A stretch of 64,000 nucleotides of DNA from an uncultured Bacteroidales bacterium (GTDB lineage Bacteria; Bacteroidota; Bacteroidia; Bacteroidales; ML635J-15): positions 625 through 64,624 of the forward strand of contig CAZTNS010000002.1 in assembly GCA_964615585.1 (NCBI GenBank), given 5' to 3'. The notes beneath the pieces were generated by a model. It worked only from the letters and a program-made list of their open reading frames with translations, ran no database searches and was not told the DNA's origin. How positions within the stretch are numbered: position 1 is the stretch's first letter; every line of letters starts with the position of its first letter. This document shows positions 1 to 64,000 of this stretch, piece by piece. The position numbers and the translations under genes are program-made.

Positions 1-1
1 T

Positions 2-568
2 GGTTACCAGAATCACAAGGATACCGGGAAGCATGTAATGTTTGTAATTCAAACCAGGGTTGTACCAGAACTTTTTTTGGATTTTTACCGGTTGCAGGTT
101 ATCGTTGCTGTCAATCAGCCCCTGCTCAATCATCAGGGCTTTGGAATAATCCGTCACAATATTCCTGGTGTAGGCATTTATCAGGCCGGCAGCTTGCTGG
201 TTTACAGCATCAATAAGCAACTGCAGTTTTACCGTAGCACCGGATTTAATGCTTTTTTCAAAGCCGTTTTCAATGCGTAGTATGGCGTGTTTTTCGCCTG
301 AAATGAGTTGATTATCAGCGCCGGGATTTTTTGCTGTGATATCAGTGACAAAAAAAGGCGAAGCCATGAATTTCTGTTCCAGCTCCCTGCTGGCCATGCT
401 GCGGTCTTCATCAACAATGAGCAATCGAATCTCTTTCATGTCAAAACTGGCAGCATAAACCAGTATCAGTGTCTGCACAAGGGGAAGCACAAAAATAAAT
501 GGCAACATCATTTTGTTGCGGAAAATCTGTCTGAACTCTTTATCCAGTAAATATCCAATCGTTCTCAT
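2..568 (-). CDS. ABC-2 type transporter permease, 5' portion (ORF continues past the left edge)
   Basis: Hand translation of the minus strand from ATG (566-568) gives MRTIGYLLDKEFRQIFRNKMMLPFIFVLPLVQTLILVYAASFDMKEIRLLIVDEDRS...YMLPGILVILVT, open to position 2. The N-terminus parallels the adjacent permease. It is absent from the ORF track because no stop lies in the window. It starts 4 nt after the stop of the upstream permease. Confidence 0.85.
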   Translation of the reverse strand, partial: MRTIGYLLDKEFRQIFRNKMMLPFIFVLPLVQTLILVYAASFDMKEIRLLIVDEDRSMASRELEQKFMASPFFVTDITAKNPGADNQLISGEKHAILRIENGFEKSIKSGATVKLQLLIDAVNQQAAGLINAYTRNIVTDYSKALMIEQGLIDSNDNLQPVKIQKKFWYNPGLNYKHYMLPGILVILVT

Positions 569-571
569 GGT

Positions 572-1678
572 TTATTCCAGTCTGAGTTTATAATTGCGTA
601 CACTTATGCTGACAAAAACAACCAGCATTCCTGTAAGTATCAGAATTTGTTGCCATATAAATGCCAATCCTGCACCTTTGAGCATGATGGATTTTATGAT
701 GTCAAGGTACCAGCGTGCCGGAATGACACAACTGATCCACTGCAATGGTTCTGGCATGTTTTCGATGGGAAAAATAAAGCCGGACAGCAACATGGTTGGC
801 AACATAAGCGCAAACATGGATATAAACATGGCACTTTGCTGCGTGTTGGTTACCGTTGAAATTAAAATGCCCAAAGCCAGCGCCGTAAGCACAAACAACA
901 CAGACACCAGCATCAACAATATTATGCTTCCGTCTATTGGCACACCAAACACAATATTTCCCACCAGGATAACTGAAACCGCGTTGGCAAACGCCAGTAT
1001 CACGTATGGCATGACTTTTCCGAGCACCACCTGTATGGGTTTGAGCGGCGATACAAGCAACACTTCCATGCTGCCGAACTCTTTTTCACGGGCAATGGAA
1101 ATGGATGACATCAGCGCTGATAACAACATCAGGATAAATGCCATGGTCCCCGGGACAAACATGAAGCCGGATTTCATCTCTTCGTTGAACATCATCCTGT
1201 TTTCGAGCTTAATGCCTCCTTGTTGTGGCATGCTTTCGTCTATGTCCGCAGCGTAATCCAGTATAATAGCCTCAGTGTATTGTCCTGTCAATTGCGAATA
1301 ATTCGGATCGGTGGCATCCAGTAAAAGCTGTACAGCAGGCTGATCGCCTTTCTGCAAATCTGTTGACAACCCGTTTGGAAACACAATCACTTCACGCACC
1401 TTTGCTTTCTTAAAAGCATCATGGATTTGTCCGGATGATTGCAGTTCCTCCACAATGTTAAAATACCCCGACGCTTCAATTTTACTGCGCAGTTCATAAG
1501 ATGCTGCATCATGGGCATGGTCGAGGATGGCAATGTCCACATCCTTCACTTCATTTTTGATGACGTAACCAAATATCAGGATTTGCACCACCGGCATACC
1601 AAAGAGAATCATCAGGGTGCGCATGTCCCTGAAAATATGTAAATATTCTTTTTTTAGTAATGCCAGAAATCGTTTCAT
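572..1678 (-). CDS. ABC-2 type transporter permease (YbhS/YbhR-like)
   Basis: 368 aa. It has an N-terminal KKEYLHIFRD motif, a large extracytoplasmic loop, then a cluster of hydrophobic helices typical of ABC-2 permeases. Operon context includes two ABC ATPases, HlyD, TolC and TetR. Confidence 0.85.
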   Translation of the reverse strand: MKRFLALLKKEYLHIFRDMRTLMILFGMPVVQILIFGYVIKNEVKDVDIAILDHAHDAASYELRSKIEASGYFNIVEELQSSGQIHDAFKKAKVREVIVFPNGLSTDLQKGDQPAVQLLLDATDPNYSQLTGQYTEAIILDYAADIDESMPQQGGIKLENRMMFNEEMKSGFMFVPGTMAFILMLLSALMSSISIAREKEFGSMEVLLVSPLKPIQVVLGKVMPYVILAFANAVSVILVGNIVFGVPIDGSIILLMLVSVLFVLTALALGILISTVTNTQQSAMFISMFALMLPTMLLSGFIFPIENMPEPLQWISCVIPARWYLDIIKSIMLKGAGLAFIWQQILILTGMLVVFVSISVRNYKLRLE

Positions 1679-1690
1679 ATGTATAAATTA

Positions 1691-1856
1691 GTCGGGAGTC
1701 TGAAGTCCGAAGTCGGGAGTTGGGAGTCCGAAGTTAAGAGGTGTTCTTCCGGCTTCCGTCTCCGGACTTCCGACTTTGCTAAAGCTCCATCGGACAAGTT
1801 TTGAATGTTGAGTTTTGTCATTTGTTATCTATTTGTGTTTTGTGTTTTGTGTATTG
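1691..1856. repeat. ORF-less intergenic hairpin cassette built from phased heptamers
   Basis: 1691-1734 reads GTCGGGA GTCTGAA GTCCGAA GTCGGGA GTTGGGA GTCCGAA GT (7-nt period). 1746-1774 (CTTCCGG CTTCCGT CTCCGGA CTTCCGA C) is its imperfect reverse complement. This is followed by the core GCTAAAGCTCCATCGGACAAGTTTTGA (1778-1804) and a T/G-rich heptamer tract (1813-1856). Confidence 0.8.
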
Positions 1857-2612
1857 TTATTTGTTATTTTTCACAAACGACCGTTTTCCGCGGGCAATTT
1901 TCACAAATACCTCTTCCATGTTGTCTTCACCGTATTCATGTTTCATGTGTTCCGGGGAATCCAATGCCACGATTTTTCCACTGACAAGGATAGCCACCCT
2001 GTCGCAATATTCAGCTTCATCCATATAGTGCGTTGTCACAAACACCGTAATTCCCTGATGCGCTGCCTCATAAATCATATCCCAAAACTGCCGCCTTGTG
2101 ATGGGGTCCACACCACTTGAGGGCTCATCAAGGAAAACAATGTCCGGGTTGTGGACTATGGCAACCGAAAAGGCGATTTTTTGTTTCCATCCCAACGGCA
2201 GCGAGCCGACAAGCATATTGGCTTTATCCTCAATACCCAGCTGTGACAACAAAACTTTGCTTCGCTTTTTGATTTCCTTCCGGGATAAACCATATATGCC
2301 ACCGTATAATCTGATGTTTTCCACGATGCTCAAATCTTCATACAGCGAAAATTTCTGGCTCATGTAACCGATGTTCCGTTTGATGGCATCGCTTTGTTTA
2401 TAGACATCAAATCCGGCAACGGAAATATCACCTGATGTGGGTTTCAATAAACCGGTAAGGATTTTTATAGCGGTGGTTTTACCGGCTCCGTTGGCTCCGA
2501 GAAAACCAAAAATATCGCCTTTGTACACATCAAAACTCAAGGCATCGTTGGCTGTAAAGCTGCCGAATTTCTTAACCAGGTTATGTACCCGTATCACTTT
2601 ATCGGTCTTCAT
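1857..2612 (-). CDS. ABC transporter ATP-binding protein (second NBD)
   Basis: 251 aa. Walker A is GANGAGKTT, the Walker B region is IVFLDEPSSGVD, and an H-loop (TTHYMDEAE) is present. It overlaps the upstream ATPase gene by 14 nt. Confidence 0.9.
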   Translation of the reverse strand: MKTDKVIRVHNLVKKFGSFTANDALSFDVYKGDIFGFLGANGAGKTTAIKILTGLLKPTSGDISVAGFDVYKQSDAIKRNIGYMSQKFSLYEDLSIVENIRLYGGIYGLSRKEIKKRSKVLLSQLGIEDKANMLVGSLPLGWKQKIAFSVAIVHNPDIVFLDEPSSGVDPITRRQFWDMIYEAAHQGITVFVTTHYMDEAEYCDRVAILVSGKIVALDSPEHMKHEYGEDNMEEVFVKIARGKRSFVKNNK

Positions 2613-3531
2613 CCTGCTCCTTGTTTTGTTTTGACATCAGTTCGATAAACACATCTTCAATGCCCGGTTTAATGGCTTTGCACGTCATGTTTTCAAAACC
2701 TTGTTGCCGGCATTCCGATTCAATGTCTTTGGCTGAGACACCGGCTGAAGGTATCACATGAAGCGTTTGCCCGAACAAACTAACCGATTCCACACTGCCG
2801 GAACGCTTCAGGCATACTTTCAGATGATACATATCATCAGCCTGTATGGCATACAATTTTTTGGGGAAACGCTGTGGGATATTGCCAGGACTGTCCACCG
2901 CCATGATTTGTCCTTTTTGCATCAAAGCAACACGGTCACACCGCATGGCTTCGTCCATATACGGTGTGGATACAAAGATGGTAATACCCTGCGCTTTCAA
3001 CTTATCCAGCATGTTCCAGAACTCCACACGGGATACTGCATCCACGCCGGTGGTGGGTTCATCCAAAAAAAGGAATTCCGGCTTGTGGATCAGCGCACAT
3101 GATAAAGCCAGCTTTTGTTTCATCCCGCCGCTGAGCTTGCCTGCACGACGCTTTTTAAACGGCTCAATCTGATGGTAAATATCTTTGACCAAATCATAAT
3201 TTTCCTCTATGCTGCTCCCAAATACAGAAGCGAAAAAATTCAGATTTTCTTCAACGCTCAAATCCTGATACAATGAAAATTTCCCGGGCATATATCCAAT
3301 CATACGGCGCAGTTGTTTGTAATCATCCACCACATCCAAATCGCCAAGCGTAATGCTTCCCGCATCGGGTAACAGCAAGGTTGACATCAACCGGATCAGC
3401 GTGGATTTCCCGGCACCATCAGGGCCGATGAGCCCGAACAATTCGCCATGCTGTATCTGTAAAGACACATCCCTCACCGCCCGGATTTTCCCAAAGGACT
3501 TACTGACATTATGTATCCGGATATCTGACAT
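2599..3531 (-). CDS. ABC transporter ATP-binding protein (first NBD)
   Basis: Walker A is GPDGAGKST, the signature is LSGGMKQKLAL, and Walker B is FLFLDEPTTGVD. I place the start at MSDIRIHNVSKSFGK (ATG 3529-3531). The track's longer 3630 start would overlap the HNH gene by 100 nt with non-homologous sequence. Confidence 0.85.
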   Translation of the reverse strand: MSDIRIHNVSKSFGKIRAVRDVSLQIQHGELFGLIGPDGAGKSTLIRLMSTLLLPDAGSITLGDLDVVDDYKQLRRMIGYMPGKFSLYQDLSVEENLNFFASVFGSSIEENYDLVKDIYHQIEPFKKRRAGKLSGGMKQKLALSCALIHKPEFLFLDEPTTGVDAVSRVEFWNMLDKLKAQGITIFVSTPYMDEAMRCDRVALMQKGQIMAVDSPGNIPQRFPKKLYAIQADDMYHLKVCLKRSGSVESVSLFGQTLHVIPSAGVSAKDIESECRQQGFENMTCKAIKPGIEDVFIELMSKQNKEQDEDR

Positions 3532-3872
3532 TACAGGCGTTTTTTTCGTTTGGCAAACAGGCGTTTTTGCTTCAGGCGTTCCGATGTACGGTTTTTGTCC
3601 ACATAGTCCGGTGGTTGTTTCCGCACCCATTTGATGAATTTTTCCAGTTCCGGATGGGATTTTAACGCATCAAAATTATTGTAGGTTTGTGCCAGTTCTC
3701 GTTCTGTGAACAGGGTGTGTACTTTGTTGTGACAGATGTGGTGCATAAACACTTTTTCGTTTCCGCCCATGCTTTTTGGTACCACGTGATGTTCACTGAC
3801 GGATTTACCGCAAGTCATTTCGCGTCCACAAAGCGGACAGTTGCCGAGATATTCGCCTTTTTTGCAGTTCAT
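3531..3872 (-). CDS. small HNH-type endonuclease domain protein
   Basis: Motifs are CPLCGREM...SEHHVVPKSMGG...HHICHNKVH (Cys pair plus HH...H-x3-H) and a basic C-terminal tail. The start is placed at MNCKKGEY (ATG 3870-3872). The track's upstream extension (to 3929) runs into the repeat cassette. Its stop TAA overlaps the ATPase ATG (TAATG). Confidence 0.7.
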   Translation of the reverse strand: MNCKKGEYLGNCPLCGREMTCGKSVSEHHVVPKSMGGNEKVFMHHICHNKVHTLFTERELAQTYNNFDALKSHPELEKFIKWVRKQPPDYVDKNRTSERLKQKRLFAKRKKRL

Positions 3873-3900
3873 AACGCATCTATTGATGAAATTCCAAATT

Positions 3901-4074
3901 TCAAATGACAAATAACAAATAAATTCCAATACTCAATTTTTGAAATTCCAAACTTGTCCGGTGAAGACAGATAAGGTTTGCTACAGTTTGTTTTGGTCAT
4001 TGTGATTTGTTTGTGTTTTGTATTTTGTCATTTGGTGCTTATTTGTGTTTTGAAATTTGATCATTGTCATTTAT
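3901..4074. repeat. intergenic hairpin cassette (ACAAA-rich arm / core / TTTGT-rich heptamer arm)
   Basis: The left arm is CAAATGACAAATAACAAATAAA (about 3902-3924). The core is AAACTTGTCCGGTGAAG (about 3950-3966). The right arm, about 3987-4074, is a 7-nt phased T/G tract containing TTTGTCATTTG, complementary to the left arm. It fills the whole HlyD-HNH gap. Confidence 0.75.
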
Positions 4075-4974
4075 TTAAAACATCACCTCTCCCGGCATCC
4101 CGATTTTGATGCGACCGTCATTTTTTACTTTTACTTCCATGGCATAAACCATATCCACACGTTCTTCTTTTGTTTGGATAACCGTTGGTGTAAATTCTGC
4201 TTCTGATGATACGCGGGACACGCGCCCGGGGTACTCGTAATATCCGCCATCCCTTTTGTCAATGCGAACGGTCACTTCCTCCCCGGTTTTCACTTCGGAA
4301 AGCTGATTGCCCGATATCCATGCTCTGAGTGTCATCTCATTCATGTCGGCCAGTTTTACCAAAGGCTTGCCGGGCATTACCAATTCATGCTGTTCAACAA
4401 ATTTTTCCAACACCGTAGCATCCATAGGGGACAACACGACAGCCCGTTCGATTCTATCACGCAGGCGGTTAATTCCGGCATCCAGCACATCCAGTTCGGC
4501 AAACAGGGATTTGTTTTGGGTTTTTATCTGCTCAATGTTTTTTTCGGTCATGCGGATTTGCCCCTGTATATCGTCCAACTGTTTTTCTGTAGCAGCCTTC
4601 TGCTTCAGCATGTTTTTGATGCGGGATTCATCTTTTCTCAGGGTGGCAAGCTTTTCTTCCTGCACCTCTACCTGGGCTGTTACAGACGGGAATTTTGCTT
4701 TTACGGCCTGTTTTTGCATTTCCAGTTTGCGGATTTGCAGGTAAAAATCTGTAGTGTCAATCACCGCAATGGTATCAGACCGATGTATTTCATCCCCTTC
4801 CTCCACTTTACACAGAATGCATTCGCCCTGTGTTTGCGATGAAATCACCACATCCCCTGATTCAAAATTGCCGTAAGCATCCGGCTCATCCGTTTTGTTG
4901 TTACAACCTGCCAGCAACAACAGCCCTGCCATTGCAATTACGCTGTATCTTTTCATGTTATTGTTCTGTTTCAT
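4075..4974 (-). CDS. HlyD-family periplasmic adaptor (membrane fusion protein, YbhG-like)
   Basis: 299 aa. It has a lipoprotein-like signal (LLLLAGCNNK), a long coiled-coil segment and beta-barrel ends typical of MFPs. It lies between TolC-like and ABC genes. Confidence 0.85.
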   Translation of the reverse strand: MKQNNNMKRYSVIAMAGLLLLAGCNNKTDEPDAYGNFESGDVVISSQTQGECILCKVEEGDEIHRSDTIAVIDTTDFYLQIRKLEMQKQAVKAKFPSVTAQVEVQEEKLATLRKDESRIKNMLKQKAATEKQLDDIQGQIRMTEKNIEQIKTQNKSLFAELDVLDAGINRLRDRIERAVVLSPMDATVLEKFVEQHELVMPGKPLVKLADMNEMTLRAWISGNQLSEVKTGEEVTVRIDKRDGGYYEYPGRVSRVSSEAEFTPTVIQTKEERVDMVYAMEVKVKNDGRIKIGMPGEVMF

Positions 4975-6256
4975 TTGTATCCATGTGTTTTCCGGTTACC
5001 GTTAAATATTGTATGATGGCTTTTGATTTTTTGATGCGATGGATTTCCAGTTTTATCCTGGCAGTTGCTTCCTGATTGACAGCTTCCAGGTAATCCGAGG
5101 CTGTAATGCTTCCCTCTACAAACTGCGATTCTTTTGCCCGGAGGATATCGCCCCTGAGTTCTATGATGGCTTCATCCTGGTTTATCATTTCGTCATACAC
5201 GCGGGCATCTTTGAGAAAAGATTCTGCTTCTGTATTTACTGCCTGTCTGAATGCATCTTTTCTGTTGTCAATTTGCTGTTTGGTCAAATCCAAAATCTGT
5301 TGCTCATGCTGAATTTTATTCCATTGCCATGGCGACCATGAAAATTTCACACCGACAATGGCAAAAGGTTCAAAATCATCGCTGAGCATATTCAACCCCG
5401 GGCGGCCGTATCCGGCTTGTCCGAAAGCAGCAAATTGCGGATAGCGCTCCCTGATGAGCATTTCTTTGCGCAATTCCATCTGTTTCTTTTGCAACACCAT
5501 GGCATCCAGTTCCGGCCTTCCAATGCCTTTCTGCAAACTTAAGTCACGGGCAGGTAACAGGAACTGAGCCAGTTCGGGGATTTTTTCTCCTGTAAGCAAT
5601 TCGAGCATTAAGACAGCCGTTTTCCTGGATTCTTCAGCTTCAAAAACCTGTTGTTCTATGCCCAGTTTTGTTGCTTCAAGCTCTTTGATGCCGGACGGGA
5701 GCATCATTTCATTGTCCATTGCCGCCTGTAATTCTTTCAGCTTATCCTCGATGCCGGCTTTTTTGATTTTCAGGATGCTGATTTGTTCCTGCAGCATCAA
5801 CACAGAATAATACAGTTCATTGACCTGTTTTCTGTGTGCATACAGATCAACTTTGATGTCTTGTGCCTTTATGCGTCCGGCAACTTCTTCAATTTCCCGG
5901 GCCACCGAAGTAGCCCCTCCATCCCAGATCACCTGCGACAATTCCGCATACACTTTGTACTGGTCTTTTGAAATGTCAGGCGTTTCAAAATTGAACATGG
6001 GGTTGTCTATTTCCAGCTTGGTCACATCCGATTGCCAGGTTGCCTGTCCTCCTATGTTCAATTGCGGCAGGTAATTGGTGTTAAGTGATTTCATTTTTAT
6101 GGATACGGCTTCTGATATCAGCGCCGGGTTTTTCATGGTGGGGTAATTTTTTTCCAGCCGCTTATAACACGTATCTATGGTAATGATATCCTGCGCTGCA
6201 ACTGAAGCAGCAAACCACATTAACCATATTATTACTGCAATTCGTTTCATAATCAA
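4958..6256 (-). CDS. TolC-family outer membrane efflux protein
   Basis: 432 aa with a signal peptide. It shows duplicated coiled-coil/beta architecture with typical TolC-like heptad-rich sequence. It overlaps the HlyD start by 17 nt. Confidence 0.85.
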   Translation of the reverse strand: MIMKRIAVIIWLMWFAASVAAQDIITIDTCYKRLEKNYPTMKNPALISEAVSIKMKSLNTNYLPQLNIGGQATWQSDVTKLEIDNPMFNFETPDISKDQYKVYAELSQVIWDGGATSVAREIEEVAGRIKAQDIKVDLYAHRKQVNELYYSVLMLQEQISILKIKKAGIEDKLKELQAAMDNEMMLPSGIKELEATKLGIEQQVFEAEESRKTAVLMLELLTGEKIPELAQFLLPARDLSLQKGIGRPELDAMVLQKKQMELRKEMLIRERYPQFAAFGQAGYGRPGLNMLSDDFEPFAIVGVKFSWSPWQWNKIQHEQQILDLTKQQIDNRKDAFRQAVNTEAESFLKDARVYDEMINQDEAIIELRGDILRAKESQFVEGSITASDYLEAVNQEATARIKLEIHRIKKSKAIIQYLTVTGKHMDTNETEQ

Positions 6257-6260
6257 GTCT

Positions 6261-6899
6261 TTATGCTTTTATGGCATTAATAACAAAATCTGCCAGGTGT
6301 TCTTTCCGGTAACTTATGATATCTTGAAAATTATCCTCATCCAGGCTGTAAAACCCTTTTAACAGTGGCTTTGCAGCAAAAGGAAAAACACTTAAACTCA
6401 GTATATTCAGAAACAAATCATCCGGGTTAACATCCCTGCGAATGATTCCCATATGCTGTTCATTGTTCACATTACTGTAAAAATTTTTTCTCACCACCTG
6501 GATGCGTTCCACCGGATACAAATCAATAAGTAGTTCAGGTGCCCTTTGTATCTCATTGAGCATAAAGAGGGGCAATAATTTATTCTGCATCAGAATTTCC
6601 TGGTGTTTTTTGAAAAAACGGCGGATGCTCTCAAAAACGGTCAGGTTATCTTCAAAAATTTGAATCAAGCCTTCTATCATTTCAATTAAAACACGTTCAA
6701 ACACGGCGTTGAAAAGTTTCTCTTTTGAACGATAATAGTAATGCAACAAGGCTTTATTCAGGCCGGCTTTGTCAGCAATTTCCTGCATACGTGCCCCATC
6801 AAAACCACGTTCCATAAAAACTTCCGAAGCAGCCTTTAAAATAACGGTTTCCGTTGATTGGGGCGTATTTGATTCGTTATTATTGTTGGTTCTGATCAT
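6261..6899 (-). CDS. TetR/AcrR family transcriptional regulator
   Basis: An N-terminal HTH is present (ILKAASEVFMERGFDGARMQEIADKAGLNKALLHYYYRSKEKLF). It is the first gene of the exporter operon, as in E. coli cecR-ybhGFSR. Confidence 0.9.
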   Translation of the reverse strand: MIRTNNNNESNTPQSTETVILKAASEVFMERGFDGARMQEIADKAGLNKALLHYYYRSKEKLFNAVFERVLIEMIEGLIQIFEDNLTVFESIRRFFKKHQEILMQNKLLPLFMLNEIQRAPELLIDLYPVERIQVVRKNFYSNVNNEQHMGIIRRDVNPDDLFLNILSLSVFPFAAKPLLKGFYSLDEDNFQDIISYRKEHLADFVINAIKA

Positions 6900-6937
6900 A
6901 TTAAATAGTTATTAAGTTTTGTTCTATTCTCAAATTT

Positions 6938-6969
6938 GATAGGATGGCATGATAGCGAGATGGGATAAG
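6938..6969. repeat. left arm of 8-mer-phased inverted repeat flanking the four-helix-bundle ORF
   Basis: The sequence is GATAGGAT GGCATGAT AGCGAGAT GGGATAAG (8-nt period). It resembles the minus-strand reading of the 7388-7478 tract, so the two arms are inverted. Confidence 0.7.
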
Positions 6970-6983
6970 ATTAAAAGGGTTTT

Positions 6984-7358
6984 TCACAATTTCCATTGCT
7001 CCGGTTCTGTGTACATGTTGATTAACATGGCAATGATATGTTCGTATTTTTCATAGAGTGACTTATGTTCAGCCAAATCAATGTAATTACATGCCAAGGC
7101 GTAATCAAGCCAAACTTGTGTTTCTGCTGCTTCACCTTCCGCATCATTTAGTTTTGCAACAAAAGATTTCGGATAACGTCTCTTTCTCCAAGCCTCGCCA
7201 ATCATTCCAGATACGTCGCGTGAAGAGCGCCTTGCCTGATCGGTAAGTGAGTATTTTTCTTCTTTAGGAAATTTCTTGCTGAGTTCAAAAACTTCCATGC
7301 CTGCTTCAAATGAAAGCTGATAAACCTTTAAATCTTTGTGTGTTCTGATTTTTTCCAT
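6984..7358 (-). CDS. four-helix-bundle protein (23S rRNA intervening-sequence protein / Avd-like family)
   Basis: 124 aa. The N-terminus is family-typical (DLKVYQLSFEAGMEVFELSKKFPKEEKYSLTDQARRSSRDV...AEGEAAETQVWLDYA). Confidence 0.85.
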   Translation of the reverse strand: MEKIRTHKDLKVYQLSFEAGMEVFELSKKFPKEEKYSLTDQARRSSRDVSGMIGEAWRKRRYPKSFVAKLNDAEGEAAETQVWLDYALACNYIDLAEHKSLYEKYEHIIAMLINMYTEPEQWKL

Positions 7359-7387
7359 ATCTAATGTTATTTATTTGTTTATTTACT

Positions 7388-7478
7388 TCTTATTCTATCC
7401 TTACATCTTCCGTTCGTACCATCGTGCTATCGTTCCATCGTGCCATCGTGCATTCGTTCCATCGTGCTATCGTTCCAT
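7388..7478. repeat. right arm: tandem phased 8-mers
   Basis: Read on the minus strand it is GATGGAAC GATAGCAC GATGGAAC GAATGCAC GATGGCAC GATGGAAC GATAGCAC GATGGTAC GAACGGAA GATG..., a strict 8-nt period over 9 or more units. Confidence 0.85.
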
Positions 7479-7644
7479 CATCAATCCTTTTTCAGTTATT
7501 ATCCTTACGGTTTAACTTTTTTATTTAACCAGATGGGCAAATTAAATTGATTTTTTGTTAATAACAAAATTTTTTTTTGATTAAATATTGTTGTTATTTT
7601 AATGTTTTGTTAAAATATTTGATGGGATTTTACTTATTTTTGTA

Positions 7645-8001
7645 ATGATGTCTGGAACACACAACATGTTATTCGTTATTGGCTTGCTGTTTCTGCTGTT
7701 ACTCAGCACCAACACAGAAGCTCAAAAAGTTTATAGCTGCGAGTACCGCAGCGATGCGGATGTTAATGTGTTTGTGGTTGATTACCGCAGTGATGCAGAC
7801 CTTATTGTTTACAAATGTGATTACCGCAGTGATGCAAAGGACAATGAAGGATTATGGTATTTTTGTGAATACCGCAGTGATGCAGACAAAAAAATATTTT
7901 TTGTGGATTACAGAAGCGATGCAGATCTAAAAATCTTTTTTACAGAGTACAGAAGTGACGCCGGATGGCGGAATAATGAAAAAACACATTTAATGTACTA
8001 A
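7645..8001 (+). CDS. small secreted six-repeat protein ([DE]YRSDA[DKG] core)
   Basis: 118 aa. A signal peptide (...LLLSTNTEAQ) is followed by six units of beta-like hydrophobic strand plus EYRSDAD/DYRSDAD. The true start may be the internal MLFVIG Met (7666), because a TAnnTTTG box (TATTTTTG, about 7635-7642) sits right before 7645. Confidence 0.7.
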   Translation: MMSGTHNMLFVIGLLFLLLLSTNTEAQKVYSCEYRSDADVNVFVVDYRSDADLIVYKCDYRSDAKDNEGLWYFCEYRSDADKKIFFVDYRSDADLKIFFTEYRSDAGWRNNEKTHLMY

Positions 8002-8010
8002 TAAAAATTA

Positions 8011-8361
8011 ATGATTATGAAACATTTAATTGGCATTCTTGGGGTTTTATTTTTTGCTTTAATCAGTTTCAATGGCATGGCACAAAAGGTATTTGCAACA
8101 GATTCAAAGTACAATGCTGATATCAAGGTTTTTGTTACTGACAGCAAATACGATGCTGACCTGGTGGTTCACAAAGTATCTTCAAAGTACGATGCTGACG
8201 ATAATAAGGGATTGTGGTTTTTTACAGATTCAAAATATGATGCCGACAAAATCATTTGGTTTGCTGATTCCAAATATGATGCCGACCTGATCATTTATTT
8301 TACCGACAGCAAGTACAACGCTGAATGGCGGGATTCAAGCAAAAAACACTTGATGTATTAG
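8011..8361 (+). CDS. small secreted six-repeat protein (DSKY[DN]A[DE] core), paralog of the preceding gene
   Basis: 116 aa with the same architecture and spacing as 7645-8001. Both have a KVY/KVF start after the signal peptide, a central DN[EK]GLW[YF]F unit and a C-terminal W-R-x-x-x-K-x-HLMY. The repeat core is different. Confidence 0.7.
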   Translation: MIMKHLIGILGVLFFALISFNGMAQKVFATDSKYNADIKVFVTDSKYDADLVVHKVSSKYDADDNKGLWFFTDSKYDADKIIWFADSKYDADLIIYFTDSKYNAEWRDSSKKHLMY

Positions 8362-8385
8362 CGTAATAATTTTATTGTAGCTATG

Positions 8386-8408
8386 GCCCCAAAAACGGGG
8401 CTTTTTTT
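8386..8408 (+). terminator. rho-independent terminator candidate
   Basis: GCCCC AAAAAC GGGGC is followed by TTTTTTT, which abuts the ATG at 8409. Confidence 0.5.
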
Positions 8409-10403
8409 ATGAAAAAGACCCGAATTATGCTTATCTTATTGATTTGCCTGATTGGTTTTATCGTTCCGGCTTATTTTATCACCAGAAGCGGAATTAAAAC
8501 ATTTTATAAGCAATTTTTCCCAATGTCAGATGAGCTGGTAAGCAGAAAGGACATTGAATATGAAAATATGGGCTTTTTATGGCAAAACGGGAATCCGGCA
8601 CTGTCGTTTAAAGGGTTTTTAGTTAAAAAATCCCCAGACAGCCGGGATACTTTGTTTTACGCTGAGCATTTTGTAATCAGCGCAAACTTGAAACCCAAAA
8701 ACAAGCATGGGACAGGCGTAAAACTCATCTTGCTCTCACCTCAAATACACATATACCCGGACAGTATTTCTGGCAAACAAGAAGTTTCAGAAATGCCTGC
8801 CCATGGTGAAATAAAAACATCACCAACACTATACGTTACCAACCTATCCATTCATGATCATACTTCCGAAAAATCCAGGGTCATTCACGGCATACACCTG
8901 AAAGTTGAACCAGTATCCAACAGCATCCACATACAGGCCAAACACCAGTCTTTCCCCGGCTATTTATTTCACGGGGGAACGTATTTTTCAGCTCAGGACG
9001 GACACTATTATTTTGACAGCAGCTTTGTGGACTTGAATGATGTCAGGTTAACGAATCTAAACCTGCATATTCAAACACACCGTCGCAGCGCCAGTGACAT
9101 TACCTGGGAAACATGGCTCGACAGCACAAGGCTTGAACCATTTTCCACGAGCAGTTTACAAATCAAGGGATTTATTAAATATCATTCGTCAGGCAGTTAT
9201 TCTGACTATGGCAATTCCGAGAACACACACGGACAGCTTATTTGTAGCCTTGGGTCCGATAGTGGCAAAATTGACACAATGCGCATATTGGTCAACAGAA
9301 AAAAAAGCAGCAGTTACAATACCAACAACTTAGCATCCAAGTTAAAATTGGATATTACAAGTCACGATTCATTTATGCACATTCATACTGTCCACAACCG
9401 GAAGGAGGAAAGCGTAACACAGAGAATCAGACATGTGGCCGACATGAATGCTGAAGACATCAATGTACTCAAAGCTTTCACGTTACAAGGTAACATTGAC
9501 GCAGATTATAAATATTATACCACCGGAACAACTGGCGGACAAACAATGGGTTATTCAGAAGCTGACATACAGATGCAACATTTTCATAACACAAATCATA
9601 TCTCTCATAGTGCAGGAGAGTGGGGAAGCAAATGGATTTACACAAGCAGCAAAAATGATCTGTCAGTAGCTGTCAATTTGGATGATATATTTGATCATAT
9701 ATTTTTAAATGGTAAAACTGCAGCTATTAACACCGATATACAAATACGCAGCCTGAACATTCCCGGTTCAAAAAGGACAAGACAAATTCAAATGTCAGAT
9801 AATGAGATCAAAATACCAAGGGTTGATTTTCTTAAAAAACTGGATATGTCCTTTTCCATCTTGGCCGATACCCTTTATTACGATTCTAAACTGCTGGCCA
9901 CAAATAACATCATAAAAATAAACTCTTTGTGCAAAGAAACTGATTTCACCGGGCATTTTCATGTATGCAAAAACATCAACGGCCCTCTAACACTGGATAT
10001 ACAAGGACAATCAATGCAAGGATTCATTGGAAATATATCTACAACCGGCTTAACCATTAAAGATAAAAACAGACTCCCACTCATCAGCAGAAATATAAAA
10101 CTTGAACCGGCCCCAGGTATTGTAAAAGGTTTTGAGATACCATTTTCCTATGATGGTAAGAATTTCAGCATTGAGAGAACAAGCATAAAGACAAGCGATT
10201 TTTTACTGCATCTAAGCGGAACCGGCAACAAAGAAAATCAGCAGTTCACATTGGGACTTACAGCGCCTACTCAACATTTCACAGGGCCTGCCAAAAGAAT
10301 ATTAAAGCAAAAATCTGATTCCACAAGCAAAGATTTAAATACTGTATTTATGCATATTAATCGAGATATGGGAAGTGTTAATATAAAAACCATGGCTCAA
10401 TGA
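8409..10403 (+). CDS. hypothetical N-terminally membrane-anchored protein (possibly AsmA-like)
   Basis: 664 aa with one N-terminal TM helix. The long beta-rich, Ser/His/Asn-rich body only loosely resembles AsmA/TamB-type proteins. No motif is secure enough for assignment. Confidence 0.4.
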   Translation: MKKTRIMLILLICLIGFIVPAYFITRSGIKTFYKQFFPMSDELVSRKDIEYENMGFLWQNGNPALSFKGFLVKKSPDSRDTLFYAEHFVISANLKPKNKHGTGVKLILLSPQIHIYPDSISGKQEVSEMPAHGEIKTSPTLYVTNLSIHDHTSEKSRVIHGIHLKVEPVSNSIHIQAKHQSFPGYLFHGGTYFSAQDGHYYFDSSFVDLNDVRLTNLNLHIQTHRRSASDITWETWLDSTRLEPFSTSSLQIKGFIKYHSSGSYSDYGNSENTHGQLICSLGSDSGKIDTMRILVNRKKSSSYNTNNLASKLKLDITSHDSFMHIHTVHNRKEESVTQRIRHVADMNAEDINVLKAFTLQGNIDADYKYYTTGTTGGQTMGYSEADIQMQHFHNTNHISHSAGEWGSKWIYTSSKNDLSVAVNLDDIFDHIFLNGKTAAINTDIQIRSLNIPGSKRTRQIQMSDNEIKIPRVDFLKKLDMSFSILADTLYYDSKLLATNNIIKINSLCKETDFTGHFHVCKNINGPLTLDIQGQSMQGFIGNISTTGLTIKDKNRLPLISRNIKLEPAPGIVKGFEIPFSYDGKNFSIERTSIKTSDFLLHLSGTGNKENQQFTLGLTAPTQHFTGPAKRILKQKSDSTSKDLNTVFMHINRDMGSVNIKTMAQ

Positions 10404-10462
10404 TAAATACAGATAAAAATTATTTATATTTATACTGATTTTAAAAACCCTGGGAAAATAAA

Positions 10463-12526
10463 ATGAAAAATAAAAAGCTTATACTGATTTTTCTTTTTGG
10501 CTTTATCCTTAACATTGCAACACCATTTTCTGTATCTTCATCAACACAAGATACCATACATTATCTCGGTGATGAAAACTATCCCCCATTTGAGTTCATT
10601 AATGATAATGGTAAACCAGATGGTTTCAATATTGCCCTTTTCAAAAAATTAGCCGGAACGCTGAATTATCAATACACCATCAACCTGATTCCATGGTACC
10701 GGGTTGTTGATTCGCTGGAAAACGGCACAAAAAAGTATGTTACTTCCATGTTTGTTTCTGACAAGAGAAAAGAACATTATTTATTCAGCACACCACACAA
10801 TCAGGTATCGCTCGCCTTGTTTGTCCTTCATGATTCAGACATCAGCAAATTTGAAGATATCCAAGACAAAACCATACTTGTTGTCAGGCGAGATGTGATA
10901 TTTGAATTTATTCAGGATTTTCACACAACGGGAAATATTAAAAGGTATAAAAACTATATTGAAGCTTTGAATGCCCTGGAAAAAAGAGAAGGGGATGCAG
11001 TTATTTGCCCGAATATCCAGGGTCATTATATCATTCAGAATAACAATTTCTCCGGCATCACTTCTCTTGAGATTCCTTTTCCTTTGTTAGAATATTGTTT
11101 TTGCACAACCCATGATAACAAATACATAAAGACCATTATGAACGAGGGGCTGTTGATGCTTAATCAAAGTGGTGAATATGACAGAATATATAAGAAGTGG
11201 TATTCAACTTATGCTGAACCGGATTTTATTGTTTTCCTGAAAAAGTGGTTGCTACCAGCCATTTTACTATTAACCGGATTGCTTGTGCTTGTACTGACAT
11301 GGGTTTACAGTCTCAGACAACGGGTACGAAAAAAAACCCTTGATCTTCGTCTCGAGTTGCATCAACGAAAACTTGCCGAACAAAGCCTGAAACATGCAAA
11401 AGAGAAAGCAGAGGAATCTGATAAATTAAAATCAGCATTTCTGTCTAACATGAACCACGAGATCCGGACTCCGCTGAACAGCATCATGGGATTTTCTGAG
11501 CTGTTACTGGATAATACAGATAAAGATGATTTAAGAAGAGAACAACTTGAGATCATACATAAATCATCTGACCAGTTACTTAGTATTATTGAAAACATCA
11601 TCAACATATCGAAAATTGAAGCAGGACAAATAAAACTCAAAAAAACTAAAATCAGGTTGCATATACTACTGAGTGACATGAAAAAACTTTTTGAGCACAA
11701 GGCTCAAAACAAAGGATTGAATTTTCAACTGAAATTACCTGACAATGCAGATGATTTCTGGATAACAACAGATGAAAACAAGCTTAAACAAACCATTACA
11801 AACTTACTGGACAATGCATTTAAATATACAGACAAAGGGGAAATATCCTTCGGGTACAAACGTATGAATGCTTATCTTGAATTTTTTGTCAAGGATACGG
11901 GATGTGGCATTCCAAAAGATAAACACAAGCAGATATTCGAACGGTTTGTCCAGGTCAGTGATAATACAAACAAATCATATTTCGGCAGTGGGCTTGGATT
12001 ATCAATTGCAAAAGCTTATGTAGAAATGCTGGAAGGAGATATACATGTTGATTCTGAACCAGGCAAAGGGAGTATTTTTACTTTTACCATTCATCCTGAA
12101 GAAATGATGAAGATTGAAAATCCAACAGATGCAAGACAAATAAATGAGATACAAAAACTAAAAGATAAGCGAATTCTGATAGCCGAAGACATCATTGACA
12201 ATTACATTTACATCCGGGAATCATTAAAAAAATACAAGGTTGAATGTGTGCATGCATGCAACGGAGAGAAGGCTTTTAAATATGTACAACAGGAAAATTT
12301 TGATGCCGTACTGATGGATTTAAAAATGCCAGTTCTGAATGGATTTGAATCTCTGGAAAAAATCAGAAAACTCAAACCCAGGCTTCCCATTATTGCACTG
12401 ACAGCCTATGCGCAATATAGTGACAAACAACAGATATTAAACGCAGGGTTTGATGATTATCTCACTAAGCCGGTTAGCCGGGAATCCATTGTCAAGTGTT
12501 TAATAAGAATAACCATCAGAAAATAA
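10463..12526 (+). CDS. hybrid sensor histidine kinase/response regulator with periplasmic solute-binding-type sensor domain
   Basis: 687 aa. Domains are an N-terminal SBP-like domain (YPPFEF...), a TM helix, an H-box (SNMNHEIRTPLNSIMGFSELL), an ATPase domain (DTGCGIP...GSGLGLSIA) and a C-terminal receiver (ILIAEDIIDN...AVLMDLKMPVLNG...LTKP). Confidence 0.9.
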   Translation: MKNKKLILIFLFGFILNIATPFSVSSSTQDTIHYLGDENYPPFEFINDNGKPDGFNIALFKKLAGTLNYQYTINLIPWYRVVDSLENGTKKYVTSMFVSDKRKEHYLFSTPHNQVSLALFVLHDSDISKFEDIQDKTILVVRRDVIFEFIQDFHTTGNIKRYKNYIEALNALEKREGDAVICPNIQGHYIIQNNNFSGITSLEIPFPLLEYCFCTTHDNKYIKTIMNEGLLMLNQSGEYDRIYKKWYSTYAEPDFIVFLKKWLLPAILLLTGLLVLVLTWVYSLRQRVRKKTLDLRLELHQRKLAEQSLKHAKEKAEESDKLKSAFLSNMNHEIRTPLNSIMGFSELLLDNTDKDDLRREQLEIIHKSSDQLLSIIENIINISKIEAGQIKLKKTKIRLHILLSDMKKLFEHKAQNKGLNFQLKLPDNADDFWITTDENKLKQTITNLLDNAFKYTDKGEISFGYKRMNAYLEFFVKDTGCGIPKDKHKQIFERFVQVSDNTNKSYFGSGLGLSIAKAYVEMLEGDIHVDSEPGKGSIFTFTIHPEEMMKIENPTDARQINEIQKLKDKRILIAEDIIDNYIYIRESLKKYKVECVHACNGEKAFKYVQQENFDAVLMDLKMPVLNGFESLEKIRKLKPRLPIIALTAYAQYSDKQQILNAGFDDYLTKPVSRESIVKCLIRITIRK

Positions 12527-12594
12527 GAGTATTCTGGGCGCACCCCAGCTGTTTTTAAAAAACCCGCTGGGCCGGTGTACGCTTGCAAGCTGCA

Positions 12595-12650
12595 CTTCCG
12601 GCTTCCCTCTTGGGCAGGGTGCTTACTTATCCTCCGACTTTGATCCGGGG
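12595..12650. repeat. degenerate remnant of the CTTCCGG/GTCGGAG-type cassette
   Basis: CTTCCGGCTTCCCTC and CCTCCGACTTTGATCCGG resemble the 1746-1780 arm. It is preceded by a CCCAGC...GCTGGG hairpin (about 12544-12571). The 75-aa track ORF here (12457-12684) looks spurious. Confidence 0.35.
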
Positions 12651-12677
12651 AATGAGTAAGCAGATGGAACTGATAAA

Positions 12678-13394
12678 TTACCAACCGGGGTTTGCCTTCT
12701 TTATGGCCTCAGGTTTTCCCAAATCAAGCCACACAGAAGGGTCATGTTCCCAACCATGAATATCATAGTCTCTAGCCAGGTTAAGATAGGTTTCAATGAT
12801 TGAAAATTTACCCTCACCAACCATCATGTCCAAAAAATCCTGAGACAATACCTGAATACCAGAAAATGCCAATTGCCTTTTTACCTGCACATTGGGTCCG
12901 ATCATGCGGCTTTCTCCAGTTTTTTCATTTTTCCAGCCCGACAATCGCAGATGCTTATCAAACAACAAATAACGGCTGGTTTTCCTGTTACTAACCGCGA
13001 GTGTCGACAGCGATGACCTGGCTTGATGGTAATCCAGCAAATATGGTATGTCAATATTATGCCAAACATCCACATTGTGTACCAACACCGGTTCATCATC
13101 ATACAATAAATGCCTTGCTTTTTTTAAACCACCACCGGTATCCAGCAATTGTTTCCGTTCATCTGAAACGCTGATCTTATAATCATCAAACTCCGGTGTT
13201 GACAAATATTTTTTTATCTGACCGGAAAAATGATGCACATTGACCACAAAATCTTTAACCCCATGCCGGGCAAGTTTATGTATTAAATGCCCGAGCATGG
13301 GTTTTCCATGGACTTCCACCATGGCTTTGGGTTTGATATTTGTCAGTGGCTGCAACCGGGTACCCAGGCCTGCAGAAAAAATCATGGCCTTCAT
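12678..13394 (-). CDS. sugar-1-phosphate nucleotidyltransferase, MurU-like
   Basis: 238 aa. The N-terminus MKAMIFSAGLGTRLQPLTNIKPKAMV carries the G-x-G-T-R-L NTP-transferase motif. It lies immediately downstream of an AmgK-like kinase gene. Confidence 0.7.
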   Translation of the reverse strand: MKAMIFSAGLGTRLQPLTNIKPKAMVEVHGKPMLGHLIHKLARHGVKDFVVNVHHFSGQIKKYLSTPEFDDYKISVSDERKQLLDTGGGLKKARHLLYDDEPVLVHNVDVWHNIDIPYLLDYHQARSSLSTLAVSNRKTSRYLLFDKHLRLSGWKNEKTGESRMIGPNVQVKRQLAFSGIQVLSQDFLDMMVGEGKFSIIETYLNLARDYDIHGWEHDPSVWLDLGKPEAIKKANPGW

Positions 13395-13425
13395 AAAGTC
13401 AGGTCTTGTGTATATTGTTTAACAT

Positions 13426-14841
13426 TCATTTTTCCAGTTCCCTGTGATGCAAAACAAGGTCTATGTTGTATTTTTTTGTAAGAAAAACCGCCATTTTTTC
13501 AGCCGCATATACCGACCGGTGTTGCCCGCCGGTACATCCGAACGAAACAGATAAATAATCAAAACCACGTATCAGGTAAGTATCTACCGATTGGCTGACG
13601 ATCCACTTCACATGGTCTAAAAACTCCTGCATGGCCGGGGTATCATCAAGGAATTGCCGGACAGGCTCATCTTTCCCTGTAAGCTGTTTATAATCATCAT
13701 ACCGGCCGGGATTATGTATTGCCCTGCAATCAAAAACATGCCCTCCCCCATGGCCTGATGTGTCTTTGGGTACACCATGCTTATATGAAAAGGATTGCAC
13801 ATCCAGATGAAGTTTATTATTCAGTTCTTTTGTCAAAAATGGCATGTTTTCATCAGCCAACAGCCTGTCAATAAGTTTTTCAAGCTCAGGATAATCGCTG
13901 ACAATATCAAACTCCCGCCGGATGGCATTCAGGTTATCCACGGCGTACGGTAAACTGAGTATAAAATGCCTTTTTTGCTGATGTAAACCCCGGTATCCAT
14001 AAGCACCAAGCGTTTGCAGAACACGTATCAGCACAAAAGCATGGTAATAACGCATAAAGGCTTTTTCATCAATATGGATATGTTTTGACAAATCAACCAG
14101 ATAAGATATCAGCAAATTGTTTTTTGTTTTTCCGGGAAGTCTGGCACGAGCCTGCCAAAGCAAGGATGCCACATCGTATTGTAATGCTCCCTGGCGGCCA
14201 CCCTGGTAATCAATAAACCACACCTGATTGTCATGTATCATTATGTTGCGCGACTGAAAATCCCGATACATAAAATAATTGGCAGGTGCCTGCATGAGAT
14301 AATCTGCCAAAGCGTGAAAATCCTTTTCCAGCGCATATTCGTTAAAATCAACATTCAACAGCTTTGCATAATAATATTTGAAATAATTTAAATCCCATAA
14401 AACAGCTTGTTTGTTGAATTTTCTAACCGGCCATGTGTAATCGTAATTGTAGGAAGATGCTGCGGTTGTTTGCATGTATGCCAGTTGCCGGAGTGCTTTT
14501 TTGTAATGGTCAAACGTTTCCGAATGTACGTCATTTCCACGCCTTTTATCGTTAAGATGCTGAAAAAGCGTTCTGTCACCCAGGTCCTGAAGCAGATAGG
14601 TTGTTTTATCTTCCGACACAGCATACAATTCAGGTATCCTGATGCCTTCTTTCCTGAAATGCCTGGTCATTTCAAAAAACGCCTTATTTTCCGGCACGTT
14701 GGGATTTGTTGCGGCCAGATAAGCATTTCCGTTGATTTCAAAACGAAAGTACTTTCTGTCAGAGCCGGAGCGTGGCAGTGGAATAATGTCTTCCGGTTGT
14801 TGACCGAAATGTGATGTTATGAGGTGCCAAATTTTTTTCAT
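13426..14841 (-). CDS. AmgK-like anomeric sugar kinase (APH fold) fused to a RapZ C-terminal-like domain
   Basis: The N-terminal approx 330 aa carry GSDRKYFRF and the catalytic-loop/DxD region YRDFQSRNIMIH...FIDYQGG...YDVASLL. The C-terminal approx 130 aa (FSYKHGVP...FDCRAIHNPGR...LTGKDEPVRQFL...VSFGCTGGQHRSVYAAEKMA) resemble E. coli RapZ residues after its P-loop domain. Confidence 0.75.
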   Translation of the reverse strand: MKKIWHLITSHFGQQPEDIIPLPRSGSDRKYFRFEINGNAYLAATNPNVPENKAFFEMTRHFRKEGIRIPELYAVSEDKTTYLLQDLGDRTLFQHLNDKRRGNDVHSETFDHYKKALRQLAYMQTTAASSYNYDYTWPVRKFNKQAVLWDLNYFKYYYAKLLNVDFNEYALEKDFHALADYLMQAPANYFMYRDFQSRNIMIHDNQVWFIDYQGGRQGALQYDVASLLWQARARLPGKTKNNLLISYLVDLSKHIHIDEKAFMRYYHAFVLIRVLQTLGAYGYRGLHQQKRHFILSLPYAVDNLNAIRREFDIVSDYPELEKLIDRLLADENMPFLTKELNNKLHLDVQSFSYKHGVPKDTSGHGGGHVFDCRAIHNPGRYDDYKQLTGKDEPVRQFLDDTPAMQEFLDHVKWIVSQSVDTYLIRGFDYLSVSFGCTGGQHRSVYAAEKMAVFLTKKYNIDLVLHHRELEK

Positions 14842-14924
14842 TCTTTAGATTTTGTCATAAAAATAAAAAATGATTCGTTGATATGAACATGTTTTTTGAA
14901 ATATTTCGCCATTCATGAATGAGG

Positions 14925-14998
14925 CCAGTCTTACATGTAACTTTTCCAGTTACTTTTTGTTTAGCGTGATTATTTTTACTGGGGACTAAAAAGTCATT
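14925..14998 (-). repeat. approx 70-bp dispersed repeat (copy 1)
   Basis: Its reverse complement (...TTTTAGTCCCCAGTAAAAATAATCACGCTAAACAAAAAGTAACTGGAAAAGTTACATGTAAG...) matches 23063-23136 at roughly 90% by eye. Confidence 0.8.
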
Positions 14999-15123
14999 AG
15001 CTTGCCACGAAGTCACTAAGACACCAATACCCACAAAGAACAGAATTGCAATGTTTTATACTTTGTAGGTATTGGTGTCTTAGTGCCTTTGTGGCATTTC
15101 TCATTTTTTTTGAGTTTTTAGAC
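14979..15123. repeat. long palindromic hairpin element with 8-mer-phased arms (ACACNAAG type), copy 1
   Basis: The left arm is CCACGAAG TCACTAAG ACACCAAT ACCCACAAAG. The right arm is CTTTGTAGGTATTGGTGTCTTAGTGCCTTTGTGG, about 31/34 complementary. Outer ends are CTAAAAAG.../...TTTTTAGAC. The right half is near-identical to 55646-55700. Confidence 0.85.
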
Positions 15124-15160
15124 ATATCTCATGTATAAGAATAAAAAACATGACTTCTCA

Positions 15161-17557
15161 TCAAAAATTCAACCGGTACAAAAACATCGGGAAAAACCCC
15201 TGCTGGTAGTTATACACAACCTCTTTGGTTCTTTGGTCATAGGTTTGGCTGAACACATTATTGTGGTTAGTGATGTTTTGAAGGTCCAGCGCCCATTCCT
15301 GGGATACCTTTTTGCCACTCACTTTTAAACTGATGCGTCCATCAAGACGGAAATATGCAGGACCGCGTTTATTGTAAGCTTCGGCATAATCGTAAACGGT
15401 ATAATTGTTGGCTTCAGAAGCATCTTCATCAATAGCCATGAGCGGATTGCCACCGGCATAAACCGTTTTTACATTGACATCAATGAGCATGTTTTTGTTG
15501 ATGTTAAATTCGGTACCTCCGAGGGCATTGATCACAAATTGGTTGTTGAATGCCGTGTTGTGCCATTGGCCGTCAGGGTTCTTAAATTCTGATTCAAACA
15601 ATGAGGCCGTGATCAAAAAATAACAGGATTTGCTCAGAAATTTTTCAAGCGTAAATTCAATCCCATAATTACGTCCCAAACCAGCGTTTTTTAAGCTGTC
15701 AATGCGTGGAAAATTAAACCCTGCACCAAAATTTACGTTCGAAAATACCGAACGAACAGGAATATCATACAAGTATTGGTAATAAGATTCGGTTTTCAAG
15801 CGCAGGTCAGGTGTAATCATAAAATCCCACGATAAAACGCTTTGATGCGATTTCGTGAAATCAAGAGAACGGTTGCTCATCACATAGGTATCCACAGACT
15901 CAAGAGAGGATTGGGTAAAGTACGTGATGCCGGGGTGCATCATGGAATGCAATCCATATCCGGCACTTAAACGGTGTTGTGGATTGAGGTCATAGGCAAT
16001 GCTCAGGCGCGGCTCAACGGAGGTTGAAGTATTGAATTCAAGATATTGGCCATGTAAGCCGCCATACAGCGTCAGATCATCGGTAAATTTATGTTTCCAC
16101 TGCATGTATGCCTGTAGCAGGTGTAAATCTTTATTGCTGACATCGGTGTTGATGTGATACCTGTAAACCGGTTCATTGTTGAGTGTATCAATTCGGTTCA
16201 ACGCACTGTCCAGGTAGTTAACCCTGGTTTGCTGAAAATTTATCCCTGTCTCAACATAATTCCTGTGGTTGATTTTTGTGCTCAGCTTTGTCCCTGCATG
16301 CAACTTATATTCACGGTTTTGTTCTTTAAAATACAACATCTCTTTTTCAATTTCTGACTGATTGTCATCAGTGTATTTTAGGCTGTCAACGGTGGTTTGA
16401 ACCTGATAAGCCGATGCTGACACATGGGTTTTGATACGGGTGTTTTCATTGATAAAAATCAAGTGATTGGCCAAAACAGTTCCCATATCCGAACCATTTC
16501 TGGTGTTCGCCCCGGCTGTATTTCCATACGTGTTGTCATTGTCAGCATCTTGTTCAAACACAATGTGTGAGGTTCCTCCAATGCCGGTGAGGCTGAATGT
16601 TCCTGCTTTCTTTGTAGGGAAATGAAATTTAAAAGACAAGTCCTGGTATTGCGGCACAGCACCACCTGCAACATCAATGCCCAGGGCATCCATCACGCCA
16701 AGCGTGGAATACCGGTAATTTAACAGGTAAGTTGACCTGCCCTTTTTACTGAAAGGGCCTTCTGTTCCCAGTTCAAAACCGTTGAAACCTACCTGAAAGA
16801 CATGTTGCCGGGTGGTGTTGTTGCCGTGGCGCATGTTTAAATCAAAAACCCCGGATATGGCATTCCCGTATTCCGCCGGAAATGCCCCCGTGAAAAAATC
16901 GGAATTGGTCAGCAAATTGTTGTTGAGCATACTGACAGGGCCGCCGGTACTACCCATGGCGCCAAAATGGTTGGGGTTTGGAATGGGCACGCCGTCAAGA
17001 CGCCATAACAAACCTGTGGGGCTGTTACCCCGGATAATGATGTCGTTGCGCTGGTCGCCCGCTGAAATAACCCCGGCAAAATTTTGTACCATACGTGAAG
17101 GGTCGCCCAGGGCACCGGCATACCGCTCAGTTTCTTCCTTGTTGAAAGAGCGGGCACTTACGGAAGCCATTTTGTTTATTGGCTTATTCTTGTTGTAATC
17201 TGCTTTTATAACCACCTCATCAAGCTGTTCAACCATGGGCATTAATTCAAATTCCAGGTAAAGTTCATTTCCGCTTTGGATCAACACATTGCGTTTTATC
17301 GAAGCTTTGTATCCCAGAAATGAGGCACGGATGTCATACCTTCCCACCGGTAAGTCATGAAGTTTAAATTCGCCCCTGTCATCTGCCATTGTGCCCATCC
17401 CATCGTGGTCTAAAATAACAATGTTGGTGCCTGGTATGGGCTTTTGAGTTTCTGCATCCCTGACGATCCCACGCAATGATTGTGTAGAGAGAGATTCCTG
17501 TGAAAATAGCGGGACAAATATAAACACCATAAACAAAAAAGTTATTCCTGTTCTCAT
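15161..17557 (-). CDS. TonB-dependent receptor with N-terminal carboxypeptidase-regulatory-like domain
   Basis: 798 aa with a signal peptide. A CarboxypepD_reg-like segment (GIVRDAETQKPIPGTNIVILD...GRYDIRASFLGYK) is followed by plug-like and long beta-barrel sequence ending ...FLYRLNF. Confidence 0.85.
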   Translation of the reverse strand: MRTGITFLFMVFIFVPLFSQESLSTQSLRGIVRDAETQKPIPGTNIVILDHDGMGTMADDRGEFKLHDLPVGRYDIRASFLGYKASIKRNVLIQSGNELYLEFELMPMVEQLDEVVIKADYNKNKPINKMASVSARSFNKEETERYAGALGDPSRMVQNFAGVISAGDQRNDIIIRGNSPTGLLWRLDGVPIPNPNHFGAMGSTGGPVSMLNNNLLTNSDFFTGAFPAEYGNAISGVFDLNMRHGNNTTRQHVFQVGFNGFELGTEGPFSKKGRSTYLLNYRYSTLGVMDALGIDVAGGAVPQYQDLSFKFHFPTKKAGTFSLTGIGGTSHIVFEQDADNDNTYGNTAGANTRNGSDMGTVLANHLIFINENTRIKTHVSASAYQVQTTVDSLKYTDDNQSEIEKEMLYFKEQNREYKLHAGTKLSTKINHRNYVETGINFQQTRVNYLDSALNRIDTLNNEPVYRYHINTDVSNKDLHLLQAYMQWKHKFTDDLTLYGGLHGQYLEFNTSTSVEPRLSIAYDLNPQHRLSAGYGLHSMMHPGITYFTQSSLESVDTYVMSNRSLDFTKSHQSVLSWDFMITPDLRLKTESYYQYLYDIPVRSVFSNVNFGAGFNFPRIDSLKNAGLGRNYGIEFTLEKFLSKSCYFLITASLFESEFKNPDGQWHNTAFNNQFVINALGGTEFNINKNMLIDVNVKTVYAGGNPLMAIDEDASEANNYTVYDYAEAYNKRGPAYFRLDGRISLKVSGKKVSQEWALDLQNITNHNNVFSQTYDQRTKEVVYNYQQGFFPMFLYRLNF

Positions 17558-17695
17558 ACCATGGATATATTAGAAAGACACTTCATATTTTTATAATCAA
17601 TTTTCAACTTTCATTACCTTTCCCACGTAATCGGGATAAAACTGACCATGATAAAAAATTGTGCTTAAGTGCAAAAATCACAATTATCATAACAT

Positions 17696-19141
17696 TTACG
17701 TTTCATACCTGAATGAAAAAATCCAAAAACCAACAAAACACAATCCCCCGTTAAGCAGGAGCAGTTCGTATGCAAAAACATAACCCCAGAATTCCTGTGT
17801 CATTTGATTGACGAAAAAACTAATTACCGGTGCCAATACAGCAACGGGAGCAACAAATTTCATTTGGAGTTGCCGGCGGGTAAGCATACCAAAAGCAAAC
17901 ATGCCAAGCAAAGGGCCGTAGGTATAGCTTGCCACAGTAAAAATAGAATCCACCACAGACCTGTCTTTTACCATTCCAAAAATCAAGATAACCCCAATCA
18001 GCACTACTGACATTCCGACATGAACCTGTTTTCTGACTGTTTTAAGTTTTTTCTCAGGCAATTTCTCTGCCTGGAGGATATCCACCGTAAAAGATGTTGT
18101 CAGTGCTGTCAATGCTGAGTCAGCTGATGAATATGCTGAAGCCGTGAGGCCAAGGATAAACATTGCCAGCACCACATTCCCGAGATGCGATTTTGCTAAC
18201 AAGGGGTAAAGTATATCACCATCAGCCGGAAGGGGAACGCCAGAGTTTTGTGAAAATATTACAAGCAATACCCCCAGGCTGAGAAAAAGTAAATTAAAGG
18301 GAATAAATGCAAGACCGTAGCTGATCATGTTCATTTTGGCATCTTTCAGATTGCGGCACGATAGATTTTTTTGCATCATGTCCTGATCAAGTCCGGTCAT
18401 AACAATGGTTATAAGCATACCTGACAAAAATTGTTTTATAAAATGCTGCCTGCTTTGCCAGTTGTCAAAAACAAACATGCGTGAATAGTCACTTTCCTTT
18501 ATGGCATCGATCAACCCCAAAGCAGATAAATCCATTTGTTTGCCGATTATAACAATGGTGGTTATCAGTGCTGTAAGCATCAGTGCTGTTTGCATCATAT
18601 CTGTCCAGATGATGGTACGTATGCCACCGCGATAAGTATATAGCCAAATAAAGATGATGGTAACAATAACAGTGATCCAAAAAGGAATATTCCATGCATC
18701 AAAAATGACAAGTTGCAATACGGATGCCACAATGTACAACCGAAAGGATGCCCCGATAATTCTGCTTATCAGAAAAAAAGCAGCACCTGTTTTATATGCA
18801 GCCAAACCAAATCGCTTATCAAGGTATCCGTATATGGATGTAAGGTTTAGTTTATAATACAATGGCAACAGGACAAAAGCAATGGTAAGGTACCCGAGAA
18901 AATACCCAAACACCATTTGCATGTAAGTAAAATCCGTGTCAAGCACCCAACCTGGAACAGAAATGAAGCTTACGCCTGACAACGATGCTCCCAACATACC
19001 AAAAGCAACAACAAACCAGGGTGATTTACGGTTACCAAGAAAAAACCCGGCATTGGTTGCATTCCTGGACGTAAACTGAGATATCAGCATCAGTAAGATG
19101 AAATATCCCAGTATTAATCCGAGTATTGTCAATGGTGTCAT
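17696..19141 (-). CDS. sodium:solute symporter family transporter
   Basis: 481 aa and highly hydrophobic, with about 13 predicted helices. Sequence is SSF-like (e.g. GGIRTIIWTDMMQT). Substrate is unknown. Confidence 0.7.
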   Translation of the reverse strand: MTPLTILGLILGYFILLMLISQFTSRNATNAGFFLGNRKSPWFVVAFGMLGASLSGVSFISVPGWVLDTDFTYMQMVFGYFLGYLTIAFVLLPLYYKLNLTSIYGYLDKRFGLAAYKTGAAFFLISRIIGASFRLYIVASVLQLVIFDAWNIPFWITVIVTIIFIWLYTYRGGIRTIIWTDMMQTALMLTALITTIVIIGKQMDLSALGLIDAIKESDYSRMFVFDNWQSRQHFIKQFLSGMLITIVMTGLDQDMMQKNLSCRNLKDAKMNMISYGLAFIPFNLLFLSLGVLLVIFSQNSGVPLPADGDILYPLLAKSHLGNVVLAMFILGLTASAYSSADSALTALTTSFTVDILQAEKLPEKKLKTVRKQVHVGMSVVLIGVILIFGMVKDRSVVDSIFTVASYTYGPLLGMFAFGMLTRRQLQMKFVAPVAVLAPVISFFVNQMTQEFWGYVFAYELLLLNGGLCFVGFWIFSFRYET

Positions 19142-19291
19142 GCGCCGAAGATAAAGATATTTTCAAAGATGTAAAAGCGGGAAATAAGAAATAGTGGAAT
19201 TGTATTGCCCCTGAATAAGTCTGACATAATTGTCAATAAAAATTGGTAGGTTCTACCACGAATTTAATGGAAAAGTTTTTTTGCAAAAAAA

Positions 19292-19629
19292 GGTTCTACT
19301 GCAATTTTAATGGGTTGTGATTAGCCGGCTGTTTACCTAATCCTTTTGTGTAATACCGGTAATTTTCAGTTCTGAAGTACGAAAATAGGTGTATAATCAC
19401 CTTTTCTATGTGATCCTATGTGAACTACTGTGGTTCAAAAATTTGGAAACATCTCAGGTTGGAACCACAATAGGCACAGTAGAACACATAGGAATTCACA
19501 TAGAATTAGCCATAAAAACCTTCTGGTTAATCATTGAATGGATTAGAGAAAATCATAAAGAATAAGTAAAATTACATAAATTTTCACTTTCAGATATTCC
19601 TGGTTTTCCACTAAGTTTGCAGTAGAACC
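19292..19629 (+). mobile_element. inner MITE 1 (338 bp) with 8-bp TSD
   Basis: Its ends are GGTTCTACTGCAATTTTAATGG (19292-19313) and CCACTAAGTTTGCAGTAGAACC (19608-19629). It is flanked by CAAAAAAA on both sides (19284-19291 and 19630-19637). Its cargo is a long micro-repeat hairpin (19404-19505). Confidence 0.8.
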
Positions 19630-19638
19630 CAAAAAAAA

Positions 19639-19965
19639 GGTTTTACTGTTATTTTAATGGAAGACCACTTTATATCGAAGCCGCTTCGACATCGCTCACT
19701 TCGGCTGCGCTCAGTACATCGCAGCACATCGCATTCAGGCTTCGTTTCCGGATACACGTATTGTTCCCTGCCTATTAATGTAACCCAACATGAGTTGCGG
19801 CTGCACCTTACCGCCCCCGAAAGGTGGTGTGCTGAACCTGTCGAAGTAAGTCAAACATGAGTAACCACGGGTGAATCCGTGGCACAAAAGCCTTTACACA
19901 CATGCCAAAAATTAAAAATATAGATGTTCAAACAACCATCTTTCCACTTAGTTTACAGCAGAACC
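19639..19965 (+). mobile_element. inner MITE 2 (327 bp)
   Basis: Its ends are GGTTTTACTGTTATTTTAATGG (19639-19660) and CCACTTAGTTTACAGCAGAACC (19944-19965), with the same asymmetric end types as MITE 1. No clear TSD is visible. The cargo is a GC-richer phrase-like repeat segment. Confidence 0.65.
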
Positions 19966-20212
19966 TAAGTTTACATTGTACACTATATCTTTACCCATTA
20001 AAATAACAGTAGAACCAATTGGTAATTATGCAAACCGACAAAAAAAAATGAAAGTTTACAAAAGACAGAAACTTCAGATTTACAAATATCAATCATTGGC
20101 ATACCAACGAAGCCGGTTGAGCCCTTACTATACTATTATTGCGAGCATAATCCGTTAATTTTGAGTTGGATATGGCTATAGTCGCAAAAAATGAACGATG
20201 GATGCGGCCTGC

Positions 20213-20965
20213 TTAAAAATTAACGCTCAAGATCAAATCAATATAATCACCACGGAAATCAAAATAATCGTCTTGCACGTTATTTACAAAAACCTCTCTA
20301 CTGTCGTCTTTTTCATTGTTCATAAATATATAATAAGCCAGTTCAGGACTATATTGTACGGAGACAACAACATTGTCGGATAAGAGTATATCAACTCCCA
20401 GATTAAAATCAATACCAAGTTTAAAAAAATCAGCACGGTACCATCCCAACATATTTTGTTCATATGGGGGGATAATGCTTTCTATAGGATAATCGCTGAA
20501 AGATTTTTCATATTGGTAATATGATTTACCAAAATGGTGATATCCGCCCATAGCTCCAATGCCGTAATAAAACCTGAATCCGTCAACCGGCATATATCTT
20601 TCGTAACCTATGCGCATATCAAGTGTGAAAATATTGTTGTTGTATTGCCTCAGAGTGACATTGGTATCACCAACGTGGACAATATCCATCCGTTTATCCT
20701 GTGAATTGAAATTAATGTAATTGGCACTAAAACGAATGCCTGATTTTTTCCAATTGTGCTTATACTGAACAAACAATTTTGTTGAAGGTAAAACACCACC
20801 GCCAACCATACCAAATGCAGGATATACATTCAGACCCACAAAATTTCCCTGCCACAGTGTGTCAGTGCTTGTACTGTCTTCAGAAGTAGCGGGTTCATCC
20901 TGTGCAAAGGACATGGTGATCACAAAGAGTGAAACACACAACAAGATTACAGTTTTAACATTCAT
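20213..20965 (-). CDS. hypothetical outer-membrane beta-barrel protein
   Basis: 250 aa with a signal peptide (...MSFAQ). It has an alternating aromatic/aliphatic strand pattern and a C-terminal ...LILSVNF. Confidence 0.5.
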   Translation of the reverse strand: MNVKTVILLCVSLFVITMSFAQDEPATSEDSTSTDTLWQGNFVGLNVYPAFGMVGGGVLPSTKLFVQYKHNWKKSGIRFSANYINFNSQDKRMDIVHVGDTNVTLRQYNNNIFTLDMRIGYERYMPVDGFRFYYGIGAMGGYHHFGKSYYQYEKSFSDYPIESIIPPYEQNMLGWYRADFFKLGIDFNLGVDILLSDNVVVSVQYSPELAYYIFMNNEKDDSREVFVNNVQDDYFDFRGDYIDLILSVNF

Positions 20966-21037
20966 AATATATGGTTTTAATTAAATAAAAAACTTCATTA
21001 AAGATACAAAAGATATGACAAAATCAATCATACTATA

Positions 21038-22675
21038 TTAACGTGAAATCCCGTCAATTGTTTCATCACCAACTGAAGAAGGTTGCGGGATGTCCATCAT
21101 TTCACAAATAACATAGGTTATGCCTGATATGTTCACTGGGTGTGAGATTTCACCTTTCTTTACCCTCCATCCATAAAACAACAGAGGTACATGAGCGTCA
21201 TATGCATAACAGGTATTGTGATCTGCTGAATAGCTAACATCCTTGATCCAACCGGGTTTCAAGGCTATCATGACATCACCGGAACGTTTTTGATGGAAAG
21301 AGTTCTGCATCTTCATAAATATGCCGGAAGTATAATTTGTTCGTTGTAAATCATATGCAGTCATTGAATTGGTAACGCCGGGTGTGGACAAAACAAATTG
21401 CGCCACTTTGTATTGCACATCAGCAAGCTCAAGTCCGGCATCTTCGATAAGAATCCGGTTTAGGTAAATTTGCTGGTTGTGATAATCACGTACCCAGTCT
21501 CCTTTGCCGTAAACAATATTCAGATACGACTTTAACAAGGCCATCATGTAATGGTGTTTGAACGTACCGCCGGGCAGCTTCTCTTTTTTACGGTATTCCG
21601 GATTGCTGCCAAATCCGCTTGGTGAAGTCAGAAAAAACAATGTAGATTGTTTTCCCACACGGTCTTCGATGACTTTCACAAGATGAGTAATCTCTTTATC
21701 CAGACGTAAAATCAGATCCTGCATTTGTTTGGAATCGGGGCCAAAATATTTTCCAATGTTTTCACTAACATGATAATTGATCATCAATACATCCGGCGTA
21801 TCATCTACGCCCAATTGTTCCTCTATCAGGCAATGTACTGCAAAATCAGTAGTCATGGTATTCCCTTCAGGAATCATTTTTATGAATTTACTTCCTGTAT
21901 AATGCGATTTAATGTCCTCATACACAAATGGAAAAGTTTTAAATTCTGCATCAAAACCATATTCAAAAGCATTGGAATCAGGACGTGAATGTTTGTATTC
22001 AGATAATGACTCCAGGGGATTCCAGGTACGTTCAAAATATACCTCCGGGTATTTGTTTTCATTGAATTCATTTACCCAACCGGGAAGTTCTTCCATATAG
22101 TATGAACTGCTTACAAAATTGCCTGTAAAGTCATCCAGCCAGTATGCCGCATCAGCCTTGTAACCCCCGCTTATAACAGCAGCGGAGGGATCGAGTGATA
22201 CGCTGAATACTTTAGATTCATTCCGAAAATACATTTTAATGGCATCACTGAACGTTTCAGTCATGAGTTGATCAGGAGAACAGGCATTGTCTTTATTAAC
22301 AGTTCCCACCGGATAATAATCCTGATTTTGTACCGCATGTATGCCGTCTTCTTTGAGTGTTTCATACCAATAATCTGCCACTATACCATGCCATGAAGGG
22401 TCAGATCCGGTAACAATGGTAGCATAGCCGGGCGCCCTTTGGGTGAACATATAGTTATAACTTGCATGTTTGCAAAATGCCCCCTGTTTCATGAGTTTTT
22501 TCATGCCGTTTTCATGCATCAGATCAAGGTTCCTTTGTACATCATCATACCCGATGCCATCAATGACAATGCCCACAACAAGCCGGGGATAACCGGAAGG
22601 CGGATTATAGCTTTGTGAAAAACCTGATGTCAATGCCATACACATTAGCAGGCAAATTGTTGTATATTTTATCAT
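21038..22675 (-). CDS. alkaline phosphatase superfamily protein (nucleotide pyrophosphatase/phosphodiesterase-like)
   Basis: 545 aa with a signal peptide. The metal-site region is VVGIVIDGIGYDDV, followed by ...ATIVTGSDPSWHGIVAD and a C-terminal ...DHNTCYAYDAHVPLLFYG, typical of the AP/ENPP fold. Confidence 0.7.
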   Translation of the reverse strand: MIKYTTICLLMCMALTSGFSQSYNPPSGYPRLVVGIVIDGIGYDDVQRNLDLMHENGMKKLMKQGAFCKHASYNYMFTQRAPGYATIVTGSDPSWHGIVADYWYETLKEDGIHAVQNQDYYPVGTVNKDNACSPDQLMTETFSDAIKMYFRNESKVFSVSLDPSAAVISGGYKADAAYWLDDFTGNFVSSSYYMEELPGWVNEFNENKYPEVYFERTWNPLESLSEYKHSRPDSNAFEYGFDAEFKTFPFVYEDIKSHYTGSKFIKMIPEGNTMTTDFAVHCLIEEQLGVDDTPDVLMINYHVSENIGKYFGPDSKQMQDLILRLDKEITHLVKVIEDRVGKQSTLFFLTSPSGFGSNPEYRKKEKLPGGTFKHHYMMALLKSYLNIVYGKGDWVRDYHNQQIYLNRILIEDAGLELADVQYKVAQFVLSTPGVTNSMTAYDLQRTNYTSGIFMKMQNSFHQKRSGDVMIALKPGWIKDVSYSADHNTCYAYDAHVPLLFYGWRVKKGEISHPVNISGITYVICEMMDIPQPSSVGDETIDGISR

Positions 22676-22804
22676 TCTGTAATAATTTGTACAAAATTAA
22701 AGATTTTTTTGTAAGTATATCCGGAATCTAGTTCCTTATCAGAAATATCCTCGCACAGTTTTTTAAATACCGGAAAATGGATTTTTGCATCCTGCTTACA
22801 CAAC

Positions 22805-22833
22805 AAAAGCCGCCCGGAAATCCGAACGGCTTT
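22805..22833 (-). terminator. rho-independent terminator candidate downstream of tRNA-Lys
   Basis: The minus strand reads AAAGCCG-(14 nt loop)-CGGCTTTTGTTG, directly after the tRNA 3' end. Confidence 0.5.
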
Positions 22834-22843
22834 ATTCTCCTCG

Positions 22844-22916
22844 TGACTGATCGGAGGTTCGAACTCCGGACCCTCTGCTTAAAAGGCAGATGCTCTACCT
22901 GCTGAGCTAATCAGTC
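22844..22916 (-). tRNA. tRNA-Lys(TTT): tRNA-Lys (anticodon TTT)
   Basis: Hand-folded 73-nt cloverleaf. Acceptor is GACTGAT/ATCAGTC; D arm is GCTC-AGCAGGTA-GAGC; anticodon arm is TCTGC-CTTTTAA-GCAGA; variable loop is GGGTC. T arm is CGGAG-TTCGAAC-CTCCG; discriminator is A; CCA is not encoded. Confidence 0.95.
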
Positions 22917-22941
22917 AACCTTGTTCCCTCAATTGGGAGTG

Positions 22942-22949
22942 CAAAGATA
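22942..22949 (-). promoter_or_regulatory. Bacteroidota -7 promoter box candidate for tRNA-Lys
   Basis: The minus strand TATCTTTG matches the TAnnTTTG consensus about 25 nt upstream of the tRNA 5' end. Confidence 0.4.
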
Positions 22950-23062
22950 GAGGCTGTATTTTAAAATCCAAAATAAATTGTTGATTTTTTCCTTATTTTT
23001 TTTTCAGGGAAAATTTATCGACATACCATCCCTGCCGTTACAGTGTCTCAATATAGATTTGA

Positions 23063-23136
23063 GTTCTTTTTTAGTACCCAGTAAAAATAATTGCACTAAA
23101 CAAAAAGCAACTGGAAAAGTTACATGTAAGTATGTC
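23063..23136 (+). repeat. approx 70-bp dispersed repeat (copy 2, opposite orientation to 14925-14998)
   Basis: ...CTTTTTTAGTACCCAGTAAAAATAATTGCACTAAACAAAAAGCAACTGGAAAAGTTACATGTAAG... It is preceded by a truncated remnant of the hairpin right end (GTGTCT...TTTGAGTTCTTTTTTAGTA). Confidence 0.8.
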
Positions 23137-23360
23137 AGCAGCATCGGTTATTTTGTTATTACCAGGGATTTCATACAATAAGGAAGGGATTAAATATACA
23201 AAGAAAACAACACACAAAACCTTCCCTGAGTAAAGTTGATAATTGACAAATCATTTTAAGATAATTTTAAGCAAACTTCAAAATACACATTAGAGACATT
23301 CCGTTTGCGTTTAGTATTTATTATATTGTAAAAGGTTCTTGTTATTTGTTACGAAAACAC

Positions 23361-23368
23361 TAATTTTG
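23361..23368 (+). promoter_or_regulatory. -7 promoter box candidate for batD
   Basis: TAATTTTG matches TAnnTTTG, 23 nt upstream of the ATG at 23391. Confidence 0.4.
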
Positions 23369-23390
23369 TGAGGCATATAATAACATTGAG

Positions 23391-25217
23391 ATGAAAAAAC
23401 CCGGCATTCTCATTATCCTTTTTGTTTTGGCTGTAATTGGATTACAGGCACAGGACAACGTAAAGTTTGAAGCCAAAGCAAAGTCCGTGGTGGAAGCAGG
23501 TGAAAATTTTTACCTGCAATATGAGATGAATAAGAAAGGGAAGAACCTGAATTTGCCTGACATGTCGCCATTCCGTGTTTTGAGCGGGCCATCGCAACAA
23601 ACTAGCTCAAGCACAAGCATTATAAACGGCGAAGTTAGCCATTCATACACATTTCGTTACACTTATGTGGTAAAAGCACCAGAAACCGGCACTTATGAAT
23701 TGGCTCCTGCCACAGTAAAGATTAACGGAAAAACCCATAAATCTAACAAACTGACCATCAATGTTGTCAAATCGGCCAACACACAAGCCCAAAGCAGCAG
23801 AGGCAGAAGCGGCAACATAAGCAGTCGTCAACCAGGCAGAAGCAATGCAACACAAGGGGAAAAACCATTTGCCCGTGTGCATGTAAATAAAACCACCGCT
23901 TACCAGGGAGAACCCATATATGCCCGGTTAAAACTATACCTGCCAGACAGAAACCTGGCTGGCTTCAGAGATATCAGTTTTCCTGATTTCAATGGCTTCT
24001 GGAGTGAAGATTTTAACATGCCAGAGCAAATTCAATTAAAAACAGAAAACTACAGTGGTAAAAACTATTGGGTTGCTGAACTGGCATCGTGGATATTATA
24101 TCCTCAACAATCCGGAAAACTAAGCATTGAAGGAGGCCAATATGACATTGTCTTGCGGGAGCGCGTTTCAGGCGGACAATCACGCAGCGTATTCGATTCA
24201 TTCTTCGGGCATTATGAAAATACAGAAAAATCGTTGACCAGCCCGCCAGTAAACATTAATATCCAAGCGCTACCTTCAGGAAAACCGACAGGATTCAACG
24301 GTGGTGTGGGGAATTTTAGTGTCAGCTCAGAAATATCTCATGACAGCATTGATGTCAATGATGCTTTTTCCATTCGGGTGCATATTTCCGGCACAGGCAA
24401 TCTTAATCTGCTGAACAATCCCGAACTGGAAATGCCGGATGTGTTTGAGATGTATGACCCTGAAGTTGAGTCAAATTATAAACAAACGGTTAACGGCAGC
24501 CGGGGAAGCATAGAATATGTCTATACCATCATCCCAAGGTACCCTGATGATTACACCCTGCCTGGCGTAAAAATTGCATGGTTTGACCCGGCAGCAGGGA
24601 CATACAAAACCTATCAATCGGAAAATTTTTACCTGCATGTTCGCCGCACTGAAGATTACGATGAAAGCAAGGTATCAAAAGAAACAGGTACTGACAAATC
24701 AGATATGATATCAACAGATATCCGGTTTCTTAAAGATATAGCATCATACAAGCAGCCGGTGATGATTGTGTTTAACACCAAAGCATTCTGGTTGTTTTAT
24801 CTTGTGCCGTTTTTTGTATTGATACTCATCATCATACTGCATCGTAAGCAAATTAAAGCCAGGGCAAACATCGCACAACAGCGAAACAGAAAAGCCAACA
24901 AGATGGCCATGCGGCGTTTAAAGAAAGCCAAAACGATGATGCAAAACGAGGATAAAGATTTCTACAATGAAACCATCAAAGCGTTGTGGGGATACGTTGC
25001 AGACAAACTTGATATGGAAACTTCCATGCTATCAAGGGAAAATGTATCAGATGCACTTCAGGAAAAAAATATACCTGAAGACTTAATTGACAAGCTTCTT
25101 GACATCATTGATGAATGTGAATATGCCCATTTCGCCCCCGCGGCTGATGATACCGAAAAACAGCGTATTTATTCAGATGCAGTTTCCCTGATAACTAAAC
25201 TGGAGCAAAAACTGTAA
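23391..25217 (+). CDS. batD: BatD-like aerotolerance operon protein
   Basis: 608 aa with a signal peptide. The N-terminus is BatD-typical (DNVKFEAKAKSVVEAGENFYLQYEMN). A TM helix lies near residue about 455, followed by a basic stretch and a C-terminal helical domain. Confidence 0.7.
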   Translation: MKKPGILIILFVLAVIGLQAQDNVKFEAKAKSVVEAGENFYLQYEMNKKGKNLNLPDMSPFRVLSGPSQQTSSSTSIINGEVSHSYTFRYTYVVKAPETGTYELAPATVKINGKTHKSNKLTINVVKSANTQAQSSRGRSGNISSRQPGRSNATQGEKPFARVHVNKTTAYQGEPIYARLKLYLPDRNLAGFRDISFPDFNGFWSEDFNMPEQIQLKTENYSGKNYWVAELASWILYPQQSGKLSIEGGQYDIVLRERVSGGQSRSVFDSFFGHYENTEKSLTSPPVNINIQALPSGKPTGFNGGVGNFSVSSEISHDSIDVNDAFSIRVHISGTGNLNLLNNPELEMPDVFEMYDPEVESNYKQTVNGSRGSIEYVYTIIPRYPDDYTLPGVKIAWFDPAAGTYKTYQSENFYLHVRRTEDYDESKVSKETGTDKSDMISTDIRFLKDIASYKQPVMIVFNTKAFWLFYLVPFFVLILIIILHRKQIKARANIAQQRNRKANKMAMRRLKKAKTMMQNEDKDFYNETIKALWGYVADKLDMETSMLSRENVSDALQEKNIPEDLIDKLLDIIDECEYAHFAPAADDTEKQRIYSDAVSLITKLEQKL

Positions 25218-25220
25218 ACT

Positions 25221-25982
25221 ATGAAACGATATATCCTTGTCAGCATATTATGTTTGAACCTTATCACAGCTAAGGCTGTCAATCCTGCAGACAGTGCGAA
25301 AGAAGCATACAACAACGGCAATTATGCCATAGCGGCTTCATTGTACGAGGAAATGCTGAAAGAACAACCACAAAATGCAGTGATTTATTACAACCTCGGA
25401 AACGCTTATTACAAAATGAATAAACCGGGTCCTGCCATTTTAAATTATGAACGTGCCCACAGGCTGAATCCCACAGATGAAGATATCCAACACAACCTAA
25501 AATTGGCTCATTCAAAGGTAAAAGGCCAAATGGAAAGCATGCCTGAGTTGTTTTTCATTGCCTGGCTGGATAAACTGAATACGTTGTTGAGTGTAAGAAC
25601 CTGGGCTGGTGTTAGCGTTGTATTGTTTCTGATGGCTATTGGATTCACGGCTTGGCGGTTGTTCCGGAAAAAACCGGGCGCACGTGCAGCACTTTCATCC
25701 ATAGCCATAACCAGCTTAGTGCTGAGTGGGATAAGCCTTGGGTTGGCTTTCAGGCTGGATAAGAAAATACACACCCCCAATGAAGCCATTGTATTTGAAG
25801 ACAGTTTAATAAAAAGCTCCCCATCTGAAACCGGCGTGAATTTGTTCGAAGTACACGAAGGCATTAAAGCTGAAGTACTTGACAGCCTGAACAATTACAT
25901 ACAAATCCGGTTACCTGATGGTAAAAAAGGGTGGATACGGAGCCGTAACATTGAGCATATCCGGCTGCATAAGAAAAATTAG
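25221..25982 (+). CDS. TPR plus SH3-domain protein (BatE-like)
   Basis: 253 aa. It has N-terminal TPR units (AIYYNLGNAYYKMNKPGPAILNYERAHRLNP), TM helices, and a C-terminal SH3-like segment (GKKGWIRSRNIEHI). It starts 4 nt after batD. Confidence 0.6.
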   Translation: MKRYILVSILCLNLITAKAVNPADSAKEAYNNGNYAIAASLYEEMLKEQPQNAVIYYNLGNAYYKMNKPGPAILNYERAHRLNPTDEDIQHNLKLAHSKVKGQMESMPELFFIAWLDKLNTLLSVRTWAGVSVVLFLMAIGFTAWRLFRKKPGARAALSSIAITSLVLSGISLGLAFRLDKKIHTPNEAIVFEDSLIKSSPSETGVNLFEVHEGIKAEVLDSLNNYIQIRLPDGKKGWIRSRNIEHIRLHKKN

Positions 25983-26081
25983 TATCCTAAAACAGAGTCA
26001 GACCTTCATTCACAAAAAAAATAAAGTTCACCTGCCTGACAGCGAGGCAGGAAATCCAAAAGCCTGCTTTTATTAGATACC

Positions 26082-28145
26082 CTATTTTATCATAAGTTTT
26101 TGGAAGGCCCCGTTTTCTCCGTCTATTTTAATAAAGTAGAGACCTTTGGCCATGTCCGGGGAGAACTCCAGGGTATGTTGACGTGTGTATGCCGGCAGAG
26201 TCAATGACTGTACCTTTTGCCCCGGGCTTTTATAAAGGTGAAGTTTTGTGTCTTTGATCAGGGGTTCCGGAAAGATAACGGTAACTTGAGATGCGGCAGG
26301 ATTTGGAAACACCTTCAGTTCCTGTTCTTCCTGGGTGCCTGCAATTACAATGGTCTTTGAGTATTCATACTGCCCGTCGTAGTCAACCTGCTTAAGCCGG
26401 TAGTACCAGGTTTCACTGTCAACATCTTTATCGGGAAACTCATAACTAACAACCTGATTGGTGTTGCCGGAGCCAATGGCTACCCCACGGGTGATAAAAT
26501 CTTCTCCAGTTTGGCTGCGTTGAATTACAAAATAATCGCTATTTATTTCTGTGGCTGTTGCCCAGTAAAGCATAATGTGCCCATTTTCAATCCGCTCTCC
26601 CGAAAAATAAAGCCAGCTGACCGGTAAAGGGTTATCTTCATCGGCTGCTGTCCAACGGCTAAATGAAGATACACCTGTAGCTGTGAGGGTATCTTCATCA
26701 TCATTCAAACTTCCGGATACGGATGACCATGTACTGCCATCATCATCTGACCGCCATAAACCTAAGGTTGATTTTTTAATAACGTCTGTCAGCTCACTGT
26801 CAAAAAACGCAAAATCCAAATCAACATTTAGGCCGGTAGTTGTTGCCGGCTCAATATCAAACCACCTTGCTATGCTTTTATTACCATTGGCTTCTTGTAT
26901 ATTGTGCCCCCGTGTTATCGTTGTTTCTCCAAGGGTTGTTTCGGATATTGTAAGCCGGACCCCAATATTGCCCAATTCATAGGTGTCAGTCGCATCTAAA
27001 GTTCTGGTAGTAACCACAGTGCCTGACTCTGAATGACTTACAATCCGGGAATCATTTGTCTCGTTTTCTATACTGGCAGTCGGATCAAGTGTAAGTACAT
27101 TCTCGTTGAGGTTCATATAGCCATTTTGTAAATCCAGTTCATTAGTGACAGTGATACTATTTCCCAGTTTCACATTATTGCGGTTGTCAATTGTCAGGTT
27201 TTCAACAGATGAAAAAGGGATATCCTGAGGTACACTTCCTGCAAATACAATCTCCCCATCCCCATCAACAGTGCCTGCACCCGTTGCTTCATTAATGATG
27301 GTTAGCTTAATTCCGCCGGCTATTGTTAATTCAGAATTGTTTGCTATAAATAGATCATATATTATGGCGTTTTCTGCATCCAGTATCGGATAAGCACCAT
27401 TGGTGTTATTTGGGATTCGTACTTCGGCGTTTTCTGCAGGCTTATTGGTTTGCTCAGTACCTTCTTCATCTTCCCAATTGCTGCCGGTTTCCCAATCTGT
27501 ATCACTGATATCACTTTTCCATACCCATATACCAGGCGGGTTATACGTATCCCTTAAAAACGGATAACCATTGTTGGTGCTTCCGTCAATATCCCATACG
27601 GTATTAAAATCCCAGCCGGCACCGGTAAAGGTAGTTTCATCTTTCATGTTGACCGGCCACCAGGCTGCCGCTGCCTCTTTTTCCGATTACATTAGCATCT
27701 TCTAAATGTAAATTGGTTATTTTGGCTCCTATGCCTATATGTCCAAATAGACCAACGTTGTCTTCATCATCCCTGCTGATATATAAATTGGTAATTATAT
27801 AACCCTGGCCATCATAGGAGCCGGTAAATTTGGTGCCGTTTCCAATCGGAGAAAAACCTTTCTGATCTTCTGCATCCCAGTCGGCCGTGCCATCCCCATC
27901 CCAGTCCACGTTCTCTTCATTGGCATCAAAAGTAACGTCAGCGGTTTGCTTAAATAAGCATTCCAATCACCCGATGTATTCGATAATTCAATCAAATCAT
28001 CTGTATCAGCGATCTGATAAGGAGTGGCTTCTGTTCCGCTACCGCCGGAATACGTTCCTGCTGTTAAGCTTGCTGAAATCATCAGCATCACGGTTAAAAA
28101 TAGTCCGTTTAATAAGTATCTTGTTTTCATTTTTATGGGTGCCAA
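26082..28145 (-). pseudogene. T9SS-sorted GLUG-motif surface protein, disrupted by two frameshifts
   Basis: Three consecutive minus-strand ORFs (27795-28145, 27637-27966, 26082-27647) read as one protein. They give a signal peptide, then the TEATPYQIADTDDLIELSN region, GLUG-like repeats, and a C-terminal T9SS type-A sorting domain (LKVFPNPAASQVTVIF...GLYFIKIDGENGAFQKLMIK). Frame changes lie near 27955 and near 27650. Confidence 0.7.
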
Positions 28146-28321
28146 TTTTAGTTTATAACTGCATTTTTATCCCCCAATAAATGGGGTAGAATTCGTTTAG
28201 AACATATTAAAGCCCAACTTGATCAAATTTAGCACTAAAAAACCAAACCGCTTTTTATATTGCCTTGTAAATATCAAATATTTTATCATAACAAAATAAT
28301 GTCCATGATGTTCATGTATTA

Positions 28322-28362
28322 GCCCCTGAAAAAAACTGACATAGTTATCAATACAAATAACA
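28322..28362 (+). repeat. third copy of the approx 40-nt IS-terminal-like motif with a TGACA-N4-T[GA]TCA palindrome
   Basis: GCCCCTGAAAAAAACTGACATAGTTATCAATACAAATAACA is compared with 19207-19248 and the reverse complement of 44407-44447. Similarity stops before the transposase-like ORF part. Confidence 0.55.
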
Positions 28363-28554
28363 TGGTGTCATGTCATTTTGAAAAAGCAATCAATTCCATT
28401 GAATGTTTTTTCACGTGCAGCACCCTCTATTCATATAACGTCAGCACGTTTTAATAATCAATTTTCAATGTAAACCATATCATTCCGGTTGTGGTGAACA
28501 AAACGCATGTTTTTGCGTTTTAAGGATGTACATGAACCTTTAAAATTATACGCT

Positions 28555-29175
28555 ATGATAAAAATGACTTTTTCGGGTATTGTAATGCTGACAGCAGTGT
28601 TATTCTCAGCTTGCAACGATACCGACCAACCATCTGAACAAAGCAAACCCCAAAAATCTGACAATATGAAAAAAGCAGCAGTATTAACCGGAGAAGGCTT
28701 CCAGGATGCAGAAGCGTACATGCCCATTGGCTACCTGACAAACCATGGTGTAAAAATCACGGTAATTGGGTCTGAAAAAAAAGAAGTTAAATCCTACAAC
28801 AGTGATTTCACCATCAAAATTCAGAAAACTGCAGAAGAGGTGTCGATTGAAGATTTTGATGTCCTGATTTTGCCTGGAGGCAAAGCACCTGCCAAACTAC
28901 GGGAAAACGAAGCCATTGTTAGCTTTGTTAAGGATTTTTACAACACGGGGAAACCGGTTGCAGCCATTTGCCACGCACCGCAAATACTTATCCGGGCAGA
29001 TGTGATGGAAGGAAAAACAGCCACCTCTTATAAAAGTGTCAAAGAAGAAATGATTGACGCTGGTGTAAACTATAAAGACGAAGCCCCTGTAATTGATGGT
29101 AACCTGATAACAGCCAGAAATCCCGGCGATCTTCCGGCATTTTGCGAGGCCATCATGTCAGCGCTTGAAAAATAA
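28555..29175 (+). CDS. DJ-1/PfpI family protein with lipoprotein-type signal
   Basis: The nucleophile elbow is AAICHAPQIL, with ...LILPGG... upstream. I place the start at MIKMTFSGIVMLTAVLFSACND (ATG 28555), which gives a lipobox-like LFSAC. The track start (28507) adds 16 non-signal residues. Confidence 0.8.
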   Translation: MIKMTFSGIVMLTAVLFSACNDTDQPSEQSKPQKSDNMKKAAVLTGEGFQDAEAYMPIGYLTNHGVKITVIGSEKKEVKSYNSDFTIKIQKTAEEVSIEDFDVLILPGGKAPAKLRENEAIVSFVKDFYNTGKPVAAICHAPQILIRADVMEGKTATSYKSVKEEMIDAGVNYKDEAPVIDGNLITARNPGDLPAFCEAIMSALEK

Positions 29176-29195
29176 CAACCATAAAAATAAGATTT

Positions 29196-29420
29196 ATGCC
29201 CCAGTATATTGGAAAATACCTGATATTGGCTGGTATAATATTAATCCTTGCAGGCATTATCATCCTGCTGTGCAGCAAATTCAATTTCCTGGGTAACCTT
29301 CCTGGTGACATCAGGATAAAACGTGATAATTTTACCTTGTATGCACCCATTACCACCATGATCTTAATCAGTGTGATATTGAGTTTTCTGCTGTGGTTGA
29401 TCTTTAAAATATTCAAATAA
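29196..29420 (+). CDS. small membrane protein (DUF2905-like)
   Basis: 74 aa with two hydrophobic helices flanking the conserved-looking LPGDIRIKRDNFTLYAP motif. Confidence 0.6.
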   Translation: MPQYIGKYLILAGIILILAGIIILLCSKFNFLGNLPGDIRIKRDNFTLYAPITTMILISVILSFLLWLIFKIFK

Positions 29421-29570
29421 TGATATTATCAGGGAAGCAACACAAGAGGTTCCTTATATTTTACTTGATATGTAAGTCCAATCTAAAAACTTGATGTCAT
29501 AGTGTGCTTAACTATTGCGACACTTAAATTTACCGCTCAGGATATCTGAAATTATAAAAATCCCTTTACT

Positions 29571-29720
29571 TCTTGTGATTTCGTGCAATCGCACAATCGT
29601 TCCCTCGTCCCTTATTGATGGTCTGCTAAACTTTAGCATAGAGCAATAAATGTTATGACTTTGTGCCTCTCTGCCTCCGCTAAAGCTTCACCGGACAAGT
29701 TTTGAGCTTTCCCTGCCCGT
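29571..29720. repeat. micro-repeat cassette remnant with the conserved core motif (copy 3)
   Basis: CTTGTGATTTCGTGCAATCGCACAATCGTTCCCTCGTCCC is a phased CGT/ATCG-type tract. It continues ...CTTTGTGCCTCTCTGCCTCC GCTAAAGCTTCACCGGACAAGTTTTGA (29679-29705), then a CCTGCC-CGTTC-GGCAGG hairpin. Confidence 0.65.
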
Positions 29721-29752
29721 TCGGCAGGCGGGCGGCTTTTCCACTTTAGGTT

Positions 29753-31732
29753 TTAGTCAAGCACCGGGTTGTAATCGTTTTTGATGACCCTGAATTCCGT
29801 CCGGCGGTTCATCTGGTTTGCAATTTCCTGTTGCTCTTCTGTCAGTTCTTCAACAAATTCAGGCTTTAGCACATCGCCTTTTTCCAGCCAATCGTAATCT
29901 TCGTGCTGGTCTTCGATAACAATGGGCTGGCTTTCACCGAAACCTTTTGTTTCGAGCCGGTTTTCTGAAATGCCTCTGCTTATAAGATAATCAGCCACGG
30001 CGTCTGCTCTTTTTTTACTAAGTTCCATATTATTTTCATCGGTTCCGACCATATCCGTATGTGCCGACAATTCAACCACAAGGTTGGGATTATTGTTAAG
30101 CAATTTTACAACACTGTCAAGTGAATGTTTGGCCATATCAGTAAGGTCAAAACTGGCAAATTCAAACTCAATATTTGGGATCTCAAAGGTTTTCCGGTAA
30201 TTCTCAAGTTGCACATGATGCTCAAAAGTGTAATCATAATACAATGTATCAGTTGTGATTCTGTCTTTACCATTAAAATAGCCATCTTTATGCACCACAT
30301 ACACATATTCGGTGTTGGGTTTCAGATCGAATGAAAAATAACCGGTTTCTGCATCCGTGGTATCCGTAAACATGGTTCCGTCAGAACCTATCAAATGAAC
30401 AACGGCACTATCAATGACAGCTTCGGTATCAACATCAGTAACAAAACCTTCCATGGCAAATTCCAAAGGTGGTTTCTCAAAGTAAAAGATATCCTCTCCT
30501 TTAGCTCCTGACCTGTCTGATGTAAAATATCCCTTATCATCATTTTTGTAATAATAAATACCAAAATCATTTCCCGGACTGGAGAAAGGCGGTTTCATGT
30601 TTTCCACTTTCCAGCGATAACGGCTTATCTTTTTTGCTTTGAACAAATCAAGTCCACCCATAGACGGGTGCTGCTGGCTGGCAAAAAACAAAGTGGAATC
30701 ATCCCGTACATAAGGAAAAAGCTCGTCATAGGGAGAATTTATTTCAGGGCCGGCATTTTTCGGAGCACTCCAGCTGCCCTCCTCTTGTTCTACAAACCAA
30801 ATATCGGAGCCACCATATCCACCCTGTTTGCGTGAAGCAAAATACAATCTGTTTTGATCCGGTGTAATACTGGGATGGCCAACCGAAACAGTATCCGGCA
30901 CAATGGGCACACGTTCAGGGTTTATCCATTCTGTCCCTGACTTAGATACTTTGTAAATCTGGCATCCTTTTTTTTTATTTTTCTCCACCTGGCAGGATGT
31001 AAAATACATCATGGCTCCGTCGCTTAAAAGACAGGGGGCACCCTCATCGTAAGGCGAATTCAGGGAATCCAATGGTTCCGGATCATCCCATTCTCCCTTC
31101 CTGTTTTTCTTTGATACAAACAGGTCTGAAAACCTGTTGCCTGTGATTTCTGAATTCTTTTTTCCGGTAACCCCTTTTCTGTTGGATGCAAAATACACAT
31201 GATCATACCCCTCTTTTTCAACCACTGAGGGTGTAAAATCGTTTTCACGCGTATTAAAATCCCTGACTGCCTTAACCTTAAACCGTGTTTTGATGTCTTT
31301 CCACTCCATGGCCAGTTTTGTCGCTTCTATCTTTTTCTGAAAGACACTGTCTTTTCCATTTATTTCCTCGTATTCATCATAAACTTCAAGGGCATCTTCA
31401 TATTTATCGGAAATACGATACACCTCGCCGAGTTGAAGATAGGCATCCCTGTTTTTTTCATCATACCGTATAACCCTGTGCAGATAGGTGCGGGCAAGCC
31501 TGTAATTTCCGGACAAATAATAAGCATTTCCCATTTTGTAATAAACAATGGTCTTTTCTTTCCTGCTATGCAATTTATCAAGCACAGATTTATATGCTTC
31601 TACAGCGCGGTTATACTCGCCGGCTTCATAAATAGCATTGGCACGTTTTAGTCGTCTTTCCTGAGCAGTGGCATCATGGGATATTACCATTGCCATCAAA
31701 ATTAATATATATGTCAGATGACGAAGATGCAT
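29753..31732 (-). CDS. OmpA-family protein with TPR, PD40/TolB-like repeats and carboxypeptidase-regulatory-like domain
   Basis: 659 aa. It has a signal peptide, TPRs, repeated INSPYDE...-type PD40 units, and a C-terminal OmpA_C region (SAHTDMVGTDENNMELSKKRADAVADYL...NRRTEFRV). Confidence 0.8.
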   Translation of the reverse strand: MHLRHLTYILILMAMVISHDATAQERRLKRANAIYEAGEYNRAVEAYKSVLDKLHSRKEKTIVYYKMGNAYYLSGNYRLARTYLHRVIRYDEKNRDAYLQLGEVYRISDKYEDALEVYDEYEEINGKDSVFQKKIEATKLAMEWKDIKTRFKVKAVRDFNTRENDFTPSVVEKEGYDHVYFASNRKGVTGKKNSEITGNRFSDLFVSKKNRKGEWDDPEPLDSLNSPYDEGAPCLLSDGAMMYFTSCQVEKNKKKGCQIYKVSKSGTEWINPERVPIVPDTVSVGHPSITPDQNRLYFASRKQGGYGGSDIWFVEQEEGSWSAPKNAGPEINSPYDELFPYVRDDSTLFFASQQHPSMGGLDLFKAKKISRYRWKVENMKPPFSSPGNDFGIYYYKNDDKGYFTSDRSGAKGEDIFYFEKPPLEFAMEGFVTDVDTEAVIDSAVVHLIGSDGTMFTDTTDAETGYFSFDLKPNTEYVYVVHKDGYFNGKDRITTDTLYYDYTFEHHVQLENYRKTFEIPNIEFEFASFDLTDMAKHSLDSVVKLLNNNPNLVVELSAHTDMVGTDENNMELSKKRADAVADYLISRGISENRLETKGFGESQPIVIEDQHEDYDWLEKGDVLKPEFVEELTEEQQEIANQMNRRTEFRVIKNDYNPVLD

Positions 31733-31937
31733 TTTATTAAAATCAGATGTACTAACGTTTCGAACACAGCTTTAGTATTTATATTCTTATCAAAAACAAA
31801 AACGGTCATTAGCATAAATCCGCCAGTGATTTAAAGTATTGGTCTATTTCTCAATAATACTTAAAAGCGGCAAAGTTAAAAAAGAATTTGTTTTTATGAT
31901 TTTATCCGGCTATATTCTGTTGGGATGCATTTTTAGT

Positions 31938-32867
31938 TTACCATTCATGTTTGATTCCGAAATGCCCCTGGAATATACCATACGTGTATATGTTAAGTTC
32001 GGGAATGTAAACCAGGTTGACACCTGGCCGTGCTTCAATAAACAGGTGCAATTCTTTCCAAAGGGATTTTTTATTGCCTATCCTGAAATCCAACCCCAAT
32101 GGAATATATGCTGCTCCACCGAGGTTCATTTTATGTGTATAATTCTCACTTTTGCGCACTTCAGGATCAAAATAACGATACGAATAGAAATTGGAACCGT
32201 TTTCATAACTGCCTTTCATATATTTTGATTTTTCATAAGAGATAGTGGAATATGCATTGATAGAAAATCCCGCATTGATGCCCGCACCTGCATAAAAAGT
32301 AAACCGTTTTGCAGGATCGCTCCTGTAAACAAAGTTCGCATCGATGCGAATCTGTTCAGAATAATAATTCATGTCGAATTCATGTTTTGTTACCGAATCC
32401 AAATAAATAACATTGTCTGTGATGCCGGACTGCAAAGTATCGTAAGGTTTTGTTTTCTCATGCCTGACATGCAATTCCTTATATTCTGAACTGTGATAGC
32501 TTAACCCCAAATTCAAGCTGGGTTTGGCACTGTTTTTTATGCCATGATCCGGGAAATCAAACCCCAAGATAAAAGATAAAGACCTGGTCATACTGTTGTA
32601 ATAATAGAAATTGCTCTGATCATCGTAATCAGGCAAATCAGACACAGCATTCACCAACGGGGAATCGGGGGCAAGCCTTTCAAATCCTTTCAGCGTTGCG
32701 CGGGTGAGTTTATCTTTATGCACTCCTGAAGAAACGGAAAAATTGCAAACATGAAAACGGAAGTCACGCTCATCCATTTCTACATTATCCGTTGTGTCCT
32801 GTGAAAATCCGGGGCTAATCAATACAATAGCCACAAAAACAATTAAACATCTTTTCTTCATAATCAT
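31938..32867 (-). CDS. hypothetical outer-membrane beta-barrel protein
   Basis: 309 aa with a signal peptide (...SPGFSQ). It has a beta-strand-like alternating pattern and an aromatic-rich C-terminus. Confidence 0.4.
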   Translation of the reverse strand: MIMKKRCLIVFVAIVLISPGFSQDTTDNVEMDERDFRFHVCNFSVSSGVHKDKLTRATLKGFERLAPDSPLVNAVSDLPDYDDQSNFYYYNSMTRSLSFILGFDFPDHGIKNSAKPSLNLGLSYHSSEYKELHVRHEKTKPYDTLQSGITDNVIYLDSVTKHEFDMNYYSEQIRIDANFVYRSDPAKRFTFYAGAGINAGFSINAYSTISYEKSKYMKGSYENGSNFYSYRYFDPEVRKSENYTHKMNLGGAAYIPLGLDFRIGNKKSLWKELHLFIEARPGVNLVYIPELNIYTYGIFQGHFGIKHEW

Positions 32868-32970
32868 CTGGTTTAAAGTATAAAGTTAAAAATAAATCCA
32901 TAATATCTATAGTTTTGAGTCATTTATTTGCTTTTCTAACAACGTATCATAGAAACTTAATACAAATGCT

Positions 32971-32978
32971 TACATTTG
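32971..32978 (+). promoter_or_regulatory. -7 promoter box candidate for the DEAD-box helicase gene
   Basis: TACATTTG matches TAnnTTTG about 30 nt upstream of the ATG at 33009. Confidence 0.35.
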
Positions 32979-33008
32979 TGTCCTATAAATACAGACCATA
33001 AACAAAAC

Positions 33009-34235
33009 ATGGATTTTTCGGAATTAAATCTAAGCCATAAATTGCAGGAAGCCATTTCTTTCATGGGATTTACCAAAACCACGCAAATACAGGAACTGGC
33101 CATACCCATCATCATGAAAAGGAAGGACTTGATTGCAAGTGCACAGACAGGCACAGGCAAAACAGCTGCATTTGTATTGCCTTTGCTTGACATGATAAAC
33201 AAAAACAACACGCATAATAAAGTAAAAGCCTTGATAGTTGTTCCCACGCGGGAGCTTGCCATACAGATAGACCGCGACATACAGGGATTATCCTATTTTC
33301 TGCCGGTAACGTCGCTGCCTGTTTACGGTGGTGGTGACGGATCGGAATGGGGACAGGAAAGGAAAGCCCTTACTGATGGTGTAGATATTGTAATTGCGAC
33401 ACCCGGTAAATTACTGGCTCACATCAAACTTGGCTATGTTGATTTTAGCAGGCTTGAATATTATGTGCTTGACGAAGCTGATAAAATGCTGGACATGGGC
33501 TTTTATGAGGACATCATGCTCATAACCAATCAATTGCCAAACAAACGGCAAACCTTGATGTTTAGTGCCACCATGCCCCCCAATATCAAAAAAATGGCAC
33601 AAAAACTTCTACACGAGCCTGAAGAAATCAACATCAATTTATCAAAACCTGCCGAAGGGGTACTACAGGCTGTATATCCGGTCAATGACAAAGATAAAAT
33701 CCGTCTGATCCAAGAGTTGCTCGAAGGCAAAAAAGATTACAAACGCATTTTGATTTTTACAGCAACAAAAGCACAAGTAAATGAAATAGTCAGATCACTG
33801 AACAAAAAAGGCATGAATGCGCAGGGCATATCGTCGGATTTCGGACAAGATGAAAGGATAGACATACTGAATCGATTCAAAGCAGCCCGCATAAGGATTC
33901 TTGTTGCCACGGATGTATTAAGCCGGGGCATAGACATCAAAAATATAGACCTTATTATCAATTATGAAGTTCCAAGGGATGCCGAAGACTATGTACACAG
34001 GGTAGGAAGAACAGCCAGGGCTGAGACCACAGGGGTTGCTCTCACTCTTGCCAGTCCTGATCAGATGCGGGATTTTGATAAGATAGAGAAACTCATTGAA
34101 CAGAAAGTCCCAAAATTAAAGCTGCCCTTTGCCCCGGAGCAAACACCTGCATGGAACGTATCAAAAAAACAGTGGCATCGCGGTAAATCAAAAAACAAGC
34201 CATTCCGGAATAAGAAGAAAAAACCCCGGCGTTAA
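33009..34235 (+). CDS. DEAD-box ATP-dependent RNA helicase (RhlE-like)
   Basis: Motifs are a Q-motif region (FSELNLSHKLQEAISFMGFTKTTQIQ), motif I (AQTGTGKT), DEAD (VLDEADKM), SAT, and HRVGRTAR, with a basic C-terminal tail. The start is placed at MDFSEL (33009) rather than the track's 32976. Confidence 0.9.
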   Translation: MDFSELNLSHKLQEAISFMGFTKTTQIQELAIPIIMKRKDLIASAQTGTGKTAAFVLPLLDMINKNNTHNKVKALIVVPTRELAIQIDRDIQGLSYFLPVTSLPVYGGGDGSEWGQERKALTDGVDIVIATPGKLLAHIKLGYVDFSRLEYYVLDEADKMLDMGFYEDIMLITNQLPNKRQTLMFSATMPPNIKKMAQKLLHEPEEININLSKPAEGVLQAVYPVNDKDKIRLIQELLEGKKDYKRILIFTATKAQVNEIVRSLNKKGMNAQGISSDFGQDERIDILNRFKAARIRILVATDVLSRGIDIKNIDLIINYEVPRDAEDYVHRVGRTARAETTGVALTLASPDQMRDFDKIEKLIEQKVPKLKLPFAPEQTPAWNVSKKQWHRGKSKNKPFRNKKKKPRR

Positions 34236-34263
34236 AAAAAAACGCCCCGGTAACCGGAGCGTT
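34234..34263 (-). terminator. rho-independent terminator for gcvT (overlaps the stop of the convergent helicase gene)
   Basis: The minus strand reads AACGCTCCGG-TTA-CCGGGGCGTT followed by TTTTTTTT. That is 9 bp with one mismatch. Confidence 0.6.
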
Positions 34264-34269
34264 AAGGGG

Positions 34270-35391
34270 TTATTTTACTTCAGGCTTTTGGTCTTTGAAT
34301 ATCGGAGGTTTTACCACTTCGGCCTCAAGTTTTTTCCTGCGGACACCAATGTAAATTTTCGTACCTGATTTCCAGTATCCCTGTTTCAGATATGCCAATC
34401 CAATGCCGGTATGCATCATCGGGGACATTGTACCGCTTGTCACCTCTCCTATTTCTTCTCCTTCTTCGTTATATGCCTTGTAATGTTGTCTTGGTATTCC
34501 CCTTTCATTCATCACAAAAGCTTTTAGCATTGTTTCGGGTTTATCGGTTTTCAGTTTTTCATGGTAGTCACGCATGATGAAATCATTTCCATCCACAAAT
34601 TTTGTGGCCCAACCGAGTCCTGCTTCTATTGGTGAAGTGGTATCATCAATATCATTGCCATAAAGACACATTTTCATTTCCAGCCTCAATGTATCTCTGG
34701 CACCAAGGCCAATTGGTTTAATACCAAATTCTTTGCCGGCATCAAGCACAGCATTGTAGATTTTTTTTGCATCGGCATTTTTCATGTATATTTCACAACC
34801 TCCGGCGCCGGTATATCCTGTTGTTGACAGCACCACATCATCCACACCGGCAAACCTGAGCGTTTTGACTGTATAAAACTCCATGTCCATGATGTTTTCG
34901 TCTGTGAGTTTTTGCATGGCTTTTCTGGCATAGGGCCCCTGGACAGCAAGCAAACTGATGTCTCCGGATAAATCTTTCAGCTCATTGCCTACACTAAGGC
35001 CAAAAGGTTCAGCTTGTTTTTTACACCACGCCCAGTCTTTTTCAATGTTAGCGGCATTGACCACCAGCCAGTATTTATCCCCGGCAAAGCGATACACGAG
35101 AAAATCATCCACAATGCCACCTTTATCGTTTGGCATGCAGTTATACTGTACTTTCCCATCAACCATTGAGTTAACATCGTTGGATGAAATGCGCTGAATA
35201 AATGCTTTGGCTTTGGGTCCGCTGACTTCAAATTCACCCATGTGTGATACATCAAACACGCCAAGTTTTTCACGCACTGTCCGGTGTTCTGAAGTAATTC
35301 CTTCAAATTCTACGGGCATATTAAACCCGGCAAAAGGTACCATGCGCCCGCCCATGGATTTATGAACTTCTGTAAGAGCTGTATTTTTCAT
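34270..35391 (-). CDS. gcvT: glycine cleavage system aminomethyltransferase T
   Basis: 373 aa of full-length GcvT-like sequence (MKNTALTEVHKSMGGRMVPFAGFNMPVEFEG...VFDVSHMGEF...). Confidence 0.95.
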   Translation of the reverse strand: MKNTALTEVHKSMGGRMVPFAGFNMPVEFEGITSEHRTVREKLGVFDVSHMGEFEVSGPKAKAFIQRISSNDVNSMVDGKVQYNCMPNDKGGIVDDFLVYRFAGDKYWLVVNAANIEKDWAWCKKQAEPFGLSVGNELKDLSGDISLLAVQGPYARKAMQKLTDENIMDMEFYTVKTLRFAGVDDVVLSTTGYTGAGGCEIYMKNADAKKIYNAVLDAGKEFGIKPIGLGARDTLRLEMKMCLYGNDIDDTTSPIEAGLGWATKFVDGNDFIMRDYHEKLKTDKPETMLKAFVMNERGIPRQHYKAYNEEGEEIGEVTSGTMSPMMHTGIGLAYLKQGYWKSGTKIYIGVRRKKLEAEVVKPPIFKDQKPEVK

Positions 35392-35431
35392 ATAAAAACA
35401 AGATTTAAAGTAATTTATCTAAAAACAAGTG

Positions 35432-37438
35432 TTATTCATTTTCCAATACAGTAAATTCAACGCGCCGGTTGAGTTGTCTTCCTTTTTCAGTATCGTTATC
35501 AGCAATTGGTTGTTTAAACGCATATCCTTTGTACTTGAGACGATCCTTGTTGATGCCCTGTTTAACCAGGTATTCCACAACAGCCTTGGCTCTTTCCCGG
35601 GATAAATTCATGTTATATTCCATGCTGCCACGGTTATCCGTGTGTCCACTGATTTCAATCACCAGCTTTGGATTTTCATTCAATACGTCAATCACCTTAT
35701 TGAGTTCTGCATAGGAAGATTCACGGAGGGTAGCTTTATCGTAATCAAAAAAGATGTTTTTGAGAACAATTTTGGTGCCTACTTCAATGGGTTGTAAAAG
35801 CACCTCCTTTTTTACTTTTTCAAATTCCGATGTATCAGCAATATTAAAATTCTCTGAATGAAACATGTAGCCTTCTTTATTGACTGACAGGCCGTAGTTC
35901 TTACCGGACGGCAGGCTGGCCACAAATTTGCCCGTAGCTTCGTTGGAAGTCAAATCGACAATTTTTTCATTTTTTTCATTGTCCACAATTTCAATTTTGG
36001 CTTTTAAAGGCTCCATGGTTTTTGCATCTTTTACAAAGCCTGTAAAGAGGGTCAGCCTGGCAGTAACTTGTTTTTCTTCCTCTTCTTCCACTTCTTTCTC
36101 GGGATACAGGATTTGGTAGATATCGTAAGACCCGTATCCGTCCGGGCGCACTGAACTAATGTAGGCGTGTCTGCCATCAGCAGCAATCGAGAAAAAAGCT
36201 TCATTATCAGGTGTATTAATGGGATATCCCAGATTTACAGGCGCAGACCAGTTTCCATTGGTATCTTTCACCGACCTGAAAATATCAAAACCACCCATTG
36301 AATTGTGTCCCTGTGAACAAAAATACAAGGTTCTTCCATCGGGATGTATAAGCACGCCCTCTTCGTCATATTCTGTATTGATAACGGGACCTATATTTAC
36401 CGGCTCTGACCAGCTACCCCAAGTTTCCTTTTTACTGACAAATATATCACGGCCGCCAAAATTTCCACTGGGCCTGTTTGATACAATGTACATGGTTTTC
36501 CCATCGTATGAAACACTCACTTTTGATTCATGATACTCAGTGTTTATAGGTTCACCAAGCGATTCAGGGTTACTCCAATTGTTACCATCTTGTTCTGTAA
36601 TAAAGATATCGCCTCCTTTTTCGGTCTGCGCTTTATAAACATACATGACTTGCCCGTCGGTGGATACTCCACTGATAGCGTCATGACCTTTGGTATTGAT
36701 GGGAGATTTAAAGCGTTTTGCTCTTGACCAGGTGCCATCGTCATTCTTATCAGCATACCAAACATCTTCACAGTATTGCCCATCAACGTTATCAATAGGA
36801 TTGCCAATATATTTTCGCCTGGAAGTAAATAATATCCTTGAGCCATCAGCAAGGATCATGGGATTATATTCCGGATACTCTGTATTAATTTTTTCTCCCA
36901 AATTGGTGATTTTAACATCCACAGTATCTTTAAGCAATTTTATGCCATTACGGCACTCCGTAATGCGCTTATTGACTTTGTTTTTTTTATCCTTGCCCAT
37001 TTTTGGGAACTTTGATCTATAAGAAGAGTAGGCTTTTATTGCATCCTGAAAATTATAATTCAACTGACGTGCATGTCCCAACTTAAGGAGTAACTCATCT
37101 TCATCCATGCTGTCGCTGTCCAATTTATATGCCTTTTCCAGATAGGGCAATGCTTTTGTTTTTGCAACCGATTGGAGGTAAGCACTCCCGATTTTATAAT
37201 TCAATTCTGCATTATCAGGATTGAATTCCTGGGCTTTCTGATAATGATCAATGGCTTTCTGCGGATCATTATCTTTTTCCATTGCTTTATCACCATAACG
37301 TATCTGCCTTTTTGCTGACCTTAGTTCATTCTTACGGTCAGGGAAATCAGACCGTTTAAACTTAATGTTTTCCTGGGCTAATCCTGAGATTAGAAATAGG
37401 AATAAGCCCACAACAAGCAACCCGATTTTTTTGTTCAT
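35432..37438 (-). CDS. OmpA-family protein with TPR and PD40 repeats (paralog 2)
   Basis: 668 aa with the same architecture as 29753-31732. It has INTEYPEYNP/INTKGHD/INTEYHES/INTEYDEEG/INTPDNE PD40 units and a C-terminal GHTDNRGSMEYNMNLSRERAKAV...NRRVEF. Confidence 0.8.
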   Translation of the reverse strand: MNKKIGLLVVGLFLFLISGLAQENIKFKRSDFPDRKNELRSAKRQIRYGDKAMEKDNDPQKAIDHYQKAQEFNPDNAELNYKIGSAYLQSVAKTKALPYLEKAYKLDSDSMDEDELLLKLGHARQLNYNFQDAIKAYSSYRSKFPKMGKDKKNKVNKRITECRNGIKLLKDTVDVKITNLGEKINTEYPEYNPMILADGSRILFTSRRKYIGNPIDNVDGQYCEDVWYADKNDDGTWSRAKRFKSPINTKGHDAISGVSTDGQVMYVYKAQTEKGGDIFITEQDGNNWSNPESLGEPINTEYHESKVSVSYDGKTMYIVSNRPSGNFGGRDIFVSKKETWGSWSEPVNIGPVINTEYDEEGVLIHPDGRTLYFCSQGHNSMGGFDIFRSVKDTNGNWSAPVNLGYPINTPDNEAFFSIAADGRHAYISSVRPDGYGSYDIYQILYPEKEVEEEEEKQVTARLTLFTGFVKDAKTMEPLKAKIEIVDNEKNEKIVDLTSNEATGKFVASLPSGKNYGLSVNKEGYMFHSENFNIADTSEFEKVKKEVLLQPIEVGTKIVLKNIFFDYDKATLRESSYAELNKVIDVLNENPKLVIEISGHTDNRGSMEYNMNLSRERAKAVVEYLVKQGINKDRLKYKGYAFKQPIADNDTEKGRQLNRRVEFTVLENE

Positions 37439-37449
37439 AATGATTCAAG

Positions 37450-39555
37450 TTAATTAACACTGAGTACTTTAAATTCCACCCTCCTGTTATTTTGCCTACC
37501 TTCATCAGTATCATTTGTATCAATGGGTTTTAGATAAGCATATCCTTTATATTCAAGCCTGTCTTTATCAATTCCCATGTTTTCGAGGTAATCAACAACA
37601 GCTTTGGCGCGTGCCTCAGAAAGTTCGGTATTGTATTTCAGGGACCCTCTGTTATCGGTATGTCCACCAATTTCGATGCGCATATCCTTATAATTTTCAA
37701 GCAGTTTATGCAGCCTTTCCAGTTCAGGATAAGACTCGGGTCTGAGTGTTGCTTTATCATAATCAAAGAAAATGTTCTTCAATACAATTTTTGAACCTAC
37801 CCCTACCTTACTGAGTACAATATCCTTAATAACTTCCTGATATCCTTTGGCTGCAGGGATATTAAAGTTTTCAGAATGAAACAGATAACCTTCTGCCTTT
37901 ACACTGATACCATAATTTTTTCCGGATGGCAATGATACCATGTATTTACCAGTGCTGGAATTTGAGTTTGTAACGTTAATGACTTCATTTTTCTCGTTAT
38001 CCACGATTTCAATTTCTGCCCTGATGGGCATTTCGGAAATGGCATCTGTAACTGTTCCTTTGAGCAATGTCAGCCGCACGGTTTTCACGTCCACTTCATC
38101 AGCCACAATCTTATCACTGATAGTTGAACTAAGGCTTGCAATCAATTTATCTTCTGTACCATGAACCATAAGCTTTTCAGGTCCCAGAAAAGTGATGCGG
38201 TAAATATCCTGTCCGCCATATCCTGACTCCCGGACAGTGCTATAATAACCAAATCGGCCTGAACCTGCCATAACAAAGAAAACATCCTGGTCTGGTGTGT
38301 TTATAGGATAACCAAGATTTACAGGCTCCGACCAGCTGCCTTCTTCATCTTTTTCAGAATAAAATATGTCATATTCTCCCATGCTACTGTGGCCTTCAGA
38401 GCTAAAATAAATGGTTCTGCCGTCTGCATGAATAAAGCAGGCTTCTTCGTTGTGCTCAGTATTGATTGTTGGGCCGATATTTTTCACTTTTCCCCACTTA
38501 CCTTTCTCTGTTTTCTCACAATAGTATATGTCCTTATCACCATAAGATTCCTGGCCATAATCATCCTTTTTCCTGTCGCTTACAAAATAAAGGTATTTTC
38601 CGTCGGGAGACACGGAAGCACTTGTTTCATGATATTTTGTATTGATATGTTTGGACATTTCTTCCGGTTCTGACCATTCGTCTCCTTCAAGTTTGCTTTC
38701 CATAATCGTACCGGTTGGAGTTCCATTGTATGTAAAAAGTATCTGTCCATCATATGAAAGGCCAATAGAGGCATCGTGCCCATCCGTATTGAGATCACGC
38801 ATGTTGGTGGCATTGGTCCATCTCCCCTGCTTATCCTTCACTGACATATAAAGGTCTTCGTAATATTGAAAATCTTTGGGATCACGTTCCCCTCCGGTGG
38901 TTACTTCTCTGCGTGATGTAAATATTATCATGGATTCATCTGCCGTAATAACCGGTCCATATTCGGGATATTTAGTATTGATAGCAGGCCCCAGGTTATC
39001 AACAAACACCCTGATGGGATTGTTATAGAATTTTTTGGCATTATTACACTGTTCAATTCTTTGCCGGGCTTTGTCAATGATGGCTTCATCATAATCAGAA
39101 TCACCTGTACCCTGATATGTGTTTATGAACTTATTTATTGTTTCAATGGCTTTATCAAATTTGTAATTATAATGGTAAGCCCGTCCAAGCATGTAGAGAA
39201 TATCGTATGCCACAGCCTGGTCTTTCTGATAAGCTTTTTCAAGTACTTCAATCGCTTTATCGACTTTCTTATCAGCCATATAACACGCACCCAGCTTATA
39301 ATTAAGGGGTGGATAATTTCTGTTATAAGCAGCAGCTTCTTTATAATAAGGCAATGCCCTTTTTAAAGCTCCCTTGGACTTATTGGCATAAAAATCATCT
39401 GCTTCCTTAATGGCTTTCCATGCATCTCTGAAACCTGATTTACGGTGTTTAAAATCACGCTTGCTTATATCGACATCAACCTGGGCAACAGACAAAAATG
39501 GGCACATTAAAATCCCCCCAAGCAATACCAATAATAATATTTTTATTTTTTTCAT
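37450..39555 (-). CDS. OmpA-family protein with TPR and PD40 repeats (paralog 3)
   Basis: 701 aa, collinear with 35432-37438, including near-identical blocks (KIVLKNIFFDYDKATLR, GHTDNRGS..YN..LS.(E)RAKAVV.YL). Confidence 0.8.
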   Translation of the reverse strand: MKKIKILLLVLLGGILMCPFLSVAQVDVDISKRDFKHRKSGFRDAWKAIKEADDFYANKSKGALKRALPYYKEAAAYNRNYPPLNYKLGACYMADKKVDKAIEVLEKAYQKDQAVAYDILYMLGRAYHYNYKFDKAIETINKFINTYQGTGDSDYDEAIIDKARQRIEQCNNAKKFYNNPIRVFVDNLGPAINTKYPEYGPVITADESMIIFTSRREVTTGGERDPKDFQYYEDLYMSVKDKQGRWTNATNMRDLNTDGHDASIGLSYDGQILFTYNGTPTGTIMESKLEGDEWSEPEEMSKHINTKYHETSASVSPDGKYLYFVSDRKKDDYGQESYGDKDIYYCEKTEKGKWGKVKNIGPTINTEHNEEACFIHADGRTIYFSSEGHSSMGEYDIFYSEKDEEGSWSEPVNLGYPINTPDQDVFFVMAGSGRFGYYSTVRESGYGGQDIYRITFLGPEKLMVHGTEDKLIASLSSTISDKIVADEVDVKTVRLTLLKGTVTDAISEMPIRAEIEIVDNEKNEVINVTNSNSSTGKYMVSLPSGKNYGISVKAEGYLFHSENFNIPAAKGYQEVIKDIVLSKVGVGSKIVLKNIFFDYDKATLRPESYPELERLHKLLENYKDMRIEIGGHTDNRGSLKYNTELSEARAKAVVDYLENMGIDKDRLEYKGYAYLKPIDTNDTDEGRQNNRRVEFKVLSVN

Positions 39556-39573
39556 AATTCACATAATTTTTAA

Positions 39574-40731
39574 TTAATCACAATACATTAAATATGATTC
39601 AGCTTGTTCCACACCTAGTTCAAGGGCTTTTTTCCAGTCTTCACAAGCCCCTTCAAAATTTCTCATCATTTCTTTGGCATTTCCCCTGTGAAGGTATGCA
39701 TATGCATAATCAGGATCCAGTGCAATCGCTTTTGTGTATGCACTGACTGCTTTATCATATTCTTCTAGTTGATAATAAACCAAACCTATATTATTGTGGG
39801 CATAAGCATAATCCCTGTCAATATATAAAACTTCTTCAAAATCTTTCAGGGCCTCTTCATGGTTTTCTTTCTCATATTTGGCAATGCCCCGGTTATTTAT
39901 AGCAACCAAATAATCCCGGTCAATTTCAAGGGCAGCATCATAATCTGCAATGGCTTTATCGTATTCTTCCATGATGCGATACACACTTCCTCTGTTTGAA
40001 TAATACATGGGATTGTCGTCATCATATTTTATTGCCTTGTTATAATCGCTGACTGCTTTTTCATACTCATCGAGTTGACGGTATGTACTGGCTCTGTCAT
40101 TAAAAATCATCGCATTCTTTTTGTCATTCTTCAAAGCATGGTCAAAATATTTAAGTGCCTGATCATATTCTTCGTTCATAAACGAAATCACCCCAAGATA
40201 ATAATCCATTTTGGGATTTTCAAATCCCATTTCTTTGGCTTTCAGTAATTTTTTCTCAGCTTCAGTATATTCCTCCTGTCTCATTGCAATGATCCCCAAC
40301 ATATAATAAGCTGATTCAATATCAGGATTGAGTTCAGTGGTTTTTTCAAGGTCACTTTTTGCCAATTCAAGCTTATCCCACTGAAAATAAGCAGATCCCC
40401 GGTTCAGATAAGCTTGTTCAAAATCCGGGTTTAAAATGATGGCTTCATTAAATTTACTTATGGCCTGTTGATACATTTCTGCTTTTAAAAGATCAACACC
40501 CGCGTTGTATTCAAGCTGCGCTTCCTGGCCTTCTTCTGCAACGACACTATCACTTCGTGTGGTATCCACAACAACTTTTGTTGGCACCACTACCTTGTTT
40601 TGAGCAGTATCACTTTCGGTCTCATTTTGGGCAAAAGACTTCCCTGTCATGCAAAGCACGATAAAGAAAAGCAGGATTAATTTGTGTATTGTTTTCATAC
40701 ATCTTGATTTTATATTATGATAATCTAACAT
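39574..40731 (-). CDS. tetratricopeptide repeat protein
   Basis: 385 aa with about 8 consecutive TPR units (AYxNRGxxYxxxxxYdKAIxDYxKAIxxDP). The probable true start is MKTIHKLILLFF (40698), which gives a signal peptide. Confidence 0.75.
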   Translation of the reverse strand: MLDYHNIKSRCMKTIHKLILLFFIVLCMTGKSFAQNETESDTAQNKVVVPTKVVVDTTRSDSVVAEEGQEAQLEYNAGVDLLKAEMYQQAISKFNEAIILNPDFEQAYLNRGSAYFQWDKLELAKSDLEKTTELNPDIESAYYMLGIIAMRQEEYTEAEKKLLKAKEMGFENPKMDYYLGVISFMNEEYDQALKYFDHALKNDKKNAMIFNDRASTYRQLDEYEKAVSDYNKAIKYDDDNPMYYSNRGSVYRIMEEYDKAIADYDAALEIDRDYLVAINNRGIAKYEKENHEEALKDFEEVLYIDRDYAYAHNNIGLVYYQLEEYDKAVSAYTKAIALDPDYAYAYLHRGNAKEMMRNFEGACEDWKKALELGVEQAESYLMYCD

Positions 40732-40765
40732 TTAATTACACTTTTTTCGAGATCAAATATCATGC

Positions 40766-43700
40766 CTATGGCAATGCTTCGGCACCAGGCATTCCATGAC
40801 AATTTTTATATTTTTTTCCGCTACCGCAAGGGCACGGATCATTTCGTCCGACTTTTTTTGCTACCCGTACCGGTTCAGCTTTTTGTTTTGCTTTGGATGG
40901 ATCATTATAACCCGGGTCTTGTCTTCCGGCTTTCATATTACGGGTATCCAGTTTACGGCGATTTTCAGCTTCTTTTACTTCATCAGGGTCTTCAATGGGA
41001 ATTTGTCCTTTCATAAGCACAGAAACTACCGACCTGTTAATCCTGTTAAGCAAACTTTTAAATAAATCATACGATTCCAGCTTATAAATCAACAAAGGAT
41101 CTTTTTGTTCATAAGATGCATTTTGCACTGATTGTCGCAGATCATCCATTTCCCTAAGGTGTTCTTTCCACATTTCATCAATAGACGCCAGAACAACAGT
41201 TTTATCGTACGAATTAACTACCTCACGGCCTTTGGTTTCGTAAGCTTTTTCAAGGTTGACTATCACCTTGAAAGTTTTGGAGCCATCTGTTACAGGAACG
41301 ACAATATTTTTATAAACGGCAGCTTGGGTTTTATACACATGTTGAATAACAGGTAGAGCCTGTTCCGCAATACGATTAACCTGTTGTTTATGTGTTTCCA
41401 CCACTTTTTCATAAAGTAAATCAACAAGCTCGGTGGGTTTTTTTGCTTTAAAATCATCTTCGTCAAAAGGAGCTTCAATGGAAAGATTCCTCAATAAATC
41501 CAGTTGGAAATCTGCAAATTCAGAAATACCATGATGTTCATCAATCAGAGCAGTACACAGGTCGAACATCATATTGGCAATATCAACCCCCAGTCTTTCA
41601 CCATCAAGAGCGTGTCTGCGCTTTTTGTAAATCACCGTACGCTGGGCATTCATCACGTCATCGTATTCGAGCAATCTTTTACGAACGCCAAAACTGTTTT
41701 CTTCAACTTTTTTCTGAGCCCTCTCAATGGAACGGGAAATCATTTTATGTTGAATGGTTTCACCTTCCTTTACCCCCATCCTGTCCATAAGTTTAGAAAT
41801 ACGATCGGAACCAAACAGTCGCATGAGATCATCTTCCAGGGAAACATAAAATTGTGAAGAACCGGGGTCCCCTTGTCGCCCGGCCCTACCCCTTAACTGG
41901 CGATCAACCCGACGGGAATCATGCCTGGCAGTACCAATAATAGCCAGTCCTCCGGCTTTTTTCACTTCATTGCTGATCTTAATGTCTGTTCCTCGCCCTG
42001 CCATATTGGTGGCAATGGTAACAGCACTTTTCCTGCCTGCTTCTGCTACAATGGCTGCTTCTCGTTTGTGCAATTTTGCATTTAACACATTGTGCTTAAT
42101 CCCACGCCGGTTAAGCATGCGGCTGAGAATTTCAGATATATCAACAGAGGTTGTCCCAACAAGCACAGGTCTGCCGATTTTAGTTAACTCAACAATATCA
42201 TCAATGGCTGCCTGGTATTTTTCGCGTTTTGTTTTATAAACCAGGTCTTGTTTATCATCACGGATCACAGGTTCATTTGTAGGGATCACCACAACATCAA
42301 GTTTATAAATATCCCAAAACTCTCCGGCTTCAGTTTCAGCAGTACCAGTCATACCCGACAATTTATGATACATTCTGAAATAATTCTGCAGTGTAATGGT
42401 AGCATGTGTCTGTGTTGCAGCTTCCACGGTTACATTTTCCTTGGCTTCAATGGCCTGGTGTAAACCATCAGAATACCTTCTTCCTTCCATGATCCTGCCG
42501 GTTTGCTCATCCACAATTTTTACTTTATTTTCCATCACCACGTACTCAACATCTTTTTCAAAAAGTGTATATGCTTTTAATAATTGGTTGATGGTATGCA
42601 CCCGCTCAGATTTATTTGAAAAATCAGCAATCATTGAAGATTTTTTCTCAGCTTTTTCTTTTGGATCAGAATATTGTTTTTCGATTTTTGCAATTTCGGA
42701 GCCAATATCAGGAAGGATAAAAAAGGAGGGGTCTTCACCTGACTCGGCAAGAATATCATAACCTTTATCTGTGATCTCAACAGCATTTTGTTTTTCATCA
42801 ATCACAAAATACAGGTCATCGGTCACTTTATGCATATGTTTGGAATTATCCTGCATGTAATAATTCTCGGTTTTTTGCATGAGGGTTTTTATGCCTTCCT
42901 CAGAAAGAAATTTAATTAAAGGTTTGTATTTGGGCAAAGCTTTATAAACCTGGAGCAACTTAAATCCTCCTTTTTCCCGGTTTCCTTCTGAGATCAGTTT
43001 TTTTGATTCGTTAAGCAATGATGTAGCCAGTGCTCGTTGTGAATTATACAGTCGTTTGACCACATCTTTATACTGGTCAAACAATTGATCCTGTGTTTGG
43101 GATGTGGGGCCGGAAATAATCAATGGTGTTCTGGCATCGTCGATGAGTACAGAATCCACCTCATCTACAATGGAAAAATTATGCCTTCTCTGCACTTGAT
43201 CTTCAAGGCTCAGGGCCATGTTATCCCTCAGGTAATCGAAGCCAAACTCGTTGTTTGTACCATAGGTAATATCGGCATTGTAGGCTTTTCTTCGTTCAAT
43301 AGAATTTGGTTGATGCTTGTCAATACAATCAACGGAAAATCCATGGAACTGAAAAACCGGCCCCATCCATTCTGCATCCCTTTTGGCCAGATAATCATTA
43401 ACAGTAACCAAATGGGTGCCTCTTCCTGTCAGGGCATTCAGATAAAGCGGCAAAGTAGCTGCCAGGGTTTTTCCCTCCCCTGTGGCCATCTCGGCAATTT
43501 TTCCATGATGCAATACTATCCCGCCGATAAGCTGCACATCATAATGTACCATATCCCAGACAATTTCATTGCCTCCTGCCTTCCAACTGTTGAAATAAAC
43601 AGCTTTATCACCTCGTATTTCAATAAAATCATTGCCGGGAGCCAGTTGTTTATCAAACTCTGAAGCAGTAACAATAACTTCTTCATTTTCCTTAAACCGC

Positions 43701-44056
43701 CTTGCAGTTTCTTTTACAACAGCAAACGCTTCGGGTAACAATTCATCTAATACATCCTCTATTTTATCATCAATTTCATTTTCAATTAAATCAATTTCAT
43801 CATAGAGTGCTTCACGTTCATAAATATCTTTTGTGTAGGCTTCCTTTTTCAGCGAATCAATTCTGTCATAATCTGTTGCAACAAAATCTGATATTTTTTG
43901 TTTCAGCTTAACGGTTCTTGCCCGTAAGGCATCATTATCTTCACCATGAAGATCATCATATACTTCCAGAATTTTTTCAACAAGAGGTTGATTATCTTTG
44001 AGATCACGTTCAGCTTTTGAACCAAACATATTTTTCAGCACACTGGTAATTCCCAT
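40766..44056 (-). CDS. secA: preprotein translocase ATPase SecA
   Basis: 1096 aa of full-length SecA, including the DEAD-motor motifs (MATGEGKTL...) and the C-terminal zinc-binding tail [14 protein letters not shown]. Confidence 0.97.
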
Positions 44057-44131
44057 TATCTAGTCTTTATTAAAATTATTTCACACAAAATTAATCAAAT
44101 AAAAACATAATTAAAATGAAAAATGGAATAA

Positions 44132-44778
44132 ATATGCATCAATTCCTCAAGACAAGATACAGAGGACCTTGGAAAAAATATAGTTCATGCTGCTTGTCTG
44201 GGAAATAAAGCCCTCTGTTCTGGATTGTTGGAAAAAGTATATGAGATTTGCTTGTGTCATGAACTTCGTAAAATGGGATTAATGATGATACGCCAAATGG
44301 ACATTCCAATAATTTATGATCAACTCCCTGCTCTGTAGCTTCTTTAATGATCTGAAGCTTCTGTTCTTTTGTAAACTTTCTTTTTTTCATGTCTGTTTGC
44401 ATAATTACTAATTTTTATTGATAATTATGTCAGACTTATTCGGGGGCTAATACATAATGAACAAAAGAGAAAAAGTTATAATTCATCATTCTATATTCTA
44501 TATTCTATTGTTCTAATGTTCGTTATTCATTTATAATTTAGAGGCGGGTATTCTCATCTAATTCATGATGGACTTACTTTTGAAGAGGGATTAAGATTAG
44601 ATGTGTTAGTAGAAGACAAAGTAATATGTGAAATAAAAGCAGTTGATGAGGTAAATCCGGTTTGAAAAGCACCGGTTTTGATTCACCTAAAACTAACAAA
44701 CAGACGACTTGGTTACTTAATTAACTTTAATGTTGCTAATAAATATTGGTCAAGGAATCAAACGCTTTATAAGGTAAT
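44132..44778 (+). pseudogene. GxxExxY-type (PD-(D/E)XK-like) small protein gene, decayed and interrupted
   Basis: The N-fragment (about 44132-44334) reads ...NIVHAACLGNKALCSGLLEKVYEICLCHELRKMGLMMIRQMDIPIIYDQLPAL*, with no ATG. The C-fragment (about 44561-44777) reads IHDGLTFEEGLRLDVLVEDKVICEIKAVDEVNPV*KAPVLIHLKLTNRRLGYLINFNV, with an in-frame TGA (44663-44665). A terminal frameshift restores ...GIKRFIR*. The fragments are separated by an IS-end fragment. Confidence 0.75.
44330..44447 (-). mobile_element. IS-end fragment with the 5' end of a transposase-like HTH ORF
   Basis: The minus strand reads GCCCCCGAATAAGTCTGACATAATTATCAATAAAAATTAGTAATT ATG CAA ACA GAC ATG AAA AAA AGA AAG TTT ACA AAA GAA CAG AAG CTT CAG ATC ATT AAA GAA GCT.... 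This encodes MQTDMKKRKFTKEQKLQIIKEATEQG, resembling IS3-type OrfA N-termini. The 87-aa track ORF 44139-44402 is a chimera of this with antisense GxxExxY sequence. Confidence 0.6.
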
Positions 44779-44885
44779 TTAGTGGAATTTTGTGCTTTTG
44801 TGGCAAAAATTAATATTCTGCCAAAAATTACACGAATATTATTGATAAGCGCCTAAAATCCTCAAACAATGTGTTGAGCGTTTCT

Positions 44886-44960
44886 AAATGCGATACGTTG
44901 CAATGTACTGCAATGTGCTGAACCTGACGAAGGATTCCCAGCCAGAGTGAGCTCGGTCGG
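44886..44960. repeat. phrase-like repeat related to the cargo of MITE 2
   Basis: AATGCGATACGTTGCAATGTACTG resembles the reverse complement of 19713-19735. GTGCTGAACCTGACGAAG (44915-44932) resembles GTGCTGAACCTGTCGAAG (19829-19846). CAGCCAGAGTGAGCTCGGTCGGAAC resembles the reverse complement of 19686-19708. Confidence 0.55.
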
Positions 44961-45046
44961 AACAAGGTTTGTCATTGAAACAAAAAAAAACTATTTTTGA
45001 ACATCGTTTTGGCGAAGTTTTTGTGTGGTATATTAAAAAGCAAATA

Positions 45047-45652
45047 ATGAGGCGTAGATTACATATATATGCATTGTTGATATTTGTTGGTATGACATTT
45101 GCCTCTCCGGTATTTTCACAACATTCACTGACATCAAATTCTATAGGTGTTCGTTTTCTTCCACAAGTTGGATTTAACCTGACCAAACTTACCGATGATC
45201 CGGTGAGCACATCAGAAAAGTTCAGGCTTGGTGTAGAAGGAGGCTTGTGGGTACAAACCAAGAATCCAATTTTTTTTCAACCCGGATTGTTTTATGGGCA
45301 GCAGAGACTGGATGAAATACATCTTGACGACCTGGAACAAAATTTACATTCAGACACGATATTGCACAAAGTGGATTACCGCTGTTTGAAGCTTCCTTTG
45401 ATGTTTGGCATTCAGGTTTTTGGAGCAAGGGCATACACTGGGCCAACATTTACCTACATCCTCAATATGGACGAAGCAAAACTAACGGAAAACCAATTCA
45501 AAGATTTGACCATGGGGCTGAATATTGGTGCCGGCCTAAATATTACCATGTTTAGCTTTGATGTTCGTTACGAATACGGCATTACGCATATCCTTCACGA
45601 AAATGTTGCCAAAGCCAACATTCTTACCATCAGTGCCGGTTTAAGGTTTTAA
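45047..45652 (+). CDS. outer-membrane beta-barrel (porin-family) protein
   Basis: The start is placed at MRRRLHIYALLIFVGMTFASPVFSQ (signal peptide). It has about 8-10 amphipathic strands and a C-terminal ...LTISAGLRF. Confidence 0.6.
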   Translation: MRRRLHIYALLIFVGMTFASPVFSQHSLTSNSIGVRFLPQVGFNLTKLTDDPVSTSEKFRLGVEGGLWVQTKNPIFFQPGLFYGQQRLDEIHLDDLEQNLHSDTILHKVDYRCLKLPLMFGIQVFGARAYTGPTFTYILNMDEAKLTENQFKDLTMGLNIGAGLNITMFSFDVRYEYGITHILHENVAKANILTISAGLRF

Positions 45653-47307
45653 AAATCTTTGACTACTGGCTGCTGCAACAGGTTTCTGGCGTGTTCAACG
45701 GCAGCATCGCTAAGGTTTTCACCGCTTGACATCCGTGCAATTTCCATCAGGCGTTGTTCCCCTGTAAGTTTTTTGATGGTGATTCCCTGCTTGTTTTTTT
45801 CTACATGAAACTGAACGCTACCAAGTGCAGCCACTTGGGCAAGGTGCGTTATGTTAATCACCTGGGCTTTGTTGGCAAGTTGCAACATCATATTGCCCAT
45901 TTTTCCGGCGATGTTCCCCGAAACACCGGAGTCTATTTCATCAAAAATAATGCTTGACATGCTTAATTTTTCTGCAATAATGGTTTTAAGGCACAGCATA
46001 AGCCTCGACATTTCACCTCCGGAGGCCACTTTTGCAATCGGGTGCGGGCTGATGTCCTTGTTGGCAGTAAAAAGAAAATCAACCATATCCAAACCATTGG
46101 CTGCCGGGGTTTCCCTTTCCTCCATCCTCACTTTGAATACAGCCTCATGCATACCAAGGTATGACAACATCCCGGTGAGTTTATTTTCAAAACCTTTCAC
46201 GGCATCCCTGCGTTTTTTCCGCAGTTTCACCCCCTTGCTGATCACCTCTTTATATAATTCTTCGGCATTTGTCCTGAGATCATCCATGCGGGAGCTATCG
46301 GTATCCATGGCCAGCAGTTTTTCACTGATTTCATCTCTGTACTGAATCAGTTCTTTCAGGCTGGTTTTCTGATGTTTCAGCAAGAGGTCATTTAACAGGT
46401 TAAGGCGTTCTTTAACCTGTGCCAGGCGATTTGGGTCATATTGAATTTCATCAGCATCCACTTCAAAACTTTCAGCAAGGTCATTGAGTTCGATGATCAC
46501 AGAATCAATGCGGTTGGTATATGCGGAAGCCGGATCATAATGAACTTTTATGTTGTCCAATGCATTTCTAACGCATTTTAGCATATCGAGGCAATTCTGT
46601 TCATCGTCCCTCATAGCGTTCAACGATTCCCTGAATGCAGCCTGTATATCTTCAGCATGGTCAAGCGCAGATTCTTCAGTTTCCAGGGTTTCAAGTTCTC
46701 CGGGTTCCAAACCGGCTTTTTCCATCTGATCAAATTGAAACTGCAGGTAATCTTTTTCCCTGACCGCTTCTTTGTATTTTTCAGTCAGGGTTTTCAGTTC
46801 AGAAGTTGTGGCTGTGTATTTATCAAAAACCTGATTATATGCATTCAATTCCTTGTGTGTACCTGCGAAAGAATCAAGCACTTCCAGCCGGAATCCTGCC
46901 CTGGTTATCAATAAAGACTGGTGTTGCGAATGAATATCAATGACACGGCCGGTCAATTGCTTTAAATGGTCCAGATTTACCGGTGTATCGTTGATGAAAG
47001 CCCTGGATTTTCCAAGACCTGAGATTTCCCTTCTAAGAATGGTTTCAGTATCAAAATCAAGGTCATACCGTTCGAAAAAGGGTTTCATATTTTCATTGAT
47101 GGCAATGCCTGCCTCGATAACAGATTTTAAACTTTTATCCAGCAAGGCCGATGTATCCGCCCTCTTCCCTGTGAGCATTGACACAGCACCAAGTAAGATG
47201 GATTTTCCTGCACCTGTTTCACCTGTAATGGTAATGAATCCATCAGGAATCTCAATATCCAGATTTTCGATGAGCAGGTAATTTTTGATTTTCAACCATT
47301 TCAGCAT
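45649..47307 (-). CDS. recN: DNA repair protein RecN
   Basis: 552 aa. It has an N-terminal Walker A (GETGAGKSILLGA), a long coiled coil and a C-terminal signature/Walker B region (ASGGEMSRLMLCLK...IIFDEIDSGVSG). Confidence 0.95.
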   Translation of the reverse strand: MLKWLKIKNYLLIENLDIEIPDGFITITGETGAGKSILLGAVSMLTGKRADTSALLDKSLKSVIEAGIAINENMKPFFERYDLDFDTETILRREISGLGKSRAFINDTPVNLDHLKQLTGRVIDIHSQHQSLLITRAGFRLEVLDSFAGTHKELNAYNQVFDKYTATTSELKTLTEKYKEAVREKDYLQFQFDQMEKAGLEPGELETLETEESALDHAEDIQAAFRESLNAMRDDEQNCLDMLKCVRNALDNIKVHYDPASAYTNRIDSVIIELNDLAESFEVDADEIQYDPNRLAQVKERLNLLNDLLLKHQKTSLKELIQYRDEISEKLLAMDTDSSRMDDLRTNAEELYKEVISKGVKLRKKRRDAVKGFENKLTGMLSYLGMHEAVFKVRMEERETPAANGLDMVDFLFTANKDISPHPIAKVASGGEMSRLMLCLKTIIAEKLSMSSIIFDEIDSGVSGNIAGKMGNMMLQLANKAQVINITHLAQVAALGSVQFHVEKNKQGITIKKLTGEQRLMEIARMSSGENLSDAAVEHARNLLQQPVVKDF

Positions 47308-47310
47308 GGC

Positions 47311-48219
47311 TTATTCTTCCTTAAGGATTTTTTGATACTTGGATGCGTTTGCAGGGTCTATTTCTTCCATCACCCTTACTACCCTGTTTTTCTGATCGGG
47401 AAAACCTTCTGAGAAAATATTGACGATCTCTTCACTTTTGGCATCCACAAAAACTGACATCAGAAAAGACCCGGGACGTTTGTTATGTACATCTTTGAGT
47501 TCCATAATAGCATCCTCCACCCTTGTTCTGCCTTCAACAGGCTTATCATGCATTCTGTCAAGCCCCTGGCGGTGATAAATATACATTGCTTCGCGTAAAG
47601 GTGTATATGTATCGTGAAGCAGATCATGCACAAGCCAGTAACGATTTTTAGTGCTCTCATAGGCCTTCCACCCTACTTCCTGTGCAGTTTGTGCATTTTG
47701 TACAATTTGCTCGGCTTTTTGAAAAAACGGGGTTCCTGCCTGCATTCCAAATGTATCATAATCCATGCCGATAATGATGTATGCATAAAAGGCCAAAATT
47801 GAAGTAAAATTGGATTGATGTGAACTCAGGCTAAATTCAAGAGGTTCAAATTCAACATATTGGATTCGTAAATCTTTATCCAGGTGCTTAAACACCGGGC
47901 TATTATATGAGCTATTATAAGCAATTCGTGATGATTGCACCTGAATAGAGCCTTTATATTCATCTGCAGAGACTTTTTCTTTCAATTCAATCCTGATGTT
48001 ACATTCAATGCGTTCATCCTTTTTGACAACATGATTGGTCCATATTGTATTGTTCATAAATTCATAGACAGCGGACTGCATTTCCTGGTACTTTTGCCTG
48101 TTGGATGTTTCCTGTATCTTTGAATAAGAAATCTGTATCCGGCAATCCAACTCCTGTGCCATGAGGCTGAATCCAGTAAAACAAGAAACAATCAATATTA
48201 TAATGCCTTTTTTAACCAT
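47311..48219 (-). CDS. conserved Bacteroidota protein of the DUF4835 type
   Basis: 302 aa with a signal peptide. It occupies the position between coaBC and recN that I recall as conserved in Bacteroidota. The family name is from memory of the sequence style (ELDCRIQISYSKIQ...) and is not verified. Confidence 0.5.
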   Translation of the reverse strand: MVKKGIIILIVSCFTGFSLMAQELDCRIQISYSKIQETSNRQKYQEMQSAVYEFMNNTIWTNHVVKKDERIECNIRIELKEKVSADEYKGSIQVQSSRIAYNSSYNSPVFKHLDKDLRIQYVEFEPLEFSLSSHQSNFTSILAFYAYIIIGMDYDTFGMQAGTPFFQKAEQIVQNAQTAQEVGWKAYESTKNRYWLVHDLLHDTYTPLREAMYIYHRQGLDRMHDKPVEGRTRVEDAIMELKDVHNKRPGSFLMSVFVDAKSEEIVNIFSEGFPDQKNRVVRVMEEIDPANASKYQKILKEE

Positions 48220-48228
48220 ATATAAAAA

Positions 48229-49431
48229 CTAAGAGACTTTAAGAACACTCATCATGGCATTAACGATATCCTTAGCCACATCATGTTTATTTTTGAGTTT
48301 AAATGTATCAATTTTTCCGGATTTATTTACAATGCTGATCTTATTTGTATCAACATCAAAACCTGCACCTTTGTCTTTCAACGAGTTAAGGACAATAAAA
48401 TCAAGGTTTTTTTGTTTCAGTTTCTTTTTTGCATTTGCAATTTCATCATCGGTTTCAAGTGCAAAACCCACCAGCAATTGATTGTCTGTTTTAATTTCAC
48501 CAAGTTTAGCAGCAATATCTTTGGTTGGAGCCAATTCAAGGTGCAGTTTGCTCCCCTGTCGCTTAATTTTATTCTTCCCTGGAGTTGCAGGAGCATAATC
48601 TGCTACTGCAGCAGCCATTACAGCGCCGTCGGCATCAGGGTAATGCTTGATGCAGGTGTTGTACATTTTTTCGGCAGAGGTAATGTCAATGCGATTGATG
48701 TTTTTGTGTTGTGCAATCAGGGCAGTTGGCCCGGTAATAAGGATAACCTTTGCACCATTTTCTGCCAGTTGTTCAGCAATGGCAAAGCCCATTTTACCAC
48801 TTGAATAGTTGCCAATATACCTGACAGGGTCAATTTTTTCATAGGTAGGGCCTGCGGTTACAATGAAGGTTTTACCTTTCAGTTTTTTTTTAAAATGGGT
48901 GATCAGTGCTTTGACAATATCCGCAGGATCCGCAAGCCTTCCTTTTCCGGCAAGGCCACTGGCCAATTCGCCGGTACCCGGTTCAATAAAAAGGCATTTA
49001 TTGCTTAAAAGGCGGTTGATGTTTTTTTTATTGGCAGGGTGTTGAAACATATCCACATCCATAGCCGGAGCAATAAAAACGGGGCATTTAGCAGCAAAAT
49101 AAATGGTTGTAAGTAAGTTATCAGCGACACCATGAGCCATTTTCCCAATGGTATTCAGTGATGCAGGAGCCACTACAAAGGCATCAGCCCACGATCCCAG
49201 GTCAACATGGTTCGTCCATTCCCCGGATTGAGGGTCATGGGTTTGTTCAAGCACCGGATGTCCGGATAACGTGGACATGGTGAGTGGTGTGATGAACTCT
49301 TTGGCCATCTTGGTCATAACAACCTGTACATCGGCTCCTTCTTTCACAAAAAGGCGACATAAATAAGCGGCTTTATAGGCTGAAATGCTCCCGGTGATAC
49401 CCAACAATATTTTTTTATGCTTCAGACTCAT
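48229..49431 (-). CDS. coaBC: bifunctional phosphopantothenoylcysteine decarboxylase / phosphopantothenate-cysteine ligase
   Basis: The start is placed at MSLKHKKILLGITGSISAYKA (ATG 49429-49431), a flavoprotein N-domain. The C-terminal CoaB domain has ITAGPTYEKIDPVRYIGNYSSGKMG. The track's 52-aa N-extension overlaps rpoZ and is non-homologous. Confidence 0.93.
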   Translation of the reverse strand: MSLKHKKILLGITGSISAYKAAYLCRLFVKEGADVQVVMTKMAKEFITPLTMSTLSGHPVLEQTHDPQSGEWTNHVDLGSWADAFVVAPASLNTIGKMAHGVADNLLTTIYFAAKCPVFIAPAMDVDMFQHPANKKNINRLLSNKCLFIEPGTGELASGLAGKGRLADPADIVKALITHFKKKLKGKTFIVTAGPTYEKIDPVRYIGNYSSGKMGFAIAEQLAENGAKVILITGPTALIAQHKNINRIDITSAEKMYNTCIKHYPDADGAVMAAAVADYAPATPGKNKIKRQGSKLHLELAPTKDIAAKLGEIKTDNQLLVGFALETDDEIANAKKKLKQKNLDFIVLNSLKDKGAGFDVDTNKISIVNKSGKIDTFKLKNKHDVAKDIVNAMMSVLKVS

Positions 49432-49753
49432 CCAGCTCTTCTTCAGGATTTCTGAAATACAATTCACCACTGAGGTATTCTTCAATGGCAATGGCAGTAG
49501 GTTTCGGCAGTCTTTCGTAATAACGGCTAATCTCAATTTGTTCACGGTTATCAAAAACCTCTTCCAGATTATCCGTATAACTTGCAAATTCTTCCAGTTT
49601 CTGGCTCAGTTCCTGTTTGATATCAACACTGATCTGATTTGCTCGTTTGGCACAAACAACAACAGCCTGATAAATATTTTCCGCCCCATCGGACACTTTG
49701 CGGATATCAAGTGTTTTTACATTTGGCTGAGCAGTTGATTTTTTAAAATCCAT
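49415..49753 (-). CDS. rpoZ: DNA-directed RNA polymerase subunit omega
   Basis: 112 aa. The omega core is NIYQAVVVCAKRANQI, with an acidic C-terminal extension typical of Bacteroidota rpoZ. It sits between bamD and coaBC. Confidence 0.8.
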   Translation of the reverse strand: MDFKKSTAQPNVKTLDIRKVSDGAENIYQAVVVCAKRANQISVDIKQELSQKLEEFASYTDNLEEVFDNREQIEISRYYERLPKPTAIAIEEYLSGELYFRNPEEELDESEA

Positions 49754-49757
49754 AATT

Positions 49758-50588
49758 TCAGTTAATTAATTTTACTTTTTCTTTTACCTTTTCTTTTATT
49801 TTATTCGCTTCATCAATGTATTCTGTATCGTGATAATTATCAATCAATTTATGGTAAGCTGTAAGTGTTTCTTCAAACCTTTCTGCCTGTTTTTTCCGCA
49901 CACTTCCATCAGCATACAAATACCATGATTTTAACATATAAAATCTTGCATCCTCATTATAAGGTGAACCGGGATAATTATCAATGCTGTTTTGCAAAGC
50001 CGTGATAGCAGCTTTATAATCCTTTATTTTATAGTATAGATAAGCGTTGTTGTAGGATTTTGTTTCCAGTTTATGATGTAATTTATCAACCAGGGTATTG
50101 ACAGTATCCTTATACTCTGTCTTCGGATATTTATTCAGAAAAGCCTGAAAAGCATCGATGCCCCGTTTTGTAAAGGCTTGGTCAAGTGAAGGATCAGGCG
50201 AAAGGTCATAAAAGCACAATGCCGTTCTGAATTCAGCGTCCTGTGTGAATTCACTGTTGGGATAGGTTTTCGCAAACTGTCTGAAATGATAGGCAGCCAG
50301 TGCAAGCTCTCCCTCCATATACAGGCAATATGCATAGTGATAGTAAATTTTCTCAGCCCGTTCTGTTCCCTTGTAAATGTTTTTCAATTCATTGAACAGG
50401 TTCTTAGCCTTGTAATAATCCTCGTCTTCATAATATTCAACAGCTTTTTCATATTTAAGCTCATAGTTTTCGCTTTTAAGCAATTTCTGATACTCGCTGC
50501 AAGACATTAAAAGAAATACAAGAGTTGCTGAAAATAATATGGCCGGTCTTCTTAAAATCATGTTGCAAAGATAATTGTTTATCGTCAA
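49758..50588 (-). CDS. bamD: outer membrane protein assembly factor BamD
   Basis: A lipoprotein signal (LVFLLMSCSEYQ) is followed by TPR-like repeats (YELKYEKAVEYYEDEDYYKA...). The track start is a TTG. The ATG at 50559-50561 (MILRRPAILF) is the more likely start. Confidence 0.85.
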   Translation of the reverse strand: MTINNYLCNMILRRPAILFSATLVFLLMSCSEYQKLLKSENYELKYEKAVEYYEDEDYYKAKNLFNELKNIYKGTERAEKIYYHYAYCLYMEGELALAAYHFRQFAKTYPNSEFTQDAEFRTALCFYDLSPDPSLDQAFTKRGIDAFQAFLNKYPKTEYKDTVNTLVDKLHHKLETKSYNNAYLYYKIKDYKAAITALQNSIDNYPGSPYNEDARFYMLKSWYLYADGSVRKKQAERFEETLTAYHKLIDNYHDTEYIDEANKIKEKVKEKVKLIN

Positions 50589-50640
50589 GAATAAAACAAT
50601 AATTATTGTGATTTATTGCATGCTTTACGGGGACTTTTAT

Positions 50641-52254
50641 TCATTTTTCTATTTTCAATATTTTTTCTTCAAAGCAAGGTTTGTGGCCATGTTTTATTTG
50701 CAGATAATACACACCTGATTTAAGCCCATTGAGTTGAATTTCTGTTTTAGTTTGCCCTGCAGTTATGTTCTGCTTGTGCACAGCATTTCCTTTAACATCA
50801 AACAATGTCAAATGTGCAGGTTTATTCAGAAATTTGTCGTTGAGTTCAAGAAAAATGTGATCATGACAAGGATTCGGATAGGTTTTAAACCCATTGTTAA
50901 TGTTATTAGCAGCCTCAATATGAACCAACACATCATCAAGCTGTGGGGTATATACGTCAAAATTGGTTCTGTCGGCAAGTTCACAAGCTCCTGCAGGCAC
51001 ATTTACCGCCCTGCCCAGCAAATCATGTGTATCACCAGGTTCAAAACAATCCCTTATTGTCATGTGGTTAAATACAGCGTAGGCATCGTTGTCTTTGGCG
51101 GAACTTTCATGATACCCAAGGACATAGCGGATGTAGGAGCTATCAGGGTTTAATCGTAAGAATTTTGCATTGGCCTGTCCGAATGCCCTGTATTGGAATA
51201 AAACATGCGGGTGGTCGGGAGCGGTTTGCACATGATCGGTTTCAGAAGCGTTGACCATAAATAACAAATCAGTCAATTTTGAAACCAGGCTGTCTATCCA
51301 GCCCCCCGTATTTCTGTAATGCCAAAAATCAGCAGTTTCACTGACAGAAATGATATGCGACGGTGGATTTTGGGGGAAAAGGTTTTCTTCATCTGCTTTG
51401 GTCATCAAGCGGTTGGAATAATAGGCTTTGTATCCTTCACCTAAATCAAAAACCAATGGATAAGCAATGAAATCCTGCCCGGGATCAACGCTGTTATCCA
51501 TATTAAAATCAAAATACAAACCACCGTACACAGTGTCATTGATGTTGTCAACAATGGGGATGGCAATGCTGTCATCCCAGTTTAAAGTTTCCATGTTCCA
51601 GTTGCCGTTATCCGGGTTATAGGCAGGGTTTATCAGGGGATTAAAAGGCCTTAGCGGCGAAGGGCGGGCGCCGGCTTCGGCAGTGGGCATGCCATCACCA
51701 ACGGGAGATTCCCAATTGAGGATCCAGGCAAGTTCAGGAAAATCCTGCCCAAACACACCTGCCACATTGATGTTCGTTACTCCCCCATACGAATAAGCAA
51801 TCAACCCTGTGTTGTTTTTATCCGGCACAAATGATTCAATGTAATCCGAAAGTTTATTTCCACTTGTGTCCGGCGTATGATCCAATGCAAAACGAATGAC
51901 ATCTTTGAGCGCCAGCAAGCTGTTATAGCCTCTGATGTCGTATATGCCACCGCTGTGGTATTCTCCTGTTATGCAACCGGGAAAATTATACCTGATCTCA
52001 ATGAATCCGTAATCATACATGCCTGGTGTGCCCTTGCCAAGTCCCTCGCCGTGAAATCCTCCCTGCGTCATAATTGCCACGGGAGCGGTATCCGTATAGC
52101 GGGCATATTCAGGAACATCAATGCGCACGGCTATTCCTGTTTCGCCGGCGGCATCGGACGGGATGTTTGTAAATACAGAGTCGGCCTGCCCGTTAACAAA
52201 GGAATGGGTTAACATTAAGATTAAAGCACACCAGAACTTGCTTATGAAATGCAT
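50641..52254 (-). CDS. secreted protein with T9SS type-A C-terminal sorting domain (enzyme-like N-domain, unassigned)
   Basis: 537 aa with a signal peptide. The C-terminal approx 80 aa (FKTYPNPCHDHIFLELN...GVYYLQIKHGHKPCFEEKILKIEK) fit the T9SS CTD pattern. Confidence 0.6.
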   Translation of the reverse strand: MHFISKFWCALILMLTHSFVNGQADSVFTNIPSDAAGETGIAVRIDVPEYARYTDTAPVAIMTQGGFHGEGLGKGTPGMYDYGFIEIRYNFPGCITGEYHSGGIYDIRGYNSLLALKDVIRFALDHTPDTSGNKLSDYIESFVPDKNNTGLIAYSYGGVTNINVAGVFGQDFPELAWILNWESPVGDGMPTAEAGARPSPLRPFNPLINPAYNPDNGNWNMETLNWDDSIAIPIVDNINDTVYGGLYFDFNMDNSVDPGQDFIAYPLVFDLGEGYKAYYSNRLMTKADEENLFPQNPPSHIISVSETADFWHYRNTGGWIDSLVSKLTDLLFMVNASETDHVQTAPDHPHVLFQYRAFGQANAKFLRLNPDSSYIRYVLGYHESSAKDNDAYAVFNHMTIRDCFEPGDTHDLLGRAVNVPAGACELADRTNFDVYTPQLDDVLVHIEAANNINNGFKTYPNPCHDHIFLELNDKFLNKPAHLTLFDVKGNAVHKQNITAGQTKTEIQLNGLKSGVYYLQIKHGHKPCFEEKILKIEK

Positions 52255-52289
52255 AAGGGCATGCTTTTATTGGTTTTTATTGATTCTGA

Positions 52290-53138
52290 TTACATGATCT
52301 CTCTTTTCATGGTTGACAAATCTTCCAAATCAAAGCTAACCAGGGATAGTTCGGGTCTGTGATAAGCAGCAGAGCAAGCACAGGTGTTTCCGATTTTTTG
52401 TTTCCAGTGCCCTGTGATGGATGATGATTCGTGTATATGGCCATGCATTGTCAGGTATGGTTGCCTTTCTTCAATAAACCGTTGAATGGCAATGCTTCCC
52501 ACATGGACGTCCAGGGGCACGTGATCAATCATTTTACCGTCAAGGGCAGCTCTGTCGAGATTTGTTTTATACGGAGGCGAATGAAACAGGAATACCGCCT
52601 TTTCCATGTTTTCGTTTTCGGTCATCTTTTTTAAATCTTTACTGATGTTGGTAAAGCTGATATCTTCAAAAGGTTCAACAGAACGAGCCCCCTCCACAGG
52701 ATGCACACAGCCGGGGTCAACAAAAACAGAGACATCGTATTTTTCCCAGTCTTTCAGCATGAAAGGTGTGGGTGGGATATATGAATATCCAAAAATATTG
52801 TATCCGGCAAATTTTGTTTTTCTAAAATGTATGTATTCCCACAAGCCTTTTTCTTCCAGTTTTTTTAATTTAGGTTCTTCTATCCTGGGGTCATCGTTTC
52901 CCATAATGACAAAGATACGGGGATAGTTGTTTTTGAGCTTAAATTTAAGATTTTCAAGCCTGCTGCACAAAAAAACTTCAATGAAATCACCATCGTATAT
53001 TTCATTGATATTCAAGCCGGGCAATATATCGCCGCCAATAAAGACCACCTGTGGCTTTTGTTTTTCGATGGCGTCGAATAACTTTTCATACCGAGAAACG
53101 TGGCCGTGTAAATCGGCTACAAAAAAGCAGCGTATCAT
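52290..53138 (-). CDS. metallophosphoesterase (calcineurin-like)
   Basis: Motifs occur in canonical order: DLHG (FFVADLHGH), GDIL (FIGGDILP), GNDD (VIMGNDDP), FHSPP, GHIHE. Confidence 0.8.
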   Translation of the reverse strand: MIRCFFVADLHGHVSRYEKLFDAIEKQKPQVVFIGGDILPGLNINEIYDGDFIEVFLCSRLENLKFKLKNNYPRIFVIMGNDDPRIEEPKLKKLEEKGLWEYIHFRKTKFAGYNIFGYSYIPPTPFMLKDWEKYDVSVFVDPGCVHPVEGARSVEPFEDISFTNISKDLKKMTENENMEKAVFLFHSPPYKTNLDRAALDGKMIDHVPLDVHVGSIAIQRFIEERQPYLTMHGHIHESSSITGHWKQKIGNTCACSAAYHRPELSLVSFDLEDLSTMKREIM

Positions 53139-53139
53139 A

Positions 53140-53538
53140 TCATTTATGTTTAATCAGCCTGGCACTGTTATTAAGGGACCCTATCATAACAGCGTAACTG
53201 GTTTTCTTTTCAATGTCTTCATCTGTGATGATGTGAATGTCAAAAAGCACATCCGGACGCTTGTTTTTTCCCTGGTTATACATCGCAGCTAATCCATAAT
53301 TCCATCCTTCAATCCAGGCAATTAATTCCCTTTTCTGCGCTTCGTTTCCTTTGAAATGAAACATGATATCTATATCGCTTTCGGGGCCGGCTGTAAAATT
53401 TTTTGTGCTGCCAATGAGATACATGGCTTCAACCCCAAACCTGTCAAAATCTAATTTTTCTGCAAGCAATTGTACCATTTCATAGCGCCACTTCGAATGG
53501 ACATCGCTCTGTGGATTGTTGACTTCGTTGGTCATCAT
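53140..53538 (-). CDS. small Pol-beta-superfamily nucleotidyltransferase domain protein
   Basis: 132 aa. LIGSTKNFTAGPESDIDIMFHF matches the G-S-x(n)-D-x-D minimal NTase signature. Its stop is 1 nt from the metallophosphoesterase ATG. Confidence 0.65.
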   Translation of the reverse strand: MMTNEVNNPQSDVHSKWRYEMVQLLAEKLDFDRFGVEAMYLIGSTKNFTAGPESDIDIMFHFKGNEAQKRELIAWIEGWNYGLAAMYNQGKNKRPDVLFDIHIITDEDIEKKTSYAVMIGSLNNSARLIKHK

Positions 53539-53650
53539 ACAAAAGGCTTAATTTGAACTGTAAACTATAAACAAATGTAAGTTGATTTTTCAACAAATCA
53601 CAATTCTGAATGAAGTTTTTAAAGTGTAGAACCCCGAATGTTCTCTTTGC

Positions 53651-54436
53651 CTACCTGTCTTTTTCACTCAGGCAGCTTGTGTATTTTTTCAGAAATTTTA
53701 ACACAAAATACAGCACCCCTGTTACCACTGTACCAATAATAATCCATATTTTGTCAGTAATGAAGTCGCCTTTTTCGAGGTATGCCTCTACGGATGTAAA
53801 CACAAAGAAAATCAAAAAGAGGGCAAAAATGCCGTTTTTTTCCTTTCGCAATACTTTTTTCCAGCTAAAAGGCATGGCGGGCTTACTGTATTTGAAATGT
53901 TTCGGCAGAAATGGCGGAACCCTTTCTGCCCATATCAGGTAAGGTTCCCCGAACTTCCGTCTTAAAAATTCTTCTTCGGCAAACACTATCCGTTCGTAAT
54001 AAATCCAAAACACAAGTGAAAACACCAGGATCAAACATACGTTACCTGTTAGCATGGCAATGGCCAGCCACATAAAATAATTACCCAGGTACAGGGGATT
54101 CCGGATCAACGAATACAGCCCGGTTGTGTTCAGCATATCTGCCACTTGTCCGGCTTTTGTGTTTCTGCCGGAGGTATTCTTGGGCGTATATCCAATGGTA
54201 AAAGCCCTGATAAAAAACCCAAACAACCCCACAAAAATAGCGGCCGATTTCAGGGCATTTTCAAGTAGCGGGAAATTATTATTGTCCAGGGTGGATTCAT
54301 ATACCTGAACACCCAATCCCAAAATTAGCAGCATCAATGGGAAATAACTTCTGTACCTGAAAAGGAAATCTCCCTGTTGTTTCAATTCTTCTTGTAGTGC
54401 CATAGTATTTACATTAAAAAAACTTGCATAGATCAA
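53651..54436 (-). CDS. membrane methyltransferase of the isoprenylcysteine carboxyl methyltransferase / PEMT type
   Basis: It is multi-TM. A family-like segment is TTGLYSLIRNPLYLGNYFMWLAIAM...ERIVFAEEEFLRRKFGEPY. The probable start is MALQEELK (54403). Confidence 0.6.
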   Translation of the reverse strand: MIYASFFNVNTMALQEELKQQGDFLFRYRSYFPLMLLILGLGVQVYESTLDNNNFPLLENALKSAAIFVGLFGFFIRAFTIGYTPKNTSGRNTKAGQVADMLNTTGLYSLIRNPLYLGNYFMWLAIAMLTGNVCLILVFSLVFWIYYERIVFAEEEFLRRKFGEPYLIWAERVPPFLPKHFKYSKPAMPFSWKKVLRKEKNGIFALFLIFFVFTSVEAYLEKGDFITDKIWIIIGTVVTGVLYFVLKFLKKYTSCLSEKDR

Positions 54437-54523
54437 CCTGCCAAAACACGCAGGCCATTTAACGGGGCGATAAATTTAGTACAAGTTCGGCACAGTACAA
54501 AAAAGGCATCCTAAAGAACAGAT

Positions 54524-54545
54524 GGTTCTACTGTTATTTTAATGG
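54524..54545 (+). repeat. solo copy of the MITE terminal inverted repeat
   Basis: GGTTCTACTGTTATTTTAATGG is 22/22 identical to the reverse complement of 19995-20016 and 21/22 to 19639-19660. No partner end was recognised nearby. Confidence 0.8.
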
Positions 54546-54575
54546 GCTCATGATTGTTAAAGGGAAAAACTATTT

Positions 54576-55484
54576 CTACAGGTTGTCGGTGTTAAACAGG
54601 CTATCATCAATCCCTGTATTAATTTTTACTTCTTTTACTTTTCTTGTGGATTTCATTTCTCCACTCATCATTCCTGTCTTATCCATTGCCTCCATGCGTG
54701 ATTTGATCATTTCCCTTTGTTCTTCAGGCATATTTTCCATTTCCTTTTTCATCTGTTCACGGCTTTCTTTCATTTGCTGTTTTTCTTCAGGTGACATTTC
54801 AAATTCCGTAACTGATTCAGAATAATAGGCCACATCCACACCGGATACATTCTTAAAATCACTGTTCAACATGGTAATTTTGACATCCCGTTCTTTGTTA
54901 TCGCCTTCCATGCTAACGTCATCAATTTCAATATTAAGCTTACGGGTCACCAATTTTTCTGTATCAATGAAAACATCGGCATCAAAAATCATGTCCTCTG
55001 TTTCTGCCTGGCTCATGCTTTCAGCCATTCCGGGGAAAGGCATTTCACTGAAAGGTGCATCCTCAATGGTAAGGTGATGACATTCTGAGTCATGCACTTT
55101 TTCTGTTCCCTGGTAGTTGTAATCCTGATCTTTCATTCCCAGTACCATATCCACAGGATAGGTTTCCATTTCAGATTTCTGAATATCACCTGTTTGTGAA
55201 TTTTTAGTCCAATAATATTCGCCGTCATAAATACTTACTGACTGCTGCCCGTTGACCTCCTGTTCAACACGGGCTTTGGTTACGATTTTTCCTTCGTGTT
55301 TTTCACGTTTCAGGTAATGAACACCGTCCTCGTAAGTGGTGGTCATATCATTCACTTTTTTCAATTGCTTTTGGTATTTTTCCACCGCCTGATTGATTAC
55401 TTCATCAGCTATGTCCTGTGCTATAGATATAACGGGCAAAACAAAAAAGAAGAGAACCGAGCATAAAATACATTTTCTTTTCAT
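54576..55484 (-). CDS. hypothetical exported protein (possibly LolA-like fold) with Met/Glu/Lys-rich C-terminal segment
   Basis: 302 aa with a signal peptide (...VISIAQ). The C-terminal stretch MSPEEKQQMKESREQMKKEMENMPEEQREMIKSRMEAMDKTGMMSGEM is notable. The fold assignment is a guess. Confidence 0.35.
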   Translation of the reverse strand: MKRKCILCSVLFFFVLPVISIAQDIADEVINQAVEKYQKQLKKVNDMTTTYEDGVHYLKREKHEGKIVTKARVEQEVNGQQSVSIYDGEYYWTKNSQTGDIQKSEMETYPVDMVLGMKDQDYNYQGTEKVHDSECHHLTIEDAPFSEMPFPGMAESMSQAETEDMIFDADVFIDTEKLVTRKLNIEIDDVSMEGDNKERDVKITMLNSDFKNVSGVDVAYYSESVTEFEMSPEEKQQMKESREQMKKEMENMPEEQREMIKSRMEAMDKTGMMSGEMKSTRKVKEVKINTGIDDSLFNTDNL

Positions 55485-55537
55485 AATGACTTGTTTTTTT
55501 AATGTTCAACAATTTATTACTTCTTATTTCAGATATC

Positions 55538-55714
55538 CCTTATAATTATATGAGCCCAGTCTAAAAAGGCATTGTTTTGCCACGAAGACACGAAGACACA
55601 AAGTAACACAAATCTTAAGCTGTTGTATTACAGAACTTTGTGAATCTTGGTGTCTTAGTGACTTTGTGGCATTTCTCATTTTTTTGGCTTTTTAGACGGG
55701 GCTCATTATATCCC
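55538..55714. repeat. long palindromic hairpin element with 8-mer-phased arms, copy 2
   Basis: The left half is ...TGAGCCCAGTCTAAAAAGGC...GCCACGAAG ACACGAAG ACACAAAG TAACACAAA. The right half is ...CTTTGTGAATCTTGGTGTCTTAGTGACTTTGTGGCATTTCTCATTTTTTTGGCTTTTTAGACGGGGCTCA. The 63-aa track ORF 55615-55806 runs through it and looks spurious. Confidence 0.85.
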
Positions 55715-55894
55715 TTAGCGAAAGGTAGAGGATAAAAGACTAAAGGTAAAAAATATATCCCATCTGACAAAATAAAATTTGAAAATAACCTGTGAAAGGA
55801 GTACAAGCTTAAATCCGTATGGGGTTTGATAAAGTGATAAATACAAACCTGAAATCCCTCATATTTTTCCTATATTGCAAAAAATATTTGAATC

Positions 55895-56602
55895 ATGTCA
55901 CTGGTTTATTGTCCTGGAATTGAAGTTGGCAAAATAACAAGACTTTCTGTTGATGAATCCCATCACCTCACCAGGGTTTTACGAAAATCTGAAGGAAAAA
56001 AATTACACCTTTGTGACGGAAAGGGGAACTTGTACTCGGGGAATATAGCTTCAGTCATTAAAAAACAGGCATATGTGCAGGTCGTTTCAGTGTTAAAATC
56101 TTTAAAATCACCGGAAAGCAAGCTGCATATAGCCATAGCTCCGACAAAAAACATCAGCCGGTTTGAATGGTTTGTGGAAAAAGCCACCGAGATTGGCATT
56201 GCAGGCATCATTCCAATTCACACAAAGCATTCTGAGCGTGACAAAATAAATATCCTTCGCCTTGAAAAGATCATCATTTCTGCCATGAAACAATCCGGAC
56301 ATTTATTTAAACCGGAACTGCATCCATTAACAGATTTCACTGATGTTATACAGTTAAAAACAGAATGCCGGTTTATTGGCTACAGCGAAACATTGCCACA
56401 AGACCATCTCATTGCTATGGCAAATTCAAATACCCCTACCCTCATGCTGATTGGCCCGGAAGGGGATTTCACAAAAGATGAATACAGGAAAGCATCAGGC
56501 TCCGGATTCTATCCGGTAAAACTGGGCAATTCACGTCTTAGAACAGAAACAGCAGGGGTGGTAGCTGCACAGATATTTAATAGCAAAGGTTTTATAGAAT
56601 AA
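55895..56602 (+). CDS. rsmE: 16S rRNA (uracil1498-N3)-methyltransferase RsmE
   Basis: 235 aa of RsmE-like sequence. It has an N-terminal PUA-like region (DESHHLTRVLR) and a C-terminal SPOUT knot (LIGPEGDFTKDE...LGNSRLRTETA). Confidence 0.85.
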   Translation: MSLVYCPGIEVGKITRLSVDESHHLTRVLRKSEGKKLHLCDGKGNLYSGNIASVIKKQAYVQVVSVLKSLKSPESKLHIAIAPTKNISRFEWFVEKATEIGIAGIIPIHTKHSERDKINILRLEKIIISAMKQSGHLFKPELHPLTDFTDVIQLKTECRFIGYSETLPQDHLIAMANSNTPTLMLIGPEGDFTKDEYRKASGSGFYPVKLGNSRLRTETAGVVAAQIFNSKGFIE

Positions 56603-57362
56603 TATCACCTTCAAAAACAAACGCCGCCGGTCCGGAAAGAAAGGCATTATAAATATCGCCACTGCGAATCAGGTACACTTTCAGGTCACCGCCAGGCATG
56701 TGTACCATCACTGTAGTATTCTTCAATTCATGCTTTGTTGCCTGATAAACGGCTCCGGCTACAGCTCCGGTTCCACATGACAAGGTTTCAGCTTCAACAC
56801 CCCGTTCATAAGTACGCTGGCTTATCTCGTTTTTGGTATGTTCATTGATAAAATTCACATTCACACCTTTTGGTTGATATATTCTCTCCTCACGAATACG
56901 TCTTCCTTCTCTTGACACATCATAATTCTCAAGGAATTCCACGGGTACAATAACATGTGGACTACCAGTATCAATCATCAGGTCATTTGTAAGTTCAGGC
57001 ACCTTGACATCATTCATTCCCAAAATCAATTCATCCTCTTCAATCCAGCCTTTATATACGCTTCCTGCTGCTTCAAATTTCGTTTCTACTCCTGCCAGGC
57101 CATGAGAGTTGGCATAACAAATGATAGATCGTCCACCATTTCCACACATGCTGCCTTCATAGCCATCAGCATTGTAATATGTCATTTGAAAATCATATTC
57201 ATCAGAAGGACTAATTGTCATCAACCCATCAGCACCAATACCAAAATGGCGATTACACATTTTTCGAATTTGGTCTGATTTTAACTTCATGTCCGATTTC
57301 ATGGCATCAATGATGATAAAATCATTCCCTGTTGCCTGGTATTTATAAAAATGGATTTTCAT
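56592..57362 (-). CDS. dapF: diaminopimelate epimerase
   Basis: 256 aa. It has GNDFIIID, and catalytic Cys contexts SMCGNGGR and ETLSCGTGAVA. Confidence 0.93.
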   Translation of the reverse strand: MKIHFYKYQATGNDFIIIDAMKSDMKLKSDQIRKMCNRHFGIGADGLMTISPSDEYDFQMTYYNADGYEGSMCGNGGRSIICYANSHGLAGVETKFEAAGSVYKGWIEEDELILGMNDVKVPELTNDLMIDTGSPHVIVPVEFLENYDVSREGRRIREERIYQPKGVNVNFINEHTKNEISQRTYERGVEAETLSCGTGAVAGAVYQATKHELKNTTVMVHMPGGDLKVYLIRSGDIYNAFLSGPAAFVFEGDIIL

Positions 57363-57445
57363 AAAATATTGTTAAAATAAAAACACTTGGATCACAATTT
57401 TCGTTAAAGTAACAGACAACAAAAATAACAAAAAGAATTACGATT

Positions 57446-58897
57446 ATGAAAGCAAAGCAATTGATAGTATCAATCATGGCAGGAATTTTTGGTGGCATCA
57501 TGAGCTTTTTTGCAGTAAATCATCTTGTTGATAAAATATCAGACGAAAGCAGGCCCCATGATTTAGTTGAAGCCTATGAATCAAGCCTCAGTAATTCCTT
57601 AATAAAACCAACAGGATTCCCACAAATGCCTTCTGGAAATACAGATCTCACAAAAGCCGCCAAAGTCAGTCTGTCGGCAGTTGTTCATATCACATCATAT
57701 TACAATCAACAGGAATATAGCCTGTATGACTTTATTTTCGGCACAGATCCTGGTAGATACAGACACACAGAATCATCCGGCTCCGGAGTTATCATATCAT
57801 CGGATGGATATATTGTTACCAACCGACATGTAATTGATCAATCAGAAAAGATCAAAGTTGTACTGAATAACCGGAAAAGTTATGAAGCGGAAATAATTGG
57901 GACAGATGCCACCACTGACATTGCATTGCTGAAAGTTGATGCAGACAATTTAAACACCTTGTCATACGGCGACAGCGATGCTCTGAATATTGGTGAATGG
58001 GTATTGGCAGTCGGAAATCCGTTCAACCTAACTTCAACAGTAACAGCAGGTATTGTCTCTGCCAAAGCCAGAAATATTAGCATTTTCACGGAACAATACA
58101 GCATAGAATCATTCATCCAAACTGATGCAGCTGTGAATCCAGGGAACAGTGGTGGTGCTCTCGTGAATCAAAAAGGAGAGCTTGTTGGCATAAACACAGC
58201 CATTGCAAGCAAAACCGGCTCCTATATCGGATATTCTTTTGCCATACCTGTGAATATTGTACGCAAAATTGTAGCTGATTTGATTGAATATGGCAATGTA
58301 CAAAGGGCATATATGGGAGTAAGCCTGTCAAATATTGACGCTGGAATTGCCGATAAGTTTGATCTGAAAACATCCAATGGGATTCTAATAACTGGAGTTT
58401 CAGATGGCAGTGCCGCAGATGAAGCAGAAATAAAAGCAGGTGACATCATAAAAAAATTCAACGGTGTTAAAGTAAATTCAGTAAGCCAATTGATGGAACA
58501 GATCAGCAAATACAGGCCGGGTGACAACGTCAATATCTCAATCATCCGAAACAACAAAGAAATGAACAAAAAACTGACATTAAGAAATAAACATGGCAAT
58601 ACTGATCTTGTCAGCAGTACCAAGATCGATGAACTGGGAGGGGAATTTGAGAAGGCTTCCCTTGAGGAAAAACGCAAGCTCAGGTTACGGTACGGGGTAA
58701 AAATCTGCGAATTATACTCCGGCAAATTAAGAGAAAGTGGCATAAATAAAGGTTTTATCATTACCAGTATCAATAATATCCCGGTAAAAAAAGTGGAAGA
58801 CATAAATGAGATCATTGATAAATATAAAGGCAGTAAAATATTGATCGAAGGGGTTTATCCCAATGGAAATATTGCCTATTACAGTATTTATCTGTAA
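57446..58897 (+). CDS. Do/HtrA-family periplasmic serine protease with two PDZ domains
   Basis: The catalytic triad contexts are TNRHV, DIALLKV and GNSGGALVN. Two PDZ-like segments follow. Confidence 0.9.
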   Translation: MKAKQLIVSIMAGIFGGIMSFFAVNHLVDKISDESRPHDLVEAYESSLSNSLIKPTGFPQMPSGNTDLTKAAKVSLSAVVHITSYYNQQEYSLYDFIFGTDPGRYRHTESSGSGVIISSDGYIVTNRHVIDQSEKIKVVLNNRKSYEAEIIGTDATTDIALLKVDADNLNTLSYGDSDALNIGEWVLAVGNPFNLTSTVTAGIVSAKARNISIFTEQYSIESFIQTDAAVNPGNSGGALVNQKGELVGINTAIASKTGSYIGYSFAIPVNIVRKIVADLIEYGNVQRAYMGVSLSNIDAGIADKFDLKTSNGILITGVSDGSAADEAEIKAGDIIKKFNGVKVNSVSQLMEQISKYRPGDNVNISIIRNNKEMNKKLTLRNKHGNTDLVSSTKIDELGGEFEKASLEEKRKLRLRYGVKICELYSGKLRESGINKGFIITSINNIPVKKVEDINEIIDKYKGSKILIEGVYPNGNIAYYSIYL

Positions 58898-59082
58898 TTA
58901 ATATCACACAATCAATGTCTATGACAGAAAAAATAATATATTTTAAAATTGAGTTTTCGTCTTATTTTATAAATTTGCATGAAATTTTAATGTACTTTTA
59001 CAACTTCTTAGCAAATCTTACGTACAATAAGATCAAGACAAATAGGTTTTATCATTAAGCAACACAATTTGACAAATTTTTT

Positions 59083-59943
59083 ATGAGACAACTAAAAATC
59101 ACAAAATCGATTACCAATCGTGAAAGTGCATCCCTTGACAAGTATTTACAGGAAATAGGAAGAGAAGAACTGATCACTGTTGAGGAAGAAGTTGAACTTG
59201 CCCAGCGCATCAAACAAGGCGATCAATTGGCATTGGAGAAACTCACACGTGCAAATCTGCGCTTTGTAGTATCTGTGGCCAAACAATATCAGAATCAGGG
59301 ATTAAGTTTGCCTGACCTGATAAATGAAGGGAATCTTGGCCTCATCAGGGCAGCTGAAAAATTTGATGAAACACGCGGATTTAAATTTATCTCTTATGCT
59401 GTTTGGTGGATACGTCAATCAATTTTGCAGGCACTGGCAGAACAATCCCGTATTGTTCGGTTGCCTTTAAACCAGGTTGGTTCATTGAATAAGATCAACA
59501 AAGCTTTTTCAAGATTTGAACAGGAACATGAACGTAAACCTACCTCAGAGGAACTGGGCAAAGAATTGGATCTGCCATCAGAAAAAGTATCTGACACTTT
59601 AAGGGTTTCGGGTCGTCATGTATCTGTTGATGCTCCTTTTGTTACCGGGGAAGAGAATTCATTGCTTGATGTGTTGGAAAATGCTGACTCACCCAGTGCT
59701 GACAACAGCCTCATAGGTGAATCACTCAGCAGGGAAGTAGAGCGTGCACTGGCTACACTAACCGATAGGGAACGTGACATTGTCCGGTACTTTTTTGGCA
59801 TCAACTGCCAGGAAATGACACTTGAAGAAATAGGACAAACATTTGCACTTACGAGAGAACGTGTGCGTCAAATCAAAGAAAAAGCCATCCGCAGGTTACG
59901 GCATACATCACGTAGTAAATTGTTGAAAGCGTATCTTGGTTGA
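59083..59943 (+). CDS. rpoD: primary RNA polymerase sigma factor (sigma-70 family, Bacteroidota SigA type)
   Basis: 286 aa. It has region 2 ([39 protein letters not shown]...[11 protein letters not shown]) and region 4 ([14 protein letters not shown]...[28 protein letters not shown]). A TAAATTTG box lies at about 58970-58977. Confidence 0.93.
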
Positions 59944-59980
59944 TCATTGTTTTTTAACACCACTCAAAAAAACAGAACAA

Positions 59981-60012
59981 AAAAAGCCGGCTTCAGTGAA
60001 GCCGGCTTTTTT
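59981..60012. terminator. bidirectional rho-independent terminator
   Basis: AAAAAGCCGGCTT-CAGT-GAAGCCGGCTTTTTT has an A-run before and a T-run after. It lies between convergent rpoD and the 60038-60505 gene. Confidence 0.8.
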
Positions 60013-60037
60013 ATTTACTAATAAATTATTATTGTTA

Positions 60038-60505
60038 TCAGTACACGTAATTGATATCCTGATAAACAATTTCTCCATCCTGCAAAGTTGCCGTGCTTCC
60101 ACCATGTTCATATACTTCATCCCTGTAAGAATCATCGGCCTGAGTTTGTTGAGCTTCAAAAGAAACAGCCTGGACTTCTACGGGAACACCCTGGTGGGTA
60201 GCCGTTGGGAGCTCGATGCTGTATTCTCCGTCTGAATTAGTTGTTGTTTCATACTGAAGGGTTTGATAATTATATCCTGTAACAGGTTCAAGCACCAAAT
60301 CTGCAGCATCAATACGGAAAATAATCTTTTTCCCCGCCGGTACTTTTTCTGTGCTGGTATTGCTCAGGTCAAGCTCGGCATAAACAGTACCTTTAAGCGT
60401 AGCTGTTGGAGTAGTTCCGGGATCAGTTTCTTCTTCTTCACAACTTGTAAGTGCAAAGAAACCTCCAATGAGGATCATGAGGATAATTGACAATGATTTT
60501 TTCAT
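60038..60505 (-). CDS. hypothetical lipoprotein
   Basis: 155 aa with a lipobox-like FALTSC. The body is beta-rich, and no family was recognised. Confidence 0.4.
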   Translation of the reverse strand: MKKSLSIILMILIGGFFALTSCEEEETDPGTTPTATLKGTVYAELDLSNTSTEKVPAGKKIIFRIDAADLVLEPVTGYNYQTLQYETTTNSDGEYSIELPTATHQGVPVEVQAVSFEAQQTQADDSYRDEVYEHGGSTATLQDGEIVYQDINYVY

Positions 60506-60560
60506 AATTATCTGATTTTTTATGGTTAATAACTCAATTAATTAATTACAATGATCAATA

Positions 60561-61397
60561 TTAAAAATGGAATATCATAAAGATACTACCCATGTAATTG
60601 TTATCTGTATCCAGGTCAAATGTAGCATCTTTGGCATTTTCGGTTGTATTTACTTCAATTTCAGTTCCGTCCCACATTTCTGCAGTTGTTTCGGATTTCA
60701 GATCAAAATCGTAACTAAATCCCCAGCCAAATTCTCCGCCTATAGAAATTTTGGGAAGGAGGAAATACTCAACTCCGATAAAACCACGTAAACCGACGCC
60801 CATACTTTGACTGTATGATTCAGTAACACGGCCATCTGTGGTGATGTTCCCACCAAAAGAGGTTGTGCTGGGGCTGTTGAAATCTGCAGTGATGGGGTTG
60901 CCATAATCGTATTTAGCACTGCCGGCAGAATAATTAAGCATCAGCATGCCACCATAGTAACCCTGCAAACGGCCATGACCACGACGCATTTCATACCCGG
61001 CCCCAACATGTACATTGGTAATGCTTGTTTTTTCAACATCCTCAACAAGCACGTCGGGATCTGGTATATCCTGATCTTTTTGAATGAATTCCACATCTTT
61101 ATCCAGCCGGTGTCCAATGCGCAATTCGCCACGTATAGCGGCATCATCAGCAATATAATATTTGCCTACAATTGCCTGATTATTGATAAAATTAACACTA
61201 ACACTGTTGCCAATTGTGCCGTTAAAAGTGTTACCCAAATAATTTAAAAACGGGACAGCATTAAATCCCAGGCCAATGTCACCACTTTCAGGCATCATAT
61301 AAACACCGCGCTCAGTAGTGAAATCTTCTTTTTCCTGGGCATGAGTTATCACAGCAAAACCCAGGACTGCTACCATAATAAAAATTAATTTTTTCAT
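60561..61397 (-). CDS. hypothetical outer-membrane beta-barrel protein
   Basis: 278 aa with a signal peptide (...VITHAQ). It has amphipathic strands and a C-terminal ...SIFMIFHF. Confidence 0.5.
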   Translation of the reverse strand: MKKLIFIMVAVLGFAVITHAQEKEDFTTERGVYMMPESGDIGLGFNAVPFLNYLGNTFNGTIGNSVSVNFINNQAIVGKYYIADDAAIRGELRIGHRLDKDVEFIQKDQDIPDPDVLVEDVEKTSITNVHVGAGYEMRRGHGRLQGYYGGMLMLNYSAGSAKYDYGNPITADFNSPSTTSFGGNITTDGRVTESYSQSMGVGLRGFIGVEYFLLPKISIGGEFGWGFSYDFDLKSETTAEMWDGTEIEVNTTENAKDATFDLDTDNNYMGSIFMIFHF

Positions 61398-61462
61398 AGT
61401 GTTTGGTTTTAATATTAATACAAAATTATTAATTCTCCTTTCAATTTCAAAACAGTAACCTA

Positions 61463-61630
61463 TTATTGTTTACTCCTTGGAGGACGGTATTCACTGGATA
61501 CAGAAACTTTTTTCCTGCCCTTTTTTCTTCTTCTTGATAACACTTTACGTCCATTCTTTGTTGACATGCGTTTCCTAAAACCATGTTTGTTGTTTCTTTT
61601 CCTCACTGAAGGTTGAAATGTCCGCTTCAT
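61463..61630 (-). CDS. rpmH: 50S ribosomal protein L34
   Basis: Hand translation codon by codon gives [55 protein letters not shown] (55 aa). This is below the ORF-track length cut-off. Confidence 0.9.
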
Positions 61631-61777
61631 TATTAATCCTCTTTTTAAATTTTACTAAACTAATTCGACTATCTAATTCTTCTCACTGTATGTTAAGGAT
61701 ACAAAAATAACATCTATAATTCAAATGACAAATTTTTTACATGTTTTTTTACATATGAGCAAAACTATCCGCTTGTG

Positions 61778-61799
61778 TGATCCGCCAGCTGGCGGATCA
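61778..61799. repeat. 22-nt perfect palindrome
   Basis: TGATCCGCCAG|CTGGCGGATCA is a GC-rich island in the A+T-rich rpmH / glycosyltransferase-like divergent intergenic region. Confidence 0.7.
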
Positions 61800-61992
61800 T
61801 TGAGGTTTCACATCAATATTTTCATGCATTTGCCTAATATAATTACCAACACCCATCAGAAACTTTCAACAAAGTTTCTGAAAAAAACAATCAAGACTTT
61901 CCACAAAAAATGCAACAGAACTGTTTTTTTTATTACCATTGTAATGTTTTAGGTTGTTTTTCAGTGTAACAAAAAAACAATTTTAAAAAGAG

Positions 61993-63999
61993 ATGTCACC
62001 CTCATTAAAAAGAAATATCGTATTAACACTCATTTTAGCGGTTACTGTTCTCCTTTTTTCACCAACAATAAACAGTAATTTTCTAAATTGGGACGATAGC
62101 ACATACATTACAAACAATAAACTGATATATAATGATATAAATATTGATTCATTTGAAAAATTATATGATTTTGATCAAAATATTTCTTTGGTATTGTTCA
62201 GTTTTCTGGTTCAAATAAAGCTTTTTGGAGACAATCCCGAATTGTTTAATTTACTCAATATCCTTTTCCATCTATTCAATGTTTTGTTGATTTATAAATT
62301 GGGCAATTATTTACTCAAAAACCCAAATATGGCGATAATCATCGCTTTTATTTTTGCGATACATCCGTTAAAAACCGAGAGCGTGTGCTGGATAATTCAA
62401 AGAAAAGATTTGTTCTTTTCCCTATTCTTCATCCTTAGCATCCTTGCATACATCAAATACATAAAACACAACAAACTATTTTGGACACTCATCAGTTTGA
62501 TCCTGGCTTATTTAGCGATATTGAGTAAAGTCCAGGCAATTACGTTGCCATTTACAATTTTGTTAATTGTGTATCATTTAAGAGGACGTATTTTATTCAA
62601 AGACGTGATAATGAACATATGTATATTTTTACTGCTTATTACCAACCTTTATCAGCTTCATTATTTTATTTTGCTGGTAGCATTACCAACAAGCCTTATT
62701 TTACTTTATGGGGACAAATTATACCATATTACAAAAAACACAACAAAAAATCTTTTCCATAGATTCAAAAAGTTTATAAAAGCAAAATCAACCATAGTTC
62801 AACTCCTAATTTTAACGGGATCAATACTTGTCCTTTTCGAAATATTAGAAAGGGTACTTGATACGATTTTTGATTACCTGGAAGTTTTAATGCCCATCAT
62901 AATATTTTTTCACATTTATCCGGCTTTACTGTTGGCAGGCTTGTTTTTATATAAGTTTCTAATGCTTAAAACAAAGAAACATAAACTCTATACTGTCATA
63001 TTTTCAATCGCTATAGCATCAATCGCTATTGTATTATTTTACAATGCGTTTTTAGTTGATTCTGATTTACAAATATCTGATATATTTCATAAAAGAATTT
63101 TTTATGCAGGCTTTAGTTTCAATTATTATTTGTACAAACTTTTCCTGCCATTTAATTTGGTTACCATGCATCCATATCCTGATTCAACAGAATTAAGTTC
63201 CTGGTATTACCAAATATCGCCATTAATCAGTTTGTTCATTATTGGATTGGTCATCTTTTTGGTAAAAAGAATAAAAAACACAGAGTACAAAAAATACATC
63301 GCATTTGGTTTGTTGTTCTACCTTATCAATATTATGGTTGTTTTACACTTTATTCCCATAAAGGGGAAAGTTATTGTGGCCGACAGATATTTGTATCTTG
63401 CCTCTTTCGGGCTAATCACAGCAGTGATCTGTTACATAGATTATCTCATTACACAAAAAACAAAAGCATTCAAATACCCGATACGGGTTATTGGGGTAAT
63501 CATCTTATTAATTTTTTCACTTCAAACTTATTCACGAAGTAAGGTCTGGAACAATGATTTGAGCTTTTGGGGAGATGTAATTGACAAAAAACCTGATAAT
63601 CATTATGCACATTACAGTTTAGGTCTTTATTATTATGAACGCAAGCTATATGACAAGGCAATTGAAAAATACAACACAGCAATTAAACTGCATAGCAGGG
63701 ACAACAAATATTTTACAAACAGAGGTGCATGTTTTATAAAAATCCAAAAATATGAAAAAGCCTTTTTAGATTTTAAAATGGCCATAAAGCTTAATCCTGA
63801 TGATTATACTTCTTTTAATAATCTAGGGGTGATACATCATAAAATGGGCAATTTAGAAAAAGCCCGCCAAAACTTTAAACAAGCAATAAAATTAAAACCT
63901 GATTATACCGGGGCAGAAAAAAATCTACAATATATCAACCAACTTCTGAATTCCTTGCCGGATCAAGATGCTGACAACACTGAAAATAATGAAATATCA
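61993..63999 (+). CDS. polytopic membrane protein of the PMT/TMTC-like glycosyltransferase type fused to C-terminal TPR repeats (3' end beyond the window)
   Basis: Hand-read ORF from ATG 61993 begins MSPSLKRNIVLTLILAVTVLLFSPTINSNFLNWDDSTYITNN..., with a first-loop WDD motif and many TM helices. TPRs start from about 63600 (HYAHYSLGLYYYERKLYDKAIEKYNTAIKL...); the frame was checked at 63601. No stop occurs before 64000, so it is absent from the ORF track. Confidence 0.65.
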   Translation, partial: MSPSLKRNIVLTLILAVTVLLFSPTINSNFLNWDDSTYITNNKLIYNDINIDSFEKLYDFDQNISLVLFSFLVQIKLFGDNPELFNLLNILFHLFNVLLIYKLGNYLLKNPNMAIIIAFIFAIHPLKTESVCWIIQRKDLFFSLFFILSILAYIKYIKHNKLFWTLISLILAYLAILSKVQAITLPFTILLIVYHLRGRILFKDVIMNICIFLLLITNLYQLHYFILLVALPTSLILLYGDKLYHITKNTTKNLFHRFKKFIKAKSTIVQLLILTGSILVLFEILERVLDTIFDYLEVLMPIIIFFHIYPALLLAGLFLYKFLMLKTKKHKLYTVIFSIAIASIAIVLFYNAFLVDSDLQISDIFHKRIFYAGFSFNYYLYKLFLPFNLVTMHPYPDSTELSSWYYQISPLISLFIIGLVIFLVKRIKNTEYKKYIAFGLLFYLINIMVVLHFIPIKGKVIVADRYLYLASFGLITAVICYIDYLITQKTKAFKYPIRVIGVIILLIFSLQTYSRSKVWNNDLSFWGDVIDKKPDNHYAHYSLGLYYYERKLYDKAIEKYNTAIKLHSRDNKYFTNRGACFIKIQKYEKAFLDFKMAIKLNPDDYTSFNNLGVIHHKMGNLEKARQNFKQAIKLKPDYTGAEKNLQYINQLLNSLPDQDADNTENNEIS

Positions 64000-64000
64000 G

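Follow-up and report, generated by a model that had tools for sequence, protein, structure and literature searches.

Why should a gene for a small HNH protein, together with a repeat cassette, lie between the adaptor and ATPase genes of a drug-efflux operon in an uncultured Bacteroidales bacterium? A sequence-only reading of this locus noted that operons of the YbhGFSR type normally proceed from adaptor to ATPase directly, and took the intervening stretch to be a selfish or homing-type insertion, a nuclease gene riding with a repeat cassette and co-transcribed with its host operon. We followed the gene and the cassette separately, both in the window (the whole stretch of DNA that was analyzed, 64,000 nucleotides, to which all coordinates refer) and in related genomes.

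The operon and the insertion

The window encodes, on its minus strand, an OMP-HlyD-ABC2 drug-efflux operon under a TetR-type regulator. Its features are as follows.

575-1678, minus strand: ABC-2 permease gene (ORF and Pfam calls)
1679-1856, no strand assigned: second ORF-less cassette, in the ATPase-2/permease spacer (fold z = -4.9; inverted core at 1791-1801)
1857-2612 (coding 1860-2612), minus strand: ABC ATPase 2, 251 aa (Pfam ABC_tran, 2.5e-28)
2599-3531 (coding 2602-3531), minus strand: ABC ATPase 1, 310 aa (Pfam ABC_tran, 1.3e-29; DrrA-type, RbbA N-terminal half)
3531-3872 including the stop (coding 3534-3872), minus strand: HNH gene, 113 aa (NCBIfam NF058586, 3.5e-21; Pfam HNH_5, 4.6e-4)
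3873-3893, minus strand: leader of 21 nt abutting the HNH ATG, AATTTCATCAATAGATGCGTT (alignment with genome G008 restarts at 3893; junction sequences)
3894-4074, no strand assigned: ORF-less repeat cassette, 181 bp, in the HlyD/HNH spacer (inverted repeat I1, period-7 tracts)
4075-4974 (stop 4075-4077), minus strand: gene for a periplasmic adaptor of the HlyD family, 299 aa and a stop codon (Pfam HlyD_3, 9e-14, and HlyD_D23, 3.5e-9; NCBIfam RND_mfp and HlyD)
4961-6256, minus strand: OMP gene (ORF and Pfam calls)
6264-6899, minus strand: TetR-family regulator gene (Pfam)
6908-7487, minus strand: cassette of a four-helix-bundle (4HB, 23S-IVS protein) gene, lying in the operon leader and bearing 8-mer arms (Pfam 23S_rRNA_IVP, 1.5e-28)

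By their Pfam and NCBIfam assignments the two ATPases are DrrA/RbbA-type transporter subunits, with two ABC-2 permeases downstream. The layout resembles that of E. coli YbhGFSR-type operons, in which adaptor, ATPase(s), and two ABC-2 permeases follow in the same order with a TetR-family regulator upstream, and the ATPases here match both halves of the RbbA/YbhF-type NCBIfam model. It differs in that the nucleotide-binding domains, both carried by the one YbhGFSR ATPase, are split into two genes, and in having an OMP gene, the intercalated HNH gene, and repeat cassettes as well.

From the HlyD stop to the ATPase-1 start we measured 543 bp, containing the cassette and the HNH ORF, in agreement with the roughly 540 bp first estimated. 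The normal order from adaptor straight to ATPase was borne out in relatives: direct HlyD-ATPase junctions, with 7-80 nt between the genes, occur in at least eight other genera and families of the order, and the extra sequence is an insertion relative to the ancestral junction. Since HlyD and the ATPase directly adjoin in other families of the order, the HNH gene is an ancient insertion.

The ORF of 113 aa was verified, as was the overlap of its stop with the ATPase start: the HNH TAA (3533-3531) and the ATPase-1 ATG (3531-3529) have one base in common, in TAATG. This overlap is kept in orthologs across species, and a terminator scan found no sense-strand terminator in the cassette; the gene is indeed positioned for co-expression with the operon, and its co-transcription is likely. 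Translational coupling of the two genes is suggested by the overlap of stop and start codons. Scans of the cassette for sigma-70-type promoters and for terminators stayed at or under shuffle expectation, and positions 1500-7700 contain no full Bacteroidetes-type TTTG..TAnnTTTG site.

The HNH protein is related to HlpB

The protein matches the HlpB model NF058586 at 75.5 bits (E = 3.5e-21), with residues 8-103 aligned to profile positions 5-99 of 99. The equivalog cutoff of this NCBIfam model is 130 bits, and we class the protein as a homolog of HlpB, not as an equivalog; because the score lies so far under the cutoff, the function of HlpB is not simply transferable. A homolog search at E<1e-10 returned 490 clusters (50% identity). 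Most of the best 150 of the 490 family matches are 90-130 aa long, and the protein itself has a stand-alone architecture of about 100 aa that covers the whole HlpB profile.

Its motif is laid out as H28H29xxP32 ... C47H48xxxH52, and the C-terminal tail is basic. In 34 diverse members of the family C12, C15, H28, H29, P32, C47, H48, and H52 are invariant; H28, H29, P32, H48, and H52 are invariant also among 12 close members. A putative general-base His followed by xxP, with a putative metal-binding His toward the C-terminus, is the arrangement expected of His-Me proteins, and C12, C15, and C47 would belong to Zn-binding Cys pairs framing the motif. The canonical position of the fourth Cys is taken by H44, which all 12 close members share and most of the 34 diverse ones have as well. 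No Asn corresponding to that of the H-N-H signature is invariant in the 12 close and 34 diverse members, and N39 is replaced by S, K, or R in orthologs.

A PDB sequence search aligned the protein to the HNH region of the group II intron maturase 6me0. Inspected for a beta-beta-alpha-metal fold, the predicted model (pLDDT 81.8) has strands at 25-29 and 40-44 and then a helix at 45-54. Its top Foldseek matches are HNH proteins, all of them weak (E 0.29-0.55), the neighbor of highest probability being 4h9d (0.80, TM 0.46 over 59 columns, E 0.4). That structure, the Gmet_0936 or Gme HNH nicking endonuclease (PDB 4H9D; PMC3765158), is likewise a small stand-alone Zn-binding HNH protein, but the PDB sequence search did not find it, and the helical C-terminal half of our protein differs from it. 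Neither Pfam nor the model indicates an accessory DNA-recognition domain within the 113 residues, and no signal sequence is evident in the ORF. A phage origin was considered and set aside; the sole PHROG match is a weak one to an HNH family (E = 4.9e-4).

The HlpB/YisB-type family is made up of DNA-binding Zn-finger His-Me proteins of about 100 aa, and rescue of recombination intermediates is a proposed role of HlpB. Passages in PMC3765158 report, from work of 2012, that HlpB is essential unless addAB (the AddAB end-resection complex) is removed and that it binds DNA cooperatively with cleavage undetected. The protein described here shares with HlpB a single domain of about 100 aa, an end-to-end profile match, a chromosomal single-copy gene, and conservation of the HH pair, the terminal His, and the Cys ligands. 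It differs in the location of its gene in an efflux operon and in its sub-cutoff score (75.5 vs 130). It is also dispensable in this lineage, whereas HlpB is described in those passages as essential unless addAB is deleted; three natural losses, documented below, argue against essentiality here.

Distribution, age, and selection of the HNH gene

The HNH gene is single-copy in its source genome (G000). It occupies the same HlyD/ATPase slot in seven of the ten operon-bearing genomes of the genus (G000, G001, G002, G003, G005, G006, and G008), while G007, G009, and G012 retain 3' remnants of it at the slot; the gene was lost three times in the genus by deletions that left remnants. One genome of another genus, G016, has the gene in the same slot as well, with no cassette. 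In an ATPase tree, each of the three subclades of the genus has the gene, and G016 clusters with an HNH-less genus, g4 (support 0.985). This grouping would mean either a clean loss in g4 or two arrivals in the same slot, in g1 and g5, and two arrivals would hint at a site preference.

Sequence identity of the HNH protein parallels that of its neighbors: it is 81% in G003, with 82% for the first ATPase and 83% for HlyD, and 59% in G016, with 57% and 46% respectively. Its dN/dS lies in the range 0.024-0.077, that of the flanking genes in the range 0.03-0.13, and its synonymous sites are saturated. GC (0.451) and GC3 (0.496) compare with 0.44-0.47 and 0.48-0.52 for the operon. By these measures the gene is under purifying selection like its neighbors and is long-resident.

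Elsewhere in the order, a homolog occurs in one of 400 other genomes, at 44% identity. Distant homologs in Proteobacteria and Saprospiraceae lie in chromosomal contexts unrelated to ABC pumps; these contexts are lineage-specific (ETF-QO, LysR/RidA, and LolD/DnaE are examples), and no functional neighbor is conserved among them. None of 73 distant loci has repeats comparable to the cassette. The sequence-only reading had conceded that it would be mistaken if HNH homologs were a conserved, syntenic, repeat-free component of this exporter operon family across distant taxa. Within the present lineage that description holds, but in distant taxa the homologs are outside exporter operons altogether.

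A repeat cassette that changes independently of the HNH gene

On the minus strand the cassette runs from an A/C-rich arm (4074-3985) through the core CTTATCTGTCTTCACCGGACAAGTTT (about 3971-3946) to a T/G-rich arm (3945-3895). The core sequence AAACTTGTCCGGTGAAG lies at 3950-3966, and an 11-mer from it, CGGACAAGTTT, lies in the opposite orientation at 1791-1801, in the second cassette. Heptamer tracts are formed by CAAATAA (three copies, 3902-3922) and TTTGTAT (3.3 copies, 4010-4033). The inverted repeat I1 is imperfect, its 42-nt arms being 74% complementary; arms of 18 nt reach 89%. For segment 3873-4077 the fold of the transcribed strand has z = -1.06, with 25 of 200 shuffles as good, and a significant sense-strand RNA hairpin was accordingly rejected; the antisense strand of the cassette gives z = -2.5. 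The 28-nt core and its array in G007 also fold no better than shuffles. In the original description as a hairpin cassette, then, the core and heptamer tracts stand and the hairpin is weaker than described. For the cassette at 1679-1859 the hairpin is real (z = -4.9), and the parts follow in the order GTCGGGAGT/ACTTCCGAC hairpin, inverted core, and TTTGT tract. That the two are oppositely oriented (the second was originally placed at 1691-1856) is true of the core only, the TTTGT tract (family D2) being on the same strand in both.

A search of window positions 1-9000 against the Rfam 15 covariance models gave no match at E <= 1, and a known RNA family was dismissed for these cassettes. An origin as a MITE or other transposon-derived repeat, which should leave full-length copies bounded by terminal inverted repeats and target-site duplications, was likewise rejected: neither G000 nor 14 relatives have a second full-length copy, and just modules of 20-80 nt recur. 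These modules are found at many loci in all ten genomes of the genus searched and are absent from all five genomes outside the family. On contigs C17, C52, and C90, arm matches of 17-29 nt at 96-100% identity flank 4HB genes, at distances of 40-450 nt. The cassette shares with 4HB (PF05635/TIGR02436) gene cassettes the succession of A/C-rich and T/G-rich arms, common arm modules, strain-level turnover, and facing complementary arms of phased short repeats, though its sense-strand fold is not significant. It differs in that its complementarity is weak (74%) and no 4HB gene or other ORF lies between the arms, which enclose merely a 26-nt core, the HNH gene being outside both. A genome-wide compositional scan for paired A/C and T/G arms was either too strict or near the shuffle background.

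The HNH proteins of G000 and G008 are identical and the flanks of the cassette are 98.6-99.2% identical, yet the cassettes are non-homologous: the G008-type strain has 115 unrelated nt in its place, with the 21-nt leader kept, and runs X2 and X3 supplied independent contigs that show the same replacement. The sequencing runs found to contain this sequence are all DNA metagenomes. The second cassette (1679-1856) is tandemly duplicated in G008, and the 4HB cassette (6908-7487) is missing from the G008-type strain, where X2 and X3 contigs skip 580 nt and carry 29 other letters instead. In G016 the HNH gene follows a spacer of only 29 nt. Core copy number bears no relation to the presence of the HNH gene (Mann-Whitney p = 0.88), and the most copies, 68, are in G007, which has lost it; a role for HNH as the mobilizing enzyme of the repeats was discarded on these grounds. 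The cassette is a separate, fast-changing intergenic repeat, independent of the HNH gene, and the picture of a nuclease riding with it is not supported.

Origin of the insertion

Position, synteny, selection, copy number, and independence from the cassette were observed directly at these loci; for the HNH gene we infer a lateral origin and, for its product, a DNA-repair-type function. The account we favor, and consider probable as a whole, is of a laterally gained HlpB-type gene, resident in the operon of one genus, with an unrelated cassette beside it. An ancestor of this Bacteroidales genus would have gained the gene, with the spacer separating the adaptor from the first ATPase of the TetR-controlled operon as its point of insertion. 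Thereafter the gene would have been inherited vertically under purifying selection, in a position to be expressed from the operon mRNA, while remaining dispensable. The cassette stands outside this history, as an ORF-less member of a genus-wide, modular population of short-repeat-armed cassettes that may colonize intercistronic spacers and be swapped, duplicated, or lost among near-identical strains.

That a free-standing homing endonuclease cut the adaptor-ATPase junction, copied itself in with the cassette, and is now co-transcribed seems very unlikely to us. Such an event would fit an insertion between conserved cistrons with an empty ancestral junction, the sporadic occurrence of the family in the order (2 of 401 genomes), and the possible double arrival in g1 and g5 in the ATPase tree. 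Phage free-standing HNH homing endonucleases (T4 MobA-E and I-HmuI type; His-Me group 1, PMC5714182) are similarly placed between conserved genes and expressed with them, as is presumed here. Against this, the gene is single-copy, saturated at synonymous sites, ameliorated in GC and GC3 to operon values, and host-like in dN/dS (0.02-0.08), with no sign of relaxed or foreign evolution. Where members of the genus lack the gene, a decayed remnant takes the place of an intact target site; sites that are empty were seen solely in other genera and families. A product of only 113 aa with no added DNA-binding domain, stable chromosomal contexts of homologs elsewhere, and a cassette that varies on its own also speak against mobility; the gene looks old, vertical, and selected. 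Nor do we expect, except as a quite unlikely case, that the gene arrived as cargo of an IVS-type repeat-arm cassette, like the 4HB gene 3 kb upstream, and later lost one arm. The adjoining cassette is built from arm modules of 4HB cassettes, the 4HB cassette of this very operon is polymorphic for presence among strains, and another family holds a small DUF2147 gene in the same slot behind a short repeat spacer. However, every orthologous locus has both arms upstream of the HNH gene, which abuts the ATPase with no downstream arm; in G016 and at distant loci the gene has no arms at all, and core copy number is indifferent to it.

The linkage of gene and pump, long retained under selection with a stop/start overlap conserved across species, could reflect a functional tie. 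In specific form, as a secreted nuclease toxin or bacteriocin, or as a DNA-protecting or repair factor co-induced by a genotoxic substrate of the TetR-controlled operon, we find such a tie highly improbable: the pump is of the ABC-2/DrrA efflux type, not a type I secretion ABC protein with fused permease, all operon ORFs are accounted for with no candidate immunity gene, the HNH protein has no evident signal sequence, homologs in other phyla never adjoin such pumps, and the operon functions in the absence of the gene across most of the order and, in the genus, following three losses. The adjacency of an HNH gene and a P-loop ABC ATPase also recalls the defense pair Septu (PtuA/PtuB), whose presence here is next to inconceivable; family scans ruled it out, with no PADLOC or PtuB match for the HNH protein, a marginal PtuA match to ATPase 2 (E 0.0038, 48 residues), and none to ATPase 1, and the ATPases are transporter subunits followed by two ABC-2 permeases. 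A broader reading, which we rate as unlikely, makes the adaptor/ATPase spacer of this operon family a recurrent landing pad of a cassette-exchange process. Short-repeat-armed cassettes would bring small genes and ORF-less modules into intercistronic spacers, exchange them, and take them out again; candidates are the 4HB protein, possibly HNH (in g1 and, as a separate event, in g5), and, from another family, DUF2147. If true, HNH would be an old, fixed cargo, and the process would be akin to integron gene cassettes without a known recombinase.

Significance

Overall the finding is ordinary to mildly interesting. Under the favored account of a laterally gained resident gene, the locus would be a clean example of an operon that captured a small gene, which would come under expression with it, long afterward evolves as its host genes do, and is still dispensable, and it is a caution against taking a nuclease gene beside repeats for a mobile element. 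The cassettes are the more useful by-product. Strains 99% identical to one another differ in three spacers of the operon; together with the arm modules held in common with 4HB cassettes, these differences lend independent support to the view that repeat-armed cassettes may be an intergenic element of Bacteroidota that is active and of an undescribed kind.

The HNH gene within the operon

The efflux operon and the elements intercalated in it, by window coordinates, are as follows:

6987-7358, gene for a four-helix-bundle (4HB) "23S rRNA IVS protein", in the operon leader
6264-6899, minus strand, TetR regulator
4961-6256, minus strand, TolC-like OMP
4078-4974 (stop 4075-4077), minus strand, HlyD adaptor
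4074-3985, read on the operon strand, A/C-rich arm
between the arms, read on the operon strand, core CTTATCTGTCTTCACCGGACAAGTTT
3945-3895, read on the operon strand, T/G-rich arm
3534-3872, minus strand, HNH ORF of 113 aa
2602-3531 (ATG 3531-3529), minus strand, ATPase-1, DrrA/RbbA-type ABC
1860-2612, minus strand, ATPase-2, DrrA/RbbA-type ABC
575-1678 and upstream of 568, minus strand, two ABC-2 permeases

The HlyD stop and the ATPase-1 ATG lie 543 bp apart. This gap holds 181 bp of non-coding sequence (3894-4074), then 21 nt of leader and the HNH ORF, and the final A of the ORF's TAA is the first base of the ATPase ATG (TAATG); the sequence-only reading was right for the most part, and had both located and described the ORF correctly. 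This overlap is kept in the source genome (G000) and in four relatives of the same genus (G008, G003, G001 and G006), and a terminator scan found no sense-strand terminator, which together make co-transcription and translational coupling of the HNH gene with the operon plausible. In three species of the genus, about 200 nt of inserted sequence lie between the HNH stop and the start of the ATPase (locus L097 of G002, at about 1280-1500; also L096 of G009 and L099 of G005). This insert is flanked by duplicated ATGTCAGAA, reminiscent of a target-site duplication, and holds three repeats of about 20 nt, TTACCCC(N)AWWWTRTTACAA.

Family and fold of the HNH protein

Residues 8-103 of the ORF align to nearly the whole of NCBIfam model NF058586, HNH nuclease-like protein HlpB (positions 5-99 of 99, E 3.5e-21), but the score of 75.5 bits falls under the equivalog cut-off of 130. 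The match to Pfam HNH_5 is sub-threshold. The sole PDB sequence match is to a group II intron maturase, in its HNH domain, and that alignment places CPLCG...EHHVVPKSMGG...HHICHNKVH of the ORF on the canonical motif. Residues C12, C15, H28, H29, P32, C47, H48 and H52 are invariant in a comparison of 12 close relatives and 34 diverse members of the family, whereas the canonical Asn is unconserved. In an AlphaFold model (pLDDT 81.8), residues 25-54 form a strand-strand-helix, and after them come a helical half and a basic tail; the best neighbours of the model in Foldseek are HNH proteins (Hpy99I, the Cas9 HNH domain, and Gme HNH 4H9D with probability 0.80), each with a weak E-value. A scan of 1.8 billion representative proteins found 490 clusters at E<1e-10, and lengths among the best 150 of the listed matches are mostly 90-130 aa. 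The ORF is of the HlpB-like kind: it adds a member to an already known family of stand-alone HNH proteins, and the genomic context of this member is new. As summarised in PMC3765158, B. subtilis HlpB is DNA-binding, with cleavage undetected, and is required unless AddAB is removed.

An old insertion, probably inherited vertically

Elsewhere in the order, in other genera and families, HlyD is followed directly by the ATPase, after 7-80 nt (loci L104-L110, L113 and L114). Judged by these junctions the HNH gene is an insertion that has become part of the operon, as had been proposed. Separately, the adaptor/ATPase-1 slot of G035, from another family, is occupied by a 146-aa DUF2147 gene (locus L102; Pfam 8.7e-38), with a short spacer of repeats in front of it, and relatives G025 and G029 carry inverted-repeat spacers without an ORF there; the slot therefore repeatedly takes insertions.

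The operon is present in 10 of 13 genus genomes, and seven of these ten have HNH intact in exactly the same slot. In the others (G007, G009 and G012) only the final 5-30 codons of it remain, in fusion with the start of the ATPase; these absences are independent deletions rather than empty target sites. Outside the genus, a single genome of the same family, G016 from another genus, also has HNH in this slot. Divergence keeps pace with the neighbouring genes, with HNH/ATPase-1/HlyD identities of 81/82/83% to G003, 75/71/75% to G001 and 59/57/46% to G016. HNH dN/dS is 0.024-0.077, versus 0.03-0.13 in flanking genes, with synonymous sites saturated in most species pairs, and GC and GC3 are those of the operon. 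In a tree of ATPase-1 plus ATPase-2 the genus is monophyletic and HNH occurs in all three subclades; the gene therefore predates the genus. In the same tree G016 clusters with genus g4 (support 0.985), which is without HNH, by either a clean loss in g4 or two entries into the same slot. The earlier proposal of a selfish gene fails on the synteny, divergence and composition given above and on its single copy in the source genome: the gene is immobile now and has been for a long time past.

Across the order, one of 400 other genomes sampled has an HNH homologue (44% identity). The best homologues outside the lineage, at 45-58% identity, come from Saprospiraceae, Burkholderiales, Alphaproteobacteria and Myxococcota, and none of them lies beside an HlyD/ABC pump. 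Their neighbourhoods are stable inside each lineage and unrelated across lineages (downstream of ETF-ubiquinone oxidoreductase, for example, or between LysR and RidA), a pattern typical of a small cellular gene. That the protein is a secreted nuclease toxin is unlikely, given this lack of pump linkage elsewhere, a pump of ABC-2 efflux type, and an operon in which every ORF is accounted for and none is a candidate immunity gene. A Septu-like defence pair of ATPase and HNH was also considered, and excluded.

Turnover of the repeat-arm cassette

Three lines of evidence set the cassette at 3894-4074 apart from the HNH gene: a weak hairpin, turnover of its own, and parts that are modules spread over the genus. 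Complementarity of its arms is 74% across 42 nt, and the sense-strand fold is no better than shuffles (z = -1.06), whereas the cassette between ATPase-2 and permease (1679-1859) does form a real hairpin (z = -4.9). Rfam has no match to the 3894-4074 cassette.

G008 encodes an identical HNH protein in flanking DNA 98.6-99.2% identical to that of the source genome, and there 115 unrelated nt, a GGAAGTCC/GGACTCCGG-type hairpin, replace window 3894-4070. G008 also has 29 other nt in place of a 580-bp 4HB cassette (window 6908-7487), and its ATPase-2/permease hairpin cassette is duplicated in tandem, with about 127 nt repeated and a 60-nt joiner (window 1705-1831 versus 6035-6221 of its locus L010). 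The replaced cassette and the missing 4HB cassette recur in Logan contigs of metagenomes X2 and X3; metagenome X1 has the source-genome form. Spacer tracts of other species differ again, as (ACTCAGA)n or (CCTCAAA)n, and the HlyD/HNH spacer of G016 is 29 nt without repeats. The cassette thus changes independently of the HNH gene, contrary to the idea that the two travel together.

No second full-length copy of the cassette was found, and arm and core modules occur at 1-21 places in each of ten genus genomes searched and in none of five genomes from other families. On contigs C17, C52 and C90 of the source genome, arm modules lie 40-450 nt from 4HB genes, in cassettes with the same A/C-then-T/G layout; the 3894-4074 cassette, which lacks an ORF, is a relative of these. 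The core is part of a 28-nt unit, CCGTCT(T/C)C...CGCCGGACAAG, with 0-68 copies per genus genome and none in 28 relatives outside the genus; a reversed-pattern control gave 0 matches. The G007 unit consists of tandem 15-mers, often at contig ends. This genus-specific repeat, (CCGTCTTCACTTCAT)n(TACGCCGGACAAGTT)m, has undergone a burst in G007, where it is found on many contigs (e.g. L116-L125), with 68 pattern matches, some nested in one array, versus 0-16 in sister species. The only other exact 17-mer core copy in the source genome is at window 29686-29702, plus strand (CTTCACCGGACAAGTTT, within ...CTGCCTCCGCTAAAGCTTCACCGGACAAGTTTTGAGC...). The arm module CAAATTTCAAATGACAAATAACAAATAAATTCC (window 3889-3931) also occurs on unrelated contigs of X1, at up to 278x word depth, so the module is abundant in the community outside this locus as well.

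The number of core copies shows no relation to the presence of HNH (p = 0.88), and comparable repeats accompany none of 73 loci with distant HNH homologues. That the HNH gene was historically cargo of a repeat-arm cassette is possible but improbable; against this, the two arms are in every case upstream of the gene, and in G016 the gene has no arms. Of the long-resident gene and the cassette beside it, it is the cassette's strain-level turnover that is the more interesting result.

Follow-up and report, generated by a model that had tools for sequence, protein, structure and literature searches.

S23p-family genes flanked by inverted, phased repeat arms form a gene-plus-repeat-arm package that lies between operon genes in more than 10 phyla and whose description as a unit is apparently lacking so far. 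One such package was found in the window, by which we mean the whole 64-kb stretch of Bacteroidales DNA analysed. With roughly even confidence, we interpret these packages as promoter-less cassettes of the intervening sequence (IVS) type, in which an S23p gene is situated between inverted phased arrays and looped out of host transcripts by these arms. The four-helix-bundle family to which the gene belongs has been puzzling ever since the 1990s, when it was discovered within intervening sequences of 23S rRNA. TIGR02436/PF05635 proteins are among the very common small bacterial proteins of unknown function, with at least about 8000 matches in one search. Literature searches yielded no paper describing an ORF-plus-phased-arm package outside rRNA.

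The S23p cassette in the TetR leader

The cassette and its surroundings comprise the following features.

6261..6899, minus strand: gene of a TetR-family regulator, the first host gene after the cassette in the downstream direction (Pfam match)
6938..6969, minus strand: 3' arm (CTTATCCCATCTCGCTATCATGCCATCCTATC), with roughly four units that complement the 5' arm and a coding-strand purine content of 25%
6970..6983, minus strand: short spacer from the stop codon to the 3' arm, read from the sequence
6984..7358, minus strand: S23p ORF, 124 aa, four-helix bundle, PF05635/TIGR02436 ("S23p" or 23S-IVS protein family)
7359..7407, minus strand: A-rich leader from the 5' arm to the ATG, containing AATAAGAAGTAAATAAA..ATTAGAT
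7408..7479, minus strand: 5' arm, an array of nine 8-mers in phase with a coding-strand purine content of 69%
Units of the 5' arm, in order: GATGGAAC GATAGCAC GATGGAAC GAATGCAC GATGGCAC GATGGAAC GATAGCAC GATGGTAC GAACGGAA
7480..7494, minus strand: outer junction segment TGAAAAAGGATTGAT, confined to cassette-bearing alleles
7523..7569, minus strand: host leader upstream of the cassette and not part of it, in which a TTTAATTTGCCCATCTGGTTAAAT block is conserved and a 13-nt palindrome, TTGTTATTAACAA, occurs

The sequence-only reading had assigned the 124-aa ORF to the four-helix-bundle 23S-IVS family. Profile searches bore this out: PF05635 matched the protein with 99.6 bits (E 1.5e-28, cut-off 33.8) and TIGR02436 with 85.5 bits (cut-off 24), i.e. 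above the curated profile-HMM cut-offs of both. Among solved structures, its sequence relatives are 2RLD (E 2.8e-6) and 2GSC (E 8.2e-6). Both entries comprise five chains, and 2GSC is a homopentameric toroid according to the Coxiella paper (PMC4990558). Compared with homologues at dS 0.7-2.3, the ORF has a dN/dS of 0.05-0.09 and is under purifying selection. Profile searches revealed no catalytic domain in the protein, transposase, integrase and nuclease all being absent, and PADLOC defence models gave zero matches. No relatives were present in the viral contigs searched; thus, a phage vector is unsupported. DGR Avd proteins belong to a homologous four-helix-bundle fold family and their profiles matched weakly, but the scores lay far under the Avd cut-offs (NF033474, 22.5 bits versus 80; PF22296, 19.1 versus 40), and the window protein is not an Avd protein. 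Avd genes are not known to have phased inverted arrays at their flanks.

Pfam searches confirmed the earlier placement of the cassette upstream of a TetR gene heading an exporter operon, in which OEP, HlyD and ABC genes follow TetR. The cassette lies on the same strand as this operon and within its 5' leader, in the DUF6150-TetR intergenic region. The Pfam scan of the larger ORFs at 572-19141 returned ABC, HlyD, OEP, TetR, DUF6150, a TonB-dependent receptor and others. In keeping with the earlier claim, no reverse transcriptase was found among 15 of the larger ORFs (at least 110 aa) of 572-19141, a set without the 687-aa ORF at 10463-12526. The position outside rRNA was likewise corroborated: neither the window nor the interval 6500-8000 contained rRNA, and the cassette, flanked by the DUF6150 and TetR genes, is not located in any 23S rRNA helix (25 or 45). 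An Rfam search of the region and the window yielded nothing meaningful except one tRNA elsewhere. The block TTTAATTTGCCCATCTGGTTAAAT and the palindrome TTGTTATTAACAA of the host leader were invariant in all five orthologous loci, irrespective of the presence of a cassette, and probably represent the promoter -7 box and the TetR operator. In a strict search for TAnnTTTG the exact motif was found only in a single orthologous locus (L095), at the conserved upstream block, and not in the window. A sigma-70 promoter/terminator scan, with a model ill-suited to Bacteroidota, remained at background level.

The nine 8-mers of the right arm (7408-7479, minus strand) and the left arm (6938-6969) had been read correctly from the sequence, as had their mutual inversion: the arms are copies of one phased unit family. 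TRF reported a period of 8 with 8.2 copies and 75% matches for the 5' (right) arm, together with a 24-nt super-period at 88%. Allowing up to 2 mismatches, GATRGNACGATRGNAC matched 7 times in this arm versus 0.77 expected across the whole window; the total in the window was 8, a value reached by 0 of 100 shuffles. A period-8 scan of the full 64 kb found the right-arm tract alone, and no S23p paralogues or additional phased tracts were detected within the window. The 3' (left) arm is better phased as GATAG, GATGGCAT, GATAGCGA and GATGGGAT, which are opposite-strand units of the GATRG family. This arm, which is documented by the inverted-repeat pairs I1, I2, I7 and I8, was 81% complementary across 21 nt to two registers of the 5' arm. 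The AATAAGAAGTAAATAAA..ATTAGAT motif of the A-rich leader was also found 5' of the ATG in three other loci (L001, L005 and L006) and is kept in a non-orthologous cassette.

The long stem predicted around the ORF was recovered in the minimum-free-energy folds of both strands, but it is weak in this copy. Folding of the whole window region gave z-scores of 0.11 and -0.75, no better than shuffles. The energy of the arm duplex on the sense strand, -30.1 kcal/mol, was equalled with 4 of 500 shuffled 3' arms, and 148 of 1304 natural decoy segments (11%) paired with the 5' arm as well as the true 3' arm did. We read the window copy as an old, partly decayed cassette with a shortened 3' arm. One other hairpin was examined in the window, and its z-score of -0.94 was insignificant.

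Alleles, relatives and solitary arrays

Comparison of orthologous loci showed that the TetR-upstream region is not uniformly conserved, in line with the sequence-only reading. The closest TetR orthologue (89%; L092) was devoid of a cassette, and two further orthologues (L093 and L095) carried decayed versions. A 3'-arm remnant of about 25 nt persists in L092, and the junction segment TGAAAAAGGATTGAT, present in the window and in L001, is missing from it (alignment A1). Purine-rich arrays without ORF or partner were seen in the same TetR leader of L093 and L095. L095 keeps the last seven codons of the ORF; thus, at least this ORF-less array is a decayed cassette and not a dedicated regulatory site. 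L001 is an orthologue whose protein is 97% identical to that of the window. Its 5' array is the same with three extra units (+24 nt), and its 3' arm differs by exactly one 8-nt unit (-8 nt). The arms evolve fast by gain and loss of whole units.

A second set of alleles was provided by Nostoc plasmids with flanks 94-95% identical, on which one and the same spacer was either empty, cassette-bearing or occupied by an ORF-less version. Target-site duplications were found neither between the window and L092 nor between the filled and empty Nostoc alleles. In the latter pair, approximately 36 nt of native spacer were replaced rather than interrupted.

The arms are a family trait. We analysed 77 non-redundant homologous loci, with proteins 54-97% identical, from more than 10 phyla; the groups sampled included Bacteroidota, Verrucomicrobiota, Planctomycetota, Acidobacteriota, Cyanobacteria, Nitrospirota, Desulfobacterota, Kiritimatiellae, Anaerolineae and Ignavibacteriales. 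The same best period was found on both sides of the ORF at 60 of the 77 loci (period 8 at 44, period 7 at 15 and period 9 at one), and together with finished cyanobacterial plasmids these loci sustain the earlier expectation that other family members possess such arms. The common layout is a purine-rich array followed by the ORF and a complementary array, with a mean purine fraction of 0.71 upstream and 0.37 downstream. Finished Nostoc and Geminocystis plasmids showed it even at 30% protein identity, and the insert of Nostoc C052 folds with a 30-bp terminal stem (z = -7.0). The arms occupy the gap from the host stop codon to the next host start, and arrays are often short (3-4 units). Both neighbours were encoded on the cassette strand at 53 loci and both on the opposite strand at 6 (binomial p = 2e-10). 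Exceptions were L016, both ORFs of L157, and L100, in which the ORF was accompanied by direct arrays to its left and right, by a complete hairpin at either flank, or by no arms at all.

The unit sequence varies among lineages and co-varies between the two arms of a cassette. Skeletons such as GAnnGnAC, GAGACnnn and GGGGAnnn keep GA at a fixed phase, and the remaining positions vary. When reverse-complemented, the downstream unit matched the upstream one at no fewer than 7 of 8 positions in 22 of the 44 period-8 loci, compared with 5.5% of non-cognate arm pairs. Across loci, the arms were 85% complementary over a mean of 33 nt. In a sampled comparison, the mean duplex energy was -79.5 kcal/mol for cognate arms, -61.7 for non-cognate and -58.6 for shuffled ones. 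Arm mismatches comprised 53 sense-compatible and 58 antisense-compatible transitions and 111 transversions. A G-U bias was absent from them and sense and antisense duplex energies were alike, giving no strand signal. The mismatches bear no signature of RNA-level constraint.

Arrays of the same kind also exist without the gene. In a metagenome sample of 80 GATRGNAC arrays obtained by a reverse search, 79 had no S23p gene in the locus, and 64 had no complementary partner array. Thus, the arrays occur independently of the ORF and of pairing, which led us to reject a specificity of the arms for S23p cargo. ORF-less hairpins of the same repeats exist, in agreement with the suggestion of a dispersed class of hairpin cassettes; the window itself did not support it, with only one such tract and the other examined hairpin insignificant. 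In the ORF-less hairpins the purine-rich arm came first in 15 cases and second in one, an order that is also the rule in cassettes. Long mixed ORF-less arrays reached 100-416 nt. At L157, ORF-less hairpins and S23p cassettes of one unit family were found within 9.5 kb. Rfam gave no match to the ORF-less Nostoc element.

Relation to rRNA intervening sequences

S23p-containing 23S IVSs have been described for Coxiella burnetii, Leptospira, Xanthomonas and Brucella (PMC4990558). The Coxiella IVS carries GACAGAT heptamers, whose copy number varies between strains, 5' of an S23p ORF, and RNase III cuts inside its 28-bp terminal stem (PMC4990558). With heptamers, stem and RNase III cleavage combined, the analogy exceeds protein homology, and an IVS-like cassette is therefore the best reading of the window copy. 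Both elements carry an S23p-family ORF that runs in the direction of the host transcript within the loop, which in the window copy is a predicted one, are bounded by inverted repeats and have no promoter of their own. The Coxiella 5' heptamer arm is the counterpart of the 7-/8-mer arms described here, the window ORF being preceded by nine 8-mers. The two differ in location, the window copy residing in a TetR-efflux leader and most of its relatives between protein-coding genes. Moreover, RNase III excision is established for rRNA copies alone. Finally, strong purifying selection acts on the window ORF, in contrast to its Coxiella counterpart, which has been described as decaying (PMC4990558). 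TAACTGA heptamers of Beggiatoaceae are direct repeats, which the respective paper did not link to the S23p family (PMC4679880).

If this reading is correct, the cassette would reside in transcribed host DNA, i.e. in a 5' leader in the window, mostly in spacers of co-directional genes elsewhere and classically in 23S rRNA. Its orientation matches that of the host genes, so that host read-through probably accounts for its expression. Within the transcript, pairing would occur between the purine-rich 5' array and the pyrimidine-rich 3' array, and since the arms are tandem repeats, several pairing registers are possible. The stem would loop the cassette out and rejoin the host sequences on both sides, and RNase III would probably cut it as in rRNA IVSs. 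Host expression would then be little disturbed, allowing the cassette to persist. The arms change quickly via gain and loss of whole units, the two evolving in concert, and the S23p protein might fold or bind its own arms.

We put forward a wider proposal more tentatively. S23p genes with phased 7/8-nt inverted arrays could be widespread, unrecognised self-insulating elements in at least 10 phyla that colonise operon junctions, 5' leaders and rRNA helices. The S23p pentamer might be their own nucleic-acid-binding factor, acting on the arms in a maturase-like or end-binding manner. The ORF-less hairpins and arrays, which are far more numerous, would be non-autonomous derivatives, and the classical 23S rRNA IVSs the special case that was noticed first.

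Alternative explanations and significance

We consider it unlikely that the cassette is a DNA mobile element, with arrays serving as terminal repeats of multiple binding sites, the S23p pentamer as end-binder and the ORF-less hairpins as MITE-like derivatives mobilised in trans. Such an element would account for presence/absence alleles at two unrelated loci and for the Nostoc spacer, which independently holds ORF-bearing and ORF-less elements with different units. The unit family shared by hairpins and cassettes within the 9.5 kb of L157, the close homologues in many phyla and on conjugative plasmids and the missing RNA-specific bias among arm mismatches also agree with it. In Geobacter, copies of IS110 and IS481 occur at fixed distances from similar paired arrays, which points to recognition at the DNA level (PMC2700814). 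However, target-site duplications were absent from both filled/empty comparisons and about 36 nt of Nostoc spacer had been replaced. The 124-aa protein lacks transposase, integrase and nuclease domains, although it could depend on functions in trans. Many loci are orthologous across species, implying long vertical residence, viral contigs contained no relatives, and the strong co-orientation with host genes is unexpected of a DNA transposon. Neisseria Correia/NEMIS elements and MITEs are short inverted-repeat elements between co-transcribed genes, and the Correia transcript hairpin is an RNase III substrate. These elements have unique-sequence terminal repeats, target-site duplications and no conserved protein gene. 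The cassettes described here, by contrast, have arms of tandem 7/8-mers and usually carry a conserved ORF, and the search for duplications was negative.

Less probable is a regulatory platform, in which the repeats are iterated RNA or DNA sites for a ring protein, either the S23p pentamer (by analogy with TRAP, which binds spaced GAG repeats) or a nucleoid protein such as that proposed for Geobacter; it would tune downstream genes, and the complementary array would be an anti-site. In PMC2700814, paired octa-/heptanucleotide repeats of Geobacter metallireducens are listed as "predicted global regulator binding sites" (classes 1-3). These consist of three to five tandem 7-9-nt units in opposite-strand pairs at variable distance, mostly between co-directional genes and with several unit families per genome, and were attributed by the authors to IHF/HU-type, global-regulator binding. 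The window tract follows this pattern, nine units and roughly four more lying on opposing strands between the DUF6150 and TetR genes, and the Geobacter pairs resemble the ORF-less hairpins of our survey. They were described for one genome and without cargo genes, and the searched parts of PMC2700814 and its supplements contained no link to four-helix-bundle genes or rRNA IVSs. Retention of the unit skeleton (GA at a fixed phase) while other positions vary is consistent with binding sites, as are arrays directly 5' of start codons and in operon leaders, the partner-less and ORF-less arrays in the TetR leaders of L093 and L095, and the five-chain entries 2RLD and 2GSC, the latter a toroid (PMC4990558). 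On the other hand, units differ greatly among lineages with proteins 55-60% identical, and recognition of specific sequences would require co-evolution to have occurred repeatedly. Many arrays are limited to 3-4 units, which leaves binding of a pentamer to five or more units unsupported, and L095 with its last seven ORF codons is a decayed cassette.

The least probable explanation is that the arms are functionless, hypermutable micro-/minisatellites that arose by slippage in permissive intergenic DNA in which S23p genes land or survive, their symmetry stemming from tract generation or gene conversion instead of selection. Rapid gain and loss of whole units, very long mixed ORF-less arrays (100-416 nt), the majority of arrays without ORF and partner and the missing G-U bias are compatible with it, but it is opposed by a very strong association of ORF and arrays (matching arrays on both sides at 60 of 77 loci, and in the 64 kb a single tract, which lies at the ORF), co-variation maintained across loci vertically inherited for long, the nearly constant purine-rich-first polarity (15 to 1 in ORF-less hairpins), arms precisely abutting host stop and start codons, and rRNA copies, in which formation of the rRNA helix depends on arm pairing (PMC4990558).

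The S23p package, with its phased arms, co-orientation in operons, filled and empty alleles and an arm design shared with RNase III-cut rRNA elements, turns a family of "unknown function" into a testable model, and culturable strains such as Nostoc punctiforme are available for this purpose. The package bears on the enigmatic paired hepta-/octanucleotide arrays of Geobacter and on the PF05635 genes that have repeatedly been reported from cas loci and next to CRISPR arrays. It also bears on metagenome assembly, as many of the contigs with homologues are short, and several of the ones inspected break off within the arms.

Anatomy and surroundings of the cassette

The cassette consists of an S23p-family gene between two inverted arrays of short phased repeats, referred to here as arms:

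7408-7479, coding strand minus: 5' arm, nine phased 8-mers GATRGNAC, from direct reading and tandem-repeat detection
6984-7358, minus strand: S23p ORF, 124 aa, with PF05635 and TIGR02436 profile matches
6938-6969, plus-strand reading GATAG, GATGGCAT, GATAGCGA, GATGGGAT: 3' arm, reverse complement of the GATRGNAC unit family

The sequence-only reading had placed the ORF in the four-helix-bundle family of 23S rRNA intervening sequences (IVS), and profile searches agreed: PF05635 matched with an E value of 1.5e-28 and 99.6 bits (cut-off 33.8) and TIGR02436 'four helix bundle protein' with 85.5 bits (cut-off 24). Identity with DGR Avd was ruled out (NF033474, 22.5 bits versus a cut-off of 80). The closest solved structures, 2RLD and 2GSC, both hold five chains per entry. 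Strong purifying selection acts on the ORF (dN/dS 0.05-0.09 at dS 0.7-2.3), implying that the S23p protein is in use.

The nine 8-mers of the 5' arm were identical to those first listed. The arms were indeed mutually inverted, the 3' arm being of the same unit family on the opposite strand and 81% complementary to the long 5' arm, in two registers. A 16-mer pattern matched seven times in the 5' arm versus 0.77 expected across the whole window, a result far from chance, and a period-8 scan of all 64 kb detected no other tract. The proposed long stem was upheld only in part: folding placed the arm-arm stem in the minimum-free-energy structure on both strands, but the effect was modest, with whole-region z-scores of 0.11 and -0.75 for the two strands. 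The sense-strand arm duplex (-30 kcal/mol) outdid shuffled 3' arms, 4 of 500 of which equalled it, but 11% of natural decoy segments performed equally well. This particular copy is an ordinary, somewhat decayed member.

As first described, the cassette lies outside rRNA (none occurs anywhere in the 64-kb window) and just upstream of a TetR gene, the first of an exporter operon with OEP, HlyD, and ABC genes; a divergently transcribed DUF6150 gene pair lies on its other side. The statement that neither a reverse transcriptase nor other DGR parts are nearby held for the former, none being present among the larger ORFs scanned in window 572-19141.

Several other features were observed in the window. 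The two tandem DUF6150 paralogues (7645-8361, plus strand) adjoin the cassette, contain the internal peptide repeats YRSDAD and SKYDAD, and keep their position in all orthologous loci, cassette present or absent. Between the HlyD and ABC-ATPase genes of the exporter operon, a small ORF (3531-3871, minus strand) carries an HNH-like motif, MNCKKGEYLGNCPLCG...HHVVPKSMGG...HHICHNKVH, and a faint PF14279 match. The spacer ahead of it (3872-4074) holds an inverted repeat with an A/C-rich and a G/T-rich arm (3895-3936 / 4018-4059), and its fold was not significant (z = -0.94). A 43-nt, 86% complementary hairpin with an 8-nt loop and a subsequent T-run (15003-15096), located between genes at 13426-14841 and 15161-17557 among the listed ORFs, looks like a putative terminator.

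Paired arrays with and without the gene

A protein search with the window ORF returned at least 7998 matches at E ≤ 0.001 (8000 candidates scored), the best 120 of which were at least 72% identical. One 85%-identical copy resides in an unrelated context, between a ferredoxin-domain and a glutamate-synthase-domain gene, with GATAGCAC/GAAAGAAC 8-mers upstream and (AATCGTGC)x8 downstream. Sampling one genome per species gave 79 loci with proteins 54-89% identical, from Bacteroidota, Verrucomicrobiota, Planctomycetota, Acidobacteriota, Cyanobacteria, Nitrospirota, Desulfobacterota, Kiritimatiellae, Anaerolineae, and Ignavibacteriales. When 160 nt on either side of each ORF were scanned, the best period was 8 in most loci and 7 in a Chloracidobacterium/Pyrinomonadaceae group; the period was equal on both sides in 60 of 77 non-redundant loci (44 with period 8, 15 with period 7, and one with period 9). 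The layout was nearly always a purine-rich array, the ORF, and a complementary pyrimidine-rich array (mean purine fraction 0.71 upstream and 0.37 downstream); L016, L046, and L063 showed the variant array-ORF-array-complementary array. Units are lineage-specific, for example GATGGAAC, GAGCGAnn, GAGACAAT, GGGGAGAA, GGAGCAGG, GACACGGG, and the 7-mer GAGACAG. The two arms co-vary: in 22 of the 44 period-8 loci their unit consensus agreed at no fewer than 7 of the 8 positions, as it did in 5.5% of non-cognate pairs, and duplexes averaged -79.5 kcal/mol between cognate arms, -61.7 between non-cognate arms, and -58.6 with shuffled ones.

Finished plasmids of cultured cyanobacteria carry arm arrays as well, namely those of Nostoc edaphicum and N. 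punctiforme PCC 73102 and also those of Nostoc sp. C052 and Geminocystis, whose proteins are only 30-31% identical; thus, the arms are not an assembly artefact. The rule has exceptions, as a Pseudanabaena copy (L100) right after cas2 is devoid of such arms. Many contigs with close homologues measure just 0.5-2 kb, and several of those inspected (among L006-L012) start or stop inside arms; the repeats probably break short-read assemblies. A 9.5-kb locus (L157, contig Ga0209417_1000140) contains three repeat elements. One is a hairpin without an ORF, located between two genes; in the second, an S23p gene is framed by two complete hairpins, one per side; and the third is a distantly related S23p paralogue (30% identity) with direct A-rich GAACAAAA-type arrays on both sides.

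In the reverse direction, metagenomes were scanned for three consecutive GATRGNAC units, and 80 loci among the matches listed were examined. The association from array to S23p gene is weak. The proposal of a dispersed class of hairpins with small-ORF cargo agreed with these loci as to hairpins, since tight ORF-less ones were found with the purine-rich array first in 15 and in the opposite order in 1; a PF05635-like ORF was present in only 1 of the 80. The 64 loci other than these hairpins were without a partner array; some look like chance coding matches and some like very long mixed arrays. Arrays longer than 200 nt whose unit type switches in blocks were noted at L108, L132, L133, and L167.

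Host genes and filled, empty, and decayed sites

Taking the longest ORF next to each cassette as its neighbour, both neighbours shared the cassette's orientation at 53 loci and both opposed it at 6 (binomial p = 2e-10). As a rule, the arrays extend from the upstream gene's stop codon to the ribosome-binding site or start of the gene that follows. Upstream of the window cassette, five orthologous loci share an invariant block that includes TTTAnnTTTGCCCA and a 13-nt palindrome, and at its position L095 has an exact Bacteroidetes-type TAnnTTTG. We infer that the window cassette is part of the TetR operon's 5' leader and would be co-transcribed with the operon.

Relatives differed at this locus. 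In the 97% identical L001, the arms differ from those of the window by whole units (+24 nt and -8 nt) and the ORF by 4 of 124 residues. In L092 (TetR 89% identical), just 193 bp separate the DUF6150 genes from TetR, and both the ORF and the 5' array are missing, but the site is not entirely empty, about 25 nt resembling the 3' arm being retained. At the cassette site, L093 and L095/L096 (TetR 80% and 71%) have no ORF but phased, purine-rich 8-mers over 190-340 nt, and L095 and L096 still end in ETEQWKL-stop, matching the last seven codons of the window ORF. These states imply that the cassette is old at the TetR locus and has decayed or been deleted independently in different lineages. The leader arrays at L093 2555-2895 (~340 nt) and L095 2640-2790 (~150 nt) have no complementary array and are built of blocks of different unit types with higher-order duplications.

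A cleaner filled/empty case is the Nostoc plasmid spacer from a TraM-recognition-domain gene to the next gene, with flanks 94-95% identical. It is empty (52 nt) in C057 p057_K, consists of (GGGAACA)x4, the ORF, and (TGTTCCC)x6 in C052 and N. edaphicum, and in N. punctiforme pNPUN01 holds an ORF-less element of (GGCAGGA)n, ~150 nt, and then a complementary array. About 36 nt of native spacer were replaced, and no target-site duplication was detected in this comparison. The C052 insert folds with a 30-bp stem closing it entirely (z = -7.0), and the pNPUN01 element gave z = -3.4.

Unusual arrangements were observed at three further loci. In L016 (2835-4530), a unit consisting of the cassette and ~90 nt from the 5' end of a UDP-sugar-dehydrogenase-like gene is tandemly duplicated in front of the intact gene; in the first copy the gene fragment has diverged, a pattern that hints at spread by recombination via conserved host sequence. 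At L066 there are three copies in tandem, and every one is accompanied by a duplicated host-gene 3' end. In L043 (1-1080), the cassette separates N-terminal (...RYFTVYGP) and C-terminal parts of an NAD-dependent epimerase gene, with an estimated ~75-90 residues missing relative to typical epimerases; either the cassette inserted with loss of host sequence, or the contig is a metagenome chimera whose parts were assembled together via the repeated cassette.

Interpretation and relation to known systems

The best-supported reading, which we hold with middling confidence, is a promoter-less IVS-type cassette. It would be expressed through host transcription; its arms would pair within the transcript in vivo and loop it out, the paired arms would probably be an RNase III site, and looping-out or cleavage would restore host RNA geometry. 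The S23p protein may act on its own arms. The proposed IVS analogy was strengthened by Coxiella burnetii, whose 23S IVS carries an S23p ORF. The ATG of that ORF is directly preceded by tandem GACAGAT heptamers, of which strains have either two or three complete copies, and RNase III cleaves within a 28-bp terminal stem of the element (PMC4990558). Tandem short repeats 5' of the S23p ORF are common to both, so the analogy extends beyond protein homology to architecture.

Arm complementarity was 85% over a set of 46 loci. The mismatches comprised 53 sense-compatible transitions, 58 antisense-compatible transitions, and 111 transversions, with no RNA-specific signature, and duplex energies did not differ between sense and antisense. 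A DNA-level mobile element with iterated end-binding sites is an unlikely, although the foremost, alternative. More doubtful is a repeat platform for a ring-shaped binding protein regulating downstream genes. For Geobacter metallireducens, a 2009 paper catalogued paired arrays, with three to five octa- or heptanucleotide units in tandem, as 'predicted global regulator binding sites', with IS110 and IS481 copies at fixed distances; these arrays resemble the cassette's arms, and S23p is unmentioned in the searched parts of that paper and its supplements (PMC2700814). Functionless hypermutable arrays are the least probable. Each of these alternatives, like the IVS-type reading itself, leaves the purine-rich-arm-first preference and the unpaired arrays without account.

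Published reports place PF05635 genes in cas loci and link them to CRISPR arrays (PMC3936711, PMC10910872), which could be explained by promiscuous insertion of the cassette into operons, possibly with arms misread as CRISPR-like. Gene copies outside rRNA, annotated everywhere, the Coxiella heptamers, and the Geobacter paired arrays are already known; full-text literature searches retrieved no description of the combined package, in which co-varying inverted arrays of phased units enclose a conserved S23p gene, co-directional in operons of many phyla and with filled and empty alleles.

Follow-up and report, generated by a model that had tools for sequence, protein, structure and literature searches.

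ISL3-derived MITEs are already known, and two described examples stand closest to the elements analyzed here, which add examples in an uncultured Bacteroidales genome. In the passages devoted to it (PMC11448079), the ISL3-derived MITE of Microcystis aeruginosa PCC 7806 is a 187-nt element that resembles ours in being non-coding and shorter than 500 bp, in carrying imperfect terminal inverted repeats, a stem-loop and 8-nt direct repeats, and in having repeats that match those of a ~1.2-kb ISL3-family IS, its family being assigned by the same logic that we apply below. It differs in its cyanobacterial host and in its ends, which start GGCTCTTCG where those of our elements start GGTTCTACTG, and the same passages do not describe nesting or doubled ends for it. 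The second example, the ISMac21-related MITE of Methanosarcina acetivorans, is a 179-bp element with an ISL3 partner, entered in a table row (PMC3852290) that reads 179, 6, 22 and 7 under a legend naming length, copy number, and direct and inverted repeat sizes. As far as that table describes it, this element is likewise short, non-autonomous and assigned to an ISL3-family partner, and differs in its archaeal host and in a direct repeat of about 7 bp versus 8 bp in our elements.

We analyzed a 64,000-nucleotide stretch of DNA from an uncultured Bacteroidales bacterium of a microbial-mat metagenome (the whole stretch is hereafter called the window), in which a 1071-bp spacer between a sodium:solute symporter gene and a gene for an uncharacterised 250-aa protein carries a 768-bp insert (Table 1). 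Very probably, this region consists of non-autonomous ISL3-family MITEs that lie nested within what remains of an IS3-family element, its truncated left end. Six 22-mers of the form GGTTCTACTG-N5-TTARTGG are present in the spacer, numbered here 1 to 6 from left to right, three of them on the plus strand (starting at 19249, 19292 and 19639) and three on the minus strand (19608-19629, 19944-19965 and 19995-20016). Across the whole window, with up to 3 mismatches allowed, this pattern has 8 matches versus 0.21 expected from shuffles, namely the six insert ends, a weak 3-mismatch match inside inner element 1 and a solitary copy at 54524-54545. When the six ends were paired, matching flanking 8-mers were obtained only for 1-6 and 2-3; the pairings 1-3, 4-6, 2-6 and 1-5 were rejected because their flanking 8-mers do not match. 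With respect to MITE size, the units measure 338 and 327 bp and the composite 768 bp, with ORFs of at most 67 aa. Among the ORFs of the insert (48-67 aa), none showed a Pfam family above threshold that would indicate a protein passenger, and a non-coding RNA passenger was rejected as well, with an Rfam scan of 19000-20300 returning only sub-threshold microRNA and U6 noise.

Table 1. Positions of the insert, its components, the interrupted IS3-family target and related features in the window.
Feature	Position	Strand	Basis or remark
Sodium:solute symporter gene	17696-19141	minus	PF00474
IS3-family left-end relic, part 1, terminus TGTATTGCCCC...	about 19200-19248	+	92% identical to L120; includes left AATTGGTA
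Left 8-bp target-site duplication AATTGGTA of the 768-bp insert	19241-19248	.	alignment; ambiguous 8-letter joint
Composite insert of non-autonomous ISL3-type elements, 768 bp	19249-20016	.	no coding capacity
End 1, outer left terminal repeat GGTTCTACCACGAATTTAATGG	19249-19270	+	22-mer match
Left copy of 8-bp duplication CAAAAAAA of element 1	19284-19291	.	alignment
Inner MITE 1 (element 1), 338 bp	19292-19629	-	left end IRR-like GGTTCTACTGCAATTTTAATGG, right end IRL-like GGTTCTACTGCAAACTTAGTGG
Right copy of 8-bp duplication CAAAAAAA of element 1	19630-19637	.	alignment
Inner element 2, 327 bp, core of composite	19639-19965	-	ends GGTTTTACTGTTATTTTAATGG and GGTTCTGCTGTAAACTAAGTGG
End 6, outer right terminal repeat GGTTCTACTGTTATTTTAATGG	19995-20016	-	22-mer match
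Right 8-bp target-site duplication AATTGGTA of the 768-bp insert	20017-20024	.	alignment
IS3-family left-end relic, part 2	20017-20079	+	89% identical to L120
Uncharacterised 250-aa gene	20213-20965	minus	borders the spacer carrying the insert
Third IS3 left-end relic	28315-28358		84% identical to L120
Uninterrupted paralogous IS3-family left-end relic, 133 bp (empty site)	44322-44454	-	98.5% identical to L120
Solitary ISL3-type 22-mer	54524-54545	+	perfect copy, 139-bp intergenic spacer

A sequence-only reading of the window had proposed that the insert, bounded by inverted 22-mers and by a duplicated AATTGGTA, splits an IS end, and alignment with an uninterrupted paralog bears this out. Once the insert and one AATTGGTA are removed, the joined flanks correspond position by position to the reverse complement of 44322-44454, where the target site reads AATTAGTA, and to two metagenome loci; they also align colinearly with a complete IS copy designated L120. 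On contigs of three other metagenomes the IS end is uninterrupted too, with the joint running from 19240 to 20017, 776 bp skipped and exactly 8 letters assignable to either side. The complete copy, found by a pattern scan of metagenome contigs for the shared sequence, occupies positions 64-1607 of L120 (about 1544 bp), has the termini TGTATTGG... and ...AAACCA, i.e. of the TG...CA type, and encodes orfA (107 aa; HTH_Tnp_1, PF01527, E = 5e-16) followed by orfB (321 aa; rve, PF00665, E = 3e-15). Because this full copy with orfA and orfB shares the sequence, what the insert interrupts is an IS3-family left end, and the insertion point lies 41-48 bp inside its terminus, upstream of the orfA start. 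Whereas L120 has both reading frames, the window holds left-end relics only, 44-133 bp long at three sites and 84-98.5% identical to L120. The split relic (19200-19248 plus 20017-20079) is about 90% identical overall, its second part extending into a decayed orfA start where the similarity ends; the uninterrupted relic keeps only the first 31 codons of orfA, and orfB is absent from the window. The same reading had suggested comparing strains for insertion polymorphism, and none was found, nor was an empty site at the same locus: of the only other assemblies of the locus, L115 has the same sequence and L116 stops within the repeat, and near-identical strains in other metagenomes have shallow coverage and contigs that end at repeats.

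Inside the insert, the 338-bp element was confirmed to have the 22-bp ends and the 8-bp duplication of its own that had been ascribed to it, with CAAAAAAA directly on both sides. A full-length homolog, 91% identical, lies in a different Bacteroidales MAG (L090, positions 366-699) with AAATGATG on both sides, a different perfect 8-bp duplication. Assembled contigs of the source metagenome split into varied flanks precisely before 19292 and after 19629, and depth over element 1 reaches 300-1200x versus 10-13x in the unique flanks, this depth being one that is not assignable to a single genome; the window itself holds one copy. The element is strongly self-complementary (fold z-score -6.7), and its right end has 1 mismatch in 22 to the IRL of a 1275-bp ISL3 IS (P0006, see below). 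The 338-bp MITE is the one clear nested insertion, into the A-rich spacer of the surrounding composite. Being low-complexity, CAAAAAAA is on its own a weaker duplication than AATTGGTA.

Element 2, the 327-bp unit, has the same asymmetric end types, as had been described from the sequence, and no target duplication, which had not been claimed for it either: on one side it is bordered by AAAAAAAA and on the other by the different TAAGTTTA. Its interior is present at about 2x unique depth, equivalent to about 2 copies at host-genome depth. In the same metagenome and two others, assembled contigs without element 1 run from end 1 (...TTTAATGG) through a homologous spacer, with AAAAGTTTAAATTAGC or GAAAGTTTAAATTAGC and then an A-run, into end 4 (GGTTTTACTG...). 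At least two other contigs carry diverged versions (about 87-90% identical) of the right part of element 2 followed by the 29-nt spacer and end 6, and on one of them the sequence continues into different flanking DNA. Both recurrences, and the mismatched flanks of element 2, speak against three separate insertions at this site, in which the IS3 end would first have received a MITE of ~95 bp, itself then the target of both the 327-bp and the 338-bp element. Such a history, implicit in the repeated transposition proposed by the sequence-only reading, is unlikely, even though ISL3-type ends are paired around each unit, other genomes do contain tiny MITEs (89-114 bp), and element 1 clearly inserted by itself; this is the one point on which that reading is refined. 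We instead favor a doubled-end composite of ~422 bp (768 - 338 - 8 bp), in which element 2 is joined to end 1 by a 22-nt spacer and to end 6 by the 29-nt spacer. Because contigs lack element 1 yet keep end 1, spacer and end 4, and because the part with end 6 recurs, this composite seems to move as one unit by its outermost ends, giving the AATTGGTA duplication, and since these end arrangements recur on other contigs, the composite is older than the insertion at the window site.

Two further observations concern the neighborhood of these ends. A degenerate end-like stretch at 19962-19983, agreeing at 13 of 22 positions by our count, suggests further, older events. On another contig, only 2 bp separate an element-1-type end from the end-6-type end that comes next; family members therefore often land beside one another, in keeping with their AT-rich target preference.

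Regarding the source of the transposition activity, the sequence-only reading had placed the transposase outside the window and had named ISL3 or IS256 as compatible families. The first statement agrees with our search, in which tblastn with two ISL3 transposases gave no match in the window; of the two families, ISL3 was borne out and IS256 found no support. The autonomous copies between such ends that it had proposed to look for were found in other genomes as ISL3 ISs of 1274-1284 bp. A 1275-bp pair (L025) and a 1284-bp pair (L048) enclose one ORF each (408 and 407 aa), both with the Pfam domains DDE_Tnp_ISL3 (PF01610, E = 8e-60 and 1e-64), HTH_Tnp_ISL3 and Zn_ribbon_ISL3, and both scoring 257-259 bits against NCBIfam transpos_ISL3 (NF033550) versus a cutoff of 180. 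In seven further loci, two of them from Acidobacteriota, a truncated ISL3 transposase gene lies against the 22-mer where the contig ends. In a protein search, more than 1200 homologs of these transposases passed E <= 1e-60; almost all measure about 408 aa, and for many the contig, at about 1275-1350 bp, is roughly as long as the IS itself. For the 1275-bp IS (P0006; L121-L130), with IRL GGTTCTACTGCAAATTTAGTGG and IRR GGTTCTACTACCATTTTTGTGG, both ends were present at 9 of the 10 genomic places fetched, and 6 of these 9 copies have perfect 8-bp duplications; for a 1274-bp IS on a 2.56-Mb contig (P0111), with IRL GGTTCTACTAGGAATTTCGTGG and IRR GGTTCTACTAGGAATTTTATGG, the duplications are perfect in all three chromosomal copies.

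The terminal repeats of the window elements, roughly 22 bp long and of the form GGTTCTACTG..TTTARTGG, are the ends of this large clade of ~1275-bp ISL3-family ISs, whose members measure 1274-1284 bp, encode DDE transposases of 405-408 aa and generate 8-bp duplications at AT-rich targets. Between the two end types of the window, '...CAAACTTAGTGG' is IRL-like, with 1 mismatch to the P0006 IRL, and '...TTTTAATGG' is IRR-like; the window elements combine one of each around interiors that are non-coding and unrelated to the autonomous IS. Compared with the autonomous 1275-bp Bacteroidales IS (L025; L121-L130), they share the ends and the 8-bp AT-rich duplications, whereas that IS carries a 408-aa transposase and has no similarity to the window interiors beyond the ends. 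The 22-bp ends are near-invariant from Bacteroidota to Acidobacteriota, with transposases only ~52% identical and interiors unrelated.

The 8-bp duplication and the GG at the start of the ends also led us to consider that the ends might belong to another IS family with 8-bp duplications, IS6/IS26 or IS256, and the window ends presumably resemble those of the IS6 family. IS6-family ends in IS257 and IS1216 read GGTTCTGTTGCAAAGTT, and an IS6 element is about 0.8 kb long and encodes a protein of ~230 aa. A length of 1274-1284 bp with an ORF of 405-408 aa does not fit this size, and an ISL3-type transposase is encoded by every full-length element found between such ends: the two from genome contigs and, for two further IS types, thirteen complete copies. 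Pfam and NCBIfam scans returned neither an IS256-type nor an IS6-type domain. Both families were excluded because neither transposase type was found between these ends, so that an origin of the ends in either of them is highly improbable, and the transposase family of the 22-bp ends is ISL3.

Annotated plasmid ISL3 elements of Proteobacteria and Firmicutes, such as that on Polaromonas sp. JS666 plasmid 2 (NC_007950.1), share the transposase family and have a similar end, GGTTCTTCATCAATTTCACTGTG in the Polaromonas element (15 of 22 positions shared, counted from the two sequences), whereas their transposases, even the best matches, are at most 35% identical to those of the Bacteroidales clade. 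At this level of identity no named IS stands closest, and the Bacteroidota/Acidobacteriota ISL3 clade appears to be a distant branch, apparently without a named representative. The metagenome from which the window comes also holds contigs, not linked to the window genome, that are 80-85% identical to the L025 IS, including IRL and IRR; one of them has a depth of 10.9x, close to that of the window organism, which suggests a resident autonomous ISL3 copy.

To place the 22-mer in a wider context, we scanned one genome per species and found it in at least 114 loci, mostly from Bacteroidota with some from Acidobacteriota. Among the matches listed, single loci fall in MAGs labelled Verrucomicrobiota, Opitutaceae, Chlorobiota and Gammaproteobacteria, and the few matches in other groups look like chance matches in coding sequence. 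Inward of the 22-mer, the families have unrelated sequences; outward of it, the flank is AT-rich. In many cases a contig ends no more than about 150 bp from the match and truncates the element interior, which is what an assembly-breaking repeat would produce. The duplications of other copies, which the sequence-only reading had proposed to tabulate, were compared for 41 non-redundant inverted pairs (89-432 bp) in other genomes: the flanking 8-mers agree at 8/8 positions in 24 pairs and at 7/8 in a further 7, while control 8-mers displaced by 8 bp never agree above 6/8. The end variant seen at end 1 also bounds MITEs with 8-bp duplications in four other loci (L062, L073, L075 and L093), and the sequence of end 6 is identical to many MITE ends in other genomes. 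The 22-mer-ended family is mobile. A literature search for the 10-mer GGTTCTACTG returned unrelated primer matches only.

A different view of the 22-mers, in which they are recombinase sites, REP-like structural repeats or a spaced array such as CRISPR, could draw on the solitary 22-mer at 54524, which is kept, with one base changed, in a ~96%-identical relative from another metagenome, and on the long hairpins into which the elements fold. This solitary copy is identical to end 6, and no partner end was found for it within 5 mismatches. We give such a view hardly any credence. Exact 8-bp duplications of unrelated AT-rich sequence occur at dozens of independent sites, empty sites exist, inverted 22-mer pairs surround ISL3 transposase genes, and no Rfam family was matched. 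A regularly spaced array of 22-mers, which the earlier reading had named as an observation that would count against it, was found neither in the window nor among the at least 114 related loci, each of which carries one or two 22-mers (among the matches listed).

For the transposition of these ISL3-type MITEs, we propose that a transposase supplied in trans by an autonomous copy elsewhere in the genome would bind the 22-bp ends, that a copy would probably be excised as a circle in the copy-out-paste-in manner proposed for ISL3, and that integration would proceed by an 8-bp staggered cut at an AT-rich target, the repair of which would yield the duplications. Circular intermediates have been reported for ISL3 members (10.1101/2023.06.07.543989). 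At the present locus, an IS3-family element would have decayed to its left-end relic, either before or after the insertion; the ~422-bp doubled-end composite would have landed in the IS3 end, 41-48 bp from its terminus, with duplication of AATTGGTA; and the abundant 338-bp MITE would have gone into the A-rich spacer, at 1 bp from end 4, with duplication of CAAAAAAA. In an alternative order, the insertion of the 338-bp MITE could precede that of the composite into the IS3 end. A bolder possibility, which we regard as somewhat doubtful, is that the ~422-bp composite propagates itself as a 'MITE within a MITE' and that this ISL3 clade is an unusually promiscuous source of MITEs across phyla; if true, the clade would be shown to create new non-autonomous families by the capture of ends.

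The locus provides a worked case, empty sites included, of transposons inside transposons in the genome of an uncultured, mat-dwelling Bacteroidales bacterium, and it ties widespread, apparently unnamed MITEs with 22-bp ends to a specific clade of ISL3 transposases. The known workings of ISL3 elements and MITEs are unchanged by it, the nesting and the doubled ends being tidy and unsurprising. In practical terms, the 22-bp-ended repeats break short-read assemblies and can be masked or annotated by the motif GGTTCTACTGNNNNNTTARTGG. By virtue of its position directly upstream of the sodium:solute symporter gene, the 768-bp insert could affect symporter expression.

Three distinct left-end relics of the same IS3-family element, measuring 44-133 bp each, were found inside 64 kb; no right end or orfB was found anywhere in the 64-kb window. 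A solitary perfect copy of the ISL3-type 22-mer, GGTTCTACTGTTATTTTAATGG, occupies a 139-bp spacer with a PEMT/ICMT-like methyltransferase gene on one side and a 302-aa gene on the other, and no partner end was detected for it at up to 5 mismatches. Because a ~96%-identical relative from another metagenome retains this 22-mer with one base changed, the solitary copy is an old, fixed relic.

Relics and repeats located in the window
Feature	Sequence	Window position
IS3-family left-end relic, two parts		19201-19248 / 20017-20079
IS3-family left-end relic		28315-28358
IS3-family left-end relic		44322-44454
Solitary perfect ISL3-type 22-mer	GGTTCTACTGTTATTTTAATGG	54524-54545
Hairpin repeat family	e.g. 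TGCCACGAAGTCACTAAGACACC...GGTGTCTTAGTGCCTTTGTGGCA	14930-14992, 15003-15096, 23068-23130, 55578-55693

Within element 1, the 338-bp MITE, a palindrome spans 19402-19517 (arms of 31 nt, 71% complementary) and includes an end-like sequence, TGTTCTACTGTGCCTATTGTGG, on the minus strand at 19465-19486. Relatives of this element in other genomes are shorter (176-227 bp) and lack the central ~190 bp, and element 1 may itself carry an older nested insert. Overlapping and following the right end of the 327-bp element 2, a degenerate IRL-like sequence (19962-19983; 13 of 22 positions) may be what is left of a further end.

Elsewhere, a 172-bp MITE at loci L022 and L056 showed 2 differences over ~112 bases compared, with one host being a MAG labelled Gammaproteobacteria and the other a Bacteroidales MAG; the flanks were unlike, as were the target duplications (TTTTAGTT and TCATTTTT), and this near-identity may reflect either a binning error or recent transfer. 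Three copies of the autonomous 1275-bp ISL3 element (L123, L124 and L125) share the flank CTTTTTTT, two of them adjoin an IS66-family transposase gene, and the L124 copy lacks the IRL; together they probably represent a single insertion inside a duplicated or rearranged segment.

The window also contains a different repeat family, which is hairpin-based and is present at three or more intergenic locations (table). An intergenic run of imperfect 8-nt units (CCATCGTG / CTATCGTT) was observed at 7393-7472; in other genomes, many related MITEs have interiors filled with similar short-period motifs, such as GTCGGAAGTCGGAAG and AATGCGTAAATG, and ACATCGC is repeated in the left part of element 2.
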